In this document: positions 1-64,000 of the stretch, in pieces
How the letters are laid out: the number at the start of each line of letters is the position of its first letter
Numbering within the stretch: position 1 is the first letter of the stretch
Assembly (NCBI GenBank): GCA_949296605.1
Contig: CASFPB010000039.1
Coordinates: 7,766 to 71,765, forward strand
DNA from: an uncultured bacterium
GTDB taxonomy: Bacteria > Bacillota_I > Bacilli_A > RF39 > UBA660
Length of the DNA: 64,000 nt
Reading direction: 5' to 3'
Position numbers and translations under genes: made by a program
The notes under the pieces: model-generated
What the model saw: only the letters and a program-made list of their open reading frames with translations
Told to the model about the DNA's origin: nothing
Database searches by the model: none

Positions 1-58
1 GATATAAATGACCATTGTGAAATGGATTATATTCACAAATTATTCCTATTATTTCCAT
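1..58 (-). CDS. tmcAL: N-terminal fragment of TmcAL/YlbM-family nucleotidyltransferase (tRNA-Met cytidine acetate ligase), cut by window edge
   Basis: Reverse strand has ATG at 58-56 and reads MEIIGIICEYNPFHNGHLY. The EYNPFHNGH motif is the hallmark N-terminus of the YlbM/TmcAL family. Confidence 0.55.
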   Translation of the reverse strand, partial: MEIIGIICEYNPFHNGHLY

Positions 59-142
59 ATAAAATCTCCTTAATAATTATTTGAATTATATCATTTATGT
101 ATTTATATGTCCAATATGATATAATAGGCATGTGGTGATAAA

Positions 143-1003
143 ATGATTATTGCAGTAGTAGGCCCAACAGGTGTTGGAAAGACAAAAATGAGTATAGAAC
201 TTGCAAAAGAATATAATGCAGCAATTATTAATTGTGATGCAGTTCAAGTTTATAAATATTTAAATATTGGAAGTGCCAAAGTTTTAGAAAATGAAAAAGA
301 AGGCATAAAACATTATTTATTAGACATAAAAGATCCAGATGAAAATTATACAGTTAAAGATTATCAAAATGACGCACGTAATATTATAAAAAAAAATAAA
401 GATAAAAATTTAATATTTTGTGGTGGAACGGGTTTGTATTTATGTTCAGCTTTAATGGACTATCGTTTTTATGAAGATGAAAGCAATGAAAATTATGATA
501 ATTTAAATAATGAAGAACTTTATGATTTAGCTTTAAAAAAAGATAAAAATTGTAAAATTGATAAAAATAATAGAGTTAGATTAATAAGATTTTTAAATAA
601 AAAAAATATAGAAGTTGTTGAACCAAAATTACTATATGAAAATGTTTTATTTATAGGGCTAACAACTGATAGAAAAAATTTATATAAAATTATAAATACT
701 AGGGTTGATACAATGTTTAAAAATGGATTATTAGATGAAGTAAAAAAATTATATAAAAAGTATCCTAATTCCAGAGTATTAAAAAGTGCAATAGGTTATA
801 AAGAAGTAATTAAATATTTAAATAATGAAATTACTATGGAAGAAAGCGTAGAAGAAATAAAAAAAATAAGTAGACATTATGCTAAAAGACAATATACATG
901 GTTTAATAATAAGATGAAAATTAAATGGTTTAATGTAGATTATGATAATTTTGAAAATACTATATTAGATGTAAAAAAATACATAAATGATTGTATAAAA
1001 TAA
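143..1003 (+). CDS. miaA: tRNA dimethylallyltransferase
   Basis: P-loop GPTGVGKT at the N-terminus, QVYKYLNIGSAK, and C-terminal YAKRQYTWF. Length (286 aa) is typical of MiaA. Confidence 0.9.
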   Translation: MIIAVVGPTGVGKTKMSIELAKEYNAAIINCDAVQVYKYLNIGSAKVLENEKEGIKHYLLDIKDPDENYTVKDYQNDARNIIKKNKDKNLIFCGGTGLYLCSALMDYRFYEDESNENYDNLNNEELYDLALKKDKNCKIDKNNRVRLIRFLNKKNIEVVEPKLLYENVLFIGLTTDRKNLYKIINTRVDTMFKNGLLDEVKKLYKKYPNSRVLKSAIGYKEVIKYLNNEITMEESVEEIKKISRHYAKRQYTWFNNKMKIKWFNVDYDNFENTILDVKKYINDCIK

Positions 1004-1046
1004 ATGATTATGTTATATTTGTTTTTGAGGATAAATGGTGGTATAA

Positions 1047-2267
1047 ATGAACTTAAAAAAAAGAGGAATTATGTTTTTATGGATTAGTTTATTTGTTATA
1101 TTTACAAGTCTAGTTTTTTTAGTAATTGGATGCAATTCTAGTTATTTAATTTCTGATATAAATAAAAGAATTTCCTTAGGAGTAATGATTTTAGGTATTA
1201 TTTGGTTTATTTATTCGCTATTTCTAATTATTCGTTATAGATACAGAAAAAAATTTAAAAAAGTTAAAATGATAGTGTTTTCTTCATTAATTGGATTATA
1301 TATACTAGGTTGTTCAACATTTTTATTTATTTTATATGGCCCATATGATAATTTTAGAACATGGCTAATTACAACAGCAATGGCTACCATGAATCATCAA
1401 TACTATTGTAAATGGTTTTATAGTGATGATGTAATAAATGATGTATTAAATAGTAATTATGTAAAAGAAAGTGATGAATCAACCAATCCTAATTTAATAA
1501 CATTCGATAAAAATGGAAATTATAAAAATGAATATGAAAAAGAAATCTTAGAACATGATAAAGATGATTTATATAAAATAATAAAGTTTAAAGTTAATGG
1601 ATGCGATGCCTATCTTGCCGCAATATATGATCCTAGTAAAATAAGTGTTGGAATTAGTAAATGGTTAGGTAAAAGTGGTCAATATATTTATGATATGGCA
1701 AAAGAACAAGATGCAGTATTAGCTATAAATGGTGGAGGTTTTTTTGATCCTAATTATAATAGCAATGGTGCTAATCCACTTGGAATAACCATTTCTAGTG
1801 GGAAAATTATTTCTGATGCTGCTTATAATTCAAATAGTGGAGGAGTAATTGGTTTTGATGAAAATAATAAATTATTACTTTTAAGAAATATAACAGCTAA
1901 TGAAGCATTAGATATGGGAATTAGAGATGCAGTTACTATGGGACCTTTTTTAATAGTGAATGGTAAAACTGCTGATATAAAAGGCAATGGCGGCTGGGGT
2001 TATGCTGCTAGAACTGCAATAGGTCAAAGAAGTGATGGAATAGTTTTATTTTTAGTTGTTGATAGTAATGAATTTAGAACTAAAGGTGCATCAATGAAAG
2101 ATTTAGCAGAAATTATGGAAAATTATGGAGCAATAAATGCTGCAAATTTAGATGGTGGAACATCTAGCGCAATTGTAGAAAATGGAGAACTATTAAATGA
2201 TCCAATAGATTCAGCATTAAGACATAAAACAAGGGGAATACCAACAATATTTAAAGTAGTAAAATAA
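1047..2267 (+). CDS. Membrane-anchored phosphodiester glycosidase family protein (DUF2233/NAGPA-like)
   Basis: N-terminal TM segments. C-terminal domain has LAINGGGF, GPFLIVNGK, ARTAIGQRSDG and NLDGGTSS motifs typical of the family. Confidence 0.7.
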   Translation: MNLKKRGIMFLWISLFVIFTSLVFLVIGCNSSYLISDINKRISLGVMILGIIWFIYSLFLIIRYRYRKKFKKVKMIVFSSLIGLYILGCSTFLFILYGPYDNFRTWLITTAMATMNHQYYCKWFYSDDVINDVLNSNYVKESDESTNPNLITFDKNGNYKNEYEKEILEHDKDDLYKIIKFKVNGCDAYLAAIYDPSKISVGISKWLGKSGQYIYDMAKEQDAVLAINGGGFFDPNYNSNGANPLGITISSGKIISDAAYNSNSGGVIGFDENNKLLLLRNITANEALDMGIRDAVTMGPFLIVNGKTADIKGNGGWGYAARTAIGQRSDGIVLFLVVDSNEFRTKGASMKDLAEIMENYGAINAANLDGGTSSAIVENGELLNDPIDSALRHKTRGIPTIFKVVK

Positions 2268-2295
2268 AAAAATGGAGTAAAAATCCATTTTTTTA
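2266..2295. terminator. Bidirectional intrinsic terminator between convergent genes
   Basis: Stem aatgga(2271-2276)/tccatt(2284-2289) flanked by an A-run upstream and a T-run downstream. Confidence 0.55.
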
Positions 2296-3240
2296 ATTAA
2301 ATTCTAAGTAAAATAAAGGATTAAAATTATGTTCTTCAATAACTGTTTCTCCCTCATCAGCTTCTTTCATAGCTTCTGTTGTTACTAAAAAATATGTATG
2401 AAATAAATAATCTTTATTATCTTTACTTACGGGATCATCCCAAGTTAAATCAATATGAACCCATTGATTATCATAATATACAGCATTCCAAATATGTCCA
2501 GTTGATTTATATGATATTTCATTTGGTGTAGTTGCAATTTTATAATTATTAAATCCTAATTTAGATAAAAATATAGCCATTAAATCTGTATAACCATTAC
2601 AAGTTGCAAAACCTTCAAATAATGGTCCATATGCTGTATAAGAGTTAAAATCACTAACGTTTTCTTCATTTCTTTCGATATCATATTTAACATTATTAAT
2701 TATATAATCATGAATAACTTTAATTTTGTCATAATCATCCATATCATCAGTGATTAAATTATCAATTAATTCATCAACTTTATTATTTATTAATTTTATC
2801 TTATCCTTATCATATAAATAAAATATAGTTAAGTTTATTTCTCCATTTTCATTAATACTTGTTTTTATATTTGTAAAACTATTAAAAGGATGAACATAAT
2901 TATTTAAATGCGTTAATATAAGTTCATCTGAACTTATACTTGATGCATCAACTATACAATTACTATATTCATCAGGACAATAAAAAGTAAATTGATCCCA
3001 ACCATTGTCAATAACACTATAAAATATATTTAATAAATCTTGGTAAGAATAAGGTATATAATCTTGTGATTTTTGAACGTATAAATAATCTAAATCTTTT
3101 GTATAGACATTTTTATCATTAATTATAAGTTTAGGTTCTCCACTAATAAAAGTAGATATTTGATTAGTAATTGGTTCATTATAAATAATAGTTATAAAAA
3201 TGCATATTATGCAAATTACCGGAATTATAAGTTTTTTCAT
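2293..3240 (-). CDS. Transglutaminase-like cysteine protease domain protein with signal/TM anchor
   Basis: Motifs CNGYTDLMAIFLSKLG ... GHIWNAVYY ... VHIDLTWDDP give a Cys-His-Asp transglutaminase-core pattern. Likely start is MKKLIIP at 3240, not the track start 3267. Confidence 0.7.
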   Translation of the reverse strand: MKKLIIPVICIICIFITIIYNEPITNQISTFISGEPKLIINDKNVYTKDLDYLYVQKSQDYIPYSYQDLLNIFYSVIDNGWDQFTFYCPDEYSNCIVDASSISSDELILTHLNNYVHPFNSFTNIKTSINENGEINLTIFYLYDKDKIKLINNKVDELIDNLITDDMDDYDKIKVIHDYIINNVKYDIERNEENVSDFNSYTAYGPLFEGFATCNGYTDLMAIFLSKLGFNNYKIATTPNEISYKSTGHIWNAVYYDNQWVHIDLTWDDPVSKDNKDYLFHTYFLVTTEAMKEADEGETVIEEHNFNPLFYLEFN

Positions 3241-3289
3241 TGTATCACCATAGAATAATAATAGCAAAAAAAAATAAAGTAAACAATTG

Positions 3290-3553
3290 TTACTTCATAT
3301 TTTTTACTTTTTGTGTCAATCTTGATTTTTCTCTATCTGCAGTATTTTTCTTAATTAAACCTTTACTAACTGCTTTATCAGTATATTTTTGAATATCTTT
3401 AAGTAGTTTATCTGCTTCTTCTTTATTATCAGCAGCAATTGCTTTTTCGCAGTTCTTAATAAGGTTTTGAACACGCATTTTAAGTTCATGATTATTATCT
3501 GTTTTTTTAGCTATTACTTTTACAGCTTTTTTAGAACTTTTAATGTTTGGCAT
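3290..3553 (-). CDS. rpsT: 30S ribosomal protein S20
   Basis: MPNIKSSKKAVKV... is the typical S20 N-terminus. RBS ggaaggag lies 7 nt upstream of the ATG at 3553; the track start 3559 is a TTG inside the spacer. Confidence 0.9.
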   Translation of the reverse strand: MPNIKSSKKAVKVIAKKTDNNHELKMRVQNLIKNCEKAIAADNKEEADKLLKDIQKYTDKAVSKGLIKKNTADREKSRLTQKVKNMK

Positions 3554-3649
3554 AATCAAACTCCTTCCTCATTTCTTACTAATTTTAACAAATAAAAGCT
3601 GTTTTATCAAGTATTTTAGTTAATATATTATTGCATAACTATATATAAT

Positions 3650-4549
3650 TTAAAAATTAAACAATACTTCATCAATATCATAACTATCTTTCATAGATAA
3701 TGCTATTGAATATTTAACCTCTTCAAGCATTTCTTTATCATTAATATTAGCAATTAAATTATTATCAAACGAAAGAGAAATGCTATTTTCAAGTAGTTCA
3801 TAATTTGATAAATTAGTTGAAGCAGCAAGATAGCTAATTAAATTAGTATGATATATTGGTGTAGATTTTAACTCTTTAATTATAATTTCAGCTTTTTCTA
3901 TATTTTCATTAGAAACTTTTGTAACAGGTACGTAATAATAATAATCATTATACTTACTTAAATAATAAACTGTTGTTTTACTTGTATCTTTTATAGAATC
4001 AAAATTATAAACTTTGTTAACTCCATAATTTCTATCTAAATAAAGTGGCAATTTTTGATTAGAATTTGGCAATTTTGTTAATTGTTCTCCTTCAACAAAT
4101 ATACATATTTTTTTAACCTCTGGTAATTCTGTTAATGAATAAATTATTGCTTCAAGCATTTTTTCTTCATTATCATTACTTACATTTAATAATTCTTTAC
4201 TAAAATTAATAGTCAGTATTTCCTGTTCTAATTTCATATCTAAAATTTTAGTGTTACTTGGAATAATTGCTTTAAATCCTTCTCGAACATAACTAGATTT
4301 TTTACTATCAATTGTAAGAGATTCAATAATTTCTTTTATTAAATCATTTATATCATCACTTTCTTTGATTATAGAAGTTCTTGCGATATATTCCATGCTA
4401 TCTAATAAAAAGATTGGCATTTCATCCTTAGTAATATAAGATAAAGATTCTTTTATTGGGGTAGTTGTAGGAAAAAAATAAATAATTAACAAAATAAACA
4501 ATGCTAATGTAGCAATCATAATTCTTCTTAATGAAGCTCTTTTAATCAT
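3650..4549 (-). CDS. GerM-like (GerMN domain) sporulation/germination protein, membrane anchored
   Basis: N-terminal TM segment. LTINFSKELL...MLEAIIYSLTELPEVKKICIFVEGE resembles the GerMN domain. It sits next to gerE. Confidence 0.5.
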   Translation of the reverse strand: MIKRASLRRIMIATLALFILLIIYFFPTTTPIKESLSYITKDEMPIFLLDSMEYIARTSIIKESDDINDLIKEIIESLTIDSKKSSYVREGFKAIIPSNTKILDMKLEQEILTINFSKELLNVSNDNEEKMLEAIIYSLTELPEVKKICIFVEGEQLTKLPNSNQKLPLYLDRNYGVNKVYNFDSIKDTSKTTVYYLSKYNDYYYYVPVTKVSNENIEKAEIIIKELKSTPIYHTNLISYLAASTNLSNYELLENSISLSFDNNLIANINDKEMLEEVKYSIALSMKDSYDIDEVLFNF

Positions 4550-4582
4550 ATTATAACCTCAATTAAATTATATTTTTAATAT

Positions 4583-4604
4583 AAAAAAAAAGACCGAAGT
4601 CTTT
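4583..4604 (-). terminator. Intrinsic terminator of gerE
   Basis: Minus strand reads aagac-ttcg-gtctt followed by a T-run (plus-strand A-run 4583-4590). Confidence 0.65.
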
Positions 4605-4605
4605 A

Positions 4606-4812
4606 TTAAATTGTTATTTCTCCAAGCCTTATTAGTTCAACAACAGCTTGTGCCCGACCTTTAACTCCTAATTTTTGAATAGCATTAGAAATATGATTGC
4701 GAACAGTTTTTTCACTAATGTTTAATGAACTAGCAATTTCTTCAGTGGTTTTGTTTAATACCAATAAATTAAAAACTTCTTGTTCTCTATCAGTCAATAT
4801 CTTTTTCTTCAT
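4606..4812 (-). CDS. gerE: Spore coat transcription regulator GerE (LuxR-type HTH)
   Basis: The 68-aa protein reads LTDREQEVFNLLVLNKTTEEIASSLNISEKTVRNHISNAIQKLGVKGRAQAVVELIRLGE. It is nearly colinear with B. subtilis GerE as I recall it. Confidence 0.85.
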   Translation of the reverse strand: MKKKILTDREQEVFNLLVLNKTTEEIASSLNISEKTVRNHISNAIQKLGVKGRAQAVVELIRLGEITI

Positions 4813-4886
4813 GATAATTCCTTTCTTAAATAAAATAACTTCATAATATTTTATGAAGTATATTTTTTTAAGTGAATTATTTTTAA

Positions 4887-5372
4887 CTATTCAAATTTGA
4901 CTGTTATATACTTTTGAGTATCGTATAAATCTTGAACAGCTCTTATTATTTTATTAGCAATTTCTTTACTATGTTCTTCACTTGCAATAGTTATACTAAT
5001 TGAATCACCATCAATTTTGACAAAATTATCATATTTAAACTGCGAATTAATTAATTTTTCAATTTTTTCTGATTCACCTTGCTTATTATTTAAAGCTTGT
5101 AATGCGTTATAAGCATCATTTTTTTCCTCAATAGTAGCAGAATCATCTAATAAAATATTTTGATATTGATTCATTTGTTCTAATACTGCCTCATCATCTT
5201 CAACTTGTAATGCAACAATTACATCTGATTCTTTTACTTCCAATACCTCACTAACATCATTATTTCCTGCAAGAACTTTTACTGTTTCATCTCCCATACT
5301 TACATAATAAATACCTAATACTAAAATCAAAGAAAATAAAGTTATAAACCACAAATTTTGCTTATTTATCAT
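4887..5372 (-). CDS. SpoIIIAH-like sporulation protein
   Basis: N-terminus KQNLWFITLFSLILVLGIYYV resembles SpoIIIAH (KKQTVWLLTMLSLVVVLSVYYI), and the C-terminal YscJ-like end reads ...ITVKFE. It stands alone rather than in a spoIIIA operon. Confidence 0.5.
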   Translation of the reverse strand: MINKQNLWFITLFSLILVLGIYYVSMGDETVKVLAGNNDVSEVLEVKESDVIVALQVEDDEAVLEQMNQYQNILLDDSATIEEKNDAYNALQALNNKQGESEKIEKLINSQFKYDNFVKIDGDSISITIASEEHSKEIANKIIRAVQDLYDTQKYITVKFE

Positions 5373-5499
5373 TTCTATCCTCCGTTTAATCTATTAAAAT
5401 ATATGTTAGTCCTATAAATTTATTAATTAAAAAAATAAATTTGTTTATCTTTAAAAAAAAATAAATATATGATAAACTTAATACAGTAAGGTGAATGAA

Positions 5500-7215
5500 A
5501 TGGGAAGAACAACTTTTTTATTATTAGCTGTAGCATATTATATTTTAACTATAATAATAGTAATAATTGTTTTAAACTTAATAAATAGAAAGGAAAAAAA
5601 TAAATTAAAAAAGGAAATAGATAAATTAGAAACAGAAAAAAACTTAGTTATTTCAGCTAGTATGCTTTCTGAATTAAATAAAGTTGAAGCATTAGTTAAC
5701 AATGATGAAATGAAGGAAAAATTTGAAGACTGGAAAAAAAGATTTAATGATATTAAAGATATAGAAATGCCTAAAATAACAGATTCAATTAATGAAATTG
5801 AAGAATTGTATGAAGATCACAATTTTAAAGAACTAAAAGGTATGTTACTAAAAGTAGACTTTGATTTAAATAATTTGAAGACAAAAGCAAGTTTTTTATT
5901 AGAAGAAATAAAAGATGTAACATTAAGTGAAGAAAGAAATAGAGAAACAATTATAAAACTTAAAGCTCAATATAGAGATATTGTATCTACATACAAGGAC
6001 TATGAAAACGAATATGAACTTATAAAAACTCCCTTAGAATTGCAATTTGAAAATGTAGATAAATTATTTCATGCATTTGAAGTATCTATGGAACAAAATG
6101 CTTATACAGAAGTAGGAAAAATTGTTAAAGCAGTAGCTGATATCATAGACAATCTAAAAATAGTAATTGAAGAAACAAGACCAATAATAAATTTAGGGAA
6201 AAATTTAATACCTAAAAAAATAGAAGATATTAAAAATATCGCAGAAAAGATGACTAGGGAAGGGTATAATTTAGAATATTTAAATATAGATTACAACATA
6301 GAAGAAGCAAATAAAAAAATACAAGATATTTTTCAAAGATTAAATGTATTAAATATTGAAGACTCTTTATTTGAATTAAAAACAATGCATGATTACTTTG
6401 ATTCTTTATATAATGACTTTGACAAAGAAAAAATTAGCAAAAAGATTTATGAAGATTATAGTAGAAGCATATTAATTAAAGCAACAAAATTAGAAAAAAT
6501 AAATAATGAATTGTATAAAAAAATAGATGATATAAAATATAGTTATGATTTAAGTGATGATGAAGTGTCTGTTATTATCGAAATTAAAGAAGAAATAATG
6601 AATATTAGAGCAAGTTATGATAAAATAGTAGATATTGCTAGAAGCCATGTATTGTCATATTCAAAATTAGCAAAAGAAATGGAAAATATTAATAGTAAAT
6701 TGGTGAAAACTGAAGAAAAGTTAAATGGTGCATTAAAAAATTTAGGAAGCTTAAAAGAAGATGAATTAAGAGCTCGTGAACAACTTGAAGAAATTAAAAA
6801 GATATTAAATCAAACCAAGGAAAGAATCAGATCTTTTAAATTGCCAACAATACCTAAAAATTATTATGTTGAATTAGCTGAAGCTATGGAAGCAATAAAC
6901 GAATTGGTGAAAGCGTTAGATAAAAGGCCAATATCAATAAAAATATTAAATTTAAGGGTGGATACAGCAAGAGACTTAGTTTTAAAAGTATATAATACAA
7001 TAAATGAAACAATAAAAACTGCTAAAATGGCTGAAACTGCAATAGTATATGGAAATAGATATAGAGTAACTAATAAAGAAGTAGATTTTGGCCTAATTAA
7101 AGCAGAAAACAATTTTTTAAAAGGAAATTTTAAAAATAGTTTAGAAAATGCGATAAATGCAATAAATTTAGTTGAACCAGGAATATATAAAAGATTATTA
7201 GAAGAATATAGATAG
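5500..7215 (+). CDS. ezrA: Septation ring formation regulator EzrA
   Basis: Single N-terminal TM followed by ~540 aa of coiled coil. Size and layout match EzrA, and it lies upstream of nifZ-thiI. ATG at 5500 follows RBS taaggtga. Confidence 0.8.
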   Translation: MGRTTFLLLAVAYYILTIIIVIIVLNLINRKEKNKLKKEIDKLETEKNLVISASMLSELNKVEALVNNDEMKEKFEDWKKRFNDIKDIEMPKITDSINEIEELYEDHNFKELKGMLLKVDFDLNNLKTKASFLLEEIKDVTLSEERNRETIIKLKAQYRDIVSTYKDYENEYELIKTPLELQFENVDKLFHAFEVSMEQNAYTEVGKIVKAVADIIDNLKIVIEETRPIINLGKNLIPKKIEDIKNIAEKMTREGYNLEYLNIDYNIEEANKKIQDIFQRLNVLNIEDSLFELKTMHDYFDSLYNDFDKEKISKKIYEDYSRSILIKATKLEKINNELYKKIDDIKYSYDLSDDEVSVIIEIKEEIMNIRASYDKIVDIARSHVLSYSKLAKEMENINSKLVKTEEKLNGALKNLGSLKEDELRAREQLEEIKKILNQTKERIRSFKLPTIPKNYYVELAEAMEAINELVKALDKRPISIKILNLRVDTARDLVLKVYNTINETIKTAKMAETAIVYGNRYRVTNKEVDFGLIKAENNFLKGNFKNSLENAINAINLVEPGIYKRLLEEYR

Positions 7216-7225
7216 GATGTGTTTT

Positions 7226-7783
7226 ATGAAAAAGGTATTAATGATTTTAGTAATAATGTTATCATTTATAACTTTTATGCCCAAAGTTTATGCTTTAGAT
7301 TGTAACAATGGTAGTTGTTATTGTGATGAAAGCGGAGAAAATTGTGCAATTATGCGAAATCCAAGAGGAGAATATACTGTATTATCATCGGGAAGCAAAT
7401 GCGGATGTGATGGTGGTAATAGTATGTGCATAAAAACATCTGAAATATGGCAATTTGTTGGATATGGTTTATTTGCTATTAAAATAATAATTCCTTTAAT
7501 AATTATGGTTTTTGGAATGATTGATTTTACAAAAGCTGTAATGAGTGGAGATGACAAAACAATAAAAAGTGCCGGAGCGTCCCTTATAAAAAGATTAGTA
7601 TTATGTGCTTGTATATTTTTAATTCCGTCCGTTATATCATTGATATTTAAATTAGTTGATAATACATCAACTTTTGTTCAAGGAGCAGCACCCTGTGAAG
7701 AATGTTTAACTGATCCAACGGGAGAAACGTGTAAATCTTATGTTAATCAAGCAGAACAAGCAAGAAAAAATGGAGCAAATTAA
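7226..7783 (+). CDS. Small secreted Cys-rich protein with C-terminal two-TM hairpin module (paralogous module in 13370..14656)
   Basis: Signal peptide MKKVLMILVIMLSFITFMPKVYA and a Cys-rich segment, followed by AIKIIIPLIIMVFGMIDFTKAVMSGDDK...IFLIPSVISLIF...PCEECL... Confidence 0.75.
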   Translation: MKKVLMILVIMLSFITFMPKVYALDCNNGSCYCDESGENCAIMRNPRGEYTVLSSGSKCGCDGGNSMCIKTSEIWQFVGYGLFAIKIIIPLIIMVFGMIDFTKAVMSGDDKTIKSAGASLIKRLVLCACIFLIPSVISLIFKLVDNTSTFVQGAAPCEECLTDPTGETCKSYVNQAEQARKNGAN

Positions 7784-7785
7784 TT

Positions 7786-8913
7786 ATGATATATTTAGAT
7801 TATAGTGCAACAACACCAGTATCTTATGAAGTCTTAGATACTATTTCAAAAGTAACAAAAGAATTTATTGGAAATGCAAATTCATTACATGCATTAGGAC
7901 TTAAATCAGCAAATTTACTTGAAAGTGCAACCAAACAAATAGCTGATATTTATGGAATAAGTCCCAATGAAATTATTTATACAAGTGGTGCAACAGAAGC
8001 AAATAATATGGCTTTAATTGGAGTAGCAATGGCTAATCACAAAAAAGGAAAACATATAATTGTTTCAAAGTTAGAGCATCCATCGATATATGCAATATGT
8101 AATTATTTAAAAAGTATCGGTTTTGAAATAAGCTATGTTAACAATGATAAAGAAGGTTTAATTGATTTTGAAGATTTAAAAAATAAAATTAGAGAAGATA
8201 CAATTTTAGTAAGTATATGTGCAGTTAATTCTGAAACTGGAGTAAGACAACCTTTAAAGATGATTAGACAAATCATAAAAAAAGAAAATTTAGCAACAAT
8301 ATTTCATTCAGATATAACTCAAGCAGTAGGAAAAGTATCAATTAATTTTCATGATATAGATTTAGCTAGTATGTCTGCTCATAAAATATTTGGCCCAAAA
8401 GGAATAGGATTTTTATATAAAAGTAATATGATAAAAATTACACCTATTATATATGGAAGTGGTAAATTTAACGAATTAAAACCAGGAACACCACCACTTC
8501 CATTAATTGCAGCCTTATCAAAAGCAATAAGGTTAGCTAATACAGACTTAGAAAAAAGAGAAAGATTCGTAAATTTATTAAATATGAAAATTGTTAACTT
8601 TTTAGAAAAATATCCTGAAATTAAAATTAATAAAACTAAATATTCAATACCTCAAATACTAAATATTAGTATAATGAATATAATGCCTGAAACATTTTTG
8701 CATATGCTTGATAAACATGAGGTATATTTAAGTACTAATACTGCATGCTCAAGTGGTGAAATATCTAATAGTATAATGGCTATATATGATGATCCTAAAA
8801 GAGCTAAACATACAATAAGAATTAGTTTATCATATGTTACTACCACAGATGAAATAAATAAATTTTTAGAAATATTTAAAGAAGAATATGAAAATGCTAT
8901 ATCTATCAAATAG
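7786..8913 (+). CDS. nifZ: Cysteine desulfurase (class V aminotransferase), ThiI partner
   Basis: PLP-lysine motif SAHKIFGPKGIGFLY and NifS-like N-terminus IYLDYSATTP. Located immediately upstream of thiI. Confidence 0.85.
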   Translation: MIYLDYSATTPVSYEVLDTISKVTKEFIGNANSLHALGLKSANLLESATKQIADIYGISPNEIIYTSGATEANNMALIGVAMANHKKGKHIIVSKLEHPSIYAICNYLKSIGFEISYVNNDKEGLIDFEDLKNKIREDTILVSICAVNSETGVRQPLKMIRQIIKKENLATIFHSDITQAVGKVSINFHDIDLASMSAHKIFGPKGIGFLYKSNMIKITPIIYGSGKFNELKPGTPPLPLIAALSKAIRLANTDLEKRERFVNLLNMKIVNFLEKYPEIKINKTKYSIPQILNISIMNIMPETFLHMLDKHEVYLSTNTACSSGEISNSIMAIYDDPKRAKHTIRISLSYVTTTDEINKFLEIFKEEYENAISIK

Positions 8914-8921
8914 GGGGAAAA

Positions 8922-10112
8922 ATGAAAAAAATTATAATTATAAAATATGGAGAATTATCTACTAAAAAAGACAATATTAATTTTTTTATAAGTAAATTAA
9001 AAAATAATATATCATTAATATTAGAAAGTATAGAAAATGAAATAAGCTATGATTTTGGTAGAATGTTTATAAAAGTAAATGAAAATGATATAGATATTGT
9101 AGTTAATAAATTAAAAAAAGTTTTTGGAATATTAGAAATCATAATAGGTTATATAGATAATGAATTGGAAATAGAAAAAATAAAAAACAATACTCTTAAT
9201 TTAATAAGTGATAAGAATTTTAATACTTTTAAAGTTATAACTAAAAGAAGTGATAAAACATATCCAATTAATAGTATGGAAATTAACAATGTAATTGGAG
9301 GGTATTTACTTAAAAATATATCAAATATAAAAGTTGATGTTCATAATCCTGAATTATCAATAAATATAGAAATAAGAAAAAATGAAGTCTTGTATTATTT
9401 TAACGGAATAAAAGGACTTGGAGGATACCCAGTTGGAACATTAGGAAAAGGGCTTTTAATGTTAAGTGGTGGAATTGATTCACCAGTATCAGGCTATATG
9501 GCAATAAAAAGAGGGGTAAAAATTGAAGCAATTTATTTTGAAAGTCCACCTCATACAAGTGAAATGGCAAAAGAAAAAGTCATTAAATTAGCAAGAGTTT
9601 TATCGTATTATAATGCAGAAATTAAACTTCATATTATTAATTTTACAGAAATACAAGAAACAATACTTAAAAATATACCACATGATTATTTAATTACTAT
9701 AATGCGTAGAATGATGTATCGTATAAGTGCGATTATTGCTCACAATAATAAATGCAATATATTAATTAATGGCGAATCAATTGGACAAGTAGCAAGTCAA
9801 ACATTAACTAGCATGCGGGCTATAAATGAAGTAATAAAAATGCCAGTAATAAGACCATTAGCATGTTTTGATAAATTAGAAATTATAAAAATGGCAAAAG
9901 AAATACAAACATATGATATAAGCACTTTGCCGTTTGAAGATTGTTGCACAATATTTGTTCCAAAACATCCAGTTATAAATCCAAGTTTGAGTAAATGTGA
10001 GGAATATGAAAAGTTAATTCCTTATAAAGAATTGATACATAAAGCCATTAAAAATCATGAAGTATTAATTATAAAAGAAAAAATGGAAAATAAATATCAA
10101 GATTTGTTATAG
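8922..10112 (+). CDS. thiI: tRNA 4-thiouridine synthase / sulfur carrier ThiI
   Basis: THUMP-like N-terminal half and PP-loop LLMLSGGIDSPVSGY. Length is 396 aa. Confidence 0.9.
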   Translation: MKKIIIIKYGELSTKKDNINFFISKLKNNISLILESIENEISYDFGRMFIKVNENDIDIVVNKLKKVFGILEIIIGYIDNELEIEKIKNNTLNLISDKNFNTFKVITKRSDKTYPINSMEINNVIGGYLLKNISNIKVDVHNPELSINIEIRKNEVLYYFNGIKGLGGYPVGTLGKGLLMLSGGIDSPVSGYMAIKRGVKIEAIYFESPPHTSEMAKEKVIKLARVLSYYNAEIKLHIINFTEIQETILKNIPHDYLITIMRRMMYRISAIIAHNNKCNILINGESIGQVASQTLTSMRAINEVIKMPVIRPLACFDKLEIIKMAKEIQTYDISTLPFEDCCTIFVPKHPVINPSLSKCEEYEKLIPYKELIHKAIKNHEVLIIKEKMENKYQDLL

Positions 10113-10150
10113 ATATAATTAAAATTACCATAATAGTAGTAGGTGATTAT

Positions 10151-10351
10151 ATGAACAAAGCTACAAACTATTATTACAAGGGTTATGATATTACAAATAA
10201 AAATAGATTAGAAAAACTTATGTATGAATATTCAAATCCATATGGATACAATTTTGAAAGTAATCAAAAAAGAAATATAGATTATGATTATTTAGCAACA
10301 CATACTAACCAAGATTATGTAAAAAATAAGGAATATATGGGAAAAAGATAG
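10151..10351 (+). CDS. Tyr-rich 66-aa protein (possible CotC/CotU-type spore coat protein)
   Basis: RBS taggtga upstream. Tyr accounts for 12 of 66 residues, with many Lys/Asn/Asp. No other homology recognised. Confidence 0.45.
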   Translation: MNKATNYYYKGYDITNKNRLEKLMYEYSNPYGYNFESNQKRNIDYDYLATHTNQDYVKNKEYMGKR

Positions 10352-10397
10352 CTATTTTATCTTTTTTTTTGTATAATAATAGTTGAGGTGGAAGAAA

Positions 10398-11579
10398 ATG
10401 AAAATATTATCAGTTAATGCTGGAAGCTCATCATTAAAATTTACATTATTTGAAATGCCAGCACAAACAGTTATAGCTAGTGGCTTATTTGAAAAGATAG
10501 GATTAAGTGATAGTTTTTATACAATTAAGATAAATGGTGAAAAAATAACAAAAGAAAAATCACTAGATAATCATTCAATAGCAGTAGAAACATTAATGCA
10601 AGAATTGATTTCTATGAATATTATTAAATCCTTAGATGAAATTGAAGGAGTAGGTCATAGAATTGTTCATGGAGGACCAAATTTTACTAAAACAACATTA
10701 TTAAATGAAGAAATAGTAAAGGAATTAGCTAAAAATGATGATTTAGCTCCATTACATAATAAAGCACATATTATGGGTATCAATGCTTTTATGGAAGCTT
10801 TACCTAATGCAACCCAAGTAGCGGTATTTGATACAGCATTTCATTCAACAATGGATAAAAAAGAATATTTATATCCAGTTCCATATGAATGGTATGAAAA
10901 GTATCAAGTTAGAAAATATGGATTTCATGGAACGAGTCATAGATATATAAATAAAACAATAAGTGAATATTTAAAACGTGATGATTTAAAAGTAATTTCA
11001 TGTCATATAGGAAATGGTGGTAGCGTTACAGCAATAGCATCTGGAAAAGTCGTAGATACTTCAATGGGCTTTACACCACTTGCTGGTATAATGATGGGAT
11101 CACGTTGTGGTGATATAGATGCAAGTATTTTAAATTACGTTAGTAAAAAGACAGGAAAATCACTTGAAGAATTAACAAATGATTTAAACAAAAAAAGTGG
11201 TTTACTTGGAGTTAGCGGCATAAGCAGTGATTCAAGAGATGTAGAAGCTGCTGCAGAAAAAGGAAATGAAAGGGCAATTTTAGCACAAGAAATGTATGCT
11301 CAAAAAGTAGCAAATTATTTAGCAATGTATAATAATTTATTAAATGGGGCTGATGTTATAGTATTTACTGCAGGTGTCGGGGAAAATGGCATAGACATGC
11401 GTAGAATGATTATAGATAAAGTGGCATCTCTTGGAGTTAAAATTGATAATGAAAAGAATAATTTCCGTGGAGAATTTAGATTAATTAGTACTGATGATTC
11501 AAAAATTCCAGTTTATGTAATACCAACAAACGAAGAACTAATGATAGCATTAGATACAATGGAATTTATTAAAGAATAA
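10398..11579 (+). CDS. ackA: Acetate kinase
   Basis: MKILSVNAGSSSLKF N-terminus, RIVHGG, FHGTSH and EELMIA motifs. RBS gaggtgga precedes the ATG at 10398. Confidence 0.92.
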   Translation: MKILSVNAGSSSLKFTLFEMPAQTVIASGLFEKIGLSDSFYTIKINGEKITKEKSLDNHSIAVETLMQELISMNIIKSLDEIEGVGHRIVHGGPNFTKTTLLNEEIVKELAKNDDLAPLHNKAHIMGINAFMEALPNATQVAVFDTAFHSTMDKKEYLYPVPYEWYEKYQVRKYGFHGTSHRYINKTISEYLKRDDLKVISCHIGNGGSVTAIASGKVVDTSMGFTPLAGIMMGSRCGDIDASILNYVSKKTGKSLEELTNDLNKKSGLLGVSGISSDSRDVEAAAEKGNERAILAQEMYAQKVANYLAMYNNLLNGADVIVFTAGVGENGIDMRRMIIDKVASLGVKIDNEKNNFRGEFRLISTDDSKIPVYVIPTNEELMIALDTMEFIKE

Positions 11580-11589
11580 GAAATAGAAA

Positions 11590-12570
11590 GTGGTGAGTAT
11601 AATTAAAAAAGAATTATACAAAAAAATATTTAAAATAATAAAAGACTATGACGAAATAGTTTTAGCAAGACATATTGGCCCGGATCCAGATGCAATAGCT
11701 AGTCAAATAGCTTTAAGAGATTCAATAAGACTTACGTTTCCTAATAAAAAAGTGTATGCTGTCGGAGCAGGGGTTCACAAATTTAAATATTTAGGTAATT
11801 TAGATAAAGTTGAATACGATGAATTAACAAATCCATTATTGATTGTATTGGATGTTCCAAACTTTTTTAGATTAGATGGAATAGAAGGTTTAGAATATCG
11901 AGCTATTTTAAAAATAGATCATCATCCAGCCGAAGACATAATCGGAGATGTAGATTGGACAGATGAAACGATGTCTAGCACTTGTGAAATGATAACTAAT
12001 TTAATAATGAATACAAAATTAATATTAGATCAAAAAATAGCTGAAAATTTATATATTGGGATGGTATTTGATAGTGATAGATTTTTATTGCAAAATACAA
12101 GTGTAGAAACGTTTAAAACTGTATATGACTTATTAAATATAAGCAAAATAAATTTTATACCTTTATATGATAATTTATACGAAAGAGGTATTATTGAAGA
12201 AAAATTTAGAGCATATTTAATAAATAATATAAAAATTAGTGAAAACAATTTTGGTTTTATATATGTATCTGAAGATGTTTTAAAAAAATACAATGTAGAA
12301 TCAACTATTGTATCGAATCAAGTAAATGATTTCTATTTTATTAAAGAATTAATTTGTTGGATGTTTGTTGTATATGATGAAAGAAATAAGATATACAAAG
12401 CAAACATTAGAAGTAGAGGCCCAATAATAAATGAAATTGCAAGTAAATATAATGGTGGTGGCCATAAATTTGCATCTGGATGTCGAAGCAAAGATTATAA
12501 AGATATGGAAAAATTAGCCAAAGATTTAGATGAAGCATGTAAAATGTATATAACGAAAGAAAATAATTAG
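11590..12570 (+). CDS. nrnA: DHH/DHHA1 phosphoesterase (NrnA-type oligoribonuclease / pAp phosphatase)
   Basis: Motifs HIGPDPDAIAS, KIDHHP and GGGHKFASG. Confidence 0.8.
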   Translation: MVSIIKKELYKKIFKIIKDYDEIVLARHIGPDPDAIASQIALRDSIRLTFPNKKVYAVGAGVHKFKYLGNLDKVEYDELTNPLLIVLDVPNFFRLDGIEGLEYRAILKIDHHPAEDIIGDVDWTDETMSSTCEMITNLIMNTKLILDQKIAENLYIGMVFDSDRFLLQNTSVETFKTVYDLLNISKINFIPLYDNLYERGIIEEKFRAYLINNIKISENNFGFIYVSEDVLKKYNVESTIVSNQVNDFYFIKELICWMFVVYDERNKIYKANIRSRGPIINEIASKYNGGGHKFASGCRSKDYKDMEKLAKDLDEACKMYITKENN

Positions 12571-12571
12571 A

Positions 12572-13324
12572 ATGAAAATAGAAAGAATTATTAAAAAGAA
12601 ATCTAATATTTATGAAATAATACTTAGTGATAAAACCTCACTAAGTTTTTATGATGAAACGATATTTAGATTTAATTTATTAATAACTAAAAAAATAAAC
12701 AAAGATGACTTAGAAAAGATTAACCATTTTAATTTACAAGTTGAAGCATACTATAAAGCATTAAGTTATATTAAAAAAAAGTTAAGAACAAGGATGGAAT
12801 TATATAAAAAATTAGAAGAATTAAAATATGATGAAAATATTATAAAAAATGTATTAGAAAAGTTAGAAAAACAAAAGTATCTTAATGATGAATTGTATAT
12901 AAAAAGTTATATAAATGATCAAGTAAATCTTACTTTAAAAGGTCCAATAAAGATAAAAAAAGAATTAAATAATTTAGGATTTAGTAATGTTGATTCATAT
13001 TTTGAAATCATAGATGAAGAAGTATGGAAAAATAAAGTTAAAAAGATAATTGATAAAAACATTAAAAGTAATAAGAAATATTCAAAAAATAATTTAATAA
13101 TAAAAATAAAAAGCAATCTGATTCAAAATGGATATAATATTGATGATTTTTCATATTTGTTTACTGATTTAAAAATTGAAGATGATGAAGAAATTATAAA
13201 AAAACTAATGGAAAAAGCAAAAATAAAATATAGTAAAAAATACTCTGGCAAAGAGTTGGAATATAAAATAAAACAATATATGTATAGCAAAGGATTTAAT
13301 ATATCAATAGATAAATACTTATAG
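12572..13324 (+). CDS. recX: RecX family recombination regulator
   Basis: Repeated three-helix pattern. KALSYIKKKLRTRMELYKKLEELKYDENIIKNVLEKLEKQKYLNDELY matches the RecX repeat signature. Confidence 0.65.
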   Translation: MKIERIIKKKSNIYEIILSDKTSLSFYDETIFRFNLLITKKINKDDLEKINHFNLQVEAYYKALSYIKKKLRTRMELYKKLEELKYDENIIKNVLEKLEKQKYLNDELYIKSYINDQVNLTLKGPIKIKKELNNLGFSNVDSYFEIIDEEVWKNKVKKIIDKNIKSNKKYSKNNLIIKIKSNLIQNGYNIDDFSYLFTDLKIEDDEEIIKKLMEKAKIKYSKKYSGKELEYKIKQYMYSKGFNISIDKYL

Positions 13325-13369
13325 ACGAAGTAAAAATGGCTATGTTATAATAAATAGGGAAGTGATACT

Positions 13370-14656
13370 ATGAAAAAAATTATAAACCTGTGTTTAATAC
13401 TCATAATAATACCAATTTTAATGGGGGCTAAGTGGAGTGATAAATATCCAATAGTTGGCAAAGACTTTACTTGTGAATATACTACTAAAAGCGCTGATTT
13501 TTTAAAATCATTTAAAATAAAAGTGACTAGCGATGGAATTTACGCTGTTTATCCTGATAATAGCGAATATAGAATAGAATCCAATAGTGGAAGTGATATT
13601 CCGCATTACTATAATAATAAAAGTTTCTATTTTTCATCATCATTTGATACGGAATATTTTTTAAAAGAATATAAAGAAAATAATGGATGTATGCGAAACA
13701 TTTATTTAGGTATAGATGGTGAACATATAACTACTAATTGCCCAACTGGTGATTGCACAACATTTACAGTTAAAAAAAATACCACTAATAATGATAATAG
13801 TGGTAATACTGGCAAATTAGATGGTTATGAAGACTCCGATTATGATTGTTATCAACCTAATGCAACTAGTTGTAAAACTTACCATGTAGATGTATCGGAC
13901 ATTAGAACAGTGTATGTAGAATTGGGCTTTTATAAACCCAGTAATAGCGATAATTATGAAAGATATTTTGTAGTGTCTTATCTCGAGGATTTAGATGATG
14001 GAAAGCAAGCTAAGTTAAATGAAACAATGGCAGCAACATATCAAAATTATGTTTATGAAATAATAAATCCTGATTTAATTTTTTCTTATAGTAACGGAAA
14101 ATATAATTATATAGCAGAAACTGATTTAGATATTACTTATGATCCTAGTAGTACTCATTATTATATTATTAATAAAAAATTAGATGATTCAATTTATAGC
14201 AATTATATTTCAGTAGGCCAAAACATTGGAACTTATGATCCAAGCGTATATGGTAAAGATAATAATATAGAAGAAGATTTAGAAATTAAACCAATAACAT
14301 TTTGTGAAGAAAATAGAGTTTTAAAAGTATTTCAAATATTGGGATATATAGTATTTGGAGCAAAAATAATAGTTCCTTTAATTCTTCTAATATTGGGGAC
14401 CATAGATTTTGCCAAAGCAGTAATATCTAGTAATGACAAAGCACCTCAAGAAGCATTAAAATCATTTGGTTTAAGAATAGTTGCTGCAATTATAGTATTT
14501 CTAATTCCAATATTTTTAGAGTTTTTAATAACATTAATTAATGATGCATCTGAGACCTTTAAAGAAAAAAATGAAAATTGCACAAATTGTTTATTTAATC
14601 CGTTTGATTCTGGTAAATGTAAAGCAACTAATGTAGATTATGATAATCCAGAATAA
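13370..14656 (+). CDS. Secreted 428-aa protein with Cys-containing ectodomain and C-terminal two-TM hairpin module (paralog of 7226..7783 module)
   Basis: Signal peptide present. C-terminus reads GAKIIVPLILLILGTIDFAKAVISSNDKAPQEA...VFLIPIFLEFLI...NCTNCLFNPFDSGKCK. Confidence 0.75.
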   Translation: MKKIINLCLILIIIPILMGAKWSDKYPIVGKDFTCEYTTKSADFLKSFKIKVTSDGIYAVYPDNSEYRIESNSGSDIPHYYNNKSFYFSSSFDTEYFLKEYKENNGCMRNIYLGIDGEHITTNCPTGDCTTFTVKKNTTNNDNSGNTGKLDGYEDSDYDCYQPNATSCKTYHVDVSDIRTVYVELGFYKPSNSDNYERYFVVSYLEDLDDGKQAKLNETMAATYQNYVYEIINPDLIFSYSNGKYNYIAETDLDITYDPSSTHYYIINKKLDDSIYSNYISVGQNIGTYDPSVYGKDNNIEEDLEIKPITFCEENRVLKVFQILGYIVFGAKIIVPLILLILGTIDFAKAVISSNDKAPQEALKSFGLRIVAAIIVFLIPIFLEFLITLINDASETFKEKNENCTNCLFNPFDSGKCKATNVDYDNPE

Positions 14657-14661
14657 TAAAT

Positions 14662-14704
14662 AAAAAAAGTATTGGTTAGATATTAATAATACCAATACTT
14701 TTTA
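14662..14704. terminator. Bidirectional intrinsic terminator
   Basis: 9-bp stem agtattggt(14668-14676)/accaatact(14691-14699), with an A-run before and a T-run after, between convergent genes. Confidence 0.7.
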
Positions 14705-14728
14705 AATTATCTAATTTTTATTGTTTTT

Positions 14729-15760
14729 TTAATTACTTGAACTTGATTCTTGAAGTGATGCTAACATATTCTGAATATACGTAGAATATTGTTTATTAAT
14801 TTCACTATCTTCTATTTCCATACCATATTCTTTACGATAATGTTGTAATGCTTTAATTCCAGCATCACTATTATTATTAATATATTCAGTTCCAAGTGTT
14901 GTTTTAATTTCATCTTTTAGATTTTCTAATGTATCCTTTTCATATGATTTAATTTTTAAAATTACATGGTATCCTAATTCAGTAGTAATTACATCAGTAG
15001 AGTAAGATCCATCTTTTAATTTAACAGCAGCATCAATAAGTTCATCGTATGCTTCATCAAGATCTCCATAATTAATTTTGCCTAAATTTCCACCATCATC
15101 TTTAGTTGCGTCATCTTCTGAATATTCTTTAGCTAATTTACTAAAAGTTTCTTCAATATCTTTATTGTTTTTCTTAGCTTCATCTAATTTTGCAATTATT
15201 TCTTTAATAGTTTCCTTAGCTTTTTCTTCAGCTTCTTCAGTTTCTTCATCAGTTGAATCATCATCAACGTCTGGAGTAATTAAAATATGAGCGATTTCCA
15301 TATCTCCGATAGCTTTATCGTTGTAATATTCTTCTACTTCTTCATCGGTAATTTGTGATTTTGCATATTCTTCAATTGCATGACTTTGAAGCATAGACAA
15401 ATACCAATAACTACGATAAGCATCAATTGTTTGATATCCAGTTTGTTGTTGAAGCACTTGTAAGAATTCATCTTCACCACCATAATTTTCGATGAATGCA
15501 TCAACATATGCATCAGCTTGTTCTTTAGCTGTATCTACATAATCTTTAAATTCTGTTTCTAAAACATAAGTATCAACCATAGTAATTAATGCTTGTAATC
15601 CAAAATCATTTTTTATAGTTTCATAGAAATCATCAACACTAATTTTTTCTCCATTTTCAAATGTGACGATAGCTTCTTGACCATTTTCTAATTTAGGAAC
15701 TTTACCGCATCCACTAACTAATGTTAAAAAAACACATAATCCAATAATTTTTTTCTTCAT
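14729..15760 (-). CDS. prsA: Foldase lipoprotein PrsA (parvulin-type PPIase)
   Basis: Lipobox LVSGCG, parvulin domain (MEIAHILI ... GYHVILK) and an acidic insert. Length is 343 aa. Confidence 0.8.
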   Translation of the reverse strand: MKKKIIGLCVFLTLVSGCGKVPKLENGQEAIVTFENGEKISVDDFYETIKNDFGLQALITMVDTYVLETEFKDYVDTAKEQADAYVDAFIENYGGEDEFLQVLQQQTGYQTIDAYRSYWYLSMLQSHAIEEYAKSQITDEEVEEYYNDKAIGDMEIAHILITPDVDDDSTDEETEEAEEKAKETIKEIIAKLDEAKKNNKDIEETFSKLAKEYSEDDATKDDGGNLGKINYGDLDEAYDELIDAAVKLKDGSYSTDVITTELGYHVILKIKSYEKDTLENLKDEIKTTLGTEYINNNSDAGIKALQHYRKEYGMEIEDSEINKQYSTYIQNMLASLQESSSSN

Positions 15761-15905
15761 TTTCTATATCTCCTTCTCGAATATTATAACAAGTTTTATT
15801 TTTAAATACAACAAAATCACTAATATTTCAAGGAAAAAAAGCACTCACACATATCAAAAGTTACCATACAATACTAATGAAAAGACAAAAAAGGAGGAAT
15901 GATTT

Positions 15906-15992
15906 ATGAATCATTGTGGAAATGGCCTAGGTGCTGCTATAATCTTAGTATTATTTATTTTATTAATAATTATAGTAGGGGCTTTTATTTAA
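15906..15992 (+). CDS. Tiny YjcZ-family sporulation membrane peptide (28 aa)
   Basis: Not in the ORF track. RBS aaaaggagga lies upstream. Sequence MNHCGNGLGAAIILVLFILLIIIVGAFI matches the 'G-rich head + ...ILVLFILLIIVGA' tiny-TM family pattern. Confidence 0.6.
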   Translation: MNHCGNGLGAAIILVLFILLIIIVGAFI

Positions 15993-16013
15993 TTAAATTA
16001 TAAGGAGGTTAAA

Positions 16014-16136
16014 ATGAGTTGTTGTAAAAAAGAATGCGACCCATGCAGTGGCAATGGATTTACTGCAAGCTATGCATTTATAGTATTAATATTATTTATT
16101 TTACTTGCCATTATTTGGGGCGGTGCTTTTTATTAA
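16014..16136 (+). CDS. Tiny YjcZ-family sporulation membrane peptide, Cys-rich head (40 aa)
   Basis: Not in the ORF track. RBS taaggaggt lies upstream. Sequence is MSCCKKECDPCSGNGFTASYAFIVLILFILLAIIWGGAFY. Confidence 0.6.
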   Translation: MSCCKKECDPCSGNGFTASYAFIVLILFILLAIIWGGAFY

Positions 16137-16159
16137 AGAGGATAATACCTCTTTTTTTT
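16135..16159 (+). terminator. Intrinsic terminator after the tiny-peptide pair
   Basis: Stem agagg(16137-16141)/cctct(16148-16152) followed by an 8-T run. Confidence 0.65.
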
Positions 16160-16200
16160 AATAACTTATTATATTATAATTATTGTAACGGAGGTAAAAG

Positions 16201-17097
16201 ATGTTAAAAGTAAAAAATATTACAAAAAAATACGGAGAATTACTAGCAGTAGATAATTTGTCATTTGAAGTTAACGACGGTGAAATATTTGGTTTACTTG
16301 GTGAAAATGGAGCTGGTAAAACAACTACGTTTAGAGTAATAATGGGATTATTAGAGCCAAATGATGGAACGGTCTTATTAAATGGTAAAAAAATTGATTA
16401 TAATGTAACAGATAAAATAGGATTTGTTACGGAAGAAAGAAGTTTACTTACTAAATTAACTGTTCAAGAACAAATAGAATTTTATGGAACATTAAAAGGT
16501 TTAACAATAGAAGAAATAGAAAAAAGATTAGATAAATGGTTAGAAAGATTTGAAATAAAAAGCTATAAAAATAGAAAAATAAAAGAATTATCTAAAGGTA
16601 ATCAACAAAAAGTCCAATTTATATCAGCAGTTATTCATGAACCAAAATTATTAATATTAGATGAACCTTTTACGGGACTTGACCCAATTAATGTTAAATT
16701 AATAAAGGATGCAATCGTTGAATTAAAAGAAAAAGGATGTTCAATCATTTTTTCATCTCATCAAATGGAATATATAGAAGACTTTTGTGAAAAATTAATA
16801 ATATTAGTTAAAGGAAAACCAATTTTAGAAGGTAAGATTGATGAAATAAAAGAAAACTATGCTAAGAAAAACATTTTAATTAGGGGAAACAATTTAGATA
16901 TTAATAAACTAAGTAAAATTAAAGGAGTAATAAGTATTAACAAAGTAAAAGGTGAATATGAAATAAAAATTGAAAATAAAAATATTGCTCCAAAAATATT
17001 TGAAATAGTTAAAGAATGGGATATAACTAAATATGATGTAGTTGAACCAACACTAAATGAAATATTTATAGAAAGTGTAGGTGGAATTCATGAATAA
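16201..17097 (+). CDS. ABC transporter ATP-binding protein (ABC-2/NatA-like)
   Basis: Walker A GENGAGKTT, signature LSKGNQQKVQF and Walker B LLILDEPFTGLD. Confidence 0.85.
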   Translation: MLKVKNITKKYGELLAVDNLSFEVNDGEIFGLLGENGAGKTTTFRVIMGLLEPNDGTVLLNGKKIDYNVTDKIGFVTEERSLLTKLTVQEQIEFYGTLKGLTIEEIEKRLDKWLERFEIKSYKNRKIKELSKGNQQKVQFISAVIHEPKLLILDEPFTGLDPINVKLIKDAIVELKEKGCSIIFSSHQMEYIEDFCEKLIILVKGKPILEGKIDEIKENYAKKNILIRGNNLDINKLSKIKGVISINKVKGEYEIKIENKNIAPKIFEIVKEWDITKYDVVEPTLNEIFIESVGGIHE

Positions 17098-18382
17098 GAA
17101 ATTTTTATATTTAACTAAATTAAGTTTAAATAAGAAGATAAAATCAAAATGGTTTTTAATAACAAACATTATATTATTAATAGCAATAGTATGCTTATTT
17201 AATATTTCATCAATTATTAAATTTTTTGGAGGAGATTTTGCTAATGATACTAAAATATTGGTAATGGATAATACTAATTTAGCATATGAATATTTTAAAG
17301 CAAATATAGAAATAATTAATGAAGATGAAAATATAACCACAGAACAAATTTCTGGTGATCTAGAAGAAATAACAAAAGATATTAATGATAAAGAAATAAT
17401 AATTGTAATAAATAATGACATAGAAAAATTCATAAAAGCTGAAATCATAAGTGAAGATAAGATTGACAATTTAACATACCAAATAGTATTACAAGCATTA
17501 AATAGCACTAAAACAACAATTGGAATGATTTCTAGTAATATAGATTCAACAGTTTTACAAAATATATCATCGAATATTGAGGTAGAAAGAACTATACTAA
17601 ATGATTCAACATCAACTGATGAAAATATGGATTTAATAATGAGTAGTGTATTTCCAACCCTTATATTACCATTTTTTATGTTAATAATATTTTTAGTTCA
17701 AATGGTTGGGGGAGAAATATGTGAAGAAAAAACTACTAGAAGTATGGAAATAATTATATCAAATGTATCACCTAAACAACATTTACTATCAAAAGTTTTA
17801 GCAAGTAATTTATTTGTTATAATTCAAGGATTATTATTAATATTTTATGTAGGAGTTGCTTTTTATATAAGCCATTTACTTGGAGCATCATTAGTAGATA
17901 TTCCAATAGATTTTAATAGTTTAATAAATATGCTTAAAGAAACGGGCATAATTAATAAATTAGTTTACATTATTCCTCTAACAATTATATTAATAATTTT
18001 GTCATTTATGGCATATTCAATTGTTGCAGGAATATTAGCATCAATGACTGTAAATATTGAAGATTTTAATCAATTGCAATCTCCAATAATGTTGATATCT
18101 ATTGCAGGATATTACTTAGCGATTATGGCTGCAATGTTTGATGGATCAATATTTATTAGAATAATTTCTTATATTCCATTTTTATCAGTATTTATAAGTC
18201 CTACATTATTTTTGCTAGGCCAAATAACTATATTTGATATGCTAATTTCAATTGGAATTTTAGGTATATTTGTTTATATAATGCTTAAATTTGGATTGAA
18301 AGTATATAAGGTTGGAATATTAAATTATTCAAGCGGCAAAATATGGAATAAATTTTTAAAAGCTATAAAAAGTAATAATTAA
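17090..18382 (+). CDS. ABC-2 family permease (NatB/YhaP-like)
   Basis: ATG at 17090 overlaps the ATPase stop (ATGAATAA). N-terminal TM, a large extracytoplasmic loop and about 5 C-terminal TM segments. Confidence 0.7.
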   Translation: MNKKFLYLTKLSLNKKIKSKWFLITNIILLIAIVCLFNISSIIKFFGGDFANDTKILVMDNTNLAYEYFKANIEIINEDENITTEQISGDLEEITKDINDKEIIIVINNDIEKFIKAEIISEDKIDNLTYQIVLQALNSTKTTIGMISSNIDSTVLQNISSNIEVERTILNDSTSTDENMDLIMSSVFPTLILPFFMLIIFLVQMVGGEICEEKTTRSMEIIISNVSPKQHLLSKVLASNLFVIIQGLLLIFYVGVAFYISHLLGASLVDIPIDFNSLINMLKETGIINKLVYIIPLTIILIILSFMAYSIVAGILASMTVNIEDFNQLQSPIMLISIAGYYLAIMAAMFDGSIFIRIISYIPFLSVFISPTLFLLGQITIFDMLISIGILGIFVYIMLKFGLKVYKVGILNYSSGKIWNKFLKAIKSNN

Positions 18383-18383
18383 A

Positions 18384-18439
18384 AAAGCAATGTTTTGATT
18401 TGCCACTCTTAAAGTAAGCATCAATTTACATTGCTTTTT
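18384..18439. terminator. Long imperfect hairpin, bidirectional terminator
   Basis: aaaaagcaatgt ... acattgcttttt, with an inner ttgat..gc/gcatcaa pairing, between convergent genes. Confidence 0.5.
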
Positions 18440-18447
18440 ATTTTTAA

Positions 18448-19659
18448 TTAATTTCCTAATGGGGCTATATTTAGATTAGTTCCCATACTTTTTAAAATAT
18501 CACTATATTTTGTATATAATCTTTGATAATCTTTTAAATAGCTATCATCGACCATCATACTAAAAGGTATAACGACATGTCCATCATGATTGGCAGTAGT
18601 TATTGGATTACCATTATATTTGGTAAATATTAATTCACCACCTAAATTATCTATATCTATTGTTACTTCATTATTAGAACTAATAGTTTTAGTAATATCT
18701 AGAGTAGCCATAAATCCAATTAATTTATTATAATCATCTGTTCCGTATTGATTTGAAATAAAATTACCTAGAGAATACATTACAATTGTATCATCAATTT
18801 TTGTTATAGGTTGTAAAACATGAGGATGGGTTCCAATAATAATGTCAACACCTAAATCTGCAAGATATTCAGCAATTTTAATTTGACTATTATTTGGTTC
18901 GGAAACATATTCAACACCCCAATGCATTGCTACAATTAAAACATCAACTTTATCTCTTAAAGATAGAATATCTTCTTTTACTTGTTCTTTATCATAAACA
19001 TTTACTAAATATTCTTTACCACTTGGAGCATTTAGGCCATTAGTTGATGTAGTATAAGAAAGCATTGAATAGGTAATATTATTTTTTTCTCCAATTATAA
19101 AATTATTTCTAGATTCAAAACTATCAGCAATACCATTATAGACAATATCTTTTTTACCTTTAAAATAATTATAAAAATTTAAAACACCATTTTCACCTTT
19201 ATCATATGTATGATTAGTAGCTAAGGAAATCATATTAAATCCAGCATCAATCATAGCATCTCCAAATTCTGATGGAGTAGAGAACCTTGGATATCCGGAT
19301 GGCTCACCACCAGCAAATGGAGTTTCTTGATTATAATAAGCAATATCATAATTTTTTACAATGTCTTTAACATATTTAAGAGCACCACTAAAATCATAAG
19401 AACCATCACTTTGCTCATAAGAAGAATAAACAGCATTATGAATTAATCCATCTCCAGTAGCTATTAAATTTATTTTGTATACTTCATTTTCTTTAATATT
19501 GTTATTTTTATTTTCAGTTTTATTGTTATTGTTATCAAAAATGCTATCTTTATTATTAGTAAAATACAAAATAGAAAAATAAGCTAATAAGGGAAGGGCA
19601 ATAATTAAAAAAATTGAAAATAAAAATTTCTTTTTTATTTTTCTTCTTCTTTTTGTCAT
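18448..19659 (-). CDS. CapA-family metallophosphatase-like protein (PGA_cap domain), membrane anchored
   Basis: Motifs LIATGDGLIH, NQETP, LATNHTYDKG, VAMHWGVEY, IIGTHPHVLQP and SLGNFISNQ. Confidence 0.8.
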   Translation of the reverse strand: MTKRRRKIKKKFLFSIFLIIALPLLAYFSILYFTNNKDSIFDNNNNKTENKNNNIKENEVYKINLIATGDGLIHNAVYSSYEQSDGSYDFSGALKYVKDIVKNYDIAYYNQETPFAGGEPSGYPRFSTPSEFGDAMIDAGFNMISLATNHTYDKGENGVLNFYNYFKGKKDIVYNGIADSFESRNNFIIGEKNNITYSMLSYTTSTNGLNAPSGKEYLVNVYDKEQVKEDILSLRDKVDVLIVAMHWGVEYVSEPNNSQIKIAEYLADLGVDIIIGTHPHVLQPITKIDDTIVMYSLGNFISNQYGTDDYNKLIGFMATLDITKTISSNNEVTIDIDNLGGELIFTKYNGNPITTANHDGHVVIPFSMMVDDSYLKDYQRLYTKYSDILKSMGTNLNIAPLGN

Positions 19660-19660
19660 A

Positions 19661-20032
19661 TTACTCCTTAATTAATTTATATACTTCATCGTTAGTATAT
19701 TTGTGTGTTTTTTTATCATAATCAGGTAAAATATGTAAATGAAGATGTTTTATAGCTTGGACATCACCATAATTAATTAAAAATGTTACTCCTTTTTTAT
19801 TTAATTTTTCCATAATTATTTTGGCATATTCTTTAGCTTTGGTAATCATTTTATTAAAAATTTCACTATCAACATCATAAATATCTTCATAATGTTTCTT
19901 AGGTATTACTAATGCATGACCATCAGTATCTGGATAAGCATCAAGCAAAACCATAATATCATCATCTTCATATAATATTTTACTAGGAATATCTCCATTA
20001 ATAATCTTACAAAATATGCAATTGTCTTTCAT
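19661..20032 (-). CDS. HIT family (histidine triad) protein
   Basis: CIFCKII N-terminus and the HLHLHILP triad. Confidence 0.85.
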   Translation of the reverse strand: MKDNCIFCKIINGDIPSKILYEDDDIMVLLDAYPDTDGHALVIPKKHYEDIYDVDSEIFNKMITKAKEYAKIIMEKLNKKGVTFLINYGDVQAIKHLHLHILPDYDKKTHKYTNDEVYKLIKE

Positions 20033-20123
20033 TTAAATCACCATCCAAATTATAACACGTGTAATATTATTTAGTAAATGTAATTAATATGAATATTTTT
20101 TTAATTATATTATAAGAAAAAAA

Positions 20124-20152
20124 TTGTATTCAAATATAAATTATGATAATAT
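20124..20152 (+). promoter_or_regulatory. SigA-type promoter of the cysK leader
   Basis: -35 ttgtat (20124-20129), 17-nt spacer ending in TGn, -10 taatat (20147-20152). Confidence 0.5.
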
Positions 20153-20207
20153 ATATTTACCTGTATTATAAAAGGATTTTTAATAAAATGGAGGAAATTT
20201 AAAAAAT

Positions 20208-20273
20208 ATGAATATAATAGAATATAAAAATTGTAATTGTTGTATATGTAAAAATGTAAATAAAATTACATAA
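20208..20273 (+). CDS. Candidate 21-codon Cys-rich leader peptide upstream of cysK
   Basis: MNIIEYKNCNCCICKNVNKIT has 4 Cys codons within 6 codons (20232-20249). ggagga lies 12 nt upstream. The stop is 3 nt before a segment that can pair with the terminator 5' arm. Confidence 0.4.
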   Translation: MNIIEYKNCNCCICKNVNKIT

Positions 20274-20304
20274 ATTTTCATATGAACTAAAATAACTGAA
20301 CATT

Positions 20305-20343
20305 AAACTTCATATTATAGTTTGTATGATATGAAGTTTTTTT
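20305..20343 (+). terminator. Intrinsic terminator (putative attenuator) in the cysK leader
   Basis: About 20-bp stem aaacttcatattata / tatgatatgaagttt (one U-G pair), 5-nt loop gtttg, then a T-run. It lies 30 nt upstream of the cysK ATG. Confidence 0.7.
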
Positions 20344-20372
20344 ATGTCAAAGCAAATGAAAAGAGGTAAAAA

Positions 20373-21317
20373 ATGATAGATAATATAATTGGAAATACCC
20401 CAATGGTTAAAATTAAATATGAATATAACAAAAATATAAAAAATATATATGCAAAACTAGAATATTATAATTACACCGGTAGTATAAAAGATAGGTTAGC
20501 TTTGTATATTTTAACTGAATCAAAACGGATGGGATTATTAAAAGATAATCAAATTATTGTTGAAGCAACGAGCGGTAATACTGGAATTAGCTTTGCGGCA
20601 TTAGGGGGTTATTTTGGGCATGAAGTTCATATTTTTATGCCAACAAGTGTAAGCGTAGAAAGAAGAAAATTAATAGAACTATATGGAGCAAAGTTACATT
20701 TAATTGATGCTGGATTTAAAGATACAATAAAAGAAGCTGACTTGTATGCTAGAAAAAATAATGCATTTAGGCCGAATCAATTTAGTAATATAATGAATAT
20801 AAATGCCCACTATTATGGAATAGGAGAAGAAATAATAAACAAATCTTTAAATATAAATGGATTTGTTAGTGGAATAGGAACTGGCGGAACACTAATGGGA
20901 GTAGGAAAAAGACTAAAAGAATATAATAAAACAATAAAAATAATAGCATTAGAGCCTAAAACTATGCCATTATTAAGTGAAGGAATAATAATTGGCCCAC
21001 ATAAAATTGAAGGAATAGGAGACGACTTCATACCAAAATTAGTTGATAAAAGCTTAATTGATGAAGTAATACTTATAGATGATGAAGATGCAATTAATAT
21101 GAGTAGAATATTATCTCAAAAATATGGCTTAGGAGTTGGAATATCAAGTGGTGCAAATTTTTTAGCAGGGGCAATTAGTGAACTAGATAACTTAGTTACT
21201 GTTTTTGCAGATGACTCAAAAAAATATTTATCTACAGATTTGATAAAACCTATAAATAATGATAAAAATTTAATTTCAAATAATATAAAAATAATCAATA
21301 TAGAATTTATTAAATAA
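20373..21317 (+). CDS. cysK: Cysteine synthase A (O-acetylserine sulfhydrylase)
   Basis: PLP-lysine motif GSIKDR, ATSGNTGISFA and GIGTGGTLMGVG. Confidence 0.9.
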   Translation: MIDNIIGNTPMVKIKYEYNKNIKNIYAKLEYYNYTGSIKDRLALYILTESKRMGLLKDNQIIVEATSGNTGISFAALGGYFGHEVHIFMPTSVSVERRKLIELYGAKLHLIDAGFKDTIKEADLYARKNNAFRPNQFSNIMNINAHYYGIGEEIINKSLNINGFVSGIGTGGTLMGVGKRLKEYNKTIKIIALEPKTMPLLSEGIIIGPHKIEGIGDDFIPKLVDKSLIDEVILIDDEDAINMSRILSQKYGLGVGISSGANFLAGAISELDNLVTVFADDSKKYLSTDLIKPINNDKNLISNNIKIINIEFIK

Positions 21318-21404
21318 AATAAAAAAAGATAACTAAAAAGTAAATAACCGAAAAGTGTTCATTTGACTATATCTTGCATATATTTAATTAGGAAGGTGAT
21401 TTAC

Positions 21405-21941
21405 GTGTCTAGTTATAAAGAAATAGTTACAAAAGCAGTAATAGGTAAAGCTAAAAAGACCAGTAGCAATAAATTTTCTTTAACCCCAGAAGAAATTCCA
21501 AATACTGTTTTAGGTTGTTGGGTAATTAATCACAAATTTAATGGCAGTAAGAATGCTAAAGGAAGTGTTTTAGTTAATGGTTCATTTGATGTAAATGTTT
21601 GGTATTCATATGACTCTGATAAAAAGACTGCTGTAACAACTCAAACTTTTACTTATAGTGATGTTATGAATGTTCCACTTAAAGAAGATCGCAATATGCA
21701 AGATGCATCAGAAATAATTGTTAGATGCTTAAAACAACCCACAGTTTCCAATGTAAAAATAGAAAATAATGTTGTAAGCCTAGATGTCGAAAAAGAAATG
21801 GGTGTAGAAATTGTAGGGGATACAAAAGTGAAAGTTAGTGTGGAAGAAGACGAAGATGATTATGAAGAAATTTTTGATGAACAAGAACTTGATGAAATTA
21901 AAGACATAAACGAAAATTATTTAAATGAAGCATCCGAATGA
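21405..21941 (+). CDS. cotE: Spore coat morphogenetic protein CotE
   Basis: GTG at 21405 follows RBS ggaaggtga. SSYKEIVTKAVIGKAKK...GCWVINHKF...DVNVWYSY...VEIVGDTKVKV plus an acidic tail is colinear with B. subtilis CotE as I recall it. Confidence 0.8.
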   Translation: MSSYKEIVTKAVIGKAKKTSSNKFSLTPEEIPNTVLGCWVINHKFNGSKNAKGSVLVNGSFDVNVWYSYDSDKKTAVTTQTFTYSDVMNVPLKEDRNMQDASEIIVRCLKQPTVSNVKIENNVVSLDVEKEMGVEIVGDTKVKVSVEEDEDDYEEIFDEQELDEIKDINENYLNEASE

Positions 21942-21951
21942 TGCTTTTTTT
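21930..21951 (+). terminator. Intrinsic terminator after cotE
   Basis: Stem gcatc/gatgc (overlapping the stop codon) followed by a 7-T run. Confidence 0.5.
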
Positions 21952-21984
21952 AATAAAAATCAAACAAGAGTCAACATAAATTAG

Positions 21985-22013
21985 TTGACATACTAAATTT
22001 AATATAGTAATAT
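21985..22013 (+). promoter_or_regulatory. SigA-type promoter of rpsP-khpA
   Basis: Consensus TTGACA (21985-21990), 17-nt spacer, taatat (22008-22013). Confidence 0.65.
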
Positions 22014-22038
22014 GTTTATAGGAAGTGAGGAGAGAAAA

Positions 22039-22317
22039 ATGGCTGTAAAGTTAAGATTAAAAAGAATGGGAGCTAAACAAAAACCTTTTTATCGTATAGT
22101 TGCTGCTGATTCAAGAAGTCCAAGAGATGGAAGATTTATCGAAACTGTTGGAACTTATAATCCAATTGCAAAACCAGCAGAAATAAAAATTAACAAAGAA
22201 GTTGCTTTAAAATGGTTAAATAATGGTGCACAACCAACTGATACAGTAAAAGCAATATTTAAAAACGAAGGTATAATGAAAGAATTTGCTGATTCAAAAG
22301 TAAAAAAAGGTAACTAA
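22039..22317 (+). CDS. rpsP: 30S ribosomal protein S16
   Basis: [38 protein letters not shown] gtgaggag lies upstream. The track start 22012 lies inside the promoter -10. Confidence 0.92.
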
Positions 22318-22319
22318 AT

Positions 22320-22565
22320 ATGAATGTAGTAGAATACACAGAATTTTTAGTGAAAGAATTAGTAAAAGATCCTGAATCTATTAAAGTAGAATGCTTTGAA
22401 TCTGATGAAGATACAAAAATAATTGAAATAATAGTTTCTGAAAATGATATGAAAAATATCATAGGTAAAAATGGAAAAAATGCATCAGCATTAAGAACAA
22501 TAATTCAAGCCTTTGCTTATGTAAAAGGAATGAAAAAATTAAAAATTAACATCGATTCATATTAA
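22320..22565 (+). CDS. khpA: KH-domain RNA-binding protein (YlqC/KhpA)
   Basis: 81-aa protein with the KH motif IIGKNGKNASALRTI. Conserved position directly after rpsP. Confidence 0.8.
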   Translation: MNVVEYTEFLVKELVKDPESIKVECFESDEDTKIIEIIVSENDMKNIIGKNGKNASALRTIIQAFAYVKGMKKLKINIDSY

Positions 22566-22584
22566 ATGCTTAAAAGCATTTTTT
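22564..22584 (+). terminator. Intrinsic terminator closing the rpsP-khpA operon
   Basis: Stem aaatgct(22564-22570)/agcattt(22575-22581), loop taaa, then a T-run. Confidence 0.7.
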
Positions 22585-22610
22585 ATTTTGCCCAAAAGTA
22601 AAGGTTAATA

Positions 22611-22639
22611 TTTAAAAAGATTTCTTATTGTGTTAAAAT
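22611..22639 (+). promoter_or_regulatory. Candidate extended -10 promoter for the giant-repeat operon
   Basis: tttaaa (22611-22616), 17-nt spacer, tgtgt-taaaat (TRTGn + TAAAAT, 22634-22639). It lies 35 nt upstream of the ATG at 22674. Confidence 0.35.
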
Positions 22640-22673
22640 AATAACCATTGACTTATTGTGAAAGGAATATAAA

Positions 22674-25600
22674 ATGGAACAAATATTTTGGGATAACTTC
22701 AAAAATACAGATAAATTATTAATTTTAGATTATGTAGGTAGGCTGCCACTGATATACCAAAAAGCATTACAGGATTGCTATGGTGAAGATTATAATGAAT
22801 TATTAAAAAAGGGAGTTAAACTTATTGATGCCAAAAAAGCTATAAAAAAAATTAATTATTTAATTAATAATCCTAATTATTATGTGCGTGCAACAAATTA
22901 TAATTCAGCTAAAAATTTAAATGGAGAAATAACAGTAAGTGGTGGTAAGCAAAAAGAAGTATATTTAAAAGAAAAAATAAATTGTGATGAAAGCATTTTA
23001 AAAAGAATATCAATAATTTTTAGATTAAATCCAGAATTTAAAATTTTGTATAAATATTTCGGTATAAATTTAGACAAAAGTATTGATGAATTTGAATTGC
23101 CAAGAGAAGATTATGAAACATTAAAAAAACTTTATAAGAATCTTAATGATTTTATAAGTAATAAATCAATTTTAATAAGAAACATTTTAGGTTTAACATA
23201 TAGTGAATTTGTATCTTATTTTGAAAAAGAATTAACGACAAATCCAAAATTAAAAAAATTAAAAAAGCTATGTAAAAAGACCATAATTACTGAGCCTATA
23301 AACTTATTGGATATAGATGATAAAACATTTTTAAGTATAATTAAATGTATTTATTGTTTAAAACCAAATATATTAGTGAATCAAATACTTGCAAATAATA
23401 AATTTAATATTACGTTACAAGAGTTCTTAGATGCAAATGAAAAAGAAATGGATTTTATATTATCCAAAAATGAAAATACTGATGTAGGTAACACTTTAAA
23501 AAATTTATGGCAAGACGATTACACAAAATTATGTATTGATAAAAATAATGATTCTATAAACGAATTAGTAACGATATTAAATGTTCTAATTAATGATTTA
23601 TTTTCATATAGATATTTAATTAAAGTTAAAACATTACAAGAAATATTGGAAGCAACAGAAGAAGAAATAGATTTTTTAAAAAATAATTTATCAAAAGAAA
23701 CATCTTCATATAAAATTATTTCAAAAGTATTTGGAAGTAACTTTAGAGGAACAAATGAGTTAAGATATATGTTGCATGGCAAAGATAATGAAGCATATCA
23801 TAATGCATTATTAAATTTGAAATTAAAACTAAGTAATTATAGAAATGGAAAATCTAGAAAATTTAAAACATTACAAGAATTATTAGGGGCATCAGAAGAA
23901 GAAATAGATTTTTTAAAAAAATATATTAATGATAATTATGAAAAATTTGCTATTATTATTAAAGTCTTTGGGAAAGAATTAAATGGGACAAATGAATTTT
24001 ATAAATATTTAAGCGCCGAAGAAAAAGTAGCATATTCTGAAAAAATTCATATTTTAAGAATAAATTTACAAAAGTTTAGAACAGGAAAATTACATGAATA
24101 TAAAAAATTAAAAGATATATTAAATGTATCAGAAGAAGAAATAGAACACATAAAAAAATACTATCCTAAAACAACAAAAGGCTATCAAATTTTATTAAAA
24201 GTATTTGGAGAAAATTTGGATAATGATGACTCATTATACTGTAATTTATTAGACAAAGAAAAAAATTTATATCGATATACATTGCAAGCTTTAAATATGT
24301 TTTTAAAAGATGGCATTAAAAAATATAAAACTTTACAAGAAATACTTGAAGCAACAGAAGAAGAAATGGAATTTTTAAAACAAAAATATCCTAAAAATAC
24401 AAAAAATTATATTTTGCTTATAAAAGTATTTGGAAATAATTTTGAAAATTCAAATTATAATTATGACAAACTAAATGGGGACGAAAAGAAAAAATACAGA
24501 AGTGCTTTAAAATCAATAAGGAAATTTTTAGAAAAACATAGAAAAAATTTAATAAAAAATGGTAAAACATTAGCCGAAATAATAAAAATATCACCAGAAG
24601 AAATTGAATATATAAAACAACAATATCCTAAAAATACAAAAAACTATAAAATTATAGTTAAGGTATTTGGCATAGAATTAAAGGACACAAATAAAAAATT
24701 AAATTATTTAACCAACGAAGAAAGAAAAACCTACTATAACGCTCTAAATTGCTTAAAAAGATTTATTAAAAGAAGTGAAACAAAGTGTAAACCTAAAACT
24801 TTACAAGAGTTATTAAATGCAACAGAAAAAGAAATAGATTTTTTAAATAAAAAAATATCTAAAAAAACAAAGACTTATACTATATTATCAAAAGTATTTG
24901 GTAATGATTTTAAAAAAACAAATGAATGTTATGATAGTTTAACAACACTAGAAAAAAGAACTTTTTCACAGACAATAATAAGATTAAAAAGCCTTTTAGA
25001 AAAATACAGAGAAACAAAGAAATTTGATTTTAAAACACTTTCCCAAATATTAGGCGCGACAAAAGAAGAAATAGAATTTTTGATGGATGAAACAGATAAA
25101 AGTTCAAAAATTTACAAAGTGATTTTAAAAGTATTTGGAGAGGATTTTGAAGGAACTAACGAAAAGAAGTTTTTATTAAATAATGAAGAAAAAAAGACAT
25201 ATAATAATGCAATATCATCATTAAAAGCTAGATTAAAAAATTATAGGAAAAATAAAAATATTAAATATAAAACTTTACAAGAAATACTTGAAGCAACAGA
25301 AGAAGAAATAGACTTTTTAAGTGAAATTACTCCTAAAAAAACTAAAAATTATGTTGTTCTTGTTAAAGTTTTTGGAGAAAGTTTTAAAGGAACAAATGAA
25401 CTATGTGAACAACTAACTGATGAAGAGAAGGTAACTTATTTTGCAGCAATAAAATCATTATCAGTAAGGCTAAAAAAATATCGTGACAATGGAAAAGATT
25501 ATAAAACCTTGCAAGAAATACTAAATGCAACAGATGAAGAAATAGAATATCTAAATGAAATTTATCCACAAAATACAAGAAGTTATCAATTTTTGGTAAG

Positions 25601-26081
25601 TATGTTTGGAATTGATTTTAGAAATATAGGAAATTTGAATAAATTATCTAGTGAAGCAAATATGTTGTTAAATGATACGATAGCAATATTACAAACATAT
25701 TTATGTATGCAAAGAGAAAATACGAAAGATGGAAATTTACAACAAATCGAAACAGAAGGCCCTGTTGAAATTTTAACAAGTAAAGAATATACAACGGTGG
25801 AAACACCATTTAAACATCCATTTTTTAAAGAATTTTTAATATTACTACCTATTGAATATCAATATATTACAGCATTAAGATTAGGTTTAGTATATGATGA
25901 AAAAATTCATTCCATTGAAGAATTAGCGGAAATATTTAATATTGATATTGAAACCGCAAGAAAAAGATGTTTAAAAGGAATAAACATATTTATATTAATA
26001 ATTGAAAAATATAAAGAATTGTATAATCAAAACATCCCCAATATTGATGCGCTAATAGAAAACATAAAATTAGTTTTATAG
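22674..26081 (+). CDS. Giant helical-repeat protein (1135 aa), sigma-less paralog: FW-x-NF linker module, degenerate repeats, 9 clear ~75-79 aa repeats, C-terminal sigma-region-4-like HTH
   Basis: Uninterrupted 3.4-kb ORF with RBS aaagga. The repeat consensus is KTLQEILxATEEEIxFLK..Y.IL.KVFG..F..TN.....L..EEK..Y..A...L...L..YR. The C-terminus reads TPFKHPFFKEFLILLPIEYQYITALRLGLVYDEKIHSIEELAEIFNIDIETARKRCLKGI. Confidence 0.85.
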   Translation: MEQIFWDNFKNTDKLLILDYVGRLPLIYQKALQDCYGEDYNELLKKGVKLIDAKKAIKKINYLINNPNYYVRATNYNSAKNLNGEITVSGGKQKEVYLKEKINCDESILKRISIIFRLNPEFKILYKYFGINLDKSIDEFELPREDYETLKKLYKNLNDFISNKSILIRNILGLTYSEFVSYFEKELTTNPKLKKLKKLCKKTIITEPINLLDIDDKTFLSIIKCIYCLKPNILVNQILANNKFNITLQEFLDANEKEMDFILSKNENTDVGNTLKNLWQDDYTKLCIDKNNDSINELVTILNVLINDLFSYRYLIKVKTLQEILEATEEEIDFLKNNLSKETSSYKIISKVFGSNFRGTNELRYMLHGKDNEAYHNALLNLKLKLSNYRNGKSRKFKTLQELLGASEEEIDFLKKYINDNYEKFAIIIKVFGKELNGTNEFYKYLSAEEKVAYSEKIHILRINLQKFRTGKLHEYKKLKDILNVSEEEIEHIKKYYPKTTKGYQILLKVFGENLDNDDSLYCNLLDKEKNLYRYTLQALNMFLKDGIKKYKTLQEILEATEEEMEFLKQKYPKNTKNYILLIKVFGNNFENSNYNYDKLNGDEKKKYRSALKSIRKFLEKHRKNLIKNGKTLAEIIKISPEEIEYIKQQYPKNTKNYKIIVKVFGIELKDTNKKLNYLTNEERKTYYNALNCLKRFIKRSETKCKPKTLQELLNATEKEIDFLNKKISKKTKTYTILSKVFGNDFKKTNECYDSLTTLEKRTFSQTIIRLKSLLEKYRETKKFDFKTLSQILGATKEEIEFLMDETDKSSKIYKVILKVFGEDFEGTNEKKFLLNNEEKKTYNNAISSLKARLKNYRKNKNIKYKTLQEILEATEEEIDFLSEITPKKTKNYVVLVKVFGESFKGTNELCEQLTDEEKVTYFAAIKSLSVRLKKYRDNGKDYKTLQEILNATDEEIEYLNEIYPQNTRSYQFLVSMFGIDFRNIGNLNKLSSEANMLLNDTIAILQTYLCMQRENTKDGNLQQIETEGPVEILTSKEYTTVETPFKHPFFKEFLILLPIEYQYITALRLGLVYDEKIHSIEELAEIFNIDIETARKRCLKGINIFILIIEKYKELYNQNIPNIDALIENIKLVL
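23628..25740 (+). repeat. Nine in-frame tandem coding repeats, period 225-237 nt
   Basis: Unit starts (K-T-L codons) fall at 23628, 23865, 24102, 24327, 24564, 24795, 25032, 25269 and 25503. A 47-nt perfect direct repeat occurs at 24321-24367 and 25263-25309. Confidence 0.9.
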
Positions 26082-26093
26082 AAAGGAGGATAA

Positions 26094-29000
26094 ATGAAAA
26101 ATAGTATTTTATTATATCAGCTTATGCAAGAATATGGTTTTTATAATAAATCAAGTGAATTTTATATTGAAATTATAAAAAAATATGAAATAAATGGCGA
26201 AGTTAATAGACAAGACATAATAAAAATTAGAGAAAGTATATTAAAAAAAATAAAAGGGGATATAAAGAATTTAAATATTGATTGGCTTATAAAGTTGTTC
26301 TTAAAAGTTAAAACGTTAAGTGATTTATCAAAGTTATTAAATTTATTAAATAAATATAATATAGTTTTAGATTTTAGTTTAATTGAAAATTTAATAAATA
26401 ATAATTCGCAAGTTGATGCTTTAATATTTAACTTTTTAAAAAAAGGAAAAAATATAACAATTTCATATATAGATAGAATTAGTGATAATGAGTTAGTAAC
26501 TGAACTTTTAATTGCCTATGCAACTATAAAAAATATCTTAACAAATGAATCAGAAAAAGAAGCAAACGAATATTATGAAGATGAAACTAAAAATTCTAAA
26601 ATTGATGATTCAATAGGCATGTATTTAAAAGAAATAGGTAGCATACCATTATTATCAAAAGAAGAAGAACTTGAATTATTTAAAAAGATAGAAATGGGCA
26701 GTAAACAAGCAAAAGATAGAGTAATTGAAGCAAATTTACGTCTAGCAGCTTCTATTGCCAAAAAATATTTGAACAAAGGTTTAGGGCTACAAGACCTTAT
26801 TCAAGAAGGAAATATAGGGATTATGAAGGCAGTAGAAAGGTTTGATTATAAGAAGGGATACAAATTTTCTACTTACGCAACTTGGTGGATTAGACAAACT
26901 ATTACAAGGGCAATAAGTGAACAATCTAGAACAATTAGAGTGCCAGTTCATATGAGTGAAGATATAAAAAACTTACATATAGCTAAAAATAATTTATCAA
27001 TTAAGCTAAATAGAGAACCAACTATTGAGGAAATTGCAGAAGTATTAAACATGACTTCAGATAAAGTATTAGAAATAATTAGATTTGACACAGAAACATC
27101 AACAGCATCATTAAATGCTACAGTTGGTGATGAAGATGATTCAGAGCTAGGGAATTTCATTGAAGATACTTTTTTTGAATCGCCAACAAAAACATTTGAA
27201 CAAAAAGATTTAAGTATTAGATTAAATGAAATGCTTAATGAGTTAAAAGATAGAGAAAAATCGGTTATAATGTATAGATTTGGTTTAATAAATGGAAAAC
27301 CTTATACACTTGAGGAAATAGGTATAATATTTAATGTTACAAGAGAAAGAATAAGGCAAATAGAAGCAAAGGCATTAAGAAAATTAGGTAACCCTGTAAG
27401 AGCTAAAAAAATAAAAGATTATTATGAATTTGAAGATGTTGATTGCAGAATATCAAAAGGATTTTGGAATAATTTTGCACATTATACAAAAGATATTGTT
27501 TTTTTAATAATTGATAATGATCTTGAAGAAAATTTAAAAAATGCACTATATGGAGTTTTCGGAAAAGATTTATCAAAAGTAAAAATTAAAAATTCAAGTG
27601 AAACAACAAAAGCAATAGAAGCAATTGAAGCAATTAAAACAATTTTAAAAACAAAAGATCAAAGTCAATACGAAATAACTTTACAAGAATATTTAAAAGC
27701 AACCGATGAAGAATATGAAAATTTAAAAAAGATTATTATATGTTCTTCTTACTGTGAAATATTATCAGAATTATTTGGTAGTAATTTTGATCAACCAAAA
27801 TCAGGTATAATAGCATCGCCAAGTAATGAGGCAACTTATTATAATATTGCATTTTGTTATTTAAAAAATTGTTTAAATAAACGATGCGAAGTTCTACCTG
27901 AATTTAGATTAGGAACGCTACAGGAGATACTTAATGCAAGCAAAGAAGAAATAAAATATTTAAAAGATAGCGTATTAAGTAAAACGGCTAACCGTTCTAT
28001 AATAATAAAAGTTTTTGGAAATAACTTAGATCAAATAAATTCAGGTTATTATGAATTAGAATATAGTGAAAAAAATAAATATTTTAAATCTATTTCGTAT
28101 TTAAAAAAAGAATTAACTAATTACAGAAAATTAAATTCAAGTAATAATATAACTTTGCAAGAAATACTAAATGCAACTGATGAAGAAATGTTATTTATAA
28201 AATGTAAAATTATAAATGATTCTTATTTTCAAATAATATTAAGAGTTTTTGGAAATGAATTAAATCAAACAAATAAAAGCTTTAATGAATTAAGCGAAGA
28301 AGAAAAAATAGAATATAATAAATGTATAAGAAGTTTAAAAGACAAAATACGAGGATTTAGAGTATTTAACAATAATAGAAGAAATTTGCAAAAGTATTTA
28401 AACGCATCTGATGAAGAAATGGTTTATTTAAATCAAACGTATATAGCTTCAGCAAAATTAAAAAATATTATCTATGGAATATATGGTGAAAATTTAAACG
28501 AATTTAACGTTTATTTTTACGCTAGCTTATCTGATAAAGAGTTATTTAATTATAGTTCATTTATAACAAATTTGCAAAAAAAATTAGAAAAACATCGCCA
28601 TGAGCAAAAAGATTGTAAAACTATTCAAGAACTTTTAGAACTATCAAATGAAGAATTAGAATTAATTAGACTTTATTATATAAATAAATCAGATAGATAC
28701 CAAATATTAATAGAAGTATTCGGAGAAAATTTAGACCAAACAAATAAAATAGTTTGTTCATTTAATAATCATAAAAATCAAACCTATAATAACGCTTTAA
28801 ATGATTTAAGAAAAACAATAAAAACGCATAGAGAAATAGTAGGCGTTGGAAAAACTATTTTTGAAATTTTAAATATGTCAATTGACGAATTTAATTTGAT
28901 TAAACAAAACTTTTCACAAAATTTTGCAAATTTTAATGTTTTAATAAAAGTATTTGGGGATAATTTTGATAAAACCGATGAAAACTATCATAATTTATCA

Positions 29001-29699
29001 ATTGAAGAAAAAGTAGAATATATTAAAGCATTAGAAGAGTTTACTAATTGTTTGATATCTGTTAGAACATACAAAACTAAACATCAAACATTACAAGAAA
29101 TACTGGGAGCTACAGAAGAAGAAATAGCATTTATAAAAGATAATTATCCACAAAATACAAAAAATTATGATATTTTAGTCAAAGTCTTTGGCATAGATTT
29201 CACAAATAATAATTATAATCTAACTGAATTAAATGATTTTGAGAAAGGTCAATACTACCGAGCAATAAATTGTTTAAGAAAATATTTAAAAAATTATAGG
29301 AAAGGTAAAAATAAATTACCTAAAAAAGAAGAGTCAAAATTACCAAATGATACTACTAAAATAGATAAACAAGATGACATAGAATATTTGGATGCATTAC
29401 CTGATATAAATTTAAATGAAATTAAAACACCTTTTACGCATCCATATTTTCAAGAATTTATTAATATTTTACCAGAAGAGTATCGTATTATAACTGCTAA
29501 AAGAATGGGATTAAGTGATGGTTGCATCCATTCTTTAACAAGCCTAGCAAAAGAATTTAAAATAAGTCCAAAAGAAGCTTATGATAAATGCGAAAATGGT
29601 ATAGCATTATTTATATTTATAGTTAAAACATACCAAACCACATTTAATAAAGAATTACCAATTTTAGATTTAGATATGTTATTAAAACGTCTTATATAA
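26094..29699 (+). CDS. Giant sigma-70 fusion protein (1201 aa): novel N-domain + complete SigA/RpoD-like regions 1.2-4.2 + 7 helical repeats + second, C-terminal sigma-region-4-like HTH
   Basis: Strong RBS aaaggagga, 12 nt after the upstream stop. The sigma core (nt ~26604-27427) has [77 protein letters not shown] and [28 protein letters not shown]. It is then followed by ~760 further aa. Confidence 0.88.
27675..29320 (+). repeat. Seven in-frame tandem coding repeats, period 231-237 nt
   Basis: The T(L/I)Q-E-I-L codon anchors fall at 27678, 27915, 28152, 28383, 28620, 28854 and 29088. The unit is the same as in 22674..26081. Confidence 0.85.
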
Positions 29700-29702
29700 A
29701 AA

Positions 29703-30395
29703 TTAAATATTTTTGTTTTTAATAAATTCAGTGAGCATTTTAGTAAGTGCTCTTTTTTCAATTCTAGAAACATAACTTCTAGATATTTTTAACTCTTTTG
29801 CTATTTCTTTTTGCGTCATTTCCTTAGTATTAAATAATCCATATCTTTTAACTATAATTTCTTTTTCTCTATCATTTAAAAGATTTAGATATTTATTTAA
29901 TAAATTAATATTGTTTTTAATTTCAAGTTGGTCAAATAAATCTTTATCCTTATCTTTTATTACATCTATTAAGCTTATTTCATTTCCATCTTTATCATAC
30001 CCAATAGCATCATTTAAACTAACAGTAACATTAACATGTTTATTAGCTCTAAAATGCATTAATAATTCATTTTGAATACATCTAGCAGCATAAGTAGTAA
30101 TTTTTGTTTTTTTATCATTATTATATGTATCAATTCCTTTAATAAGACCAATAGTTCCAATACTTATTAAATCATCAGTATCAACATCTTTGGTATCAAA
30201 CTTTTTAACTATATGTGCAACCAAACGTAAATTGTGCTCAATAAGTTTATTGCGAGAATTCTTATCTCCATTTAACATATCATTTATACATTTTTCTTCT
30301 TCTATAGCATTAAGTGGTTCAGGAAAAACATTATTAGAATAGCTTCCTGTAAAAAATAACATATCTTTAATAATATTAAACAAATTAAATAACAT
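29703..30395 (-). CDS. sigK: Sporulation sigma factor K precursor (pro-sigma-K), uninterrupted
   Basis: YSNNVFPEPLNAIEEEKCI..GDKNSRNKLIEHNLRLVAHIVKKF..DDLISIGTIGLIKGIDTY..TYAARCIQNELLMHFR matches SigK rather than SigE (HNLRLVAHIVKKF). It carries a ~20-aa hydrophobic pro-sequence. The ATG at 30395 follows RBS agaggtg; the track start 30401 is a GTG inside the RBS. Confidence 0.85.
   Translation of the reverse strand: MLFNLFNIIKDMLFFTGSYSNNVFPEPLNAIEEEKCINDMLNGDKNSRNKLIEHNLRLVAHIVKKFDTKDVDTDDLISIGTIGLIKGIDTYNNDKKTKITTYAARCIQNELLMHFRANKHVNVTVSLNDAIGYDKDGNEISLIDVIKDKDKDLFDQLEIKNNINLLNKYLNLLNDREKEIIVKRYGLFNTKEMTQKEIAKELKISRSYVSRIEKRALTKMLTEFIKNKNI
29733..29758 (+). terminator. Plus-strand intrinsic terminator for the giant-repeat operon, embedded in the 3' coding end of sigK (opposite strand)
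   Basis: Stem gagca(t)(29733-29738)/(g)tgctc(29747-29752) followed by a 6-T run (29753-29758). Confidence 0.5.
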
Positions 30396-30419
30396 AAACA
30401 CCTCTATACTTTATTTTAT

Positions 30420-30447
30420 TTGCAATTTTGAAATAATATGTTAAAAT
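30420..30447 (+). promoter_or_regulatory. Extended -10 promoter for the third giant sigma-repeat gene (divergent from sigK)
   Basis: ttgcaa (30420-30425), 16-nt spacer ending TGn, taaaat (30442-30447). It lies 28 nt upstream of the ATG at 30475. Confidence 0.5.
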
Positions 30448-30474
30448 ATATAACTATTACTGGGGGAATTAATA

Positions 30475-32802
30475 ATGGATATAAGTGTGATTGTAGAAAA
30501 ATTAAGTGAAGAATTTTCTTTTTACAATAAACCATACGAATATTATTTTAAAATATGTAATGAAATATTATGTGATGATGCAAATTTAATGTATAAATTT
30601 TGTTATGAAAAAGTAGTTTTAGATATAAAAAACGATTGGAAAAGTTTAAAAATTGGTTGGTTTATTGCAATATTTAAAGAAAATTTAAATGGAATGTTAG
30701 AAATATTAACTAAATTTGGATTAGTGATAGATAATACTAATTTTAAGCAAATTATAAAAAAATATCCTGATTTTGAAAATGTTTTAAGTGATTTAGTAGA
30801 AAATGATGCTTACTTAGATGAAAATGAAACATTAAAAAAACTAATTAAATTATACTTAAGTTATACAGAAAGCAAAATGAAAAATAAACAAGATAAGGAT
30901 ATATTATTGTGGGAAGAACAATTAGAAATATTTAAGATTTTAAAAGAATTAAGTAAAGAACCAGAAAAAAATAAAACTTTCATAGCTTATTATTATGATT
31001 TACTAGTAGAGCAATATAAAAATTTTGTTCGATCCCTAATACCAAAATATGAACAAGAAAAAGTAGAATATGATGATTTAGTTCAAGAAGGATTCATTGG
31101 ATTAATTAATGCAATTAGAAATTTTGATTATACAAAGGGTTATAAATTTTCATCATATGCTTATGTTGTTATAAAAAACGTTATTAGGAAATACATAAAT
31201 AAAAACATTAGATCAATAAGAATTCCTGATTCAATGTTAAACGATTATTTTAGAATAATATATACTCAAAGAGATTATTATATGTTAAATGGAAAAGAAG
31301 CAAGCGAAGAAAAACTATCAGAAATGTTAGGTATGTCAATAGAAAAAATTAGAAATGTTTTAATGTGCTGTGAAGATACAATATCATTATATGATTCTTT
31401 GGGTAGGGGACCAGAAGAAGCAGAATATACTTTATTATGTGCAATAAAAAATGAATCGTCCCCATTACCAGATGAAATATATGAAAGAAAACAAATAAAT
31501 TTGATGATAGAAGAATTGTTTAGTGTTTTAACAGGCATTCAAAGAAAAGTAATTGAACAATATTTTGGATTTTATAATCAAAAACCTAAATCAATTCAAA
31601 ATATAGCAGATGAACTTGGTTGTTCAAGAGAAAATATAGATCAAATAAGAAGTAATGCATTAAAACGAATGAGAAAACACCTAGCTGATAAAAAGAATAA
31701 TGATTTAAATACCTTTAGTAAATTTTCGTTAAATACAAATTATTTTTGGTATAACTTTATAGGCTTTAAAAAGTCAGATGTATTAGAAGCTATAAACGAA
31801 CTTGTAAATGAAAAAAAATTAAGTGAATTAGAGCAAAAATCCTTAATTGATAGATTTGGTAAAAAATATAATTTATTAAATAAAGTAGATGAAGAAACAA
31901 TAAAAGTTGTTAGTGTATCTATAGAAAAGATAAAAGAAAAACTTCTTGAAATACGAAAACGAAAATCGATGTTAAAAACAAAGATTGAAATAGGTAGTTT
32001 AATGGATATTTTAGATGCAACGATTGATGAAATAAAATATCTTAGATCAACTAGGAAAAAAGATAGTAAAAGCATAAATTTACTTACTAGATTATTTAAT
32101 GATGATTTTTTAAGAGAAGGATTAATACCAGTTTATTTAAGTAAAACTGAATTAAGAACTTATTATTCTGCTATAAGTGCATTAAGAGAATCATTAAAAC
32201 TTTATAGAAAAAAAGAAGAAACTAAAAGATATTACTTTGGCTTAACATTAAAACAAATATTAAATATAACTACTGAAGAAATTGAATTTTTAAAAAGAAC
32301 AATTAATCCTAAATCTGCTTATTATTCAGTATTAACTAAATGTTTTGGAACTTCATTAGAAGAAGAAAATAAAAATGAAAAATTGGATGAAAAAGAATTA
32401 AAATTATTAAAAATTGCTATAAGCAAAATGGAAGTATTAATTTTTTATTATAGAGAAGAAGAAACTAAAAGACTATTAAAAATCTATAGCTATTTTAACA
32501 TGCCTGAAGAAACTAATGAAAAAGTTGTTACACCATTTAGCAACCCAAGATTTAAATTGTTTATTCAATGCTTACCTGATGAGCTACAAATTATAACAGC
32601 GATGAGAATCGGAGCTGATAATGGCGTTATTAAATCGATATTTGAAATTGCAATGTATTTAAATGAAGATGAAGAAGAAGTAAGAAGAAAATGTGAAATA
32701 GGAATAAATTTGTTTAAAACGTTAGTAAGTGAATATAAAAATGAGTATGAAAATGATTTTGAAACATTTTTAATACAAAGTAGAAAAAAATACGGTAAAT
32801 AA
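30475..32802 (+). CDS. Giant divergent sigma-70 fusion protein (775 aa): N-domain paralogous to 26094 gene + divergent sigma regions 2-4 + FW-x-NF linker + 2 repeats + C-terminal sigma-region-4-like HTH
   Basis: RBS ggggga upstream. Region 2 reads DDLVQEGFIGLINAIRNFDYTKGYKFSSYAYVVIKNVIRKYI, where the Trp dyad is replaced by VV. Region 4 reads LTGIQRKVIEQYFGFYNQKPKSIQNIADELGCSRENIDQIRSNALKRMRKHL. The C-terminus reads TPFSNPRFKLFIQCLPDELQIITAMRIGADNGVIKSIFEIAMYL. Confidence 0.85.
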   Translation: MDISVIVEKLSEEFSFYNKPYEYYFKICNEILCDDANLMYKFCYEKVVLDIKNDWKSLKIGWFIAIFKENLNGMLEILTKFGLVIDNTNFKQIIKKYPDFENVLSDLVENDAYLDENETLKKLIKLYLSYTESKMKNKQDKDILLWEEQLEIFKILKELSKEPEKNKTFIAYYYDLLVEQYKNFVRSLIPKYEQEKVEYDDLVQEGFIGLINAIRNFDYTKGYKFSSYAYVVIKNVIRKYINKNIRSIRIPDSMLNDYFRIIYTQRDYYMLNGKEASEEKLSEMLGMSIEKIRNVLMCCEDTISLYDSLGRGPEEAEYTLLCAIKNESSPLPDEIYERKQINLMIEELFSVLTGIQRKVIEQYFGFYNQKPKSIQNIADELGCSRENIDQIRSNALKRMRKHLADKKNNDLNTFSKFSLNTNYFWYNFIGFKKSDVLEAINELVNEKKLSELEQKSLIDRFGKKYNLLNKVDEETIKVVSVSIEKIKEKLLEIRKRKSMLKTKIEIGSLMDILDATIDEIKYLRSTRKKDSKSINLLTRLFNDDFLREGLIPVYLSKTELRTYYSAISALRESLKLYRKKEETKRYYFGLTLKQILNITTEEIEFLKRTINPKSAYYSVLTKCFGTSLEEENKNEKLDEKELKLLKIAISKMEVLIFYYREEETKRLLKIYSYFNMPEETNEKVVTPFSNPRFKLFIQCLPDELQIITAMRIGADNGVIKSIFEIAMYLNEDEEEVRRKCEIGINLFKTLVSEYKNEYENDFETFLIQSRKKYGK
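31996..32480 (+). repeat. Two in-frame copies of the helical repeat unit (period ~249 nt)
   Basis: SLMDILDATIDEIKYLRS...LLTRLFNDDF... and TLKQILNITTEEIEFLKR...VLTKCFGTSL... Confidence 0.7.
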
Positions 32803-32843
32803 CATTAATTATGATATACTATTAAAGGATGGAGAAGAAAAAT

Positions 32844-35396
32844 ATGGTAAAAAAACTGATTTTAATAGATGGAAATAATTTAATGTTTAGAAGTTATTAT
32901 GCAACTGCATATAGTGGGAATATGATGAAAAACTCAAAAGGCATGCCAACCAATGCCTTGTTTGGTTTTGTATCAATGATTAATAAAATTATCAATGAAG
33001 AAAATCCCAAGTATATTGCAGTTGCTTTTGACATTGGGAAAAACTTTCGTAAAGAACAATATGATTTTTATAAAGAAGGAAGACAACAAACACCTGATGA
33101 ATTAAAAGTTCAAATGCCAATAGCTAGAAAAATTCTTGATGCTATGAATATTAAACATTTTGAACTAGAACCTTATGAAGCTGATGATATAATTGGAACT
33201 ATAGTAAAAATGACAGAAGAAGATAAAGATTTTGCAAGTGTAATCGTATCTAGTGATAAAGATTTACTTCAATTAATAAGTGAAGAAACAGAAGTAAAAT
33301 TATTAAAACAAACAGGATTTATAAGATATGACTATAAAACATTTGTAGATGATTATAAAATTGAACCAATTAGAATAATTGATTTAAAAGCATTAATGGG
33401 AGATAGTTCTGATAATATTCCTGGCGTTAAAGGGATTGGCGAAAAAACAGCATTAAAATTACTTCAAGAATATAAATCACTAGAAAATTTATATGATAAT
33501 GTTGAAAATGTTACTGGTAAAACAAAAGAAAAATTGATAAATGATAAAGAAAATGCATTTATGAGTAAAAATATTGCTACAATTTATAGAGATGTTCCAT
33601 TAAATATTAATTTAGAAGATTTAAAGTTTGATTTAAAAGATGATACAAAATTAAAAGAAATATATAATGAGTTAGAATTTTATTCATTATTAAAAACTAC
33701 AATTGTAAAAAAAGAAGAAGTAAAAATAGAATATAAAGAAATAACTTCAATAAGTGAACTTAATTTAAATGAAAAAATAGCAATTTATTTAGAATTAGAT
33801 AATGAGAATTATCATAAAGCAAATCAAGTATGCTTAACAATTACCGATGGGAAAAATAATTATTATGTAAAAAAAGATTTAATTAAAGATGTATTAGATT
33901 TAATTAAAGATAAAAATATAATAACTTATGATACTAAAAAAATAATAGGTAATACAAAAATATATATAAATTCAAGTTTTGATGTATCAATTGCTGGTTA
34001 TATTTTAAATTATAATATTAAAGATGATTTAGCATTTTTAGCTAATCAATTAGATTATCAAATAGAATTTTTTGATGTTTCAAAGAAAAATAATTTTGCA
34101 AATAAAGAAGAAGTAGTAAAAAAGTGTTTGTTTTTATATGATATAGAAGAAAAATTAGAAAATAAATTAATTGAAGAAAATCAAATAGATTTATTTAAAA
34201 ATATTGAAATGCCATTAATTAATGTGTTAGCTGATATGGAAATAACAGGTATTAAAGTTGATGAAAATGAATTAAAGAAAATGGGTGAAGAATTTACTGT
34301 TAAATTAGAACTATTAGAAAAAGAAATATATAATTTAGCAGGAATAGAATTTAATATTAATAGTCCTAAACAATTAGGTGAAATACTATTTGACAAATTA
34401 CAATTAGCTAAGGGCAAGAAAAATAAAACTGGTTATAAAACAGATGTTAAAGTTTTAGAAAAACTTGCTGAAAACTATCCAATCGCTGAAAAAATTCTCG
34501 AATATAGAGGACTTGCAAAATTGAAAAACACCTATATTGATGGCTTAGAAAATTGCATTTTAAACGATGGTAAAATACATACTATATATAAACAAACTTT
34601 AACTAGAACTGGAAGATTATCATCAACTGAACCAAATTTACAAAATATACCAGTTAGAGATGAATTAGGAAGAAAAATAAGAAAAGCATTTGTCCCTTCA
34701 AATGACTTACTGCTTAGTGCTGATTATTCACAAATAGAACTTAGAATTCTTGCACACATATCTAAATGTCCTAAGTTAATTCAATCTTTTATTGATGGAT
34801 TAGATATTCACACAAAAGTTGCAAGTGATATTTATGGAATAAACAAGGAAGAAGTTACAAAAACAATGAGAAGAACTGCAAAGGCTGTAATATTTGGTAT
34901 TGTATATGGAATTAGTGGCTTTGGTTTAGGAGAAAATCTACATATATCTAGAAAAGATGCTGAAAGTTTTATAAATAAATATTTTGAAATTTATCCTGAG
35001 GTAAAAAAATATACAGAAGATATAGTTAAATATGCTCATGAAAATGGTTATGTTAAAACTTTATTTAATAGAAAAAGAATATTAGATGAAATCAATAATC
35101 CTAACTATATGATAAAAAGTATGGGAGAAAGAATGGCAATGAATACCCCAATTCAGGGAACTAGTGCAGACATAATGAAGATGGCTATGATTAATGTCCA
35201 TCATAGATTTAAAAAAGATAACATTGAAAGTAAAATTTTATTACAAGTCCATGATGAAATAATAGTTGATGTAAAATTAAATGAATTAGAACAAGTTAAA
35301 AAAATAATAAAAGAAGAAATGGAAAACGTATATAAATTAGATGTTCCATTAAAAGTAGAAATTGATACTGGAACAAACTGGTATGAAGCAAAATAA
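32844..35396 (+). CDS. polA: DNA polymerase I
   Basis: 5'-nuclease N-terminus LILIDGNNLMFRSYYA and pol motifs DYSQIELRILAH, RRTAKAVIFGIVYG and QVHDEII. The ATG at 32844 follows RBS ggatggag. Confidence 0.92.
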   Translation: MVKKLILIDGNNLMFRSYYATAYSGNMMKNSKGMPTNALFGFVSMINKIINEENPKYIAVAFDIGKNFRKEQYDFYKEGRQQTPDELKVQMPIARKILDAMNIKHFELEPYEADDIIGTIVKMTEEDKDFASVIVSSDKDLLQLISEETEVKLLKQTGFIRYDYKTFVDDYKIEPIRIIDLKALMGDSSDNIPGVKGIGEKTALKLLQEYKSLENLYDNVENVTGKTKEKLINDKENAFMSKNIATIYRDVPLNINLEDLKFDLKDDTKLKEIYNELEFYSLLKTTIVKKEEVKIEYKEITSISELNLNEKIAIYLELDNENYHKANQVCLTITDGKNNYYVKKDLIKDVLDLIKDKNIITYDTKKIIGNTKIYINSSFDVSIAGYILNYNIKDDLAFLANQLDYQIEFFDVSKKNNFANKEEVVKKCLFLYDIEEKLENKLIEENQIDLFKNIEMPLINVLADMEITGIKVDENELKKMGEEFTVKLELLEKEIYNLAGIEFNINSPKQLGEILFDKLQLAKGKKNKTGYKTDVKVLEKLAENYPIAEKILEYRGLAKLKNTYIDGLENCILNDGKIHTIYKQTLTRTGRLSSTEPNLQNIPVRDELGRKIRKAFVPSNDLLLSADYSQIELRILAHISKCPKLIQSFIDGLDIHTKVASDIYGINKEEVTKTMRRTAKAVIFGIVYGISGFGLGENLHISRKDAESFINKYFEIYPEVKKYTEDIVKYAHENGYVKTLFNRKRILDEINNPNYMIKSMGERMAMNTPIQGTSADIMKMAMINVHHRFKKDNIESKILLQVHDEIIVDVKLNELEQVKKIIKEEMENVYKLDVPLKVEIDTGTNWYEAK

Positions 35397-35411
35397 AAAG
35401 TAGGTGATTAA

Positions 35412-36242
35412 ATGCCGGAAATAGCAGAAGTTGAGACTGTTAGAAATACTTTAAAAAGAATGATTTTAAATAAAAAAATTAAAGAAGTAAATATAATTTA
35501 TCCTAAAATGATAGAAAGTGATATAGATGATTTTAAAAATCAATTACCAGGAAAAACAATTGTAGATATAAAAAGAATTGGAAAATGGTTAATATTTGAT
35601 TTAGAAAAATATTACTTGCTTAGTCATTTGAGAATGGAAGGTAAATTCTTTGTAAAAAAGAGAGATGAAGAGATAAGTAAACATGAACATGTAATTATTA
35701 CATTTACTGATAATATAGATTTAAGGTATCATGATACAAGAAAATTTGGAAGAATGAATTTAATAAAAAAAGAAGATTTATATAAGGTAGAAGCAATAAA
35801 AAAGCAAGGAATTGAACCAACGGATAAAAATTTAAATGCAAATTATTTATATGAAAAAATTCACAAAAAAAATTTACCTATTAAAACAATTTTACTTGAT
35901 CAAACTATAATTTCGGGTTTAGGTAACATATATGCTGATGAAGTTTTATTTTCATCTAAAATAAATCCATTAAAAAAAGGAAAAGATATTACTCTAAATG
36001 AGTGCGAAAATATAAAGGTGAGTTCTAAAAAAGTTATTGAAGAAGCTATAAAGTGTGGTGGCACAACTATAAGAAGTTATACATCATCATTAGGAGTTAC
36101 AGGAAGATTTCAACAATACTTAAATGTTCATAAAAAAGAAGGGGAAAAATGCAAAAATTGTGGAAATATAATAAAAAAAATTAAAGTTGGTGGAAGAAGC
36201 ACTTATTATTGTCCCAATTGTCAAAAAGAAGATATGGAGTAA
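35412..36242 (+). CDS. mutM: Formamidopyrimidine-DNA glycosylase
   Basis: MPEIAEVETV N-terminus, H2TH region and C-terminal zinc finger CKNCG...YYCPNCQ. The polA-mutM order matches B. subtilis. Confidence 0.9.
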   Translation: MPEIAEVETVRNTLKRMILNKKIKEVNIIYPKMIESDIDDFKNQLPGKTIVDIKRIGKWLIFDLEKYYLLSHLRMEGKFFVKKRDEEISKHEHVIITFTDNIDLRYHDTRKFGRMNLIKKEDLYKVEAIKKQGIEPTDKNLNANYLYEKIHKKNLPIKTILLDQTIISGLGNIYADEVLFSSKINPLKKGKDITLNECENIKVSSKKVIEEAIKCGGTTIRSYTSSLGVTGRFQQYLNVHKKEGEKCKNCGNIIKKIKVGGRSTYYCPNCQKEDME

Positions 36243-36244
36243 AA

Positions 36245-37138
36245 ATGGAGTTTTTAAAGAAAAATTTAATAAGTATAGTTTCAATGTTAATTATTTTAAT
36301 AATTTTTATGTTATCGTTTTTTTCAGTAAAAAAAGAATATGATAGTATGTATAGTAGTCAAAAAAATTTATATTATAGTTGTCTTGAAAATAAAAGCGAT
36401 AATTGTCTTGAATACATAAAAGAATTTGAAGAAAATGATGTAAAGACTGCTGATACAATTACTGTATTTTTTACTTCTTTAATGGAACAAAAAGCTAGTA
36501 TAATGAATTATTTGTTAGTTATATTTTTAGTAGTTCCATCATTAATTCCATTTTGTAAAATATGTAAAAATAAAATAATTAACAATATACTAAATAGAAA
36601 AAAATATAATGAATTTTTAAAAGAAACATTTATTAATTGTTATAAAAATATTTGGATAATTTTTATTCCATTATTAATATTATTTATAGCGTCTTTAATA
36701 TATTCAGGTCATTTTCATTATGATTATATATTAAATAGTGAAAGCTATTATTCATTCTATGTTTACATAAATCCATTAATATATTGCATTTTATATTTTG
36801 TATCAATATTATTTTTTACTATATTTTATATTAACTTAGGTTTAATAATTGCAAGAAAAAATAGTAATATAGCAATTGTGGGAATTGAAAGCTTTTTATT
36901 ATTTATAATAATAGATATTATACTTGAAATAATATTTGGTTTTTTAATTAGTAAGATAATATATAATTCATTTTCATCAAGATTTAATTTATTAAATATT
37001 TTAAATATAGGTTATGCTAAAAACATATTAGAAATGATTTTAATTCCATTAATACTAGTAATAATTTCTTTTGTTATTTTAAAAATTATTTATAAAAGTA
37101 AAGAAAAGTTTATAATAGATTGCAATAAAAATAATTAA
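36245..37138 (+). CDS. Polytopic membrane protein, putative permease partner of the following ABC ATPase
   Basis: Several hydrophobic segments. Starts 3 nt after the mutM stop and is followed by the ATPase after 16 nt. No motif recognised. Confidence 0.5.
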   Translation: MEFLKKNLISIVSMLIILIIFMLSFFSVKKEYDSMYSSQKNLYYSCLENKSDNCLEYIKEFEENDVKTADTITVFFTSLMEQKASIMNYLLVIFLVVPSLIPFCKICKNKIINNILNRKKYNEFLKETFINCYKNIWIIFIPLLILFIASLIYSGHFHYDYILNSESYYSFYVYINPLIYCILYFVSILFFTIFYINLGLIIARKNSNIAIVGIESFLLFIIIDIILEIIFGFLISKIIYNSFSSRFNLLNILNIGYAKNILEMILIPLILVIISFVILKIIYKSKEKFIIDCNKNN

Positions 37139-37154
37139 TTTAATAAGGAGTAAT

Positions 37155-37790
37155 ATGGAAATAGTAATAAGAAATTTATCAAAAAAGTTTAAAGATAATT
37201 TAGTACTTGATAATGTCAATTTAAAATTTGAATCAGGAAATATATATGGTTTTGTAGGAGAAAACGGTAGTGGAAAAAGTGTTCTATTAAAATTAATTTG
37301 TTCATTTTATATACCAAGTAATGGAGAAATATTAATTGACAACATAAATTATTGTGATAATTCGAGTTTTCCAACTGATTTAAGGGCTTTTATTGATATA
37401 CCCAGTTTTTATCCGGAAAAAACAGGATTTGAAAATTTGAAAATACTTGCTAAAATTCAAAATAAAATAAATGATGAAAAAATTATAGAGACATTAAAAA
37501 TTGTTAATTTATATGAAGAAAAAAATAAGAAATTTTATGAATACTCAATGGGTATGAAACAAAAGTTAGGTATAGCAAGTGTAATTATGGAAGATCCTAA
37601 AATCATGATTTTTGATGAACCTTTTAATGGAGTAGATGAAAAAAGTAGGGAAAAAATAATTGATTATTTAAAAAGAATAAAGAATAAAAAAATAATAATT
37701 GTAAGTAGTCATATAAAAGAGGATATAAATAAATTATGCGATAAAATATATTGTTTTGAAAAAGGAACCATTAAATTAAATGAAAACTAA
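37155..37790 (+). CDS. ABC transporter ATP-binding protein (short, 211 aa)
   Basis: Walker A GENGSGKSV, degenerate signature YSMGMKQKLG and Walker B IMIFDEPFNGVD. Confidence 0.8.
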   Translation: MEIVIRNLSKKFKDNLVLDNVNLKFESGNIYGFVGENGSGKSVLLKLICSFYIPSNGEILIDNINYCDNSSFPTDLRAFIDIPSFYPEKTGFENLKILAKIQNKINDEKIIETLKIVNLYEEKNKKFYEYSMGMKQKLGIASVIMEDPKIMIFDEPFNGVDEKSREKIIDYLKRIKNKKIIIVSSHIKEDINKLCDKIYCFEKGTIKLNEN

Positions 37791-38505
37791 AGAAAATAAA
37801 TATAAATTATATTTTTTAATACTATTATTAGGTAGCTTAACATTGGGTATAAGTTATGGTGGAGGACGAAATGATTTTTTTACAATGATTTTATGTTCAT
37901 ACTCTTATATAGGAACAATTTTAATATTAATTTGCTTAATACTATATAATACAATTAATATAGTAAAAGATATTGATAATAACTATTTATTTTTATGCCG
38001 TTTTAAAAATATAAAACAATATTATAAATTTACAATAATAAAGTGTATAAAATCTAATTTGTTGATTTTGATACTGTTTTTCCTTTTAAATATAATTGTT
38101 TCTTTTTTCTTTTGCTATAATAACTTTCAAATACCAACTAATATATACAATCAAAGCTTTATTTTAATATTTGCTTATTGGACACTAAAATTAGTTATTA
38201 TTATTCTATTATTTATAATATTATCAATATTTATTTATAAGATATTTAATAAATTTGGAATACTAATTTATAGTCTAACTTTAATTTTATGTAATATTCT
38301 ATCTTACTATCAAAAAAATATAGTAACTATTGGTATAAATAGCTTGCATAATAATTTTTCCATTAATTTTGTTAATTATTTGACAATAAATAATTTTGCT
38401 ACTTTATCAAATGATATTAAATATTTTTCAATTTATTTAATACTTTTATTATTAATTATTATCGTATTTTATTTAATAGGAAATAAAAAGAAAGATATAA
38501 ACTAA
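37780..38505 (+). CDS. Polytopic membrane protein, putative second permease component
   Basis: Its ATG overlaps the ATPase 3' end by 11 nt. About 6 hydrophobic segments. Confidence 0.5.
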   Translation: MKTKENKYKLYFLILLLGSLTLGISYGGGRNDFFTMILCSYSYIGTILILICLILYNTINIVKDIDNNYLFLCRFKNIKQYYKFTIIKCIKSNLLILILFFLLNIIVSFFFCYNNFQIPTNIYNQSFILIFAYWTLKLVIIILLFIILSIFIYKIFNKFGILIYSLTLILCNILSYYQKNIVTIGINSLHNNFSINFVNYLTINNFATLSNDIKYFSIYLILLLLIIIVFYLIGNKKKDIN

Positions 38506-38519
38506 TAACATACATTAAT

Positions 38520-38548
38520 TTGACAAAATCAAAGTATTATAATAAAAT
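38520..38548 (+). promoter_or_regulatory. SigA-type promoter of the fic gene
   Basis: Consensus TTGACA (38520-38525), 17-nt spacer, taaaat (38543-38548). Confidence 0.5.
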
Positions 38549-38575
38549 ACAGCAATAAAAAAGGGGGAAATTATT

Positions 38576-39733
38576 GTGCAATTTAGAGATTATATAGAAT
38601 TACCTGATGCTAGTGGTAATAATTTTTATTATCATCCAGAACAATTAACTCCAATAAAAGAAGAAATAGAAGAATTTTTAACATTAAGTCCTGAAATATC
38701 AGATTTACACTTAGCTAAAAAAGTTTTATTTTCTCACGAAATACAATCAAATAATCAAGTTGAAGGTTATGGTTATGATGTCAGCCTAATAGAAGATGTT
38801 ATAAAAAGGAAAACTCAAAGAGTAAAAAGTGAAGTTGTTAAAAGAAGAATAGAAAATCTTTATCGAGGATATCAATATATTTTAAGACATAGAAAAATAG
38901 ATGAAGAACATTTAAGAGAATTATATCAAATATTAAGTAAAGATTTGATTGAATATAGAGACTTAATTAGAATGGGAGAATATTATAGGACTGATACAGT
39001 TTATATTTTACGTAATGGCAGATTACATGATAGCGCAATTGATGAAGGAGTTTTATGGACACAGATTCCATATTTAATTGGAAAATATTTTGAATTTTTA
39101 CATTCTTTAAGTTTTAATGAATCTATGACTGATGAATATATAAAATCCCAAATTATGCATTTTTATTTTGTGTTTATTCATCCATATTTTGATGCAAATG
39201 GAAGAACTTCAAGAACTATGGCCTTATGGTATTTGTTAAATAAGAAAGATTATCCTTTTATAATATTTAATCGTGGAATTAGTTTTGCAGGTGCAAAATA
39301 TGGTAAATTAATTGCTGATGCAAAAGATACAAAAGATTTAACAAAATTTTTAAATTTTATGTTAGAAACAGTAAAATTAGAAATGGAAAAAGAAACTGTA
39401 ATGCAAACAATAGCTAATAATTGTAATCATAGATTAAATGGAGTAGATTATCAAACACTTTTATATTTTTTAAGTATGAAAAGAAATAAAACAGTAACTG
39501 ATTTTGCGGCGTTCTATAACCAAAAAAATGAAAAGAAAAGAGTATTTGAAATATATAAAGAAATGATTTTACCTTTGATTGAAATGGATATTTTAGAAGT
39601 AGTAGGGTATTCTAAAAAAATGTTTTCCCCAGATTTAAATAATATGTTTTTAGAATTAAATCCTCAAATAGTTCCAAAAGAGGAAGATATGCAATTAAAA
39701 AGATTGAAAGTATTTCAATCTTCTAAAAAGTAA
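38576..39733 (+). CDS. Fic family protein (AMPylase-type)
   Basis: Catalytic motif HPYFDANGRTSR (HxFx[DE][AG]NGRxxR) and an N-terminal Fic_N-like helix ..NNQVEG... GTG start follows RBS aaggggga. Confidence 0.85.
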   Translation: MQFRDYIELPDASGNNFYYHPEQLTPIKEEIEEFLTLSPEISDLHLAKKVLFSHEIQSNNQVEGYGYDVSLIEDVIKRKTQRVKSEVVKRRIENLYRGYQYILRHRKIDEEHLRELYQILSKDLIEYRDLIRMGEYYRTDTVYILRNGRLHDSAIDEGVLWTQIPYLIGKYFEFLHSLSFNESMTDEYIKSQIMHFYFVFIHPYFDANGRTSRTMALWYLLNKKDYPFIIFNRGISFAGAKYGKLIADAKDTKDLTKFLNFMLETVKLEMEKETVMQTIANNCNHRLNGVDYQTLLYFLSMKRNKTVTDFAAFYNQKNEKKRVFEIYKEMILPLIEMDILEVVGYSKKMFSPDLNNMFLELNPQIVPKEEDMQLKRLKVFQSSKK

Positions 39734-40677
39734 GCATAATATTCTTCATAAGTAATATCATTTTCGTAAATATATGTAGCAATATCTTTGCCTACATATC
39801 TGTAATGCCAAGATTCAAATGAATAACCTGTAATATCAACTTTATCCTCAGGATACCTTAATATAAAACCAAAATTATGTGCATTTTCTTTTAACCACTT
39901 AGCTTCATCGGTTTGGGAAAATGTGTTTTTATTTGTATTAGTTTTACTAAATATATCTAAAGCAAGTCCAGTTTGATGTTCACTAGAACCAGGTCTTGCA
40001 GCAATTGAATCAGCAAATCTTTCACCACTAGAATTTTTATAATTATTATAAACTATTTCTTGATCTTCATAAGATCTATAAGAGGAATTAATCATCAAGT
40101 AATATCCTTCTTCATTAGCAGCATTCCACATATCTAAAAAGGCATTATAAGCAACCACACGAACTTTTTGACTACCAACTTCTCCCCAAGCATAATTTTG
40201 AGAAACATTTACTAAATCATCAGGAATGTAATCTTTATCAAGTAAATAGTGTTTATTTACAAGCAAAGTAGTATCTAAGGTAATATTTGCTTTTTCAGTA
40301 TCTTCATAAAAATTTTTATCTAAATGAATATTAATATTTCTAACAATTTCTGATGAACTTAAATCTTTATTATTATTCATATATTCGATATATAAATTAA
40401 AGTTTTTAGTTAAAAAGTATTTTTCATTTAATATATTAATAATTTTACTATTTTTTTCTTGACTTAAAACATATTTTATAATTTCATCATCGTTTAAATC
40501 TAATAAAAAGTCAACTTCATCATTAGAATAACCCAAATTTAATAATTTATACTCATTAGTTTTATGATATTGATATTCTTTAAATTTATTAATACCAAAT
40601 ATAACTCCTCCGACAATTACGATAATTAAACCAATAAATAAATAAACTTCCTTCTTTAATTTTTTTCTTGTTGCCAA
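39715..40677 (-). CDS. VanY/M15-family D-alanyl-D-alanine carboxypeptidase, membrane anchored
   Basis: SSYRSYEDQ, PGSSEHQTGLALDI and SWHYRYVG motifs. TTG start follows RBS ggaggt. The 3' end overlaps the fic 3' end by 19 nt. Confidence 0.8.
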   Translation of the reverse strand: MATRKKLKKEVYLFIGLIIVIVGGVIFGINKFKEYQYHKTNEYKLLNLGYSNDEVDFLLDLNDDEIIKYVLSQEKNSKIINILNEKYFLTKNFNLYIEYMNNNKDLSSSEIVRNINIHLDKNFYEDTEKANITLDTTLLVNKHYLLDKDYIPDDLVNVSQNYAWGEVGSQKVRVVAYNAFLDMWNAANEEGYYLMINSSYRSYEDQEIVYNNYKNSSGERFADSIAARPGSSEHQTGLALDIFSKTNTNKNTFSQTDEAKWLKENAHNFGFILRYPEDKVDITGYSFESWHYRYVGKDIATYIYENDITYEEYYAYFLED

Positions 40678-40761
40678 TTTATACCTCCATTATTATATTA
40701 ATTATAACACTAAATAACTATTTACAAAATAATTTATTTGTAGTAGTATTTTATTAAGGTA

Positions 40762-41133
40762 GTGGTGATAATATTGAATGTAAATAAAGAAATAATTAGC
40801 TATTGTCCAAATTTCTATAAAATCATCAATTGGACTCCGTATGAAGACGATAAAATAAGTGATAAGATAGTAAAATTATATCAAAAATATATTTTTAAAA
40901 TAGATATTAATGATAATGAAGATGTAGAACGTATTAAACAACTTGATCAAGTAGTTAATAAATATATAGATGATTTTGCATTCAGAAAAGAAATGCAAAA
41001 ACAAATAGTTACAATAAAAGTAGCAAAAAATGCTACTGATATATTAAAAGAAATAATAAAGTCAATTATTAAAATATTTGATAATTATGAAGAATACACA
41101 ACAAGAGTTATATATATATCTCGTTGGATTTAA
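40762..41133 (+). CDS. Hypothetical protein (123 aa)
   Basis: ORF only. The start is uncertain (GTG) and no motif is recognised. Confidence 0.35.
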   Translation: MVIILNVNKEIISYCPNFYKIINWTPYEDDKISDKIVKLYQKYIFKIDINDNEDVERIKQLDQVVNKYIDDFAFRKEMQKQIVTIKVAKNATDILKEIIKSIIKIFDNYEEYTTRVIYISRWI

Positions 41134-41145
41134 AAAGCAATTATA

Positions 41146-42174
41146 TTAGTTTTTAATTGCTTTTTTGTTTGTCCAAATTTTAATATATATTAACATAAAT
41201 AATAAAATCATAAATATAAATAGTATAGTAGGAAAACTTTTATATATTATCATTGAATTATAAAAGTTATTAGCAGTATATTGATTAACTATAATTAATA
41301 GTATTAGATTTATTAAAAATGGTATATAACTTTTTTTAACATTTATAATATTTTTAATCTTTAATGAACTAACTGACATACAAATAAATATATCAAAAAA
41401 CCATCCTACTGAAATAAAATTTTCAATATTTTCAATAAATTTGAAAAAGCTTATTTTTCTTAAAACAGAATACTCAGGATAACTATAAATATTTACTAAG
41501 TTTCCTAAAACAATTGTTAAAGTTAACACTACTACTAGAATTGTAAATGAACTAATTAAATAATATTTTAAACTGTTTTTAAAGTCTATATTTTCATCTA
41601 CTAATGTGATAAATGGAGCAGTAGATAAAATTGCAAATATTAAACTAGTTTTAAATATATTAGTAGGTTTAGTAGTAAAAAAGGGAAGTAAATTATTAAA
41701 ATCAAATTTATTTGTCAAAAGACAAGTTTTTAAAATAATTAAAACAATACTTATAACAAATAATATTTGGGCAACATATATTATCTTTTTTATAGATTTT
41801 GTGTTTAAAAAAGATGCTAAAAATATGAATGGTAAACAAGAAATAATTGATGGAGTAAATGGAAGGAAATATGAATATAAAAAAGTGGATAAAATAATTA
41901 GTAAGACAAAAATTCCAAATAAAATGAAACCTATTAGTATAATTTTAATTATAATGCTTAAAATAGAATCATTTTTTAAAAATGAGCTTAAAGGCATATT
42001 TATCTTTTTTTTAAAATAATTTATTAAATAAATTACAGCGATTCCTAAAAGTGAACCTAATATCACTGAAATGTATGCATCTTTATCACTGTATAAAAAT
42101 AAAATTGAAATACCACCACCTAAAAACAAACTACGAGCTAAAAAGTAAGTTAAAATATTAGAATTATTTTTCAT
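41146..42174 (-). CDS. Spore germination receptor B subunit (GerKB/GerAB-type permease-like)
   Basis: About 10 TM segments and the last gene of the A-C-B operon. ATG at 42174 follows RBS gaggtg. Confidence 0.7.
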   Translation of the reverse strand: MKNNSNILTYFLARSLFLGGGISILFLYSDKDAYISVILGSLLGIAVIYLINYFKKKINMPLSSFLKNDSILSIIIKIILIGFILFGIFVLLIILSTFLYSYFLPFTPSIISCLPFIFLASFLNTKSIKKIIYVAQILFVISIVLIILKTCLLTNKFDFNNLLPFFTTKPTNIFKTSLIFAILSTAPFITLVDENIDFKNSLKYYLISSFTILVVVLTLTIVLGNLVNIYSYPEYSVLRKISFFKFIENIENFISVGWFFDIFICMSVSSLKIKNIINVKKSYIPFLINLILLIIVNQYTANNFYNSMIIYKSFPTILFIFMILLFMLIYIKIWTNKKAIKN

Positions 42175-43240
42175 CGTGCACCTCATAAATTAAACCCTTT
42201 TTATTAATATTGAAATTAATATTACTTTTTATTTTTAAATTTAACCAATAATTTTCTTCTTTTTCTCTAGTTTTTTGATAATAGCTTTTTGATAATCCTA
42301 AAATATCACTCTTATATTTTTGAATTTTTTCTAAAAAGTTATTAAGTTTATTATTCATTATATTAGTAAAATCATTATTTAAATTATTTAAAACTTCTAA
42401 ACTTCTTATATCATAATTAGTTTCATTATCCATTATCTTTCCTTCTAAGCCACCTTCAACAAAAATCTTATTATCTGATATATATGTTTTTGTATCACCT
42501 GATATAATAGCTACAGAAAAATACAGATTATCGTATTCTTTAGAAAAAATTGGACGATAAAAATTATTTGTTAATATATTATAAATAGTAGCTTCATCAT
42601 TATTTAGTTTTTCTTTAAATTCATATTCATCAAATATTAATAAACCATCTATTTTAAATTGTTCATCATTTAAAGTAATATTTGAAAAACAAGTATCAAT
42701 ACCAAAAGTTATAATTTCATCAATCACTTGATCAAATGTTTTCATAACACTACTATTTGATGAATAATTATTACTTTCTAAAAGAGATATAATACTTGAA
42801 CTAACTACAGGATTATTTTTAGTAGTGTTATTAAGTATTTCTTTTGGAGATGAATCAATTGATGAAATAACGTAAAAATTTTCTCTAAAATATGTGCTTC
42901 TTATAAAATAATCAATTATAGTTTGAAATTTATCCTGAATAATAGAATCACTCAAAATCATTAATTTAACATGAGTATAATTTGCTTTATCTGCAATTAA
43001 ATCAGCAGTTTTTTCTATTGCTTTAGCAAGTGATTTATCACTATTTGTTTTAGTATATGAACTAATTTTAGATGATTCTTTATCACCAGAATCATTTAAT
43101 ATTTCTAATGTGATAATATATTTATCATCCTCATAATCAATTCCAATAGCACTAACAATACCTAAATTATTTACTTCTTGATAATCATAACAGCCGGAAA
43201 GTAAAAAAATAAAAGTAAGTAATAAAATTGCTTTTTTCAT
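42164..43240 (-). CDS. Spore germination receptor C subunit lipoprotein (Ger(x)C)
   Basis: Lipobox LLSGCY. NLGIVSAIGIDYEDDKYIITLEI is the typical GerAC N-terminus. RBS aaaggagga upstream. Confidence 0.8.
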   Translation of the reverse strand: MKKAILLLTFIFLLSGCYDYQEVNNLGIVSAIGIDYEDDKYIITLEILNDSGDKESSKISSYTKTNSDKSLAKAIEKTADLIADKANYTHVKLMILSDSIIQDKFQTIIDYFIRSTYFRENFYVISSIDSSPKEILNNTTKNNPVVSSSIISLLESNNYSSNSSVMKTFDQVIDEIITFGIDTCFSNITLNDEQFKIDGLLIFDEYEFKEKLNNDEATIYNILTNNFYRPIFSKEYDNLYFSVAIISGDTKTYISDNKIFVEGGLEGKIMDNETNYDIRSLEVLNNLNNDFTNIMNNKLNNFLEKIQKYKSDILGLSKSYYQKTREKEENYWLNLKIKSNINFNINKKGLIYEVHDEK

Positions 43241-44682
43241 TCTTTATCCTCCTTTTGTTTAATGATATTTTTATGAGTAAATAAGGTCGAGCGTTTAACA
43301 TCCTTTTTAATTGAAGATTTTAATACGGAGTTATTAAAGTAAGTTTTTTCAAATGGAGCTATCGGAGCAAAGTAAGGTTTTTTAAAACTTGTTATATTTG
43401 TGGTATAAATTAGAAAATATAAGAAACCTAAGGTTAGACCATATAATCCAAAGAAACCAGCTAGAATAATAAAAATAAATCTAAAAAATCTTAATGAATT
43501 ATTTATCTCAACATTAGTAAATGTTAAACTAGAAATAAATGTAATAGCAATAATAATTATCGTAATAGGGGATGCTATACCAGCAGAAACAGAAGCTTCA
43601 CCCAAAACAATTGCACCTAAAATGGATATAGCTGAACCATAATTTGAAGGAAATCTCAAATCGCTTTCTCTTAATATTTCACAAACTAATAGCATTAAAA
43701 TTGTTTCAATAATGGTTGGAAAAGGAACTCCATTACGCTGGATTGCAAAATCAATTAAAAGGTTAGTAGGTATAGTTTCTTGATTATAATTCATTATTGC
43801 AATGTAAAGTGCCGGCGCCATCATTGAAATAAAATAAGCAAAAAATCTTAAAATTTTAATAAAATTTATATTTTTACTTTTATTGTAATTATCAATATTT
43901 GGATTAATAAAATCTATAAAAAAAGCTGGAATAATCAAAGCATATGGAGAAGTGTCAATAACTAATGCTATTTTTCCTTCTAGTAAAGCAGTAGCTACCA
44001 TATCTGGCCGTTCTGTTTGTAAAAATGTAGGATATACATTTTTGGTTTCTTCATCTAATAAAAAACCTATAGAACTAGAATCAATAATCCCATCAATATC
44101 AATATTATCTAATTTTTTTAATATTTCTTTTACTAAATCCTCATCGGTAATATCATCAAAATACAAAACTCCAACATTAGTGTTAGTTTTTCTACCTATA
44201 ATTCTATTTTCAATTTTTAAATGACTAGATTTAATTCTTCTTTTTATTAATCCCACATTTATTTGATAATTTTCTGTAAAAGAATCTTTAGGACCATTAA
44301 TAGAAGTTTCAACATCAGCATTAGAAATACTTCTATTTATATCTGCTCTAGTTTCTACTGCAACAATTACATCTTTAAAAATAACAATTGTAAAACCATT
44401 TGTTAAATAAAACTCAATTTCATCTTCCGAAACATTTTTTTTAGTATTTGGTCCTGCTAAAAAAGATAATAAATTTTGTTTATTTATTTTATTATTAGTT
44501 TTTCCTATAATAATATTTTTAAGTATATAATCATTAATTTTATCACTACCACTAACTGTTTCTAAATAGACAACGTATAAAGTATTTAACAAATTTAATT
44601 TTATTTCTTTGATAATTAAATCTGGTGTTTTATTAAATTCTTTTTTTACTCTTTCAACTATTTTATTCAAGGTTATCACCAT
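43237..44682 (-). CDS. Spore germination receptor A subunit (GerKA/GerAA-type)
   Basis: Soluble N-domain plus 5 C-terminal TMs. Contains RADINRSISNADVETSINGPKDSFTENYQINVGLIKRRI and ERPDMVATALLEGKIALVIDTSPYALIIPA. Confidence 0.85.
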   Translation of the reverse strand: MVITLNKIVERVKKEFNKTPDLIIKEIKLNLLNTLYVVYLETVSGSDKINDYILKNIIIGKTNNKINKQNLLSFLAGPNTKKNVSEDEIEFYLTNGFTIVIFKDVIVAVETRADINRSISNADVETSINGPKDSFTENYQINVGLIKRRIKSSHLKIENRIIGRKTNTNVGVLYFDDITDEDLVKEILKKLDNIDIDGIIDSSSIGFLLDEETKNVYPTFLQTERPDMVATALLEGKIALVIDTSPYALIIPAFFIDFINPNIDNYNKSKNINFIKILRFFAYFISMMAPALYIAIMNYNQETIPTNLLIDFAIQRNGVPFPTIIETILMLLVCEILRESDLRFPSNYGSAISILGAIVLGEASVSAGIASPITIIIIAITFISSLTFTNVEINNSLRFFRFIFIILAGFFGLYGLTLGFLYFLIYTTNITSFKKPYFAPIAPFEKTYFNNSVLKSSIKKDVKRSTLFTHKNIIKQKEDKE

Positions 44683-44775
44683 TTATAATATTTACCATTT
44701 TATGGTATTTATAACATTATTTACCTTTATTAATTATTTATTTTGAATTATAATTATATTAAATGGAGTTATTAA

Positions 44776-45282
44776 ATGAAAGAAGAAATACTTTATAATG
44801 GTAATAAAAAAATACATAAAAAAGAAATGTTTATAATATTGGTAGCATATATTTTTGTAATATTTATAATACCGTATTTATTATTGCATTTTGATATTGT
44901 TAAAGTATATGCAACAACAGAAGCATGGAAAATTAAAGGAAATGTAAATTTAGCCTTTATAATAATGATTATTTTTGAATTATTAAGTGGAATTATAGTA
45001 GGGTATAAAACTAATAAGAGTTTAGTTTATATATTAATGATTATATTAAGTTTTCTTATAAAACTAATATTATATATATTATTTTCAGTCATTTTATTTT
45101 GGACTATTCAAAGTTTTTTTACAGATATGGAATTTTTAAATTCAAGACTAATAATTTCTTATTATGCATTTAATAATATATTTTTTATTACTCATTTACT
45201 AGGCTTACCTAGTATATTAGGAGTTCAAATAGGAATAATTCTAAAAAATAAATTAGGAGTTAAACATGGAAGTAAAAATTGA
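44776..45282 (+). CDS. Hypothetical membrane protein (168 aa)
   Basis: Four or five hydrophobic segments. RBS aatggag upstream. Confidence 0.5.
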   Translation: MKEEILYNGNKKIHKKEMFIILVAYIFVIFIIPYLLLHFDIVKVYATTEAWKIKGNVNLAFIIMIIFELLSGIIVGYKTNKSLVYILMIILSFLIKLILYILFSVILFWTIQSFFTDMEFLNSRLIISYYAFNNIFFITHLLGLPSILGVQIGIILKNKLGVKHGSKN

Positions 45283-46468
45283 AAAGCTTGATGATTTTGG
45301 AAGAGGAATTTGTTATATTGACAACAAAGTAACTTTTGTTCCAAATACTATTCCAAATGATTTGGTAGAAATTAAAATTTCAAAAGAATTTAAAAATTAT
45401 AATGAAGGAAAATTAATTAATATATTAATACCATCTAAAAAAAGAATTGAACCAAAATGCCCTTATTTTTCAAAGTGCGGTGGTTGTGTATTACAAAATA
45501 TGAATTATAAAGATACATTAGAATACAAAAAACAAAAAGTAATAAATATATTTAAAAAAAATAAGTTAGAGATAAATCCAATAGTAATAGAAAATGCTAA
45601 TTATTACAATTATAGAAATAAAATTAGTTTAAAAGTAATTGATAAAAAAATAGGATACTATGAACCTAAAAGCCACTCTATAGTTGAAATAGACTCATGT
45701 TTAGTTGCAAGTAATTCAATTAACAAAACAATTCAATCGATTAAAAAAATGAATATTATTAATGGGTTAGTTACTATTAGATGTAATAAAAATGATGAAA
45801 TATTAATTATAATTAAAAGTAAAGATAAATTAAATATTGATGTAGATAGTATAAAGGAAAATATAAAATTAGTGGGGATTGTGATAAACAATAAGCTTTT
45901 TTATGGCGAAGATTTTTTATATGAAAATATAAATGGAATTTTTTATAAAATATCATATGATTCATTCTTTCAAGTAAATCCGTATATTGCATCAAAAATA
46001 TTTGATATTATCAAAGAAAATATTAATTCAAATGAAACAGTTTTAGATATTTATTCTGGAGTAGGAACCCTAAGTTTAACTGCATCAACGGTAGCTAAGA
46101 AGGTAATAGGTATAGAAATAGTTAAAAATGCTGTATTAAATGCTATTCATAATGCTAAAATTAATAAAATAAATAATGTAGATTTTTTGCTTAATGATGC
46201 AACTAAAGCAATAACAAAATTAAATTTATCTTTTGATAAAGTTATAGTAGATCCTCCAAGGGCAGGTTTATCAAAAATAGTAATTGATACAATTAAGAAT
46301 ATAAAACCAAAAGAAATTATATATGTTTCTTGTGATCCTCAAACCTTAGTTAGAGATATTAAATTATTAAGTGATTTATACATAATAAATAAATTTTATA
46401 TTGCAGATATGTTTAGTTTTAGTTATCACGTTGAAAGTGTGTGTATTCTAAAAATAAATAATATATAA
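45266..46468 (+). CDS. 23S rRNA (uracil-C5)-methyltransferase, RumA/RlmCD family
   Basis: TRAM-like N-terminus, Fe-S cysteines CPYFSKCGGCVLQ, SAM motif LDIYSGVGT, VDPPRAGL and C-terminal YVSCDP. Confidence 0.8.
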   Translation: MEVKIEKLDDFGRGICYIDNKVTFVPNTIPNDLVEIKISKEFKNYNEGKLINILIPSKKRIEPKCPYFSKCGGCVLQNMNYKDTLEYKKQKVINIFKKNKLEINPIVIENANYYNYRNKISLKVIDKKIGYYEPKSHSIVEIDSCLVASNSINKTIQSIKKMNIINGLVTIRCNKNDEILIIIKSKDKLNIDVDSIKENIKLVGIVINNKLFYGEDFLYENINGIFYKISYDSFFQVNPYIASKIFDIIKENINSNETVLDIYSGVGTLSLTASTVAKKVIGIEIVKNAVLNAIHNAKINKINNVDFLLNDATKAITKLNLSFDKVIVDPPRAGLSKIVIDTIKNIKPKEIIYVSCDPQTLVRDIKLLSDLYIINKFYIADMFSFSYHVESVCILKINNI

Positions 46469-46591
46469 AATTATAAAATATGCAATCGTATTGAATTAAA
46501 AAAATATGGGAAAATGTTTGAACTAAAAAAAATAAATTTACTTTCATACATAACGTTTGTTATAATATTAAACACTGTGGGGGAAATATGT

Positions 46592-48373
46592 ATGTTAACT
46601 TTAAAAATTACAAAAAAAATAAATAGTAATGATGATGCATTTGAAAAGTTTAAAAAAAAACTTCAAAAAATTTATGAAAGATATTGGGAAAAAAATAAAA
46701 AGTTAGAGGTTAAATTAGTTTTTGAAGAAGGAATTGATAAGATAAAACCACAACTAAACAATATGAATGAATTAATGGGATTCCGGCTTGTCGTCAAAGA
46801 AATTGAATATCCAGAATCAATAACGGAATTACCAAGTTCACGATATTTAGATGCAGAAATTAATTGTGATAAAACAAGTATAGCTAGCTACAATCCTTCA
46901 AATGGAATAGAAATAATTGGAGAATCTACATTTTTTAAAAAGAAAATCAAAAAGCCAATATGGATTAATGATGGTTTAAGAAAAATTTCATTTTTTGCTT
47001 TTGAAGAAAGTGAAATAGAAAAAATGATTTTTCTAAGTCAAGACGTTGAAATTGCTTCTAATGCTTTTAAGAATTCAAATATTAATAAATTATATTGTGG
47101 GAGTTTAAATTTATTGCATTATTTTTATAATTATCTTGTTAATTCTATAAATCATGTAAAAAGAAGAGGTGATTCTAGTTTATTCAGCAATATAAAATTG
47201 CCTATAAATGAATTAATAATTCCAGAAGAAATATTACCAGAATTCATTAATTTATTTTGTTCACATATACTTATATGTGATTTATTATCATTTAAAATAG
47301 TAATTGATTGCCCAAATGACTTTTATCATAATTATATTTATCAAAATTTTTTGAGAAAATTAAAATCAAACATGCGAAAGTGCCAAATCATAATGGACCA
47401 TGATTATGTAGCAGAAACTTTTGAAGAGGTAAAAGGCTTTTATCAAGAACCCAACATTGATAGTTATATGAGTGTTATTAATGATAAATTCACTCGAATA
47501 TTAAATGGTTGTTATAGTGAAAAAATGAGAGAAATAGTATTAAACCTTTTACTTAAAATCGCTGATGAAAATAATGCAAAACTAATAGGACAAAAAGATG
47601 ATAATTATGAACGATTTTGTAATCCAAATTTAACTTTTTCTAATGGCGGTGTTAATGAACTTGATATGATGCTGGTTGAGCTTGAAGGAAAAGTTAATTT
47701 TGTAAGTGAAAAATTAAAATATTATGATGAAACATTACAATTTATTGAAAAATTACAAAGTGAAATAAGCACTTGTGAGTTATATACCATTGATATTAAC
47801 TATTTGGATGATTCATTAATCTCCCATATATGGCAGTATTTATATTTGTTAAATTTTGTTAGTTCTGAAATAAAAGAAGAGTGCTTAAGTAGAATAATTA
47901 ATATTTTAAATAAGTTTAAAGAAATTTTAACACAAAAGAAAACAGAAATGTTAAATTTATTTCCAAATATAGATGTAAATATAAATGACCAATTTAATTT
48001 TGAAATAGAATTTAGAAAACTATTTATTAATGAAATATTGTCTTTTTATCAAAAGTTTTTAAGCTTAGATGAAGATAATCATTTTATAAATTCTCTTAAA
48101 AATCAAGGTATTGATGAAAAAGAATTTGAGAAACATATGAAAATCAAAGTAATAAAGAGTTTTATTGAAGATATTTTATTATTAGAATATATGATTCCAA
48201 ACAAATTAATGGAAAGAATAAGAGAAATAATAAATTATGATTTAACAACTTTAAATGATGATGAGCTCCAAAAAATAATAGAAGAATTAGCAAAAATTAA
48301 AGTATACTTAACTTTTGAAGAAATAAAATTAAAAAAACAAGGATTAATAAGAGTTCGAGCAATTAATATTTAA
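46592..48373 (+). CDS. Hypothetical 593-aa protein with a few BspA-type LRR-like segments
   Basis: The start was moved to the ATG at 46592 (RBS ggggga), downstream of an extended -10 tgt-tataat at 46558-46566. IEIIGESTFF / ISFFAFEES / EIASNAFKNS resemble LRR_5 repeats. The C-terminal ~400 aa are unassigned. Confidence 0.55.
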   Translation: MLTLKITKKINSNDDAFEKFKKKLQKIYERYWEKNKKLEVKLVFEEGIDKIKPQLNNMNELMGFRLVVKEIEYPESITELPSSRYLDAEINCDKTSIASYNPSNGIEIIGESTFFKKKIKKPIWINDGLRKISFFAFEESEIEKMIFLSQDVEIASNAFKNSNINKLYCGSLNLLHYFYNYLVNSINHVKRRGDSSLFSNIKLPINELIIPEEILPEFINLFCSHILICDLLSFKIVIDCPNDFYHNYIYQNFLRKLKSNMRKCQIIMDHDYVAETFEEVKGFYQEPNIDSYMSVINDKFTRILNGCYSEKMREIVLNLLLKIADENNAKLIGQKDDNYERFCNPNLTFSNGGVNELDMMLVELEGKVNFVSEKLKYYDETLQFIEKLQSEISTCELYTIDINYLDDSLISHIWQYLYLLNFVSSEIKEECLSRIINILNKFKEILTQKKTEMLNLFPNIDVNINDQFNFEIEFRKLFINEILSFYQKFLSLDEDNHFINSLKNQGIDEKEFEKHMKIKVIKSFIEDILLLEYMIPNKLMERIREIINYDLTTLNDDELQKIIEELAKIKVYLTFEEIKLKKQGLIRVRAINI

Positions 48374-48432
48374 TATTATTAATATAATGAAAATTAATAT
48401 GATAAAATTAATTTAAATGAGAAAGGACAAAA

Positions 48433-48963
48433 ATGAAATTTGAAAAAATTTGTAATGATAATTTAGAACAAGCATGTAAAATACAAAATGAAATTTTTCC
48501 TGATGAAGATGGACGTCAAAATTTTATTGAACAAATAAATAAAGATCCATATCGAAAAGAAATGGATTACTATATAGTTTATCAAGGTGATATTCCGATT
48601 GGAGTAACTGGAATATATTCTTACCATGAATATCCTAGTGATACATGATTAGGCTGGTTTGGAATATTAGATAAATAACGAAATAAAGGTTATGGTGGAC
48701 AAGCTCTCGATAAAACAATAAAACTTGCAAAAGAAAAAGGATATAAAAATTTTAGATTATATACTGATGAGTTTGCAAAAACTGCTCATAAACTTTATGA
48801 ATCTAGAAATATGTTAAAGGAAATATATGATAATTTAGATGACAAGGATAATTTTATAGATGCAAAAATATATATTTATTCGCTTAGTTTAGATGGGAAA
48901 ACAATAGAAAAATGGAATAATAAATTGCTTGGATTAAAAGAACAATCAAATAAAGAACATTAA
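48433..48963 (+). pseudogene. GNAT family N-acetyltransferase pseudogene (two in-frame stops)
   Basis: A single frame reads ...YPSDT[TGA]LGWFGILDK[TAA]RNKGYGGQALDKTIKLAKEKGYKNFRLYTDE... The stops at 48646-48648 and 48676-48678 fall where GNATs usually have W and Y/H before the R-x-x-G-x-G motif. Confidence 0.75.
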
Positions 48964-48976
48964 ATAAGGAGTAAAA

Positions 48977-49609
48977 ATGATAAATAACATAATGATAAAT
49001 TGCCATAGTAGTATAAAAATTAATGGCAAAAAAATAATATATATAGATCCATATAAAATAAAAGAAATTAATAAAGATGCCGATTTAATTTTTATTACTC
49101 ATGAACATTATGATCATTATTCAATCGAAGATATAAATAAAATTAAAAAAAGTAATACAAGATTTATAGTTCCTAAAAGTATGAAAAATAGGTTAGTAAT
49201 TGATGAAATAAGTGAAAGTGATATTATAAGTGTTGATGTAAAAAACAAATATAATGTAGATGATATAGAATTTGAAACAATACCAGCTTATAACATAAAT
49301 AAAAGTTTTCATCCTAAAAATAATAATTGGGTGGGATATATAATTAATATAAATAATATAAAATATTACATTGCTGGTGATACTGATATGACAGAAGAAG
49401 CAATAAATGTAAAATGTGATATTGCATTTATTCCAATTGGTGGAACATATACAATGGATTATAAAGAAGCAGCAACACTTACAAATAAAATGAAACCTAA
49501 ATATACAATACCAATTCATTATGGTTTAATTGTTGGAAAGTATGAAGATGCAATAAAATATTCTAATTTACTAGATAAAGAAATAGAATGTAAAATAATA
49601 ATAAAATAA
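48977..49609 (+). CDS. MBL-fold metallo-hydrolase
   Basis: THEHYDHY (HxHxDH) motif. Length is 210 aa. Confidence 0.75.
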   Translation: MINNIMINCHSSIKINGKKIIYIDPYKIKEINKDADLIFITHEHYDHYSIEDINKIKKSNTRFIVPKSMKNRLVIDEISESDIISVDVKNKYNVDDIEFETIPAYNINKSFHPKNNNWVGYIININNIKYYIAGDTDMTEEAINVKCDIAFIPIGGTYTMDYKEAATLTNKMKPKYTIPIHYGLIVGKYEDAIKYSNLLDKEIECKIIIK

Positions 49610-49661
49610 TTTACATAAAAATTAATCAATGATAAAATCATTATAGTTAAGGAGAATAAAT

Positions 49662-50285
49662 ATGCAAGAAATAATACTGTCGATAATGGAAAGTTATGGC
49701 TATTTTGGAGTATTTGCAATGATTGCAATTGAAAATATATTTCCTCCGATACCATCAGAAGTAATCCTTCTATTTGGGGGATTTATGACTACATATACAA
49801 CTTTAAATATTGTCATAATGATTATTAGTGCAACATTAGGATCCCTAATTGGAGCAATAGTCTTATATTATATAGGTAAAATATTTAATAAAGAAAGACT
49901 TAAAAAAATTGTTTCTGGAAAAATAGGTAAGGTTTTAAGATTAAAGGAAAAAGATATTGAAAAAGCTGATGAGTGGTTTGATAATAAAGGAAATAAAACA
50001 GTATTTTTTTGTAGATTTGTGCCAATTGTGCGAAGTTTAATTTCCATACCAGCAGGTATGAGTGAAATGCCAATGCTTAAATTTTTAATTTATACAACAT
50101 TAGGTTCAGCAATATGGAATACAGTATTAATAAGTATAGGTAATAAAGTTGGTAAAAAATGGGAATCTATATTAGAAATATTTGATAAATATTCACATTT
50201 AGTTGCAATATTATTAATATTATTATTTATTGGATTCATAATTTGGTTTTATGGATTTAGAAAGAAGAACAAAAGAGCAGAATAA
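49662..50285 (+). CDS. DedA family membrane protein
   Basis: ENIFPPIPSEVILLFGG and FCRFVPIVRSLISIPAG motifs. Confidence 0.8.
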   Translation: MQEIILSIMESYGYFGVFAMIAIENIFPPIPSEVILLFGGFMTTYTTLNIVIMIISATLGSLIGAIVLYYIGKIFNKERLKKIVSGKIGKVLRLKEKDIEKADEWFDNKGNKTVFFCRFVPIVRSLISIPAGMSEMPMLKFLIYTTLGSAIWNTVLISIGNKVGKKWESILEIFDKYSHLVAILLILLFIGFIIWFYGFRKKNKRAE

Positions 50286-50338
50286 TGCTTTTTTTTATTT
50301 TATATGTTATAATTAAAAACAGTTAGAAAGGAGCAAAA

Positions 50339-50857
50339 ATGGATAAATTTATACCAGATATATATCAAAAAAGTATATATACAATAGATTATAAAAAACT
50401 AAAAAAGAATGGAATAAAATGTTTGTTATTTGACTTAGATAACACAATCGCTCCATATAAGACATTAGAACCAGATACTAAGGTAAAAGAGTTATTTGCA
50501 AATTTAAGCAATGATTTTAAAATTATAATAATATCTAATAGTAATAAAAATAGGTTAAGACCATTTAAAGAAAAGCTAAATGTTGATACAGCATACAGTA
50601 GTAAGAAACCATTTAAATTTAAATATAAAAAAATACTCGAAATATATAAATTTAAAATAGATGAAATTGCTTGCATTGGGGATCAACTATTAACAGACAT
50701 TTTAGGAGCTAATAGAATGGGCTTTACAAGCATATTGGTAAATAGAGTAGCAAAATATGAAACTATATTTACTAGATTTAACCGTTTTTTTGAAAAATTT
50801 ATTTTAAAAAAATTAGAAAAAGAACGAATTTTAGTAAGTGGTGAATACTATGATTAA
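50339..50857 (+). CDS. yqeG: YqeG-family HAD-IIIA phosphatase
   Basis: LLFDLDNTI and GDQLLTDILGANRMG motifs. Located directly upstream of yqeH, as in B. subtilis. Confidence 0.8.
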   Translation: MDKFIPDIYQKSIYTIDYKKLKKNGIKCLLFDLDNTIAPYKTLEPDTKVKELFANLSNDFKIIIISNSNKNRLRPFKEKLNVDTAYSSKKPFKFKYKKILEIYKFKIDEIACIGDQLLTDILGANRMGFTSILVNRVAKYETIFTRFNRFFEKFILKKLEKERILVSGEYYD

Positions 50858-51770
50858 AAAATGTATTGGTTGTGGAATACCTTTACAAACAGAAAATGAA
50901 AATGATTTAGGATATACACCAAAATTAGAAAATGATTTATGTGCAAGATGTTTTAAATTAAAACACTATGGCAATAAAATCGATGAAGGCAAAAATCAAA
51001 ACAATACTATTTTATTAGAAAAAATAAATAAAAATAAGTGTCATGTTTTATTTATTACAGATTTTTTAAATATTAATAATGAGGTTATTGATATATATAA
51101 AAAAATAAAAAATCCTAAAAATTTAGTAATAAATAAAAGCGATATAATACCCAAAAACATAATAGTTAGTAAATTATTAAGCAATATAAAAAAAATATAT
51201 AAAATTGATGAAGATATAATTCTAAGCAGTAGTAAAAATAACAAATTAGATGATTTATATAAAATTATAAATAAACATAATAAAATTTTATTTTGTGGTT
51301 ATACAAACATGGGAAAAAGTAGTTTGATTAATAAAATAACCCAAACCAATTTAACTGTAAGTAATAAAAGAAATACTACCCAAGAATTTATAAAAACGAG
51401 TTATGAAGATAAAACTATTATAGATGCTCCTGGTTTTATAAATAATTATATTATAGAAAAAGACATTAAAAATATAATTAAACCCATAACCTATCAAATG
51501 AAAAATAAATATTATTTAAACATAGAACAAATTAAATTAGCTTTTGATAAAGATATAAATTTAACAATGTATATAGATAATAATATAAATGTAGAAAAAA
51601 GAAAAATAAAAGAAACGTTGAATTATGAAAAAACAATACGTTCAAATTGTGATATTTTAATAAAAGGAATAGGTTTTATTAAAGTAAAAGGAGATACAAA
51701 TTTTTTTATTAATATTTCAAAAGACAGATATGAAATTAGACCTTCAATAGTAGGAGCTAACTATGAGTAA
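50850..51770 (+). CDS. yqeH: Ribosome biogenesis GTPase YqeH (circularly permuted)
   Basis: Zn-finger CIGCGIPLQ...CARCFKLKHYG. G4 INKSD precedes G1 GYTNMGKSSLIN. ATG at 50850 follows RBS ggtga. Confidence 0.8.
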   Translation: MIKKCIGCGIPLQTENENDLGYTPKLENDLCARCFKLKHYGNKIDEGKNQNNTILLEKINKNKCHVLFITDFLNINNEVIDIYKKIKNPKNLVINKSDIIPKNIIVSKLLSNIKKIYKIDEDIILSSSKNNKLDDLYKIINKHNKILFCGYTNMGKSSLINKITQTNLTVSNKRNTTQEFIKTSYEDKTIIDAPGFINNYIIEKDIKNIIKPITYQMKNKYYLNIEQIKLAFDKDINLTMYIDNNINVEKRKIKETLNYEKTIRSNCDILIKGIGFIKVKGDTNFFINISKDRYEIRPSIVGANYE

Positions 51771-53520
51771 AATTAAAATAATGAGTGAAAATCTAGCCAA
51801 TAAAATAGCGGCCGGAGAAGTAGTAGAAAAATGTGCATCAGTAGTAAAAGAATTAGTAGAAAATGCAATTGATGCTAAAGCTAATAATATAAAAGTAAAT
51901 TTAGAAGATGGCGGATTAAGAAAAATTGAAATAATTGATAATGGAATAGGGATGGATAAAGAAGATGCTGTTTTGGCATTTGCAAGGCATGCGACAAGTA
52001 AAATTTATAAAGACGATGATTTATTTTTTATTGAAACATTGGGCTTTAGAGGAGAAGCCTTAGCAAGCATTGCTAGTGTAAGTGAAGTAAATTTAGAAAC
52101 ATGTTCAAAAGATATTGGAACCCATGTCCACATAAAGGGGGGAAAAATAGATTTAGTTGAACCAGCAGATGCTAGAATAGGAACAAGTATTTGTGTTACA
52201 AATCTATTTTATAACACACCAGCAAGATTAAAATATTTAAAAAGTGAAGCAACAGAGTTGAATAATTGTATTCAATTTATTGAAAAATTAGCATTATCAA
52301 GGCCTGATATAGCATTTGCGTTAAGTAATAATGATAAAGTAATTGTAAAAACAAGCGGAAAAAACAATTTATTAAAGACTATTCATGAAATATATGGTTT
52401 AACAGTATCTAGTAATATGTTAAGCATTAATAAAACTAGTGATGATTTTGAAATAAGTGGTTATATTGGCCTGCCGGGATTACTTAAAAAAAATAGGAAT
52501 CATTTTAACACAATAGTAAATGGTAGAGTTGTTAGAAATAATGATATTAATAGAGCAATAAATGATGCATATTATACGTATAAGCATGAAGGATTTTATC
52601 CAATAGTAGTAATTAATATTGAGACTGACCCAACATTAGTAGATGTAAATATTCACCCAACTAAACAAGATATAAAATTAAGTAAAATAGATGAATTATG
52701 TAAATTGTTATATGAAACAATAAAGGATACATTATATAAAAACTTATTGATTCCAGATGCAATAATAGATGATGATAACAATAATGATGATAACGATTCA
52801 AACTTAGTAAATAATGTAAATGTGAATTATATTAAAGCAAATATAAATAATAATGAAGATGAAAATATAGTTCAAACAGCAATGGATTTTAGCTCAAATG
52901 ATAAAGAAGAAAATATAATAAAAAATGAAGAATTTAAAGGCTTAAAATTATATCCTATTGGACAAGTCCATGGAACATATATAATTGCTGAAAATGAAGA
53001 TGGAATGTTTATATTAGATCAGCATGCTGCCCATGAAAGAATTAATTATGAAATGATTAAGAAAAAATTCCAAGAGGATAAACCAACATATATAGATATG
53101 TTAATACCTTTCTCAATAGAACTTACAGCAAGCGATTTTGTAACATTTATGGAAAACAAACAGGTATTAGAAGATTTAGGATTCAAAATAGAAGAATTTG
53201 GTATTAATACAATAGTAATTAAAAGTCATCCAACATGGTTGACAAAAAACTTTGAAAATGATAATTTAAAAACAATAGTAGATTTAGTTATTTTAAATCA
53301 TAAAAAATTTAATAAAGATAGATTTTTAGACAAGCTTGCTAAAATGGTTTCATGTAAAATGAGCATTAAAGCTAATGAACATTTGAGCAAAGAACAAATG
53401 GAACAATTATTAAATGATTTAGTAAAATGTGATAATCCATACAATTGTTGCCATGGAAGACCATCAATAATGAAATTTACTAATTATGAATTAGAAAAAA
53501 TGTTTAAAAGGGTGATTTAA
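51763..53520 (+). CDS. mutL: DNA mismatch repair protein MutL
   Basis: LANKIAAGEVVEKCASVVKELVENAIDA, the GFRGEAL motif, and the endonuclease motif DQHAAHERINYE. Its start overlaps the yqeH stop. Confidence 0.9.
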   Translation: MSKIKIMSENLANKIAAGEVVEKCASVVKELVENAIDAKANNIKVNLEDGGLRKIEIIDNGIGMDKEDAVLAFARHATSKIYKDDDLFFIETLGFRGEALASIASVSEVNLETCSKDIGTHVHIKGGKIDLVEPADARIGTSICVTNLFYNTPARLKYLKSEATELNNCIQFIEKLALSRPDIAFALSNNDKVIVKTSGKNNLLKTIHEIYGLTVSSNMLSINKTSDDFEISGYIGLPGLLKKNRNHFNTIVNGRVVRNNDINRAINDAYYTYKHEGFYPIVVINIETDPTLVDVNIHPTKQDIKLSKIDELCKLLYETIKDTLYKNLLIPDAIIDDDNNNDDNDSNLVNNVNVNYIKANINNNEDENIVQTAMDFSSNDKEENIIKNEEFKGLKLYPIGQVHGTYIIAENEDGMFILDQHAAHERINYEMIKKKFQEDKPTYIDMLIPFSIELTASDFVTFMENKQVLEDLGFKIEEFGINTIVIKSHPTWLTKNFENDNLKTIVDLVILNHKKFNKDRFLDKLAKMVSCKMSIKANEHLSKEQMEQLLNDLVKCDNPYNCCHGRPSIMKFTNYELEKMFKRVI

Positions 53521-53521
53521 G

Positions 53522-54547
53522 GTGTTACCAGAAAAAAGGAAAGAATTAATTATTTTAGGTGCATCAATAGTTGGTGTTATTATTATAATTATTTTAATGT
53601 ATAATTTAGCTAAATTTATGCACAATCGCAGTAAAAAATTAGAAGCACCAGATGATGCATATGAAACTTATTATAATTATTATGGGGTAATTATAGATGA
53701 AGATGAAAATTATCAAATAATTGGAATAAATAGCGATTATAAAGAAATAGAAATAGGATTAAGATCATTTTATCCAATAGATAAAATGTATTATTATAAT
53801 AATCATTTGCGTTTTTATTCAGATGCCATAAATGAACTTAGATATGATAATGAAGAGGCAAAATATTATTTATATGAATTAAACAATTTTTATAATAAAG
53901 ATACAAAAGTTTATTTAACTAATGAATTTTTAATAAAATTAAAAGGTAAAACACTAAGTTATGAAAAATATGACGATGATGAAAACAAAATAATAAGTGA
54001 AAATGTAGAAAAAGATAACATATTAATATACAATAATAAAATATATTATATTACAAATGAAGGAGTAGAGGTTTTTGATTTTGAGTTAGAAACCTCAAAA
54101 ATGTTAATAGTTAAAAAAAATGATACAAACATCAATTTGTTACAAATGAATGCTAAATACTTAGTATATGATGTAGATGGAACATATTTTGTATATAATA
54201 GCGAAACAGAAAAGACAACGAATTTAAGCTATTACATTGAAAAAGACATCCAAAAAGAATACAAATTTATTGCATTAACCAGCGATAATTTTATTTTTCA
54301 AACAACTGATTATGCAAATGATATAGTTTTAAAAAAAATAAGACTTTATGATAATGTTTTATTAAATAATTCATTTATCCTAGGAAACGAATCAATTGAT
54401 AAACTAATTTATTTTAAAAACGGAATACTTTATGCCGAATTAAGTGATGGAGAAGAAAATAAAAGAAATGTTTTGATGGACGTTGAAGGAGAAAAAATAG
54501 TAAAAGAATTAAAAAATACATATAGAACAATAATTAAAGTAGATTGA
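53522..54547 (+). CDS. Hypothetical membrane-anchored protein (341 aa)
   Basis: GTG start after RBS aagggtga, one N-terminal TM and a Tyr/Asn-rich ectodomain. No motif recognised. Confidence 0.5.
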   Translation: MLPEKRKELIILGASIVGVIIIIILMYNLAKFMHNRSKKLEAPDDAYETYYNYYGVIIDEDENYQIIGINSDYKEIEIGLRSFYPIDKMYYYNNHLRFYSDAINELRYDNEEAKYYLYELNNFYNKDTKVYLTNEFLIKLKGKTLSYEKYDDDENKIISENVEKDNILIYNNKIYYITNEGVEVFDFELETSKMLIVKKNDTNINLLQMNAKYLVYDVDGTYFVYNSETEKTTNLSYYIEKDIQKEYKFIALTSDNFIFQTTDYANDIVLKKIRLYDNVLLNNSFILGNESIDKLIYFKNGILYAELSDGEENKRNVLMDVEGEKIVKELKNTYRTIIKVD

Positions 54548-54554
54548 GGTAAAA

Positions 54555-55028
54555 ATGGAAAAAATTAATTTAAATTTATTGCCAATAGAAATTGATGATT
54601 ATATAGAATTTGATGAAAACTATTATAAAAATACTGATATAAAACACATGGATAAATTTCATATAAAGGGCAAAATATTTTATAATTTAAGTGAAGAAAT
54701 AGAAATAGATTTAAATGTTGAAGGTAATATTTATCTAAATGATGCAATAACTTTAGAAGAGATAAAATATCCTATAAATATAAATATAAATGAAATTTTG
54801 AGTAATTCGGAGGAAAATTCAAACGAATTTTACGAAAAAAACAAAAATATACTTGATATAAATGAATTTTTATGGGAAAATATTGTATTGGAAGTTCCCA
54901 TTAGTTTAACTAAAAAATCTGGGACTAATATAAAAGGCAATGGCTGGGAGTTAAATAAAAAATCCAATGAGGAAGAAATAGATCCTCGCTTAGCAAAGTT
55001 AAACGAAATATTTAAAGGTGGTGAATAA
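54555..55028 (+). CDS. YceD/DUF177 family protein
   Basis: Conserved position immediately upstream of rpmF. Acidic 157-aa protein with C-terminal IDPRLAKL. Confidence 0.65.
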
Positions 55029-55030
55029 AA

Positions 55031-55222
55031 ATGGCAGTTCCTTTTAGAAGAACAAGTAAAACTAAAAAAAGAATGCGTAGAACTCATTTAAAGAAAACAG
55101 TAGGTGCTTTAACAACATGTCCTAAATGTGGAGCAACATTAAGACCACATAGAGCATGCACAAAATGCGGTTATTACAAAGATACAGAAGTAATTAAAGT
55201 TGCTGAAAAAGATGAGCAATAA
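55031..55222 (+). CDS. rpmF: 50S ribosomal protein L32
   Basis: [20 protein letters not shown]-terminus and a CxxC...CxxC zinc ribbon. Confidence 0.92.
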
Positions 55223-55224
55223 AA

Positions 55225-55247
55225 ACCGATTAATTTCGGTATTTTTT
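55225..55247 (+). terminator. Intrinsic terminator after rpmF
   Basis: Stem accga(55225-55229)/tcggt(55236-55240) followed by a T-run. Confidence 0.6.
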
Positions 55248-55249
55248 AA

Positions 55250-55278
55250 TTGCTAAAATAAAAAATTTGTGTTAAAAT
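55250..55278 (+). promoter_or_regulatory. Extended -10 promoter of the 595-aa gene
   Basis: ttgcta (55250-55255), 17-nt spacer ending tgtgt, taaaat (55273-55278). Confidence 0.5.
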
Positions 55279-55302
55279 CTAAAATAGAGAGGTTGAATAA
55301 AT

Positions 55303-57090
55303 ATGTACGGAGAAAAAAATCAAGATGCATTAGTTGATTTATTTGTTGATAATGGATTTATTATACCTAGTGATCCTCAAAAAATGATGCTTTTTTCTAA
55401 AGAATCATCAATATTTGGAAGAGATGCACTTATAAATAAATTGATAGAATTAAAAAAGAAAGCAAAAGGAAAAGAAAACATAAGTGGATTTATCCCAGTA
55501 ATAATAAATTCAATTGAAGAAATAGAAAAAATTATTAATGATGATGAATTTTCAAGATTATCTGATCCTAATTTAATTTCTACAATTCAAAACTTATTTG
55601 ACAAAATAAAAAGAATAGGTAATTTTAAGGCTTATAATGAAGCTCAAATATTTATGCTAGAGCAAAAATCATTAATGTATGATTCAGCAAGAGCGTTGTT
55701 TGATTTACAAAATAACAAAACAGCAAGTCAAGCCCAAAAAACAAAAATGACTTTAGAATTGTGTGATAAAAAAGAAAAGTCTGAAAAGGAATTTTTAAAA
55801 GCGGCAGCAGCATTTAGAGATGAAGAAAAGAAATTAAATAGTTTCAATTTAACGGATTTAAAAAATGAAGCTTTAAAATATATTAATAGCTTAGAAGATA
55901 ACATAAAAAGAATAGCTTTAAATTCAGCTAATAAGGAAAAAGTTCAATCACTTGTTGTAAAATTGAGAGATGATGTTGTTTATTATGGATTAGAAGCAGT
56001 TAGAGCTCAAGCTGAACTTGACGAATTATGTAAAAGAGTCGGAGTAGTATATGATGCTAATGAACAAAAAGAATTAAAAGAACCTGAAGTCAATAAAGAA
56101 AAAGAACCAGAAAGTGTTCCAAACTTTTTTGACACTCCAACGCCTGCGATAGCTGCTGAACAAAATTTAACATCAGAACCACCAGTTGAAAGCCCTGTAA
56201 GTGAAGACATAAAACTAACAAGTGATTTTTCAAAAAGATTTCTAGATGCAGCCAAAAGATTAAATGAACCTGAAACTCATTCATTGGATACAAGTGAAGA
56301 ACCAACAACAGTTTTAAATCCAGATGAAGTAAAAAAACATTTAAGTGACTCAATGCGAATTAAAAATAGAATTACTAGGTTTATGGGATTGTTAAAAGCT
56401 CGAAATCCATTTACTGATTTTGAAGTTGTTGATGATTCAATGGATGATACATATGATGCTCATATAATAAGTTCTGACCCAATAGAAAAAATATTTTTAC
56501 CAAATAATTATGAATTAGTAAATAGATACATTACAAATACTCATACTGATGAACCACCAGTAAAATATTTGATTACAGAAAGAAAAAAAGAAGAAAATTT
56601 AACAGAACCTGATAAAAATGAATTGTCTGAAGGTCAAGAAGCACCTGTTATAAATGAACCTGATGAAAAATCAAAACAAAGCAGTGAATCAATGGCTCAA
56701 AAAGAAAAAGTTCATAGAACAAGAGGGGCCATAATGGGAAAATTTCCAAAAGCACTTCTTACTCATCTAGGAATTTATAAATTATTATCAAAAATAAATA
56801 ATAGAGGTAAAAATATAGAAATTCCTGAATTAGAAAAAGCATCTGGAGAAATATCTAAAAAAGTTGATGGTAGTAGTATATCATCATCATTAAATGCTAC
56901 GCCTCAAGAAAAAGCAAGAGAAGGTGTTAAAAGAGGAATAAAATTATTCGGAGGATATAGAGGAAGAAGAACAGCAAGTGCAATGGCTAAAAAAGATATT
57001 CCTAAGCAACAAAAGGTAGATAATCCAATGGAAGGCTTAGAAGATTTATATGCAGAAATTGAAAATTTAACTGGTAGCATGGGGAGGTAA
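55303..57090 (+). CDS. Hypothetical 595-aa protein: helical N-half, acidic Pro/Glu-rich low-complexity centre, basic C-terminus
   Basis: Long ORF with RBS agagaggt. No catalytic or family motif recognised. Confidence 0.6.
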   Translation: MYGEKNQDALVDLFVDNGFIIPSDPQKMMLFSKESSIFGRDALINKLIELKKKAKGKENISGFIPVIINSIEEIEKIINDDEFSRLSDPNLISTIQNLFDKIKRIGNFKAYNEAQIFMLEQKSLMYDSARALFDLQNNKTASQAQKTKMTLELCDKKEKSEKEFLKAAAAFRDEEKKLNSFNLTDLKNEALKYINSLEDNIKRIALNSANKEKVQSLVVKLRDDVVYYGLEAVRAQAELDELCKRVGVVYDANEQKELKEPEVNKEKEPESVPNFFDTPTPAIAAEQNLTSEPPVESPVSEDIKLTSDFSKRFLDAAKRLNEPETHSLDTSEEPTTVLNPDEVKKHLSDSMRIKNRITRFMGLLKARNPFTDFEVVDDSMDDTYDAHIISSDPIEKIFLPNNYELVNRYITNTHTDEPPVKYLITERKKEENLTEPDKNELSEGQEAPVINEPDEKSKQSSESMAQKEKVHRTRGAIMGKFPKALLTHLGIYKLLSKINNRGKNIEIPELEKASGEISKKVDGSSISSSLNATPQEKAREGVKRGIKLFGGYRGRRTASAMAKKDIPKQQKVDNPMEGLEDLYAEIENLTGSMGR

Positions 57091-57093
57091 AAA

Positions 57094-57378
57094 ATGAAGG
57101 TTGATACTGTGATAACTTTAGAAAACAATGAAAATTGTTTATTGCTTGAAAAAGCAGTTTATGAAAATAATAATTATTTTTTATCAGTAATTTTAAACGA
57201 ATTTGAAGAACCTAGCGAAGATTATGTAATATTAAAAGAAATTTTGGATGAAGGAGAAAAATTTGTTGAAAGAGTAACAAATGACGATTTAATATCTGAA
57301 CTTTTAAATTTATTTTCAAAAAATTTCAGCAAATTAGTTGATGAATTACCGAATTTAAATGAAGAAGGTGCAATGTAG
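57094..57378 (+). CDS. Small acidic protein, DUF1292-like
   Basis: The 94-aa pattern VITLENNENCLLLEKAVYENNNYFLSVILNEFEEPSEDYVILKEI resembles DUF1292. It starts 3 nt after the upstream stop. Confidence 0.4.
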   Translation: MKVDTVITLENNENCLLLEKAVYENNNYFLSVILNEFEEPSEDYVILKEILDEGEKFVERVTNDDLISELLNLFSKNFSKLVDELPNLNEEGAM

Positions 57379-57445
57379 CATCTTTTTTTTAATATTGATA
57401 GAAATTTTGTAATTAATATAATATAATAAAATTGGAGTTGATATT

Positions 57446-57865
57446 ATGGATTGGATTTTTTGGTTAATGCTAGTAATTGTATTATCGATAATTGAAATAG
57501 CAACTGTTAACCTTTTAACAATATGGTTTGTAATAAGTGGAATAGTAGCATTAATATTATCTTTTTTTATAAAGGATACCGCAATAGTTTCTACTATATT
57601 TGCAGTATTGGGGATAATACTATTGTTTACAACTAGACCCTTATTTTATAAATTATTGAAACCCAAAAATGAAAAAACAAATTTTGATCGTATTATTGGT
57701 AAAGTTGGTATAGTAACTGAAGAAATTAAACGTAATCAAATCGGAGAAGTAAAAGTTGATGGAAAAAAATGGAGTGCAATAAGCAATAAAAAAATTGAAG
57801 TTGGCAAAGAAGTCATAATTGAAGCAATTGAAGGCGTAAAATTATTAGTAAAGGAGAGTGATTAA
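57446..57865 (+). CDS. NfeD family membrane protein
   Basis: Three N-terminal TMs plus a C-terminal OB-like GKVGIVTEEI...GEVKVDGKKWSA. Precedes the SPFH gene. Confidence 0.8.
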   Translation: MDWIFWLMLVIVLSIIEIATVNLLTIWFVISGIVALILSFFIKDTAIVSTIFAVLGIILLFTTRPLFYKLLKPKNEKTNFDRIIGKVGIVTEEIKRNQIGEVKVDGKKWSAISNKKIEVGKEVIIEAIEGVKLLVKESD

Positions 57866-57866
57866 T

Positions 57867-58772
57867 ATGCCAGAAATGTTATTTGCATTATTAATAATTG
57901 TATTAATAATAGTTATACCAAATATTAAAATTGTTCCACAAGCAAAAAGCTATGTTATTGAAAGACTAGGTTCTTATTACACAACATGGCAAAATGGCCT
58001 ACATTTTAAAATACCTTTTATAGACTCTATTTCTAATAGAGTATCTTTAAAAGAAACAGTAAAAGATTTTGCACCTCAACCAGTAATTACAAAAGATAAT
58101 GTTACAATGCAAATTGATACAGTAGTATATTTTCAAATAACAGATGCCAAATTATATACTTATGGAGTAGATTATCCAATAAGCGCAATAGAAAATTTAA
58201 CAGCAACAACACTAAGAAATATAATCGGAGAATTAGAGCTGGATCAAACTCTTACAAGTAGAGACATAATCAACTCAAAAATGCGTGCAATACTAGATGA
58301 AGCAACTGATCCTTGGGGAATAAAAGTAAATCGTGTTGAAGTAAAAAATATATTGCCACCTCGTGATATTCAAGATGCAATGGAAAAACAAATGCGTGCA
58401 GAAAGAGAAAGAAGAGAAAAAATACTTCAAGCTGAAGGTGAAAAAAAATCAAGTATATTAATTGCAGAAGGTGAAAAAGAAAGCACAATATTAAGAGCAG
58501 AAGCACAAAAAATGAGCCAAATTAAAATAGCTGAAGGACAAGCAGAAGCATTACTTAAAATAAAAGAAGCAGAAGCAGAAGGCCTAAGGCTATTAAAAGA
58601 AGCAAAAGCTGATGAATCAGTTTTAAGACTTAAAAGCTATGAAACATTAGCAAAGGTAGCTGATGGTAAATCTACAAAAATTATAGTTCCTGCTGAATTA
58701 CAAGGTGTAGCAACGTTTGGAACCATGATTAAAGAGACTATAGAAGAAAAAGATAAAAAAAGTAAAAATTAG
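57867..58772 (+). CDS. SPFH/Band 7 (stomatin-like) protein
   Basis: VPQAKSYVIERLGSYYTTWQNGLHFKIPFID, a PHB domain, and a coiled-coil AEGEK repeat tail. RBS aaggagag upstream. Confidence 0.85.
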   Translation: MPEMLFALLIIVLIIVIPNIKIVPQAKSYVIERLGSYYTTWQNGLHFKIPFIDSISNRVSLKETVKDFAPQPVITKDNVTMQIDTVVYFQITDAKLYTYGVDYPISAIENLTATTLRNIIGELELDQTLTSRDIINSKMRAILDEATDPWGIKVNRVEVKNILPPRDIQDAMEKQMRAERERREKILQAEGEKKSSILIAEGEKESTILRAEAQKMSQIKIAEGQAEALLKIKEAEAEGLRLLKEAKADESVLRLKSYETLAKVADGKSTKIIVPAELQGVATFGTMIKETIEEKDKKSKN

Positions 58773-58785
58773 TTATGAAAAAAAG

Positions 58786-58812
58786 ACATATTATTGAATT
58801 AATATGTTTTTT
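58786..58812 (+). terminator. Intrinsic terminator after the nfeD-SPFH operon
   Basis: 8-bp stem acatatta(58786-58793)/taatatgt(58800-58807) followed by a T-run. Confidence 0.65.
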
Positions 58813-58911
58813 AATGCCCAAGTGTTGTGTTTCAAATTTAAATTGTCAATTTACTTATTGATTGACTTTTAGATAAAAACACAATAAAATTAAATTATTC
58901 GGGAGTATAAA

Positions 58912-59403
58912 ATGGATTTATTTTTTTATTTTTTAGGTTTTGCTATTGCTGTTGTTATTCTTTTTTTATCTAATGCTTATTGGAAAAACAAATACGAAAA
59001 GATGGGTATTAATATATCTTATAAAAAGTATAATGATTATATAAAAAATAAATATGTATATTTTTGTTATAATGATAATAATTTTATATTATCTAATCAA
59101 CTCAATAAAATTATTATTATTGAAAATGGTGTTTTGAAGTATGATAATATTATTATAAAATTAGATTTAATTAAAAAAATAAAATACTCGTATGTTTATC
59201 CTTTTAAATTAAACAGGAGTTTATTTGATATTATTAAAGTTTATATTTATTTAAAAAATGACGATATAGTCAATTTGATTCCTCCACCAAATATGGAAAT
59301 TTGGTATAAACTTTCATTTATCCTAGTTGTTAGCATGATTATTAATAATTATACTAATAATAAATTTAACTTAGTTACACATATTAAAGAATTAGAAATT
59401 TAA
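58912..59403 (+). CDS. Hypothetical protein with one N-terminal TM (163 aa)
   Basis: ORF with RBS gggag. No motif recognised. Confidence 0.45.
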   Translation: MDLFFYFLGFAIAVVILFLSNAYWKNKYEKMGINISYKKYNDYIKNKYVYFCYNDNNFILSNQLNKIIIIENGVLKYDNIIIKLDLIKKIKYSYVYPFKLNRSLFDIIKVYIYLKNDDIVNLIPPPNMEIWYKLSFILVVSMIINNYTNNKFNLVTHIKELEI

Positions 59404-59446
59404 AAATTTATTGTATAATAAAAATTTATTGTATAATAAATTTATA
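59403..59446 (+). repeat. Tandem 18-nt duplication (2.4 copies)
   Basis: aaaatttattgtataata at 59403-59420 is repeated exactly at 59421-59438, followed by a partial third copy. Each copy contains tgtataat. Confidence 0.8.
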
Positions 59447-59636
59447 CTTATATATTTAGGCCATTTACCAATAAGCTAAAAAAATAATTGCTTTTTTTCT
59501 TTAAACCTTATATTAAAATTTTTGCTAGAAATCATAGTAACACTTTTATTAATATTTTTAATTTATAATTCTAAAAGCAACGCCATTATTTAAACAATTT
59601 TCAATTTTGATTCTGTCAGACAATTTAGTGTATTTA

Positions 59637-60336
59637 TTATAATTTAATATTATTGCCATAAGTTACCCAATTTCTAAATTTATAATAAATCTCTTCGGTT
59701 AATCTAATTTTATTAGCTTTTATAGGTAATAATTTAGTAAAGTTTTTAAGACACATCTTTTGAATAAGAATGTGGTCTAAATGTAATAAATTTAATATAT
59801 TTATTAGAAATATGACCTTCCATAAAATAAGGACATTTATAACTAGGACGATTTTGATTAATAATTCCATCAATTTGATTAATTAGATAATTTTGTTTTT
59901 GAATCGTTTGCTTTTTGTTAGGGATAAAGATTATATTAAGCCTTCACTAAAATTTTAAATTCATTAATGATCTTACTTCTTAAATAACTATCAGCAATAC
60001 TAGTAATATTTAGTTCTTTTTTAAAGATATAGTTTAAAGCTTTTATATAATGGATTTATCAAGAACAAAAATAATATTAGGAAATGCAATATCATATCCT
60101 GTAATCCATAAACCACAATCACTAGAAAGAAAAATTTTATCAATAAAATCATATATTGCATCTAAATATTCAAGTGTGTTTCTTAAAATATCTAAATTAA
60201 AAGTATTAGTTGTATTAAAAATACTATGTTTTAATTCATACAGGAATAAATTAATATCTAAAAAGTTATTTATGGGATTAACAAAACTGTTAAATAAAGA
60301 TATAATATTCATAAAAAAACAACTCCTTAAAACCAT
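59637..60336 (-). pseudogene. Probable multiply frameshifted remnant of an unidentified gene
   Basis: Four consecutive minus-strand reading-frame pieces abut within a few nt of each other in different frames: MVLRSC...FVLDKSII / KALNYIFKKELNITSIADSYLRSKIINEFKILVKA / IIFIPNKKQTIQKQNYLINQIDG...RPHSYSKDVS / KNFTKLLPIKANKIRLTEEIYYKFRNWVTYGNNIKL. Confidence 0.35.
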
Positions 60337-60484
60337 TTAAACTTCGAGTTTTTACTAGAGGTCTATGTATATTTTGTTACAAATTAATTATATAATAGTA
60401 TTAAATTTTTGAGTGTTTTCCATTTTTTTATTTAATAATCTATTTTCCAGTATCTAGTTTATTACATAATATTTACTGTAAAAT

Positions 60485-60513
60485 TTGACAATTTTTTTAT
60501 AAATAATTATAAT
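60485..60513 (+). promoter_or_regulatory. Perfect-consensus SigA promoter
   Basis: TTGACA (60485-60490), 17-nt spacer, TATAAT (60508-60513). It lies 27 nt upstream of the ATG at 60540. Confidence 0.65.
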
Positions 60514-60539
60514 ACAAGCTAATTAAAAAGGGGGATACA

Positions 60540-61475
60540 ATGATCAAATTAAGTGAAAATGAAATTTATAGTGGATTTGAAGGAATAGGATTAGATGGAA
60601 TTAGTGATAGCAAATTAACTGCTTTATTTACGTTTGTTAGTAAAGCAAAAAATTCCTTTCAAGTAGCACAAATAGAAAATCAAATTAAAGGACTAGATAA
60701 GTTATCACTAGAAGAAATAAAAGATATAGCAAAATCTTTTTACACCAAATATTTTAGATTACCCAAAATAAATACTATAAGTCCAGAAACATTAAATAAA
60801 ATATGGGATTATTATGATAGTGTGTTTGGTAAAATAGATTATAAAATAGTAAATACTTTTTTAAATGAACAAGAACTATTTGATATTCCAATAGATATAG
60901 ATGATAATAACGAGATTTATGGAAGGGTTAATAAAAGTATTGTTACTGACCGTTTTAACTTATTAGACAAAGATAGAAAAAAATATTTTTTAAGTATAGA
61001 ATTAGGTAGAAGTTTAACATTAATGACGCCTTCATTATTAGTTCATGAATATGCCCACATACTTCAAGAAAATGTTTTGGGATATGCTAAAGATTGTTTA
61101 AATGCTGAGATAATATCAATGTTTCTTGAAAAGGTTATGGCATATGAAATAGATAGTAATGGGGTAATACTTGCATTAAATGAAAGACTAAGATTTGCAC
61201 ACTTAATATCAGAATGTGAAAGTATAAAAGAAGAAAAAAATGATATGTTTAGATATGCATTATTAGTTTATATAAAAGCTACCATCATAGCAGGAAAGAT
61301 GTTTGACATGTATTTACGTGAAAAAAGATTAGGAGAAAAAGATAAATATATGTATGATATACAAGATGTTTTTGATGGCAAAAAAACGGTTGAAGATGTA
61401 ATTATGGGAAGAAATATAACCATCAAACAATGCCAAAAACCTAACCTTTTAGCTAGAAGAGCACACTTAAAATAA
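60540..61475 (+). CDS. Hypothetical protein with HExxH zinc-metallopeptidase motif
   Basis: RBS aaaggggga upstream. LLVHEYAHILQEN is the only motif recognised. Length is 311 aa. Confidence 0.55.
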   Translation: MIKLSENEIYSGFEGIGLDGISDSKLTALFTFVSKAKNSFQVAQIENQIKGLDKLSLEEIKDIAKSFYTKYFRLPKINTISPETLNKIWDYYDSVFGKIDYKIVNTFLNEQELFDIPIDIDDNNEIYGRVNKSIVTDRFNLLDKDRKKYFLSIELGRSLTLMTPSLLVHEYAHILQENVLGYAKDCLNAEIISMFLEKVMAYEIDSNGVILALNERLRFAHLISECESIKEEKNDMFRYALLVYIKATIIAGKMFDMYLREKRLGEKDKYMYDIQDVFDGKKTVEDVIMGRNITIKQCQKPNLLARRAHLK

Positions 61476-61538
61476 AATATTTTTATTGCCTCTTTTAAAC
61501 ATTTTATGATAATATTTGATTGATATAAAGGAGATAAA

Positions 61539-63719
61539 ATGTTTGCAAGCATAATAATAGAATACAATGTTCAAAAATTAGATAAAACCTTCATATATAA
61601 AATACCAACTGAATTGGAACAAAAAATTAAAATAGGAATGAAAGTATATGTTCCATTTGGAAATCAAAAAATAATAGGTTTTGTCATAGATATTATGAAA
61701 AATATAGAAAGTCAAGATTATGATATAAAAGAAGTAATTAAAATTGAAGATGAAAAATTAGTATTAAGTCAAGAATTAATGGAAGTTGGAAAATATTTAT
61801 CAGAAGTAACAATGTGTTCCTTAATAACGGCATATCAAACAATGCTTCCAAATAGTTTAAAAATAAAAAAACAAAAGCACAATTATGAACTTTTAGAAGA
61901 ATATTTATCAATAAAAGATTTAAATAAAGCCAAAGAATATATAAACGTTTACAAAAGAAGAATAAAACAAATAGAAATTTTAAATGAAATTATAAAAAAA
62001 GGAAGGATACCTAAAAAAGGTATATCATCAACAAATATAAAACAATTAATTGAAAATAATATAATAAAAATTGAAAAAGAAAAAAAATATAGAATAAATA
62101 TAGAAAATAATAATTTAATAATAAAAAATTTAACTGATGAACAAAAAAAAGTTTATGAAAAAGTAGATTTTTCAAATTATAAAACATATTTACTTTATGG
62201 TATTACAGGAAGTGGCAAAACAGAAGTGTACATAAATCTTATAAAAAGGAGTTTAGAATTAGGTAAAACTGCAATAATGCTTGTCCCAGAAATTGGACTT
62301 ACTACGCAAATTGCAAAAAGATTTTATGAAGCATTTGGAAGCAATGTAGCAATATTACATAGTTCATTATCTAGTGGAGAAAGATACGATGAATATATAA
62401 AAATAATGAATGAAGAAGTTAAAATAGTGGTTGGAACTAGAAGTGCAATATTTGCCCCACTTAAAAATTTAGGAATTATCATAATTGATGAAGAAGATAG
62501 CGCTAGTTATAAACAGGATAATAACCCTAAATATCACGCAAGAGATATAGCAATATATAGAGGAAAATATAATAATATACCAGTAATATTAGGTTCAGCT
62601 ACACCATCACTTGAATCAAAAGCAAGAGCAGATAAATCTGTTTATCAACTATTAAAATTAGATAAAAGAGTTGGAAATGCCAAATTACCAATAATTCACA
62701 TAGTGGATATGGAAAAAGAAATTAAGAAAAAAAATACTATATTTAGCGATTTATTAAAAGAAAAAATTATTGAAAAAATAAACAAAAAGGAACAAATAAT
62801 ACTTCTTTTAAATAGAAGGGGATTTTCAACATTTATAACATGTAGTAATTGTGGTTATGTGTATAAGTGTCCTAACTGTGATATAACATTAACATACCAT
62901 AAAAGTTCTAATAATTTAGTTTGTCATTACTGTGGATATCAAAAAAGAAAAGATGAAAAATGCCCAATATGTCATGAAGAAAGTTTAAATTATTATGGTT
63001 TAGGAACAGAAAAATTAGAAGAAAAAATAAGAGAGTTATTTCCAAGTATTAGAGTCATAAGAATGGATCAAGATACTACAAGAAATAAAGGCATGCATGA
63101 AAAGATAATAAATGATTTTAAAAATCAAAAATATGATTTATTATTAGGAACACAAATGATAAGTAAAGGATTAGATTTTGAAAAAGTATCTTTAGTTGGT
63201 GTATTAAATGCTGATATAACATTAAATATGCCAGATTATAAAAGTAGTGAAAATTCTTTTTCTTTATTAAACCAAGTAGCAGGTAGAGCAGGAAGAAGTG
63301 AAATTTTAGGAGAAGTAATAATTCAAACTTATAATCCAGATAATTACGTTATAAAATGTGTTCAAAATAATAGTTATGATAATTTTTATTTACAAGAAAT
63401 GCAATTTAGAAGAAAACTAAAATATCCACCATATTATTATTTAATAAGTTTAAAAATAATAGGAAAAGATTATGATAAAGCAATAGAATATGCTAAAAAA
63501 ACAAAGAGATTTTTAGAAAGTAATTTAAATAAAGAAACAATTATTTTAGGGCCTACAACTGCAGCAGTTTTTAAATATAACAATGAATTTAGAATGCAAA
63601 TATTAATTAAATATAAAAAAGATAATGATTTAATAACTACCTTAAAAAATTTAAAAGATATATTTATTAATGTAAAAGATTGTTATTTAGATATAGATTC
63701 TAATCCTATAAGGGTATAA
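61539..63719 (+). CDS. priA: Primosomal protein N' (replication restart helicase PriA)
   Basis: Walker A GITGSGKTEVY, DEED box IIIDEEDSASYKQ, and zinc-binding CSNCGYVYKCPNCDITLTYHK...CHYCGY. Confidence 0.92.
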   Translation: MFASIIIEYNVQKLDKTFIYKIPTELEQKIKIGMKVYVPFGNQKIIGFVIDIMKNIESQDYDIKEVIKIEDEKLVLSQELMEVGKYLSEVTMCSLITAYQTMLPNSLKIKKQKHNYELLEEYLSIKDLNKAKEYINVYKRRIKQIEILNEIIKKGRIPKKGISSTNIKQLIENNIIKIEKEKKYRINIENNNLIIKNLTDEQKKVYEKVDFSNYKTYLLYGITGSGKTEVYINLIKRSLELGKTAIMLVPEIGLTTQIAKRFYEAFGSNVAILHSSLSSGERYDEYIKIMNEEVKIVVGTRSAIFAPLKNLGIIIIDEEDSASYKQDNNPKYHARDIAIYRGKYNNIPVILGSATPSLESKARADKSVYQLLKLDKRVGNAKLPIIHIVDMEKEIKKKNTIFSDLLKEKIIEKINKKEQIILLLNRRGFSTFITCSNCGYVYKCPNCDITLTYHKSSNNLVCHYCGYQKRKDEKCPICHEESLNYYGLGTEKLEEKIRELFPSIRVIRMDQDTTRNKGMHEKIINDFKNQKYDLLLGTQMISKGLDFEKVSLVGVLNADITLNMPDYKSSENSFSLLNQVAGRAGRSEILGEVIIQTYNPDNYVIKCVQNNSYDNFYLQEMQFRRKLKYPPYYYLISLKIIGKDYDKAIEYAKKTKRFLESNLNKETIILGPTTAAVFKYNNEFRMQILIKYKKDNDLITTLKNLKDIFINVKDCYLDIDSNPIRV

Positions 63720-63795
63720 GAAATGTAAAATAGTATAAATATGTTTAAAAAAAATAAAAAATATGATATCCTTTTATTAGGAGGATGATATTAAT

Positions 63796-64000
63796 ATGTG
63801 GATTATTGGAGTAATAATAGCTATTATAGTTATACTTATAATATGGGTTATTTCAGTTTATAATAATTTAGTAGGTCTTAAAAATAGAGTAAAAGATCAA
63901 TGGGCACAAATAGATGTTCAATTAAAAAGAAGATTTGATTTAATTCCTAACTTAGTAGAAACAGTTAAAGGCTATACAAAACATGAATCAGAAACATTAG
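63796..64000 (+). CDS. lemA: LemA family protein, 5' part (runs off window)
   Basis: N-terminal TM followed by [39 protein letters not shown]. Confidence 0.85.

Follow-up and report, generated by a model that had tools for sequence, protein, structure and literature searches.

Region 4 of sigma factors (sigma-4), among the most thoroughly studied domains in bacterial transcription, recognizes the −35 box and fastens sigma to the β-flap; many activators and anti-sigma factors target it. Some ECF sigma factors are regulated in cis by C-terminal extensions (ECF41/42), and the extensions of ECF41/ECF42-type factors have SnoaL-like or TPR folds on group-4 cores. Common to ECF41- and ECF42-type factors and the proteins described here is the concept of a conserved element appended to the C-terminus of a sigma factor, with a possible effect on the sigma core in cis. 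Unlike those extensions, the element described here is sigma-4-derived, and it is carried on group-1/2-like cores (regions 1.2, 2, 3, and 4) or on SigK/E-like ones; the RpoD-like cores and the sigma-4-derived extension rule out an ECF sigma factor with a SnoaL/TPR-type extension. A second comparison is offered by the region-4 array proteins of uncultured low-GC bacteria (P0038, P0039, P0045, and P0130), which likewise stack sigma-4-type modules, some on a sigma core and some not. The repeats of these arrays are full copies of region 4, most of them basic, that Pfam recognizes; in the proteins considered here the helix–turn–helix (HTH) has been lost from the internal repeats, and the terminal copy alone is full. 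Literature searches turned up no account of additional region-4 copies in sigma factors, nor of the present architecture.

At this locus, a second copy of region 4 ends a tail made of sigma-4 fragments, with the fold kept, the charge of its DNA-reading helix inverted, and a degree of conservation equal to that of the sigma core. In uncultured low-GC bacteria, hundreds of protein clusters have the same cassette, on differing sigma cores or on none. We assign a probability of roughly 60% to the joint reading that this C-terminal domain (CTD) is derived from sigma-4 and docks onto protein, as opposed to reading the −35 box.

The window—the 64,000-nucleotide stretch of DNA that was analyzed as a whole—encodes three giant proteins, P0001 (22674–26081, +; 1135 aa), P0002 (26094–29699, +; 1201 aa), and P0003 (30475–32802, +; 775 aa), whose open reading frames are flanked by rpsP/KH-domain genes and polA. 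P0002 and P0003 are sigma-bearing paralogs with RpoD-like cores: A Pfam scan matched regions 1.2, 2, 3, and 4 in P0002, and regions 2 and 4 above threshold in P0003, with region 3 borderline. P0001 is the sigma-less paralog; the scan of the full-length protein returned neither a sigma domain nor any family-level Pfam match, and NCBIfam gave no match either. An earlier note on this DNA had proposed that each sigma-bearing paralog carries region-4-type domains hundreds of residues apart, and the Pfam matches do place a genuine region 4 well ahead of the CTD in both. That of P0002 is RpoD-type sigma-70 region 4 (residues 381–431; 27234–27386, +; PF04545, E = 8.1e-18) and that of P0003 is genuine but divergent (residues 349–401; 31519–31677, +; PF04545, E = 6.9e-12); from region 4 to the CTD is a distance of about 690 residues in P0002 and about 300 in P0003.

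The CTDs make up the last 90–92 residues of the three open reading frames. They lie on the forward strand at 25803–26078 in P0001, where the four-helix core (FFKEF...GINIF) occupies about 25821–25991; at 29427–29696 in P0002, the copy modeled by AF2; and at 32530–32799 in P0003, which was modeled by AF2 along with its two repeats. Translation of these coordinates reproduces exactly the three C-terminal peptides that the earlier note had quoted, and the homology that it saw among the giant proteins is confirmed by pairwise BLASTP (P0001 vs. P0002, 45% identity, E = 1e-24; P0001 vs. P0003, 43%, E = 1e-17; P0002 vs. P0003, 39%, E = 2e-18). A profile built from the three CTDs finds just these three copies across the 1.16-Mb genome and one to four in most genomes of the same genus, where the copies are almost always C-terminal in open frames of 500–1300 aa. 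Word-indexed homologue searches returned only relatives at ≥90% identity.

Standard domain models do not recognize the CTD. The Pfam scoring of the last ~90 residues that the earlier note had proposed (Sigma70_r4, r4_2, and LuxR-type GerE, by hmmscan) gave no match at E ≤ 10 for the three isolated window CTDs, and with Sigma70_r4 just 2 of 14 members of the CTD family reach E 0.03. A LuxR/GerE HTH (PF00196) was set aside on the same grounds, there being no GerE match on the window CTDs or on the 14 family members. The silence of Pfam, together with the fast evolution of the tail overall, speaks for reading the CTD as a decaying, functionless relic of a duplication, or for its likeness to sigma-4 being the convergence of a generic HTH. 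We consider either version very improbable, in part on the evidence of profile–profile comparison. By hhalign, 38 aligned CTDs match 30 genuine region-4 segments along 64 columns (probability 97.4%, E = 1.4e-11); the match spans regions 4.1–4.2 and has all four helices in register. Independent 14-row alignments of the CTD and region 4 match with 96.6% probability (E = 6.3e-10), and the match is gone in controls in which the region-4 alignment is reversed or column-shuffled (probability ≤0.3%).

Searches with single profiles lead to the same family from several directions. When a 14-sequence CTD profile is run against the six-frame open reading frames of this genome, the canonical RpoD (369 aa) supplies the best non-self match, with its region 4 aligned to profile positions 31–75 (E = 5.5e-5); P0002's own region 4 scores 16 bits against the CTD profile. 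The three-CTD profile also matches RpoD region 4 in other families of the class. In reverse, a profile of the 30 genuine region-4 segments recovers a number of the genus's CTDs (E from 3e-5 to 1e-3) and the window's three CTDs as weak matches, and one CTD is matched at 8e-5 even when the query is region 4 of just one RpoD, taken from another family. Against PDB sequences the CTD profile has 28 matches at E ≤ 10, of which 26 are sigma region 4 (best, 1tty, E = 0.015), mostly in one register that places query positions 31–75/79 on the region 4.1–4.2 segment. An exhaustive hmmsearch of 1.84 billion representative proteins with the CTD yields 363 matches at E ≤ 1e-3, among them P0038, P0039, and P0045 at about 3e-16, which Pfam annotates as multi-copy Sigma70_r4 at 1e-30 to 1e-49; such proteins are 600–1700 aa long, and the strong matches carry 7–16 Pfam-grade copies of Sigma70_r4 per protein (Pfam E 6e-30 to 1e-63). 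We are highly confident that the CTD is genuinely homologous to sigma-4, though diverged from it.

Structure prediction points the same way. The AF2 model of the P0002 CTD, from a 14-row alignment, has a mean pLDDT of 80.7, rising to 90–95 in the core blocks, with helices at residues 24–30, 35–45, 55–61, 66–91, and 100–107, the last being a short terminal helix. The two AF2 input alignments were shallow (14 and 24 rows) because the genome-contig scan gave seven loci and the metagenome scan only two. In the predicted fold, H1–H2 are region 4.1 and H3–turn–H4 is the HTH of region 4.2. The earlier note had also called for a structure prediction, and here the outcome is positive: When this model is compared with the PDB by Foldseek, every one of the 42 best matches is a sigma region 4, with 1ku7, 1rio, 6ono, and 4g6d among the matches. 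Target-normalized TM scores against isolated sigma-4 chains are mostly 0.4–0.8, reaching 0.79, and the rmsd is 1.3–3.3 Å where Foldseek aligns the CTD domain alone (52–72 columns); E-values are just about 0.02, as is usual for a domain of ~60 residues. In a library of viral structures, the CTD matches mostly region-4 domains of phage sigma factors. The stand-alone sigma-4-like proteins YlxM/p13 (UPF0122, PDB 1s7o) and LuxR/GerE HTH domains have the same HTH superfold as the CTD but are weaker matches than sigma-4, without a family-level sequence match; 1s7o is among the lower Foldseek matches, at rank 43. That the structural neighbors are sigma-4 and not other HTH classes is a further point against convergence.

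The earlier note's description of the CTD as a sigma region-4-like HTH holds for homology and for fold, and fails in the Pfam profile test that it had itself suggested. The layout of regions 4.1–4.2 that it recognized in the motif pattern is borne out by the profile–profile comparison, AF2/Foldseek, the PDB profile matches, and the exhaustive search. It had named the lack of any significant profile or structure match as the result that would speak against a sigma-4-like domain; at the level of profile HMMs a match is indeed lacking, and at the level of structure it is not.

Relative to sigma-70 region 4 (PF04545; 1ku3, 1ku7, 1tty, and 6ono), the CTD has the same four-helix fold and register and shares the L-P/x-x-E junction between H1 and H2, the R-(L/F/Y)-G-L turn, a (D)G, and a third helix of the form S/T-hydrophobic-x-E-I/V-A/G, followed by the HTH turn. 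Unlike region 4, it does not come directly after region 3 and the 3.2 linker but ends a tail of 300–690 residues or a sigma-less protein. It also lacks conserved recognition residues of the R584/E585/R586/R588/Q589 type, is net acidic, and falls below the Pfam thresholds (PF04545/PF08281). Its recognition helix, H4, is about 10 residues longer, and there are two extra motifs: H1 is preceded by a strongly conserved TPFKHPFF, and the C-terminal end forms a short helix or tail that is likewise conserved (Y...F.FP.LDGES...L). Because it misses the Pfam threshold, does not keep the recognition residues, and is not placed after region 3, we set the CTD apart from ordinary members of region 4.

The conservation of the CTD bears on whether it is a relic. 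In P0002 it is 49–53% identical to its closest counterparts in the genus and 33–39% identical to the more distant paralogs compared. The corresponding identities of P0002 to genus relatives are 35–52% in the sigma core, 20–27% in the repeats, and 22–34% in the N-terminal domain. Comparison with the sister species gives the CTD a dN/dS of 0.23 in P0002 and 0.15 in P0003, from small substitution counts, and among 150 representative proteins its position is nearly always terminal. On these sequence comparisons, the CTD is under purifying selection, equals the sigma core in conservation, and is better conserved than the rest of the tail. Such conservation, the dN/dS of 0.15–0.23, and a terminal position kept in over a hundred representative proteins all count against a functionless duplicate.

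The tail that precedes the CTD is built of ~80-aa repeats. P0001 has 11 of them (22962–25721, +), 2 degenerate and 9 clear; P0002 has a head module and seven repeats (27474–29306, +); and P0003 has two repeats (31996–32460, +). For the P0003 repeats, AF2 predicts in each a short helix, two 10-residue helices that resemble region 4.1, and one helix of ~30 residues. The model of both P0003 repeats with the CTD (276 residues) has a mean pLDDT of 87.6 and a pTM of 0.45, and because of this pTM the arrangement of the domains relative to one another is uncertain; Foldseek aligns the 276-residue model to whole sigma factors in long, high-rmsd alignments that are uninformative on the repeat fold. Direct comparison of the repeat with region 4 or with the CTD by hhalign is not significant (0.8% and 5.9%). 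A link between the repeat and region 4.1 appears only by way of an intermediate. Shorter relatives from the exhaustive search (430–530 aa) consist of a SigK/E-like core, one module in the middle (the mid module), and the CTD. This mid module matches the H1–H2 part of region 4.1 (...EEID.ML.KLT.EEK.LI.LRYG.DL) with 95.9% probability (E = 5e-9) and the window repeat over its whole length with 94.8% (E = 5e-8), while the reversed controls give <1%. As the mid module aligns to both region 4.1 and the repeat, the tail is a series of modules derived from region 4.1, with a single, complete sigma-4-like domain as its cap. The intervening ~80-aa repeats are derivatives of region 4.1 that have lost the HTH. 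The earlier note's two region-4-type domains per sigma-bearing paralog are both present, and its count is too low, since the intervening repeats are also region-4.1 derivatives.

The cassette of head, repeats, and cap is found on RpoD-like cores (P0002 and P0003), on SigK/E-like cores in other bacteria, or alone (P0001). P0001 starts with the head module that comes after region 4.2 in its paralogs, and a sigma-less copy of the tail is present in several genomes. Some 368-aa open reading frames that the CTD profile matches in relatives were considered as RpoD but proved to be short tail proteins without a sigma core. The tail is not covered by any model of Pfam or NCBIfam.

Whether the cap still reads DNA was judged from its recognition helix and charge. 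Residue equivalences follow the hhalign register in E. coli sigma-70 numbering, and the residues of the recognition helix that contact the −35 box in sigma-70 (PDB 1ku7) are R584, E585, R586, R588, and Q589. The equivalent of R584 is Glu in 20 of 38 CTDs (53%) and that of R586 is Glu in 24 of 38 (63%). The E585 equivalent is E/N/D, and the equivalents of R588 and Q589 are the most variable columns of the CTD core (1.23 and 0.91 bits). Mean net charge of the core is −1.8 in the CTD vs. +3.6 in genuine region 4 of the same organisms, and it is 0 or below in 32 of the 38 CTDs; in the window, the CTDs of P0001, P0002, and P0003 have core charges of −2, −1, and −3, and the sigma-4 of P0002 has +4. 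The recognition-helix segment is the least conserved part of the CTD (1.90 bits per column), whereas in genuine region 4 it is the most conserved (3.44 bits per column). The face that corresponds to region 4.1 is kept, with its LRLGxYDG motif and hydrophobic H1/H2, and H1 and the H2–H3 loop are at least as conserved as their region-4 counterparts. The R-L-G-L motif (equivalents of R562-F563-G564-I565), which bears on binding of the β-flap tip helix, is also kept; this motif is structural as well. Given Glu at the R584 and R586 equivalents, an acidic core, and a drifting recognition face, DNA reading of the −35 type has most likely been lost.

The same residues weigh on a rival reading in which the CTD still binds DNA as a functional HTH but is specific for something other than the −35 box. 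From the end of a long helical spacer it would make a distal second promoter contact, so that recognition is bipartite, and P0001 would be a free-standing binder of the same sites. The intact HTH geometry that AF2 predicts with high confidence is in its favor, as is the presence, among the closest structural matches, of sigma-4 bound to −35 DNA (1ku7 and 1rio). Basic R/K clusters are kept mid recognition helix in P0001 (ARKRCLKG) and P0003 (VRRKCEIG); the variability of the recognition helix could itself mean that the paralogs differ in DNA specificity. The related arrays of P0038, P0039, and P0130, with their Pfam-grade basic copies of region 4, look DNA-competent. LuxR/GerE-type HTH proteins, moreover, bind DNA although their recognition helices begin Ser-Glu. 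Several features count against DNA binding: Glu at the positions that correspond to R584 and R586, a core charge that is not above 0 in most members, and a recognition helix that is the least conserved part of the domain, with its R588 and Q589 equivalents the most variable of all. These features weaken the earlier note's suggestion of bipartite DNA contacts, and we rate the DNA-binding reading as unlikely, though the main rival. Taken on its own, docking of the CTD in preference to DNA binding has in our estimate an even chance or slightly better.

In the docking reading, which we favor, the diverged region-4 duplicate caps a tail of ~80-aa modules derived from region 4.1 and would serve as a protein-docking module, a mimic of sigma-4. 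Candidate partners of the cap are the β-flap tip of RNA polymerase, a regulator directed at sigma-4, or the basic face of a genuine sigma-4. Its action would be in cis for P0002 and P0003, and in trans for P0001. A more specific version takes the tail as a portable sigma-4-mimic cassette, a repeat rod derived from region 4.1 with a charge-inverted cap that docks either on the β-flap tip or on a genuine sigma-4, at the basic face of the latter, so that carriers and free proteins of the P0001 type compete for, bridge, or block polymerases; we offer this version tentatively and rate it as unlikely.

The earlier note had raised autoinhibition by an intramolecular sigma-4 mimic as its other possibility. 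The acidic recognition face of the CTD would then pair with the basic face of sigma-4 or fill its β-flap site, keeping P0002 and P0003 inactive until a signal frees the tail, and P0001 would inhibit in trans. Complementary charges (−1 to −3 in the CTD cores vs. +4 in the sigma-4 of P0002) and the sigma-less tail copy of several genomes fit this proposal, and it has a precedent of a kind in the cis-acting extensions of ECF sigma factors. A spacer of 300–690 residues of rigid-looking helical repeats would be needless for simple autoinhibition, however, and the acidic positions are conserved at just the 50–65% level. We judge it improbable, more so than DNA binding and less so than decay or convergence.

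The consequences differ among these readings. If the cap is a sigma-4 mimic that docks onto protein, it would provide a new way to regulate or tether RNA polymerase, and if the portable cassette is real, mimicry of sigma domains by sigma domains would add a layer of transcription control for which we found no description. If the CTD binds DNA, P0002, P0003, and their like would be sigma factors that carry a second promoter reader within the same chain.

A role in anti-phage defense was considered through MzaA, the sigma factor of the MZA system. The NCBIfam MzaA model scores 323 bits, over the sigma domain only, against a full-length cut-off of 800 bits; PADLOC matches cover residues 204–445 only, with none on P0001. 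Because PADLOC and the MzaA model match the sigma core alone, the defense reading was dropped.

The genome that contains the window (on contig C39) belongs to a gut bacterium and comprises 1.16 Mb in 52 contigs, with 23% G+C and ~94% completeness. The related loci come from metagenome-assembled genomes (MAGs) labeled "uncultured Bacilli bacterium" or "Candidatus Onthocola stercoravium," placed by NCBI in Bacilli incertae sedis. Sigma region 2 is matched nine times in the genome, including the canonical 369-aa RpoD, which is encoded on another contig. The window also encodes CotE and SigK, and sigK (29703–30401, −; 232 aa) lies between P0002 and P0003. In most of the loci examined from the genus, a sigma gene of ~235 aa adjoins the giant genes.

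Sigma region 4.1 gave rise to the ~80-aa repeats found in the three giant proteins (P0001, 22962–25721; P0002, 27474–29306; P0003, 31996–32460). This relationship is visible only via an intermediate "mid module" taken from shorter relatives, which profile comparison linked to region 4.1 at 95.9% and to the ~80-aa repeat at 94.8%; reversed controls of these comparisons scored <1%.

Among the representatives recovered by the exhaustive C-terminal-domain profile search, P0051, P0060, and ~15 similar proteins form a 430–530-aa family in which a SigK/E-like core is fused to a single mid module and to the same cap, the C-terminal sigma-4-like domain of the giant proteins. The P0051 cluster has 37 members, and the contigs that carry them reach 535 kb. 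The tail cassette is therefore not restricted to RpoD-type cores. The same search returned P0038, P0039, P0045, and P0130, proteins of 600–1700 aa from uncultured bacteria that are made of 7–16 Pfam-grade Sigma70_r4 copies; some of the four embed a sigma core, and none is named in any source.

Divergence along P0003 is patchy. Relative to the sister-species gene (L023:9386–11731), synonymous divergence is 0.37 in the cap (32461–32799) vs. 0.045 in the sigma part, both based on small substitution counts, an unevenness that points to recombination or gene conversion within the tail. In the genuine region 4 of P0003 (31519–31677), region 4.2 reads CSRENIDQIRSNALKRM where the RpoD type has another 17-residue sequence, so its −35 specificity should, as predicted from these residues, differ from that of both P0002 and RpoD.

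The window organism seems to be a very reduced spore former. Its 1.16-Mb genome (23% G+C) retains CotE (21363–21941), SigK (29703–30401), and several more short sigma factors in the size range of sporulation sigmas, with nine region-2 matches in all.

Further arrangements of the cap occur within the genus. At locus L047, an 856-aa paralog (7142–9709) ends in two tandem sigma-4-like caps (residues 649–747 and 748–856), and a 1147-aa paralog carries an additional region-4-like domain within its repeat array (residues 652–737). Two related genomes encode short, 368-aa sigma-less proteins that carry three repeats and the cap (L037:2281–3384; L038:1884–2987), from genes outside the giant-sigma locus.

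What the first reader, a model, noticed from the sequence alone, without database searches (positions are those of the whole stretch)
26094..29699. A complete SigA/RpoD-like sigma factor carrying a ~165-aa novel N-domain and a ~760-aa C-terminal extension
Residues ~171-445 (nt ~26604-27427) contain every group-1 hallmark I can recall from B. subtilis SigA almost verbatim. These are [66 protein letters not shown], and [24 protein letters not shown] followed by the P.R.KK.KDY tail where SigA normally ends. Here the protein continues for ~760 aa: linker, 7 repeats and a second region-4-like HTH. The gene is not next to dnaG. It is translationally coupled in arrangement to the sigma-less paralog upstream (12-nt gap, strong RBS). 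The -10/-35 recognition residues look unchanged, and the window contains several textbook TTGACA-17-TATAAT promoters. This could therefore be the housekeeping sigma, or a second group-1-like sigma. Either would be unusual.
Basis: partly seen in the sequence, partly recalled or inferred. Interest (0 to 1): 0.88.

Follow-up and report, generated by a model that had tools for sequence, protein, structure and literature searches.

The report
SigA-like sigma with repeat tail
This gene really does encode a complete, primary-type RNA polymerase sigma factor fused to an unknown N-terminal domain and a 750-residue tail (seven helical repeats ending in a second sigma "region 4"). It belongs to a small, undescribed, fast-evolving gene family in very AT-rich spore-forming bacteria, and is probably an accessory sigma factor, not the cell's housekeeping one.

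Summary
ORF 26094-29699 is intact (1201 aa) and has the same length in about 60 independent assemblies.

- **Sigma core:** residues 171-445 form a full sigma-70 core (regions 1.2, 2, 3, 4). It aligns end to end with B. subtilis SigA, and the -10, extended -10 and -35 contact residues are kept.
- **N-domain:** a confident nine-helix fold with no solved-structure match and no similarity to region 1.1.
- **Extension:** a head unit, seven 78-aa five-helix units, a disordered linker, then a tail homologous to sigma region 4 (hhalign 97%) with an acidic "recognition" helix. It is under purifying selection.

The same module occurs in the sigma-less gene upstream (12-nt gap) and in a degenerate sigma gene downstream. 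An exhaustive profile search found only about 80 protein clusters with the unit, about 35 of them sigma fusions. Four related species keep 2-4 family members in one locus: rpsP-KH…sigK…polA.

The cores are only 45-53% identical between sister species whose PolA is 76% and SigK 81% identical. B scores below the RpoD cut-offs and lacks region 1.1. It is therefore most likely a primary-like accessory sigma whose tail tethers or regulates it.

I could not test whether a dnaG-linked sigA exists elsewhere in the genome.

The parts
22631..22639 (+). TGTTAAAAT extended -10-like element 35 nt upstream of paralog A's ATG. Candidate promoter of the A-B operon.
   Evidence: A consensus match only; function not shown.
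22674..26081 (+). Paralog A (1135 aa). No sigma domains. It has the FWxNF head, degenerate units, 9 strong 78-aa units and the sigma-4-like tail, so it is the extension on its own.
   Evidence: It is 33% identical to B's extension over 717 aa.
26082..26093 (+). 12-nt spacer AAAGGAGGATAA (Shine-Dalgarno) between A's TAG stop and B's ATG.
   Evidence: The same 12-nt spacing is seen in L081 and L089.
26094..29699 (+). Gene B: the 1201-aa fusion protein (whole ORF including stop).
26094..26588 (+). N-domain (aa 1-165). Nine helices plus an acidic linker. Basic (pI 9.1 for aa 1-150). Shared with paralog C.
   Evidence: AF2 pLDDT 84.4, pTM 0.72. Best Foldseek PDB E-value 1.7. hhalign against canonical SigA N-termini gives 0.4% probability. 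BLAST to C's N-domain gives E 3e-9.
26604..27428 (+). Sigma-70 core (aa 171-445): regions 1.2, 2, 3 and 4.
27429..27674 (+). Head unit (aa 446-527): FWNNF...[11 protein letters not shown]. It is homologous to A's N-terminus and to C aa 421-508.
27675..29315 (+). Seven tandem units of about 78 aa (aa 528-1074). Each is a five-helix unit with consensus KTLQEILxATxEEIxFLK...YxILxKVFG...EKxxYxxAIxxLxxxLxxxR.
29316..29423 (+). Acidic, disordered linker (aa 1075-1110).
   Evidence: pLDDT 37-55. dN/dS 1.85 on only 9 changes. Net charge -5.
29424..29696 (+). Tail (aa 1111-1201): a sigma region-4-like helix-turn-helix domain at the extreme C-terminus. It is the most conserved module of the family.
   Evidence: hhalign 94.6% and 97.3%. 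Foldseek hit 1ku7_A with TMt 0.64, though the tool does not report which part of the model aligned. Family consensus.
29733..29752 (+). Terminator-like hairpin plus T-run, 34 nt after B's stop. It lies inside the 3' end of the convergent sigK gene.
   Evidence: A pattern match only.
29703..30401 (-). sigK (232 aa as listed). It is convergent with B, with 3 nt between the stop codons, and divergent from C.
   Evidence: NCBIfam SigK subfamily 312.5 bits against a cut-off of 252. The same sigK/family-gene divergent pair occurs in L086, L092 and L093.
30439..30447 (+). TGTTAAAAT extended -10-like element 28 nt upstream of paralog C's ATG.
30475..32802 (+). Paralog C (775 aa): the same N-domain, a degenerate sigma core (no region 1.2; WWIRQ changed to VVIKN; altered 4.2), head, 2 units and tail.

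Best explanation
Gene B encodes a functional, primary-like (group 1/2-type) sigma factor derived from SigA. It has been fused in frame to two lineage-specific modules.

- **N-terminal module:** a basic nine-helix domain that takes the place of region 1.1.
- **C-terminal module:** a head unit, a variable array of 78-aa five-helix units, a flexible acidic linker, and a terminal domain homologous to sigma region 4.

B is one member of a small, rapidly diversifying family of such proteins, some with a sigma core and some without. In this clade of very AT-rich, spore-forming Bacillota the family sits in one conserved chromosomal locus, between rpsP-KH and polA and around sigK.

**How it most likely works (inferred).** The sigma core binds core RNA polymerase and reads ordinary -35/-10 promoters. 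The C-terminal module projects upstream from region 4.2. It acts as a protein-binding tether or regulator, not as a second DNA reader. Its sigma-4-like tail has acidic residues where region 4.2 carries its conserved Arg/Gln-rich helix, and the extension as a whole is not basic. The tail would bind a conserved partner, possibly something that normally docks sigma region 4. The sigma-less, co-translated paralog A carries the same module. It would compete or co-assemble with B and C, much like a fused or in-trans anti-sigma or adaptor.

B is probably not the housekeeping sigma. A canonical sigA is predicted elsewhere in the genome.

**Shown:** the architecture, the homology of core and tail, selection on the extension, the family distribution, the synteny and the fast divergence. 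**Inferred:** RNAP binding, promoter class, the tail's partner, the A-B interplay and the accessory status.
For: **The fusion is intact and reproducible**
- The ORF is intact and 1200-1201 aa in 14 of the 15 listed members of its 62-sequence cluster.

**The core is complete**
- The core aligns to the last residue of B. subtilis SigA. Regions 2.2, 2.3/2.4 ([12 protein letters not shown]), 3.0 (VHMSE), 3.2 ([14 protein letters not shown]) and 4.2 ([17 protein letters not shown]) are conserved.

**The extension is selected and folded**
- Between the window and a 96%-identical ortholog, dN/dS is 0.19 for the units and 0.24 for the tail, against 0.14 for the sigma core.
- The AF2 model of aa 920-1201 has pLDDT 81. 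It shows two five-helix units, a disordered linker and a four-helix tail.
- Every description-bearing row in the top 50 of both Foldseek searches (PDB and viral) is a sigma factor or a sigma-containing RNAP complex. All E-values are marginal, 0.009 or higher.
- 1ku7_A (sigma-A region 4 bound to -35 DNA) matches with TMt 0.64.

**The tail is homologous to region 4**
- hhalign gives 97.3% probability, E 1.7e-11, over 56 columns.
- The tail's recognition helix reads i-d-E-e-e-v..k..kGI in the family consensus.
- The extension has net charge -7 and pI 6.0.

**It is a family**
- The 18-unit profile finds 80 of 1.84 billion representative proteins at E <= 1e-3. About 35 have sigma plus units plus tail, and about 45 have units with or without a tail and no sigma.
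- The tail always lies at the extreme C-terminus.

**Synteny**
- L086, L092 and L093 all show rpsP-KH ... sigK(-) ... 2-4 family genes ... polA.

**Accessory status**
- B scores below the RpoD cut-offs and has no region 1.1.
- B's core is 57.5% identical on average to canonical SigAs, which are 74% identical to one another.
- B's core is only 45-53% identical to the best family member in sister species, where RpsP is 84-85%, SigK 80-81% and PolA 76% identical.
- A second SigA has precedent in Clostridia: C. difficile sigA2, 56% identical to B. subtilis SigA (PMC7438776).

**Fused regulators have precedent**
- C-terminal extensions act as fused regulators in 19 ECF sigma groups (PMC7826278).
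Against: - No canonical sigA was found for this organism. Accessory status is therefore inferred, not shown.
- B keeps every promoter- and core-contact motif. It is among the most canonical cores of the family. A relocated housekeeping sigma would look like this.
- The units show no profile similarity to any sigma region. The Foldseek sigma matches are all above E 0.009 with TM about 0.2. The origin and role of the units remain open.
- No partner of the tail is known, and no complex was modelled.
- The dN/dS values rest on few substitutions: 28 changes in the units and 4 in the tail.
Confidence: 0.55

Rival explanations
1. B is the housekeeping (sole primary) sigma factor of this organism. The clade replaced the dnaG-linked sigA with a sigma carrying the N-domain and repeat tail, and bulk transcription runs on this 1201-aa protein.
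For: - All group-1 determinants for core binding and for -10, extended -10 and -35 recognition are intact.
- Each of the four species' loci holds at least one comparatively canonical fusion: B, the 714-aa gene in L086, P0191, P0202.
- No canonical sigA from a comparably AT-rich contig appeared among the best 120 hits to the core. The two most AT-biased candidates checked came from contigs of 37% and 44% GC.
- Purifying selection on the core, dN/dS 0.14.
- Sigma-A-type promoter-like sequences precede rpsP and other genes.
Against: - Core identity to the best counterpart in sister species is 45-53%, while PolA is 76% and SigK 80-81% identical. In my sample, canonical SigA cores from diverse bacteria still share 74%. 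A housekeeping sigma diverging faster than PolA would be unprecedented.
- B is below the RpoD equivalog cut-offs and has no region 1.1.
- The gene sits among degenerate paralogs that gain and lose copies.
- Failing to see a canonical sigA is not informative here. The search shows only 120 of 8000 candidates scored, all with near-equal scores.
Confidence: 0.15
2. The C-terminal module is a second DNA-reading device. The sigma-4-like tail, and possibly the HTH-like start of each unit, binds upstream DNA. The sigma would then carry its own tethered activator or UP-element reader, and paralog A would be a free transcription factor for the same sites.
For: - The tail is homologous to the DNA-binding region 4 and matches the region 4/-35 DNA complex 1ku7_A.
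- Its recognition helix is conserved across the family (K..KGI..F), so it has a conserved target.
- The C-terminus of sigma points towards upstream DNA (established sigma70-holoenzyme structures; my own knowledge).
- Paralog A is basic, with net charge +26 and pI 9.0.
Against: - The tail helix that aligns with VTRERIRQ is acidic (SPKEAYDK in B; dEeev in the consensus).
- B's extension has net charge -7, and individual units range from -3 to +4.
- No repeated DNA motif upstream of candidate target genes was found or looked for.
Confidence: 0.15
3. The family is a conflict (anti-phage or decoy) system. Fast-evolving sigma-like proteins and sigma-4 mimics would act as guards or decoys for phage factors that target the host sigma or RNAP.
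For: - Rapid divergence, copy-number turnover, variable repeat number (1-13 units) and degenerate members.
- A sigma-70 family protein, MzaA, is part of a known defence system, and B's core matches its sigma part.
Against: - The MzaA match covers only the generic sigma domain: 323 bits against a cut-off of 800, and the matched positions are the C-terminal part of the MzaA model.
- PADLOC finds no other defence family in A, B or C.
- The locus lies among core genes, between rpsP and polA, in four species. There are no effector genes, integrases or mobile-element signs.
- A scan of viral contigs with paralog A, a single-protein query that reaches only close relatives, found none.
Confidence: 0.08
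4. The extension is removed after translation, and a normal-sized sigma is the active species. The fusion would be only a delivery or pro-sequence form, as with pro-sigma-E and pro-sigma-K.
For: - Pro-sigma processing is well known in sporulating Firmicutes (established knowledge; my own).
- The gene lies next to sigK.
- SigA normally ends exactly where the extension starts.
Against: - Known pro-sequences are short and N-terminal.
- The extension is 756 aa, folded, under purifying selection, and also exists as a stand-alone protein (paralog A).
- There is no recognisable protease site or disordered hinge at aa 445-455. The only clearly disordered segment in the modelled part of the extension is aa 1075-1104.
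Confidence: 0.07

Closest known systems
Housekeeping SigA/RpoD of Bacillota (e.g. B. subtilis SigA, PDB 7ckq chain F)
   Same: Regions 1.2-4.2 are colinear over 281 residues (308 bits, E 1e-90). The residues for core binding, -10 melting, the extended -10 and -35 recognition are conserved.
   Different: - Region 1.1 is replaced by an unrelated nine-helix basic domain.
- There is a 756-aa C-terminal extension where SigA stops.
- The gene is not next to dnaG.
- It scores below the RpoD equivalog cut-offs.
- It is only 57.5% identical to canonical cores, which share 74% with one another.
- It diverges quickly between sister species.
Second SigA paralogs of Clostridia (C. difficile sigA2, CD1498)
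   Same: A group-1-type sigma besides the dnaG-linked sigA1. Its distance from B. subtilis SigA is similar: 56% for SigA2 (PMC7438776), against about 57% for B's core versus canonical SigAs.
   Different: I did not compare B with SigA2 directly, so no orthology is claimed. I know of no report that SigA2 has a C-terminal repeat array or a second region 4 (my own knowledge; not checked here).
ECF sigma factors with fused C-terminal regulatory extensions (ECF41/56 SnoaL-like, ECF42 TPR, ECF238 Cys-rich)
   Same: A sigma core followed in one polypeptide by a non-sigma domain that modulates activity and stands in for a separate anti-sigma factor (PMC7826278).
   Different: - Those are group-4 sigmas with only regions 2 and 4. 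B has regions 1.2, 2, 3 and 4 of primary type.
- The extension domains are unrelated. Pfam finds nothing in B's head, unit or tail.
- B's extension ends in a second region-4 homolog.
MzaA, the sigma-70 family protein of the MZA anti-phage system
   Same: A long protein that contains a primary-like sigma domain. B aa 204-446 match MzaA model positions 474-716.
   Different: In MzaA the sigma domain is C-terminal and the extra domain N-terminal. B scores 323 bits against a cut-off of 800. No Mza partner genes are nearby.
Group 2 (primary-like, non-essential) sigma factors such as RpoS, cyanobacterial SigB-E and mycobacterial SigB
   Same: Regions 2-4 are close to group 1, promoter-contact residues are retained, and a canonical region 1.1 is lacking.
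   Different: None of these carries a C-terminal extension (my own knowledge). B scores higher against the RpoD models than against RpoS or SigB.

Membership tests
Sigma-70 family | Region 2 and region 4 domains, plus region 3 for groups 1-3, above Pfam gathering scores | tested here: met
   r2 77 bits (cut-off 24), r4 64.1 (24.1), r3 55.5 (25.3), r1.2 43.3 (22).
Group 1 housekeeping SigA/RpoD | Passes the curated RpoD equivalog models | tested here: not met
   NF006666 gives 373.7 bits against 572. TIGR02393 RpoD_Cterm gives 323.9 against 354.
Group 1 housekeeping SigA/RpoD | Conserved -10 (region 2.3/2.4), extended -10 (3.0) and -35 (4.2) contact residues | tested here: met
   [17 protein letters not shown] and [17 protein letters not shown] align with B. 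subtilis SigA.
Group 1 housekeeping SigA/RpoD | N-terminal region 1.1 | tested here: not met
   No PF03979 hit. hhalign of the N-domain against canonical SigA N-termini gives 0.4% probability. No sigma among the 50 Foldseek hits listed for the N-domain. The N-domain is basic (pI 9.1), whereas region 1.1 is acidic (the latter from my own knowledge).
Group 1 housekeeping SigA/RpoD | dnaG-sigA operon context typical of Bacillota | tested here: not met
   No DnaG homolog in the 64-kb window. Canonical SigAs checked (L088, L090, L091) directly follow dnaG.
Group 1 housekeeping SigA/RpoD | Very slow evolution: orthologs nearly identical between related species | tested here: not met
   The best counterpart core in sister species is 45-53% identical, against PolA 76%, SigK 80-81% and RpsP 84-85%.
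Group 1 housekeeping SigA/RpoD | Sole or essential primary sigma of the genome | not testable with these tools
   The rest of the genome is not available.
Group 2 primary-like sigma | Regions 2-4 close to group 1, without a canonical region 1.1, and co-existing with a primary sigma | tested here: inconclusive
   The first two points are met. Co-existence with a primary sigma could not be tested.
ECF (group 4) sigma with C-terminal extension | Only regions 2 and 4, with no regions 1.2 or 3 | tested here: not met
   Regions 1.2 and 3 are present.
MZA defence system sigma MzaA | Full-length match above the cut-off, and MzaB-E neighbours | tested here: not met
   323 bits against 800, sigma part only. 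PADLOC matches only the sigma part, and neighbours are housekeeping genes.
New family proposed here: unit array plus sigma-4-like tail, with or without a sigma core | At least one 78-aa unit (KTLQEIL..EE....KVFG) followed by the extreme C-terminal tail TPFxHPxFxEF..LPxEY..IT..R.GL.DG | tested here: met
   B has 7 units and the tail. Of the ~80 proteins with the unit, 44 of those scanned also have the tail.

The most novel reading that the evidence does not exclude
In this clade the fused protein, or its most canonical counterpart in each species, is the only primary sigma. A whole lineage of spore-forming bacteria would then run bulk transcription on a sigma that has swapped region 1.1 for a new domain and drags a 750-residue repeat array ending in a second region 4. 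The sigma-less and degenerate paralogs would act as competitors for whatever the tail binds. My evidence disfavours this reading but does not exclude it, because I could not examine the rest of the genome.
Probability: 0.13. Interest if true: 0.92.

Novelty: new variant of a known kind. Interest (0 to 1): 0.72.

Why it matters
To my knowledge, primary-type sigma factors end a few residues after region 4.2. Extra domains are known at the N-terminus or between regions 1.2 and 2, and C-terminal regulatory extensions are documented for ECF sigmas. A SigA-like sigma with a long, selected, folded C-terminal array and a second region-4 domain would therefore be a new way to build or regulate a sigma factor.

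The existence of sigma-less and degenerate versions of the same module suggests an unrecognised layer of sigma competition or tethering. Several of these genes are co-transcribed or clustered around sigK in four species.

The three modules (N-domain, 78-aa unit, tail) are not covered by Pfam and would define new families.

In practice, automated annotation calls such genes plain "RpoD/sigma-70". This could mislead metabolic or regulatory reconstructions of these uncultured, very AT-rich Bacillota.

Tried and rejected
1. **Genome-collection scan with full-length B.** Neither the organism's name nor its other sigma genes could be recovered, and the scan cannot be repeated.
2. **Word-indexed search with the extension alone.** It found only same-species proteins. 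The family appeared only in the exhaustive profile search.
3. **Core-only search for a closer canonical SigA.**
   - The two apparent outliers, P0279 and P0283, are chimeric assemblies with a duplicated region 2.
   - The most AT-biased canonical hits, P0301 and P0282, lie on contigs of 44% and 37% GC, so they are not this lineage.
4. **hhalign of units, or pairs of units, against sigma regions 2, 3 and 4 and against the tail.** No significant similarity; the best was 9% probability over the HTH-like start. The idea that the units are reiterated region 4 is therefore not supported at sequence level.
5. **N-domain as a divergent region 1.1.** Rejected.
6. **Neighbour-joining tree of 99 cores.** Family monophyly was not recovered (0 of 100 bootstraps), and the tree is uninformative because of long branches.
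7. **Cluster look-ups for source names.** No member carries a name, so no taxonomy was obtained.
8. **Rfam and tRNA scans of the window.** Nothing found.
9. **Viral-contig scan with paralog A.** No relatives found.
10. **Literature searches.** No description of a primary-type sigma with a C-terminal repeat array.
11. **Solved-structure sequence search with the extension.** Nothing below E 0.29.


Full report

Yes. The ORF listing gives one uninterrupted ORF, 26094..29699 (+), 1201 aa. The exact protein belongs to a 90%-identity cluster of 62 sequences from independent NCBI, ENA and Logan assemblies. Of the 15 listed members, 13 are 1201 aa, one is 1200 aa and one is a 133-aa fragment.

Pfam finds Sigma70 r1.2 (aa 172-202), r2 (211-280), r3 (291-365) and r4 (381-431), all well above gathering scores. 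phmmer against PDB sequences aligns aa 165-445 with B. subtilis SigA residues 93-371, ending exactly at SigA's last residue. The alignment shows these elements conserved:
- region 2.2 (DLIQEGN.G.MKAVE.FDY)
- region 2.3/2.4 ([12 protein letters not shown])
- region 3.0 (VHMSE)
- the region 3.2 finger ([14 protein letters not shown])
- region 4.2 ([25 protein letters not shown])

The 12-nt gap with AAAGGAGG between the upstream gene's TAG and B's ATG is as described. The same spacing recurs in two other assemblies. The window holds no dnaG. Its only other sigma ORFs are sigK and the 775-aa paralog.

There is one exact TTGACA-N17-TATAAT (60485-60513). With up to one mismatch there are 6 matches against 3.1 expected by chance, and 9 of 100 shuffles reach 6.

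**2. Anatomy of the protein**

*N-domain (aa 1-165).* AlphaFold2 on a six-sequence alignment gives a confident nine-helix domain (pLDDT 84.4, pTM 0.72), followed by a disordered acidic linker. Foldseek against the PDB finds nothing; the best E-value is 1.7 and TM is below 0.3. A profile comparison with the N-terminal (region 1.1) parts of 112 canonical SigAs gives 0.4% probability. The domain is basic, with pI 9.1, whereas region 1.1 is an acidic DNA mimic (my own knowledge). It is homologous to the N-terminus of paralog C (BLAST E 3e-9).

*Extension (aa 446-1201).*
- **Head unit** (446-527): FWNNF...[10 protein letters not shown].
- **Seven units of about 78 aa** (528-1074). Each scores E 1e-31 to 1e-34 against the unit HMM.
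- **Acidic linker** (1075-1110).
- **Tail** (1111-1201).

AF2 on aa 920-1201, using 15 unit-pair rows, gives pLDDT 81. Each unit is five helices: two short, one carrying the near-invariant VFG, one short and one long. The linker is disordered (pLDDT 37-55) and the tail is a four-helix domain.

*The tail is a region-4 homolog.*
- hhalign of the three window tails against a 121-sequence region-4 alignment gives 94.6% probability.
- With 40 family tails it gives 97.3%, E 1.7e-11, over 56 columns covering 4.1 and the HTH.
- Foldseek finds Taq sigma-A region 4 bound to -35 DNA (1ku7_A) at TMt 0.64 and rmsd 3.2 Å. The tool does not report which part of the model aligned.
- The helix that aligns with VTRERIRQ is SPKEAYDK in B and dEeev in the family consensus. 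Region 4.2's conserved Arg/Gln-rich helix, which makes the -35 contacts (my own knowledge), is thus replaced by acidic residues.

*The units are of unknown origin.* They show no profile similarity to regions 2, 3 or 4 or to the tail. In both Foldseek libraries every description-bearing row in the top 50 for the two-units-plus-tail model is a sigma factor or a sigma-containing RNAP complex. All E-values are marginal, however (0.009 or higher, TM about 0.2). I treat this as a hint only. Pfam covers none of the head, unit, tail or N-domain. The extension is not basic, with net charge -7 and pI 6.0.

*The extension is under selection.* Comparing the window gene with a 96%-identical ortholog (L089) gives these dN/dS values:

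| Part | dN/dS |
|---|---|
| Sigma core | 0.14 |
| Units | 0.19 |
| Tail | 0.24 |
| N-domain | 0.31 |
| Linker | 1.85 (9 changes only) |

Counts are small, but the extension is clearly not decaying.

**3. Paralogs and family**

Paralog A (22674-26081, 1135 aa) is the module without a sigma. It has a head at its N-terminus, degenerate units, nine strong units and the tail. It is 33% identical to B's extension.

Paralog C (30475-32802, 775 aa) has the N-domain, a degenerate sigma, a head, two units and the tail. Its sigma has no region 1.2. WWIRQ is changed to VVIKN, and 4.2 reads SRENIDQIRSNAL.

A word-indexed search with the extension alone found only same-species proteins. An exhaustive HMM search of 1.84 billion representatives with the 18-unit profile found 80 proteins at E <= 1e-3, of which 39 were at or below 1e-10.

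I mapped my local HMMs onto these proteins:
- About 35 have sigma (r1.2/2, r3, r4) plus units plus tail.
- About 45 have units, with or without a tail, and no sigma.
- Unit number ranges from 1 to 13.

The tail sits at the extreme C-terminus, with a median of 2 residues after it. It is the best-conserved module (TPFxHPxFKEFIKLLPxEYxLITxLRLGLYDGxIHSIxEIAExFNI).

Three longer SigA-like proteins (P0002, P0016, P0011) have a similar N-terminal region and different C-terminal extensions containing bona fide region-4 repeats. None is next to dnaG.

**4. Conserved locus**

Three related species have the same neighbourhood:

| Locus | GC | Order of genes |
|---|---|---|
| L086 | 27% | cotE-rpsP-KH-(572 aa)-sigK(-)-548-832-714-polA-fpg |
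| L092 | 23.6% | rpsP-KH-(782)-sigK(-)-1137-280-848-polA |
| L093 | 29% | rpsP-KH-sigK(-)-1955-1173-1243-698-...-polA |

In all four species sigK is transcribed divergently from a family gene across 73-94 nt. Members range from near-canonical sigmas to fragments. This is a birth-and-death pattern. The surroundings are core genes and sporulation or germination genes. There is no sign of a mobile element, and a viral-contig scan with paralog A found no relative.

**5. Housekeeping or accessory?**

Indirect evidence favours an accessory role.

- (a) B is below both RpoD equivalog cut-offs (373.7 vs 572; 323.9 vs 354). In the same window PolA is well above its cut-off and SigK is at its cut-off.
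- (b) B has no region 1.1.
- (c) B's core averages 57.5% identity to 45 canonical SigAs (maximum 59%). Those SigAs share 74% with one another.
- (d) This is the strongest point. Between the window and the L086 and L092 species, RpsP is 84-85%, SigK 80-81%, PolA 76% and Fpg 75-80% identical. The best family core is only 45-53% identical to B's. Outside its own species cluster B has no relative above 37% overall identity. A housekeeping sigma that evolves much faster than PolA and SigK would be without precedent.
- (e) A second SigA is known in Clostridia. C. difficile sigA2 is listed as group 1, stationary phase, and is 56% identical to B. subtilis SigA (PMC7438776).

Against this, B keeps every functional motif. 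Each locus keeps at least one comparatively canonical member. No canonical sigA from a comparably AT-rich contig turned up, though that search could not have been expected to show one.

I put the accessory reading at roughly 0.8 and the sole-primary reading at about 0.13-0.15.

**6. Mechanism**

*Shown:* a complete primary-type sigma core, a C-terminal module that is folded and selected, a tail homologous to region 4, and the same module existing without a sigma and encoded immediately upstream.

*Inferred:* B binds core RNAP and reads -35/-10 promoters of the sigma-A type. The module projects from the end of region 4.2, which lies at the upstream edge of the promoter complex (established holoenzyme structures; my own knowledge). 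The tail's acidic recognition helix and the non-basic extension argue for a protein partner rather than DNA. The variable-length unit array and the disordered linker look like a spacer or tether.

Paralog A is made from the same message. It would occupy the same partner, or pair with B's module, and so tune B and C. This is analogous to fused or co-transcribed regulators of ECF sigmas, where 19 groups use C-terminal extensions instead of anti-sigma factors (PMC7826278).

The genes themselves are preceded by TGTTAAAAT extended -10-like elements: 22631 for A-B, 30439 for C, and the same motif in L092. This is compatible with transcription by a sigma-A-type holoenzyme.

Rivals are a tethered DNA reader, a conflict or decoy system, and a pro-protein form. 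Each is listed with its evidence in the rival explanations.

**7. Comparison with what is known, and novelty**

B is a member of the sigma-70 family and is of primary (group 1/2) type. It fails four of the seven tests I set for housekeeping SigA. It is not an ECF sigma and not MzaA.

I found no description of a primary-type sigma with a C-terminal repeat array and a second region 4. Three literature searches gave nothing, no Pfam model covers the modules, and no source gives the protein or its listed cluster members a name (for other family members).

I rate it a new variant of a known kind: a new domain architecture and three new domain families on a known engine. It is confined, as far as seen, to a small clade of uncultured, 23-29% GC, spore-forming Bacillota.

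Noticed in passing
window 29697-29752: B and sigK are convergent, with only 3 nt between their stop codons. The only terminator-like hairpin after B (29733-29752, + strand) lies inside the last codons of sigK. Transcripts of the two genes must therefore overlap or collide.
   Followed up: partly
window 30402-30474; L086 8260-8353; L092 5416-5497; L093 2530-2622: In all four species sigK is divergently paired with a member of the sigma-fusion family across a 73-94 nt intergenic region. The partner differs: C here, the 548-aa gene in L086, P0191 in L092 and the 1955-aa gene in L093. A conserved link to the late mother-cell sigma gene is possible but untested.
   Followed up: partly
window 22631-22639, 30439-30447, 55270-55278: The 9-mer TGTTAAAAT (extended -10-like) occurs three times on the + strand, each 24-35 nt upstream of a start codon (paralog A, paralog C, and the gene at 55303). 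The same motif precedes P0191 in L092. Five further copies on the - strand were not examined.
   Followed up: partly
window 30475-32802 (paralog C): C's sigma core has both Trp of the YATWWIRQ motif replaced (YAYVVIKN), lacks region 1.2, and has an altered region 4.2. The gene is nevertheless intact, and 13 of the 15 listed members of its 56-sequence cluster are 775 aa. It may no longer melt promoters in the usual way.
   Followed up: partly
L093 2623-8490: A 1955-aa family member in a related species has the N-domain, a full sigma core, a head, 12 units and the tail. It is the largest sigma-family protein seen here.
   Followed up: no
window 21363-21941: The ORF just upstream of rpsP is a CotE (spore coat morphogenetic protein) homolog. 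This rests on its close similarity to the L086 gene that carries Pfam PF10628. The listed TTG start is probably too far upstream.
   Followed up: partly
P0279 / L088 3851-5176, and P0283: Two dnaG-linked SigA proteins in the public collection contain an internal duplication of region 2 to region 3. This inflates their scores and looks like a metagenome assembly chimera.
   Followed up: partly
window 41146-44682 (- strand): A gerA-type germination receptor operon (GerXA, GerXC and an endospore germination permease). Together with sigK it confirms the organism is an endospore former despite about 23.5% GC.
   Followed up: no
L083 and L084 (P0016, P0002): These long SigA-like proteins have a different C-terminal extension that includes duplicated, bona fide region-4 HTH units (LTEREYRVLELRFGLKDG...). 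They sit directly after tad-pilus T2SSF genes and, in L083, directly before ruvAB. They may be a second, independent kind of C-terminally extended primary-type sigma.
   Followed up: partly

Follow-up and report, generated by a model that had tools for sequence, protein, structure and literature searches.

Gene C, on the plus strand (30475..32802) of the 64,000-nucleotide stretch of DNA analysed here (the window), is a divergent member of a family of giant modular sigma proteins, as its intact 775-aa open reading frame, its Pfam matches to regions 2, 4 and 3, its orthologues and its dN/dS values indicate. By its profile matches it is a sigma-70 superfamily protein, with regions 2 and 4 above the curated thresholds. 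We consider it rather likely, judging from the sequence, that C is a functional alternative sigma factor of this lineage-specific family, and the likeliest reading of its substitutions would be a new, stringent promoter specificity. A changed promoter specificity was one of the outcomes proposed in an earlier, sequence-only reading of the same DNA, and it fits the way in which the substitutions fall on promoter contacts.

Domain organization of gene C and its family

The protein begins with an all-helical domain (aa 1-140, 30475..30894, plus strand) that carries the motif EFxFYNK..YY, is modelled by AF2 with pLDDT 80-89, and matches the family protein P0123 at 80 bits in BLASTP. The BLASTP alignment of C with its paralogue B runs from residue 1 of both proteins (27% identity over 673 aa, E 4e-40), which bears out the claim of the sequence-only reading that their N-domains are paralogous; a profile-profile comparison of the N-domain with sigma region 1.1 was not significant. 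The sigma core follows on the same strand. Region 2 (aa 177-244, 31003..31206) scores 66.5 bits on PF04542 against a GA of 24, and region 4 (aa 349-401, 31519..31677) scores 45.1 bits on PF04545 against a GA of 24.1; column comparisons place the individual residues in both. The superfamily model TIGR02937 gives 98.6 bits against a cut-off of 42.9. Region 3 (aa 263-305, 31261..31389) is weak, with 24.9 bits on PF04539, just under the GA of 25.3; the PDB alignment runs through it without a break, and the AF2 model places helices at 252-300. No match to region 1.2 (PF00140) was found in C by the Pfam scan. In a phmmer search against the PDB, aa 177-410 aligned almost without gaps to C. difficile SigA (7l7b_F, E 5e-30), which, together with the Pfam score, settles the homology of the region-2 segment, and Foldseek also matched the AF2 model of C to sigma factors. 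The pTM of that model is 0.27, so the arrangement of the domains relative to each other is not to be read from it.

Downstream of the core, also on the plus strand, lies a helical linker domain (aa 423-498, 31741..31968, FWYNF...RFGKKYN; BLASTP, AF2 pLDDT 73-92), which is also present in B and forms the N-terminus of paralogue A, where it begins IFWDNF... It is followed by two family repeats of about 78 aa (aa 508-578 and 591-660, 31996..32454), which score 54.5 and 61.9 bits on the repeat HMM and are modelled by AF2 as four-helix units. A C-terminal sigma-4-like helix-turn-helix domain (aa 684-761, 32524..32757, TPFxxPxFKxFIxxLPxE...) completes the protein. Its profile aligns to the family's own region 4 profile with an hhalign probability of 96% (E 2.5e-9), and its model matches Taq sigma-A region 4 (1ku3) locally over 55 columns with an rmsd of 2.0 A and a TM of 0.75 in Foldseek; the search with the repeat and terminal model together returned no match at E < 1e-3 and local sigma-4 matches only. 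Profile-profile comparisons of the repeat with region 4 and with the terminal domain were not significant, and Pfam has no match for the N-domain, the repeats or the terminal domain when each is scanned separately. The terminal domain, which is acidic to neutral and devoid of a basic recognition helix, probably serves A, B and C alike in protein interaction or regulation.

Proteins of the giant family are 700-1200 aa long, and in their architecture an N-domain is followed by sigma regions 2-4, by 2-11 helical repeats (about 78 aa each) and by another sigma-4-like domain at the end. C shows every element of it: the N-domain (EFxFYNK), the sigma core, the repeats and the terminal TPFxxPxFKEF..LPxEY. 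Its HMMER relatives in the family are P0123-P0131 and P0138. The two other paralogues in the window are both encoded on the plus strand. B (26094..29699) is a 1201-aa giant sigma of canonical type, with regions 1.2, 2, 3 and 4, WW at the dyad, 8 repeats and the sigma-4-like C-terminus. A (22674..26081; 1135 aa) consists of the linker, 11 repeats and the sigma-4-like C-terminus. The description of C as a third paralogue goes too far, since A has no sigma domain and shares the post-sigma part only.

The family was seen only in uncultured gut Bacilli, common ones among them, in protein clusters of up to 249 members, and was recovered by exhaustive HMMER search only; a word-index protein search with C returned orthologues of at least 90% identity and generic RpoD. 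Among the approximately 180 giant-family cluster members in the protein collection no named protein was found, and a literature search for giant, repeat-bearing or duplicated-region-4 sigmas gave nothing relevant.

The Trp dyad and the promoter-contact residues

The segment KGYKFSSYAYVVIKNVIRKYI (aa 221-241 of C, nt 31135-31197) reads YAYVVIKN where B reads YATWWIRQ, a form found in about 96% of RpoD/SigA-like database matches. As had been noticed from the sequence, WW has become VV, encoded at 31165..31170 on the plus strand according to the translation and alignments, and RQ has become KN. In the alignments V231 and V232 stand where E. coli sigma70 has its W433/W434 dyad; the residue roles given below in E. 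coli numbering follow the general sigma70 literature. The W433/W434 wedge is regarded as invariant among primary-like sigmas, and WW occupies the dyad columns in 359 of the 373 RpoD/SigA-like matches from outside the giant family.

The divergence at WW and RQ is real, but it is not limited to them: of the near-invariant group-1-like positions in the column comparison, C retains 32 of 58 and has changed the other 26, against 53 of 58 retained in B. The retained residues include D201, L202, Q204, E205, G206, F217, G222, F225, Y228, R246, I248, R249, P251, R385, E386 and Q390, and C preserves both DLVQEG, the core-binding motif, and the aromatic residues in region 2.3. The altered positions cluster at promoter contacts, nearly all base-specific contacts of regions 2.4, 3.0 and 4.2 being affected: Q437N and T440R among the -12 contacts of region 2.4, H455S and E458N among the extended -10 contacts of region 3, and R586N and R588D among the -35 contacts of region 4, where the equivalents of R584, E585 and Q589 are kept. 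Region 4.2 is thus retained yet diverged, as the sequence-only reading had it. In region 2.1 NLRLV has become YKNFV, and N409F is a further change; together with the loss of region 1.2, these substitutions could make core binding or melting weaker than in typical alternative sigmas.

The W dyad is confined to groups 1 and 2; group 3 and ECF sigmas function without it. Sigma28 is active with I79/R80 at these positions (PMC12784957), M. tuberculosis SigH has R84/I85 (bioRxiv 10.1101/534826), and the measured order of activity for dyad variants is WW > HW > QR (PMC10216364). SigK, encoded 73 nt away from C, reads R-C at the dyad columns of the alignment. Within the giant family, erosion of the dyad is recurrent (NW, YW, FW, HW, AS and VV), and in the 746-aa P0138, which reads YAYASIRR, essentially only the dyad has been lost. 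The YAY that precedes the dyad in C is shared by P0138 and P0123.

Chromosomal locus, orthologues and selection

C lies in the chromosomal context rpsP-khpA...sigK...polA-fpg and is transcribed divergently from sigK (29703..30401, minus strand; NCBIfam NF004471, 312 bits against a cut-off of 252). The divergent arrangement had been recognized correctly; the shared spacer of 79 nt holds for the ATG start called in locus L001, whereas with the GTG start it measures 73 nt. A consensus scan of the spacer identified a candidate sigma-A-type extended -10 promoter for C (TTGCAA-N16-TGtTAAAAT, 30420..30447, plus strand), whose function is inferred from the sequence, and an RBS (GGGGG) lies downstream of it at about 30463-30467. 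Both elements are conserved, and the motif TTGnAA...TATGTTAnAAT precedes the first gene of the giant sigma family in L001-L005, L008 and L010.

Giant family genes occupy the interval between minus-strand sigK and polA in the window and in L001-L005, L008, L010-12 and L016, and their linkage to sigK is conserved in these loci. In uncultured low-GC Bacilli that form spores, members of the family are arrayed as tandem paralogues in this sigK-polA interval, and C sits in the ancestral slot there, behind the lineage-conserved candidate promoter of sigma-A type. Divergent paralogues are also found beside a canonical one in relatives, namely in L005 (280 and 848 aa), L007 (551 aa) and L004 (1026 aa) and with P0138 (746 aa), and L004 encodes a 696-aa protein that is, besides A, a sigma-less member of the family. 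A locus scan with a 4-sequence terminal-domain alignment gave 8 loci and is biased to TPFKHPFF-type members. In one relative, P0138-type giant sigmas and a canonical dnaG-sigA-trmK operon are encoded on the same 956-kb contig; therefore the giant family is accessory there. No counterpart of this operon was found for the window's own genome, in a protein search that was saturated by SigA sequences of at least 92% identity.

Three orthologue clusters of C were found, all of 775 aa, at 90-97% identity and with YAYVVIKN, which is also kept in loci L001 and L008. VV is thus conserved among close orthologues (90-97% identity), which rule out a sequencing error; none was found in the range of 35-90% identity. 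In a 56-member cluster from dozens of independent assemblies the reading frame of 775 aa is intact, and among the 14 members listed there are 11 VV, one VL, one IV and one fragment, so that the listed members show only V, I or L at the dyad positions.

Gene C is under purifying selection. Across the whole gene dN/dS lies at 0.17-0.23, with 0.19-0.22 for the sigma domain, and the terminal domain has the lowest value, 0.10, in one comparison. The dN/dS of B, counted as equal to that of C, is 0.25 in the comparison of the window with L008; the comparison with L001 is invalid, the repeat region being out of register. The dN of C exceeds that of sigK, polA and fpg, and its identity to every other family member is about 27-31%. 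In a neighbour-joining tree of the sigma cores C is placed on a very long branch beside other long branches; this grouping is probably due to long-branch attraction, and no orthology is drawn from the tree. The data support what had been suggested from the sequence, a gene duplication in a paralogous family after which C diverged strongly.

Gene C among possible functions and known sigma factors

If C is an alternative sigma factor, B would have kept the canonical primary-like determinants after the duplication, and C would have been neofunctionalised. Regions 2.2 and 4 would still dock C on the core RNA polymerase, and its retained region 2.3 aromatics could capture the flipped non-template -11 base. 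The Trp wedge would be replaced by aliphatic V, I or L, region 1.2 would be lost, and the contacts for the -12, extended -10 and -35 elements would be changed. With the wedge, region 1.2 and the base contacts changed, C would be expected, by analogy with group 3 and ECF sigmas, to melt DNA less efficiently and to read only a small set of near-consensus promoters that are not of sigma-A type.

It had also been proposed that the loss of WW prevents open-complex formation and makes C a decoy, which would bind the core RNA polymerase and titrate it from other sigmas. No decoy with a sigma fold is known to us, and we regard this as improbable. C has indeed lost both Trp residues and region 1.2 and is altered in region 2.1, and a dyad substitution in sigma-A severely lowers activity, according to a statement quoted in bioRxiv 10.1101/534826; however, active group 3 and ECF sigmas ordinarily do without the dyad, as does the neighbouring SigK, and C preserves DLVQEG, the aromatic residues in region 2.3 and, for the -35 element, R385, E386 and Q390 in an intact 775-aa protein whose sigma domain evolves under purifying selection at an omega of about 0.2. 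Retained DNA-contact residues would be unexpected if DNA contacts were dispensable, which weakens the proposal. There is likewise only a small chance that the sigma core is vestigial and that the selected function resides in the linker, repeats and sigma-4-like domain. The existence of sigma-less members (A and the 696-aa protein of L004) and the low dN/dS of the terminal domain would agree with this, but the sigma domain is not relaxed relative to the remainder of C, C has the fewest repeats of the three paralogues, and the key core-binding residues are kept.

C matches RpoD, SigA and RpoS better than it does any group 3 model, as would be expected of a redundant primary-like sigma of group 2 type that reads sigma-A-type -35/-10 promoters with lower efficiency. 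We hold this to be quite unlikely, given that all curated group 1/2 cut-offs are missed widely (152 against 354 and 121 against 572 bits), the residues reading the -12, extended -10 TG and -35 elements are changed, and region 1.2 is absent. That C is a decaying duplicate on its way to a pseudogene, or stems from an error of sequencing or assembly, is hardly credible: the very long branch, the low identity to all other family members and the elevated dN would suit decay, but the frame is intact across independent assemblies at a low dN/dS, the promoter and RBS are conserved, and the AF2 domain models are confident.

Group 1/2 sigmas (SigA/RpoD, RpoS) give C its best sequence and structure matches, and its regions 2, 3 and 4 are colinear with those of C. 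difficile and B. subtilis SigA. It differs from them in having neither the W dyad nor a match to region 1.2 or 1.1, in its extra 140-aa N-domain and 360-aa C-terminal extension, in its scores on the group 1 models (NF006666, 120.9 against 572 bits; TIGR02393, 152 against 354 bits), and in its location between sigK and polA rather than in the dnaG-sigA operon of housekeeping sigmas. It resembles group 3 (sigma28/FliA, SigF/G, SigE/K) in the absence of the dyad and in the altered specificity residues of regions 2.4 and 4.2, but stays below the group 3 cut-offs (TIGR02980 for SigBFG, 100.5 against 234; NF004471 for SigK, 78.6 against 252; TIGR02479 for FliA, 75.2 against 189.6 bits), and the RpoD models score higher. 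To our knowledge, no group 3 sigma has the size and accessory domains of C.

In ECF41, ECF42, ECF56 and other ECF sigmas, the core carries a fused module of non-sigma type at its C-terminus, presumably as a regulator of activity. The likeness of C to such ECF sigmas, a core with a C-terminal module, is an analogy only: those are two-domain group 4 proteins with SnoaL-, TPR- or zinc-finger-type extensions, whereas C is a three-domain, group-1-like protein with unrelated helical repeats, and ECF-specific models gave no match on C apart from the generic TIGR02937. MzaA of the MZA anti-phage system (about 726 aa) is also a large sigma-70 family protein, and both NCBIfam and PADLOC match it to C. 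The matches are confined to the sigma core (NF041931, aa 179-415, 114 bits against a cut-off of 800; PADLOC, 65 bits), the neighbours are housekeeping genes and no Mza partner genes were found nearby, and we rejected this assignment.

A further, more speculative reading, which we consider unlikely, is that the giant family represents a new class of self-regulating modular sigmas, in which the repeats and the second sigma-4-like domain could provide an anti-sigma function of their own or a docking site for partners, for example by region 4 mimicry at the beta-flap or by binding paralogue A, which has no sigma domain. In this reading C (VV) and P0138 (AS) could be melting-deficient and dependent on a partner protein or on pre-melted or supercoiled promoters. 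The conserved linkage to sigK would leave room for a coupling to sporulation.

The loss of WW in C by itself is ordinary alternative-sigma evolution. More broadly, the giant family shows that a sigma factor can bear extended arrays of repeats and a sigma-4-like domain in duplicate. Its dyad series of WW, HW, YW, FW, NW, AS and VV, on otherwise group-1-like cores, is a natural comparative system, in which the share of the wedge in promoter melting, and the compensation for its loss, can be asked.

The sigma core of C

Every peptide quoted in the sequence-only reading of C (30475-32802, plus strand; 775 aa) was found where it had been placed, with the codons of the VV pair, which stands at the W433/W434 columns of E. 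coli sigma70 (the Trp dyad), at 31165-31170. The segment carrying VV is homologous to sigma region 2, as had been assumed, with a Pfam Sigma70_r2 score of 66.5 bits; by phmmer against PDB, residues 177-410 align almost gap-free to C. difficile SigA (E 5e-30). Pfam also matches r4 (45.1 bits), r3 scores 24.9 bits, just short of the 25.3 cut-off, and region 1.2, which is lost from C, gave no Pfam match there; the paralogue B has r1.2, r2, r3 and r4. The closest NCBIfam models are RpoD (152 bits), SigA (142) and RpoS (129), then SigB/F/G (100), SigK (79) and FliA (75); C is far below the cut-off of each and passes only that of the generic TIGR02937. The AlphaFold model of C (pLDDT 76) matches sigma factors within holoenzyme structures.

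VV is genuine and kept in orthologues: YAYVVIKN is read in two fetched loci and in three clusters of 775-aa proteins at 90-97% identity. Since the 14 listed members of a 56-member orthologue cluster include VV (11), VL (1) and IV (1), the dyad columns of C are constrained to aliphatic residues, and since WW occurs in 359 of 373 unrelated RpoD/SigA-like matches, VV is an unusual state in a sigma of this kind. Selection on C is purifying: dN/dS between the window and two relatives' loci is 0.23 (L001) and 0.17 (L008) for the whole gene and 0.22 and 0.19 for its sigma domain, compared with 0.25 for B, 0.06-0.10 for polA and 0.08-0.10 for sigK. Against the L008 copy (14406-16733), dS is 0.045 for residues 1-414 but 0.215 for residues 415-775, an unevenness which suggests that the repeat and terminal portion has recombined or is a mosaic.

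At the 58 positions conserved in at least 90% of 93 group-1-like representatives, C keeps 32 and B 53. C retains the core-binding motif D201-L-V-Q-E-G206, R246, I248, R249 and P251, and in region 4.2 R385, E386 and Q390 (E. coli R584, E585 and Q589). It also retains F217, Y223, F225 and Y228 of region 2.3, which we take to be E. coli F419, Y425, F427 and Y430, the holders of the flipped -11A. In E. coli numbering, the changes comprise W433V and W434V at the dyad; R436K, Q437N, T440R and R441K in region 2.4; H455S and E458N at the extended -10 contacts of region 3.0; R586N and R588D in region 4.2; N409F; and the conservative E420D and R423K in region 2.3. Region 2.1 has YKNFV for NLRLV. By alignment, these changes concentrate on base-specific promoter contacts, the pattern that marks a sigma which has acquired a new specificity, not a dead one.

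Probable function of a sigma without the Trp dyad

The sequence-only reading had proposed duplication followed either by a changed promoter specificity or by loss of open-complex formation, leaving a sigma-like decoy. Duplication and divergence are supported, and the clustering of changes at promoter contacts clearly favours changed specificity. The decoy presupposes that any sigma needs WW. The measured order of activity is WW > HW > QR (PMC10216364), and absence of the dyad has been proposed to weaken melting, offset by stringent promoters (bioRxiv 10.1101/534826). Active sigma28 has I79/R80 at these positions (PMC12784957), R84/I85 occupies them in M. tuberculosis SigH, the dyad is missing from most ECF sigmas (bioRxiv 10.1101/534826), and the window's SigK aligns R-C there. 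According to the literature, then, a missing dyad does not disable alternative sigmas, and the decoy is left unsupported because its premise does not hold. The most likely mechanism, which we favour with moderate confidence, is that C acts as an alternative sigma which by itself melts DNA weakly and serves a narrow set of non-sigma-A promoters; its own expression would be driven by a sigma-A-type promoter.

In one relative, the giant sigmas (our name for the large modular sigma-70 proteins that include B and C) are not housekeeping sigmas, because a canonical dnaG-sigA-trmK operon (361-374 kb; SigA of 368 aa with region 1.1) lies on the same 956,474-bp contig (ena:ERZ28749431:contig_6713), separate from the sigK-903-746-polA locus (668-678 kb; numbers in aa). 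Extrapolating from this, B is probably an accessory sigma of the primary-like kind, and C is probably an alternative sigma that has diverged further.

The sigK-polA interval

The window (G+C ~23%) is chromosomal DNA from a member of the Bacilli, encoding EzrA, ThiI, acetate kinase, a gerA operon, GerM, a SpoIIIAH-like protein, polA and fpg; its sporulation and germination genes confirm a spore former. The GerM-like and SpoIIIAH-like genes, the gerA-type receptor operon and a Fic-domain gene lie at 3650-5372 (-), 41146-44682 (-) and 38576-39733 (+). The local order is rpsP (22039-22317), a khpA-like KH-domain gene (22320-22565), A (22674-26081, plus; 1135 aa), B (26094-29699, plus; 1201 aa), sigK (29703-30401, minus), C, polA (32829-35396) and fpg. 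A lies 12 nt upstream of B, and the two are probably co-transcribed. B and sigK stand tail to tail, 3 nt apart, and a terminator-like hairpin with a T-run (29733-29752, plus) follows 34 nt past the B stop codon, within the 3' end of the convergent sigK. C is probably co-transcribed with polA, given a gap of 26 nt without a terminator ahead of polA.

The interval from sigK(-) to polA is a hotspot for giant sigmas. L008 is arranged as the window; L002 and L003 have one canonical WW giant sigma; L004 has 1152 aa (WW), a sigma-less 696 aa and 1026 aa (YAIFWIRQ); L005 and L009 have 1137 aa (WW), a 280-aa sigma (YATYHIKKK) and 848 aa (YAKWWIKEY); L007 has 931 aa (HW), 521 aa (WW) and a divergent 551 aa; and L010-12 and L016 have 903 aa (YASFWINQ) followed by 746 aa (P0138, YAYASIRR). 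Each multi-copy genome holds one canonical or least diverged copy and one or two more divergent ones, the latter retaining 26-49 of the 58 group-1 positions. The stand-alone 280-aa sigma (L005 8820-9662, L009 1008-1850), between two giant sigma genes, keeps 26/58 and lacks the N-domain, the repeats and the terminal domain. P0138 (249-member cluster; L010 10001-12241, L016 4001-6241), an independent family member, has lost the Trp dyad alone, keeping 49/58 and a canonical region 4.2.

Ahead of the first gene past sigK there is always an extended -10 promoter-like motif, TTGnAA-N16/17-TATGTTAnAAT, in the sigK/giant-sigma spacer (window 30396-30474; L001 2545-2623; L002 7462-7537; L003 6752-6826; L004 6755-6829; L005 5318-5387; L010 7159-7232). 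It is kept across distant members of the lineage, and C therefore occupies the ancestral position, with the ancestral sigma-A-type promoter in front of it. In this species A and B are across sigK from C, in the stretch from khpA to sigK; L010 (rpsP/khpA region 5594-6437) and L016 read rpsP-khpA-107 aa-sigK(-)-giant sigmas-polA, which suggests that in the lineage of the window A and B came to lie upstream of sigK by insertion or relocation.

Architecture of the giant sigma family

The family, for which the collections searched hold no name, was found by exhaustive HMMER search and by scanning genomes with the terminal domain. It includes proteins of 700-1200 aa, which occur in genomes of 22-29% G+C, from 'uncultured Bacilli bacterium' MAGs, Candidatus Onthocola stercoravium and one genome in which SigA carries the label 'Clostridium sp. 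CAG:609'; C shares ~27-31% identity with every other member. Two proteins showed internal duplication of a region 3-4 or 2-3 segment in a canonical SigA, which could be artefact or real: P0128 (541 aa) and P0338 (441 aa; L013 3851-5176), the latter in an ordinary dnaG-sigA-trmK operon. P0121 (397 aa) contains residues 244-451 of C at 87% identity between unrelated sequences; it is probably an assembly chimera, and could be a real domain shuffle.

The order is N-domain, complete sigma core, helical linker domain, repeats and terminal domain. The helical N-domain (about 140-165 aa, motif EFxFYNK..YF) has no Pfam match and no profile similarity to sigma region 1.1. The repeats, of ~78 aa (KTLQEILxATEEEIxFLK...KVFG...), number 2-11, with 11 in A, 8 in B and 2 in C. 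The terminal domain (TPFKHPFFKEFIxLLPxEYQxITxLRLGLYDGxIHS..) is a second sigma-4-like helix-turn-helix (hhalign to the family's own region 4 profile, probability 96%, E 2.5e-9), and its predicted structure gives a local Foldseek match to 1ku3 (rmsd 2.0 A, TM 0.75); it is acidic to neutral, without a basic recognition helix. A has no sigma domain and consists of the post-sigma linker motif (IFWDNF...), its repeats and the sigma-4-like terminal domain, and a second sigma-less member is the 696-aa protein at L004 10469-12559. What the repeats and the second sigma-4-like domain do is the aspect of these proteins likeliest to hold something new.
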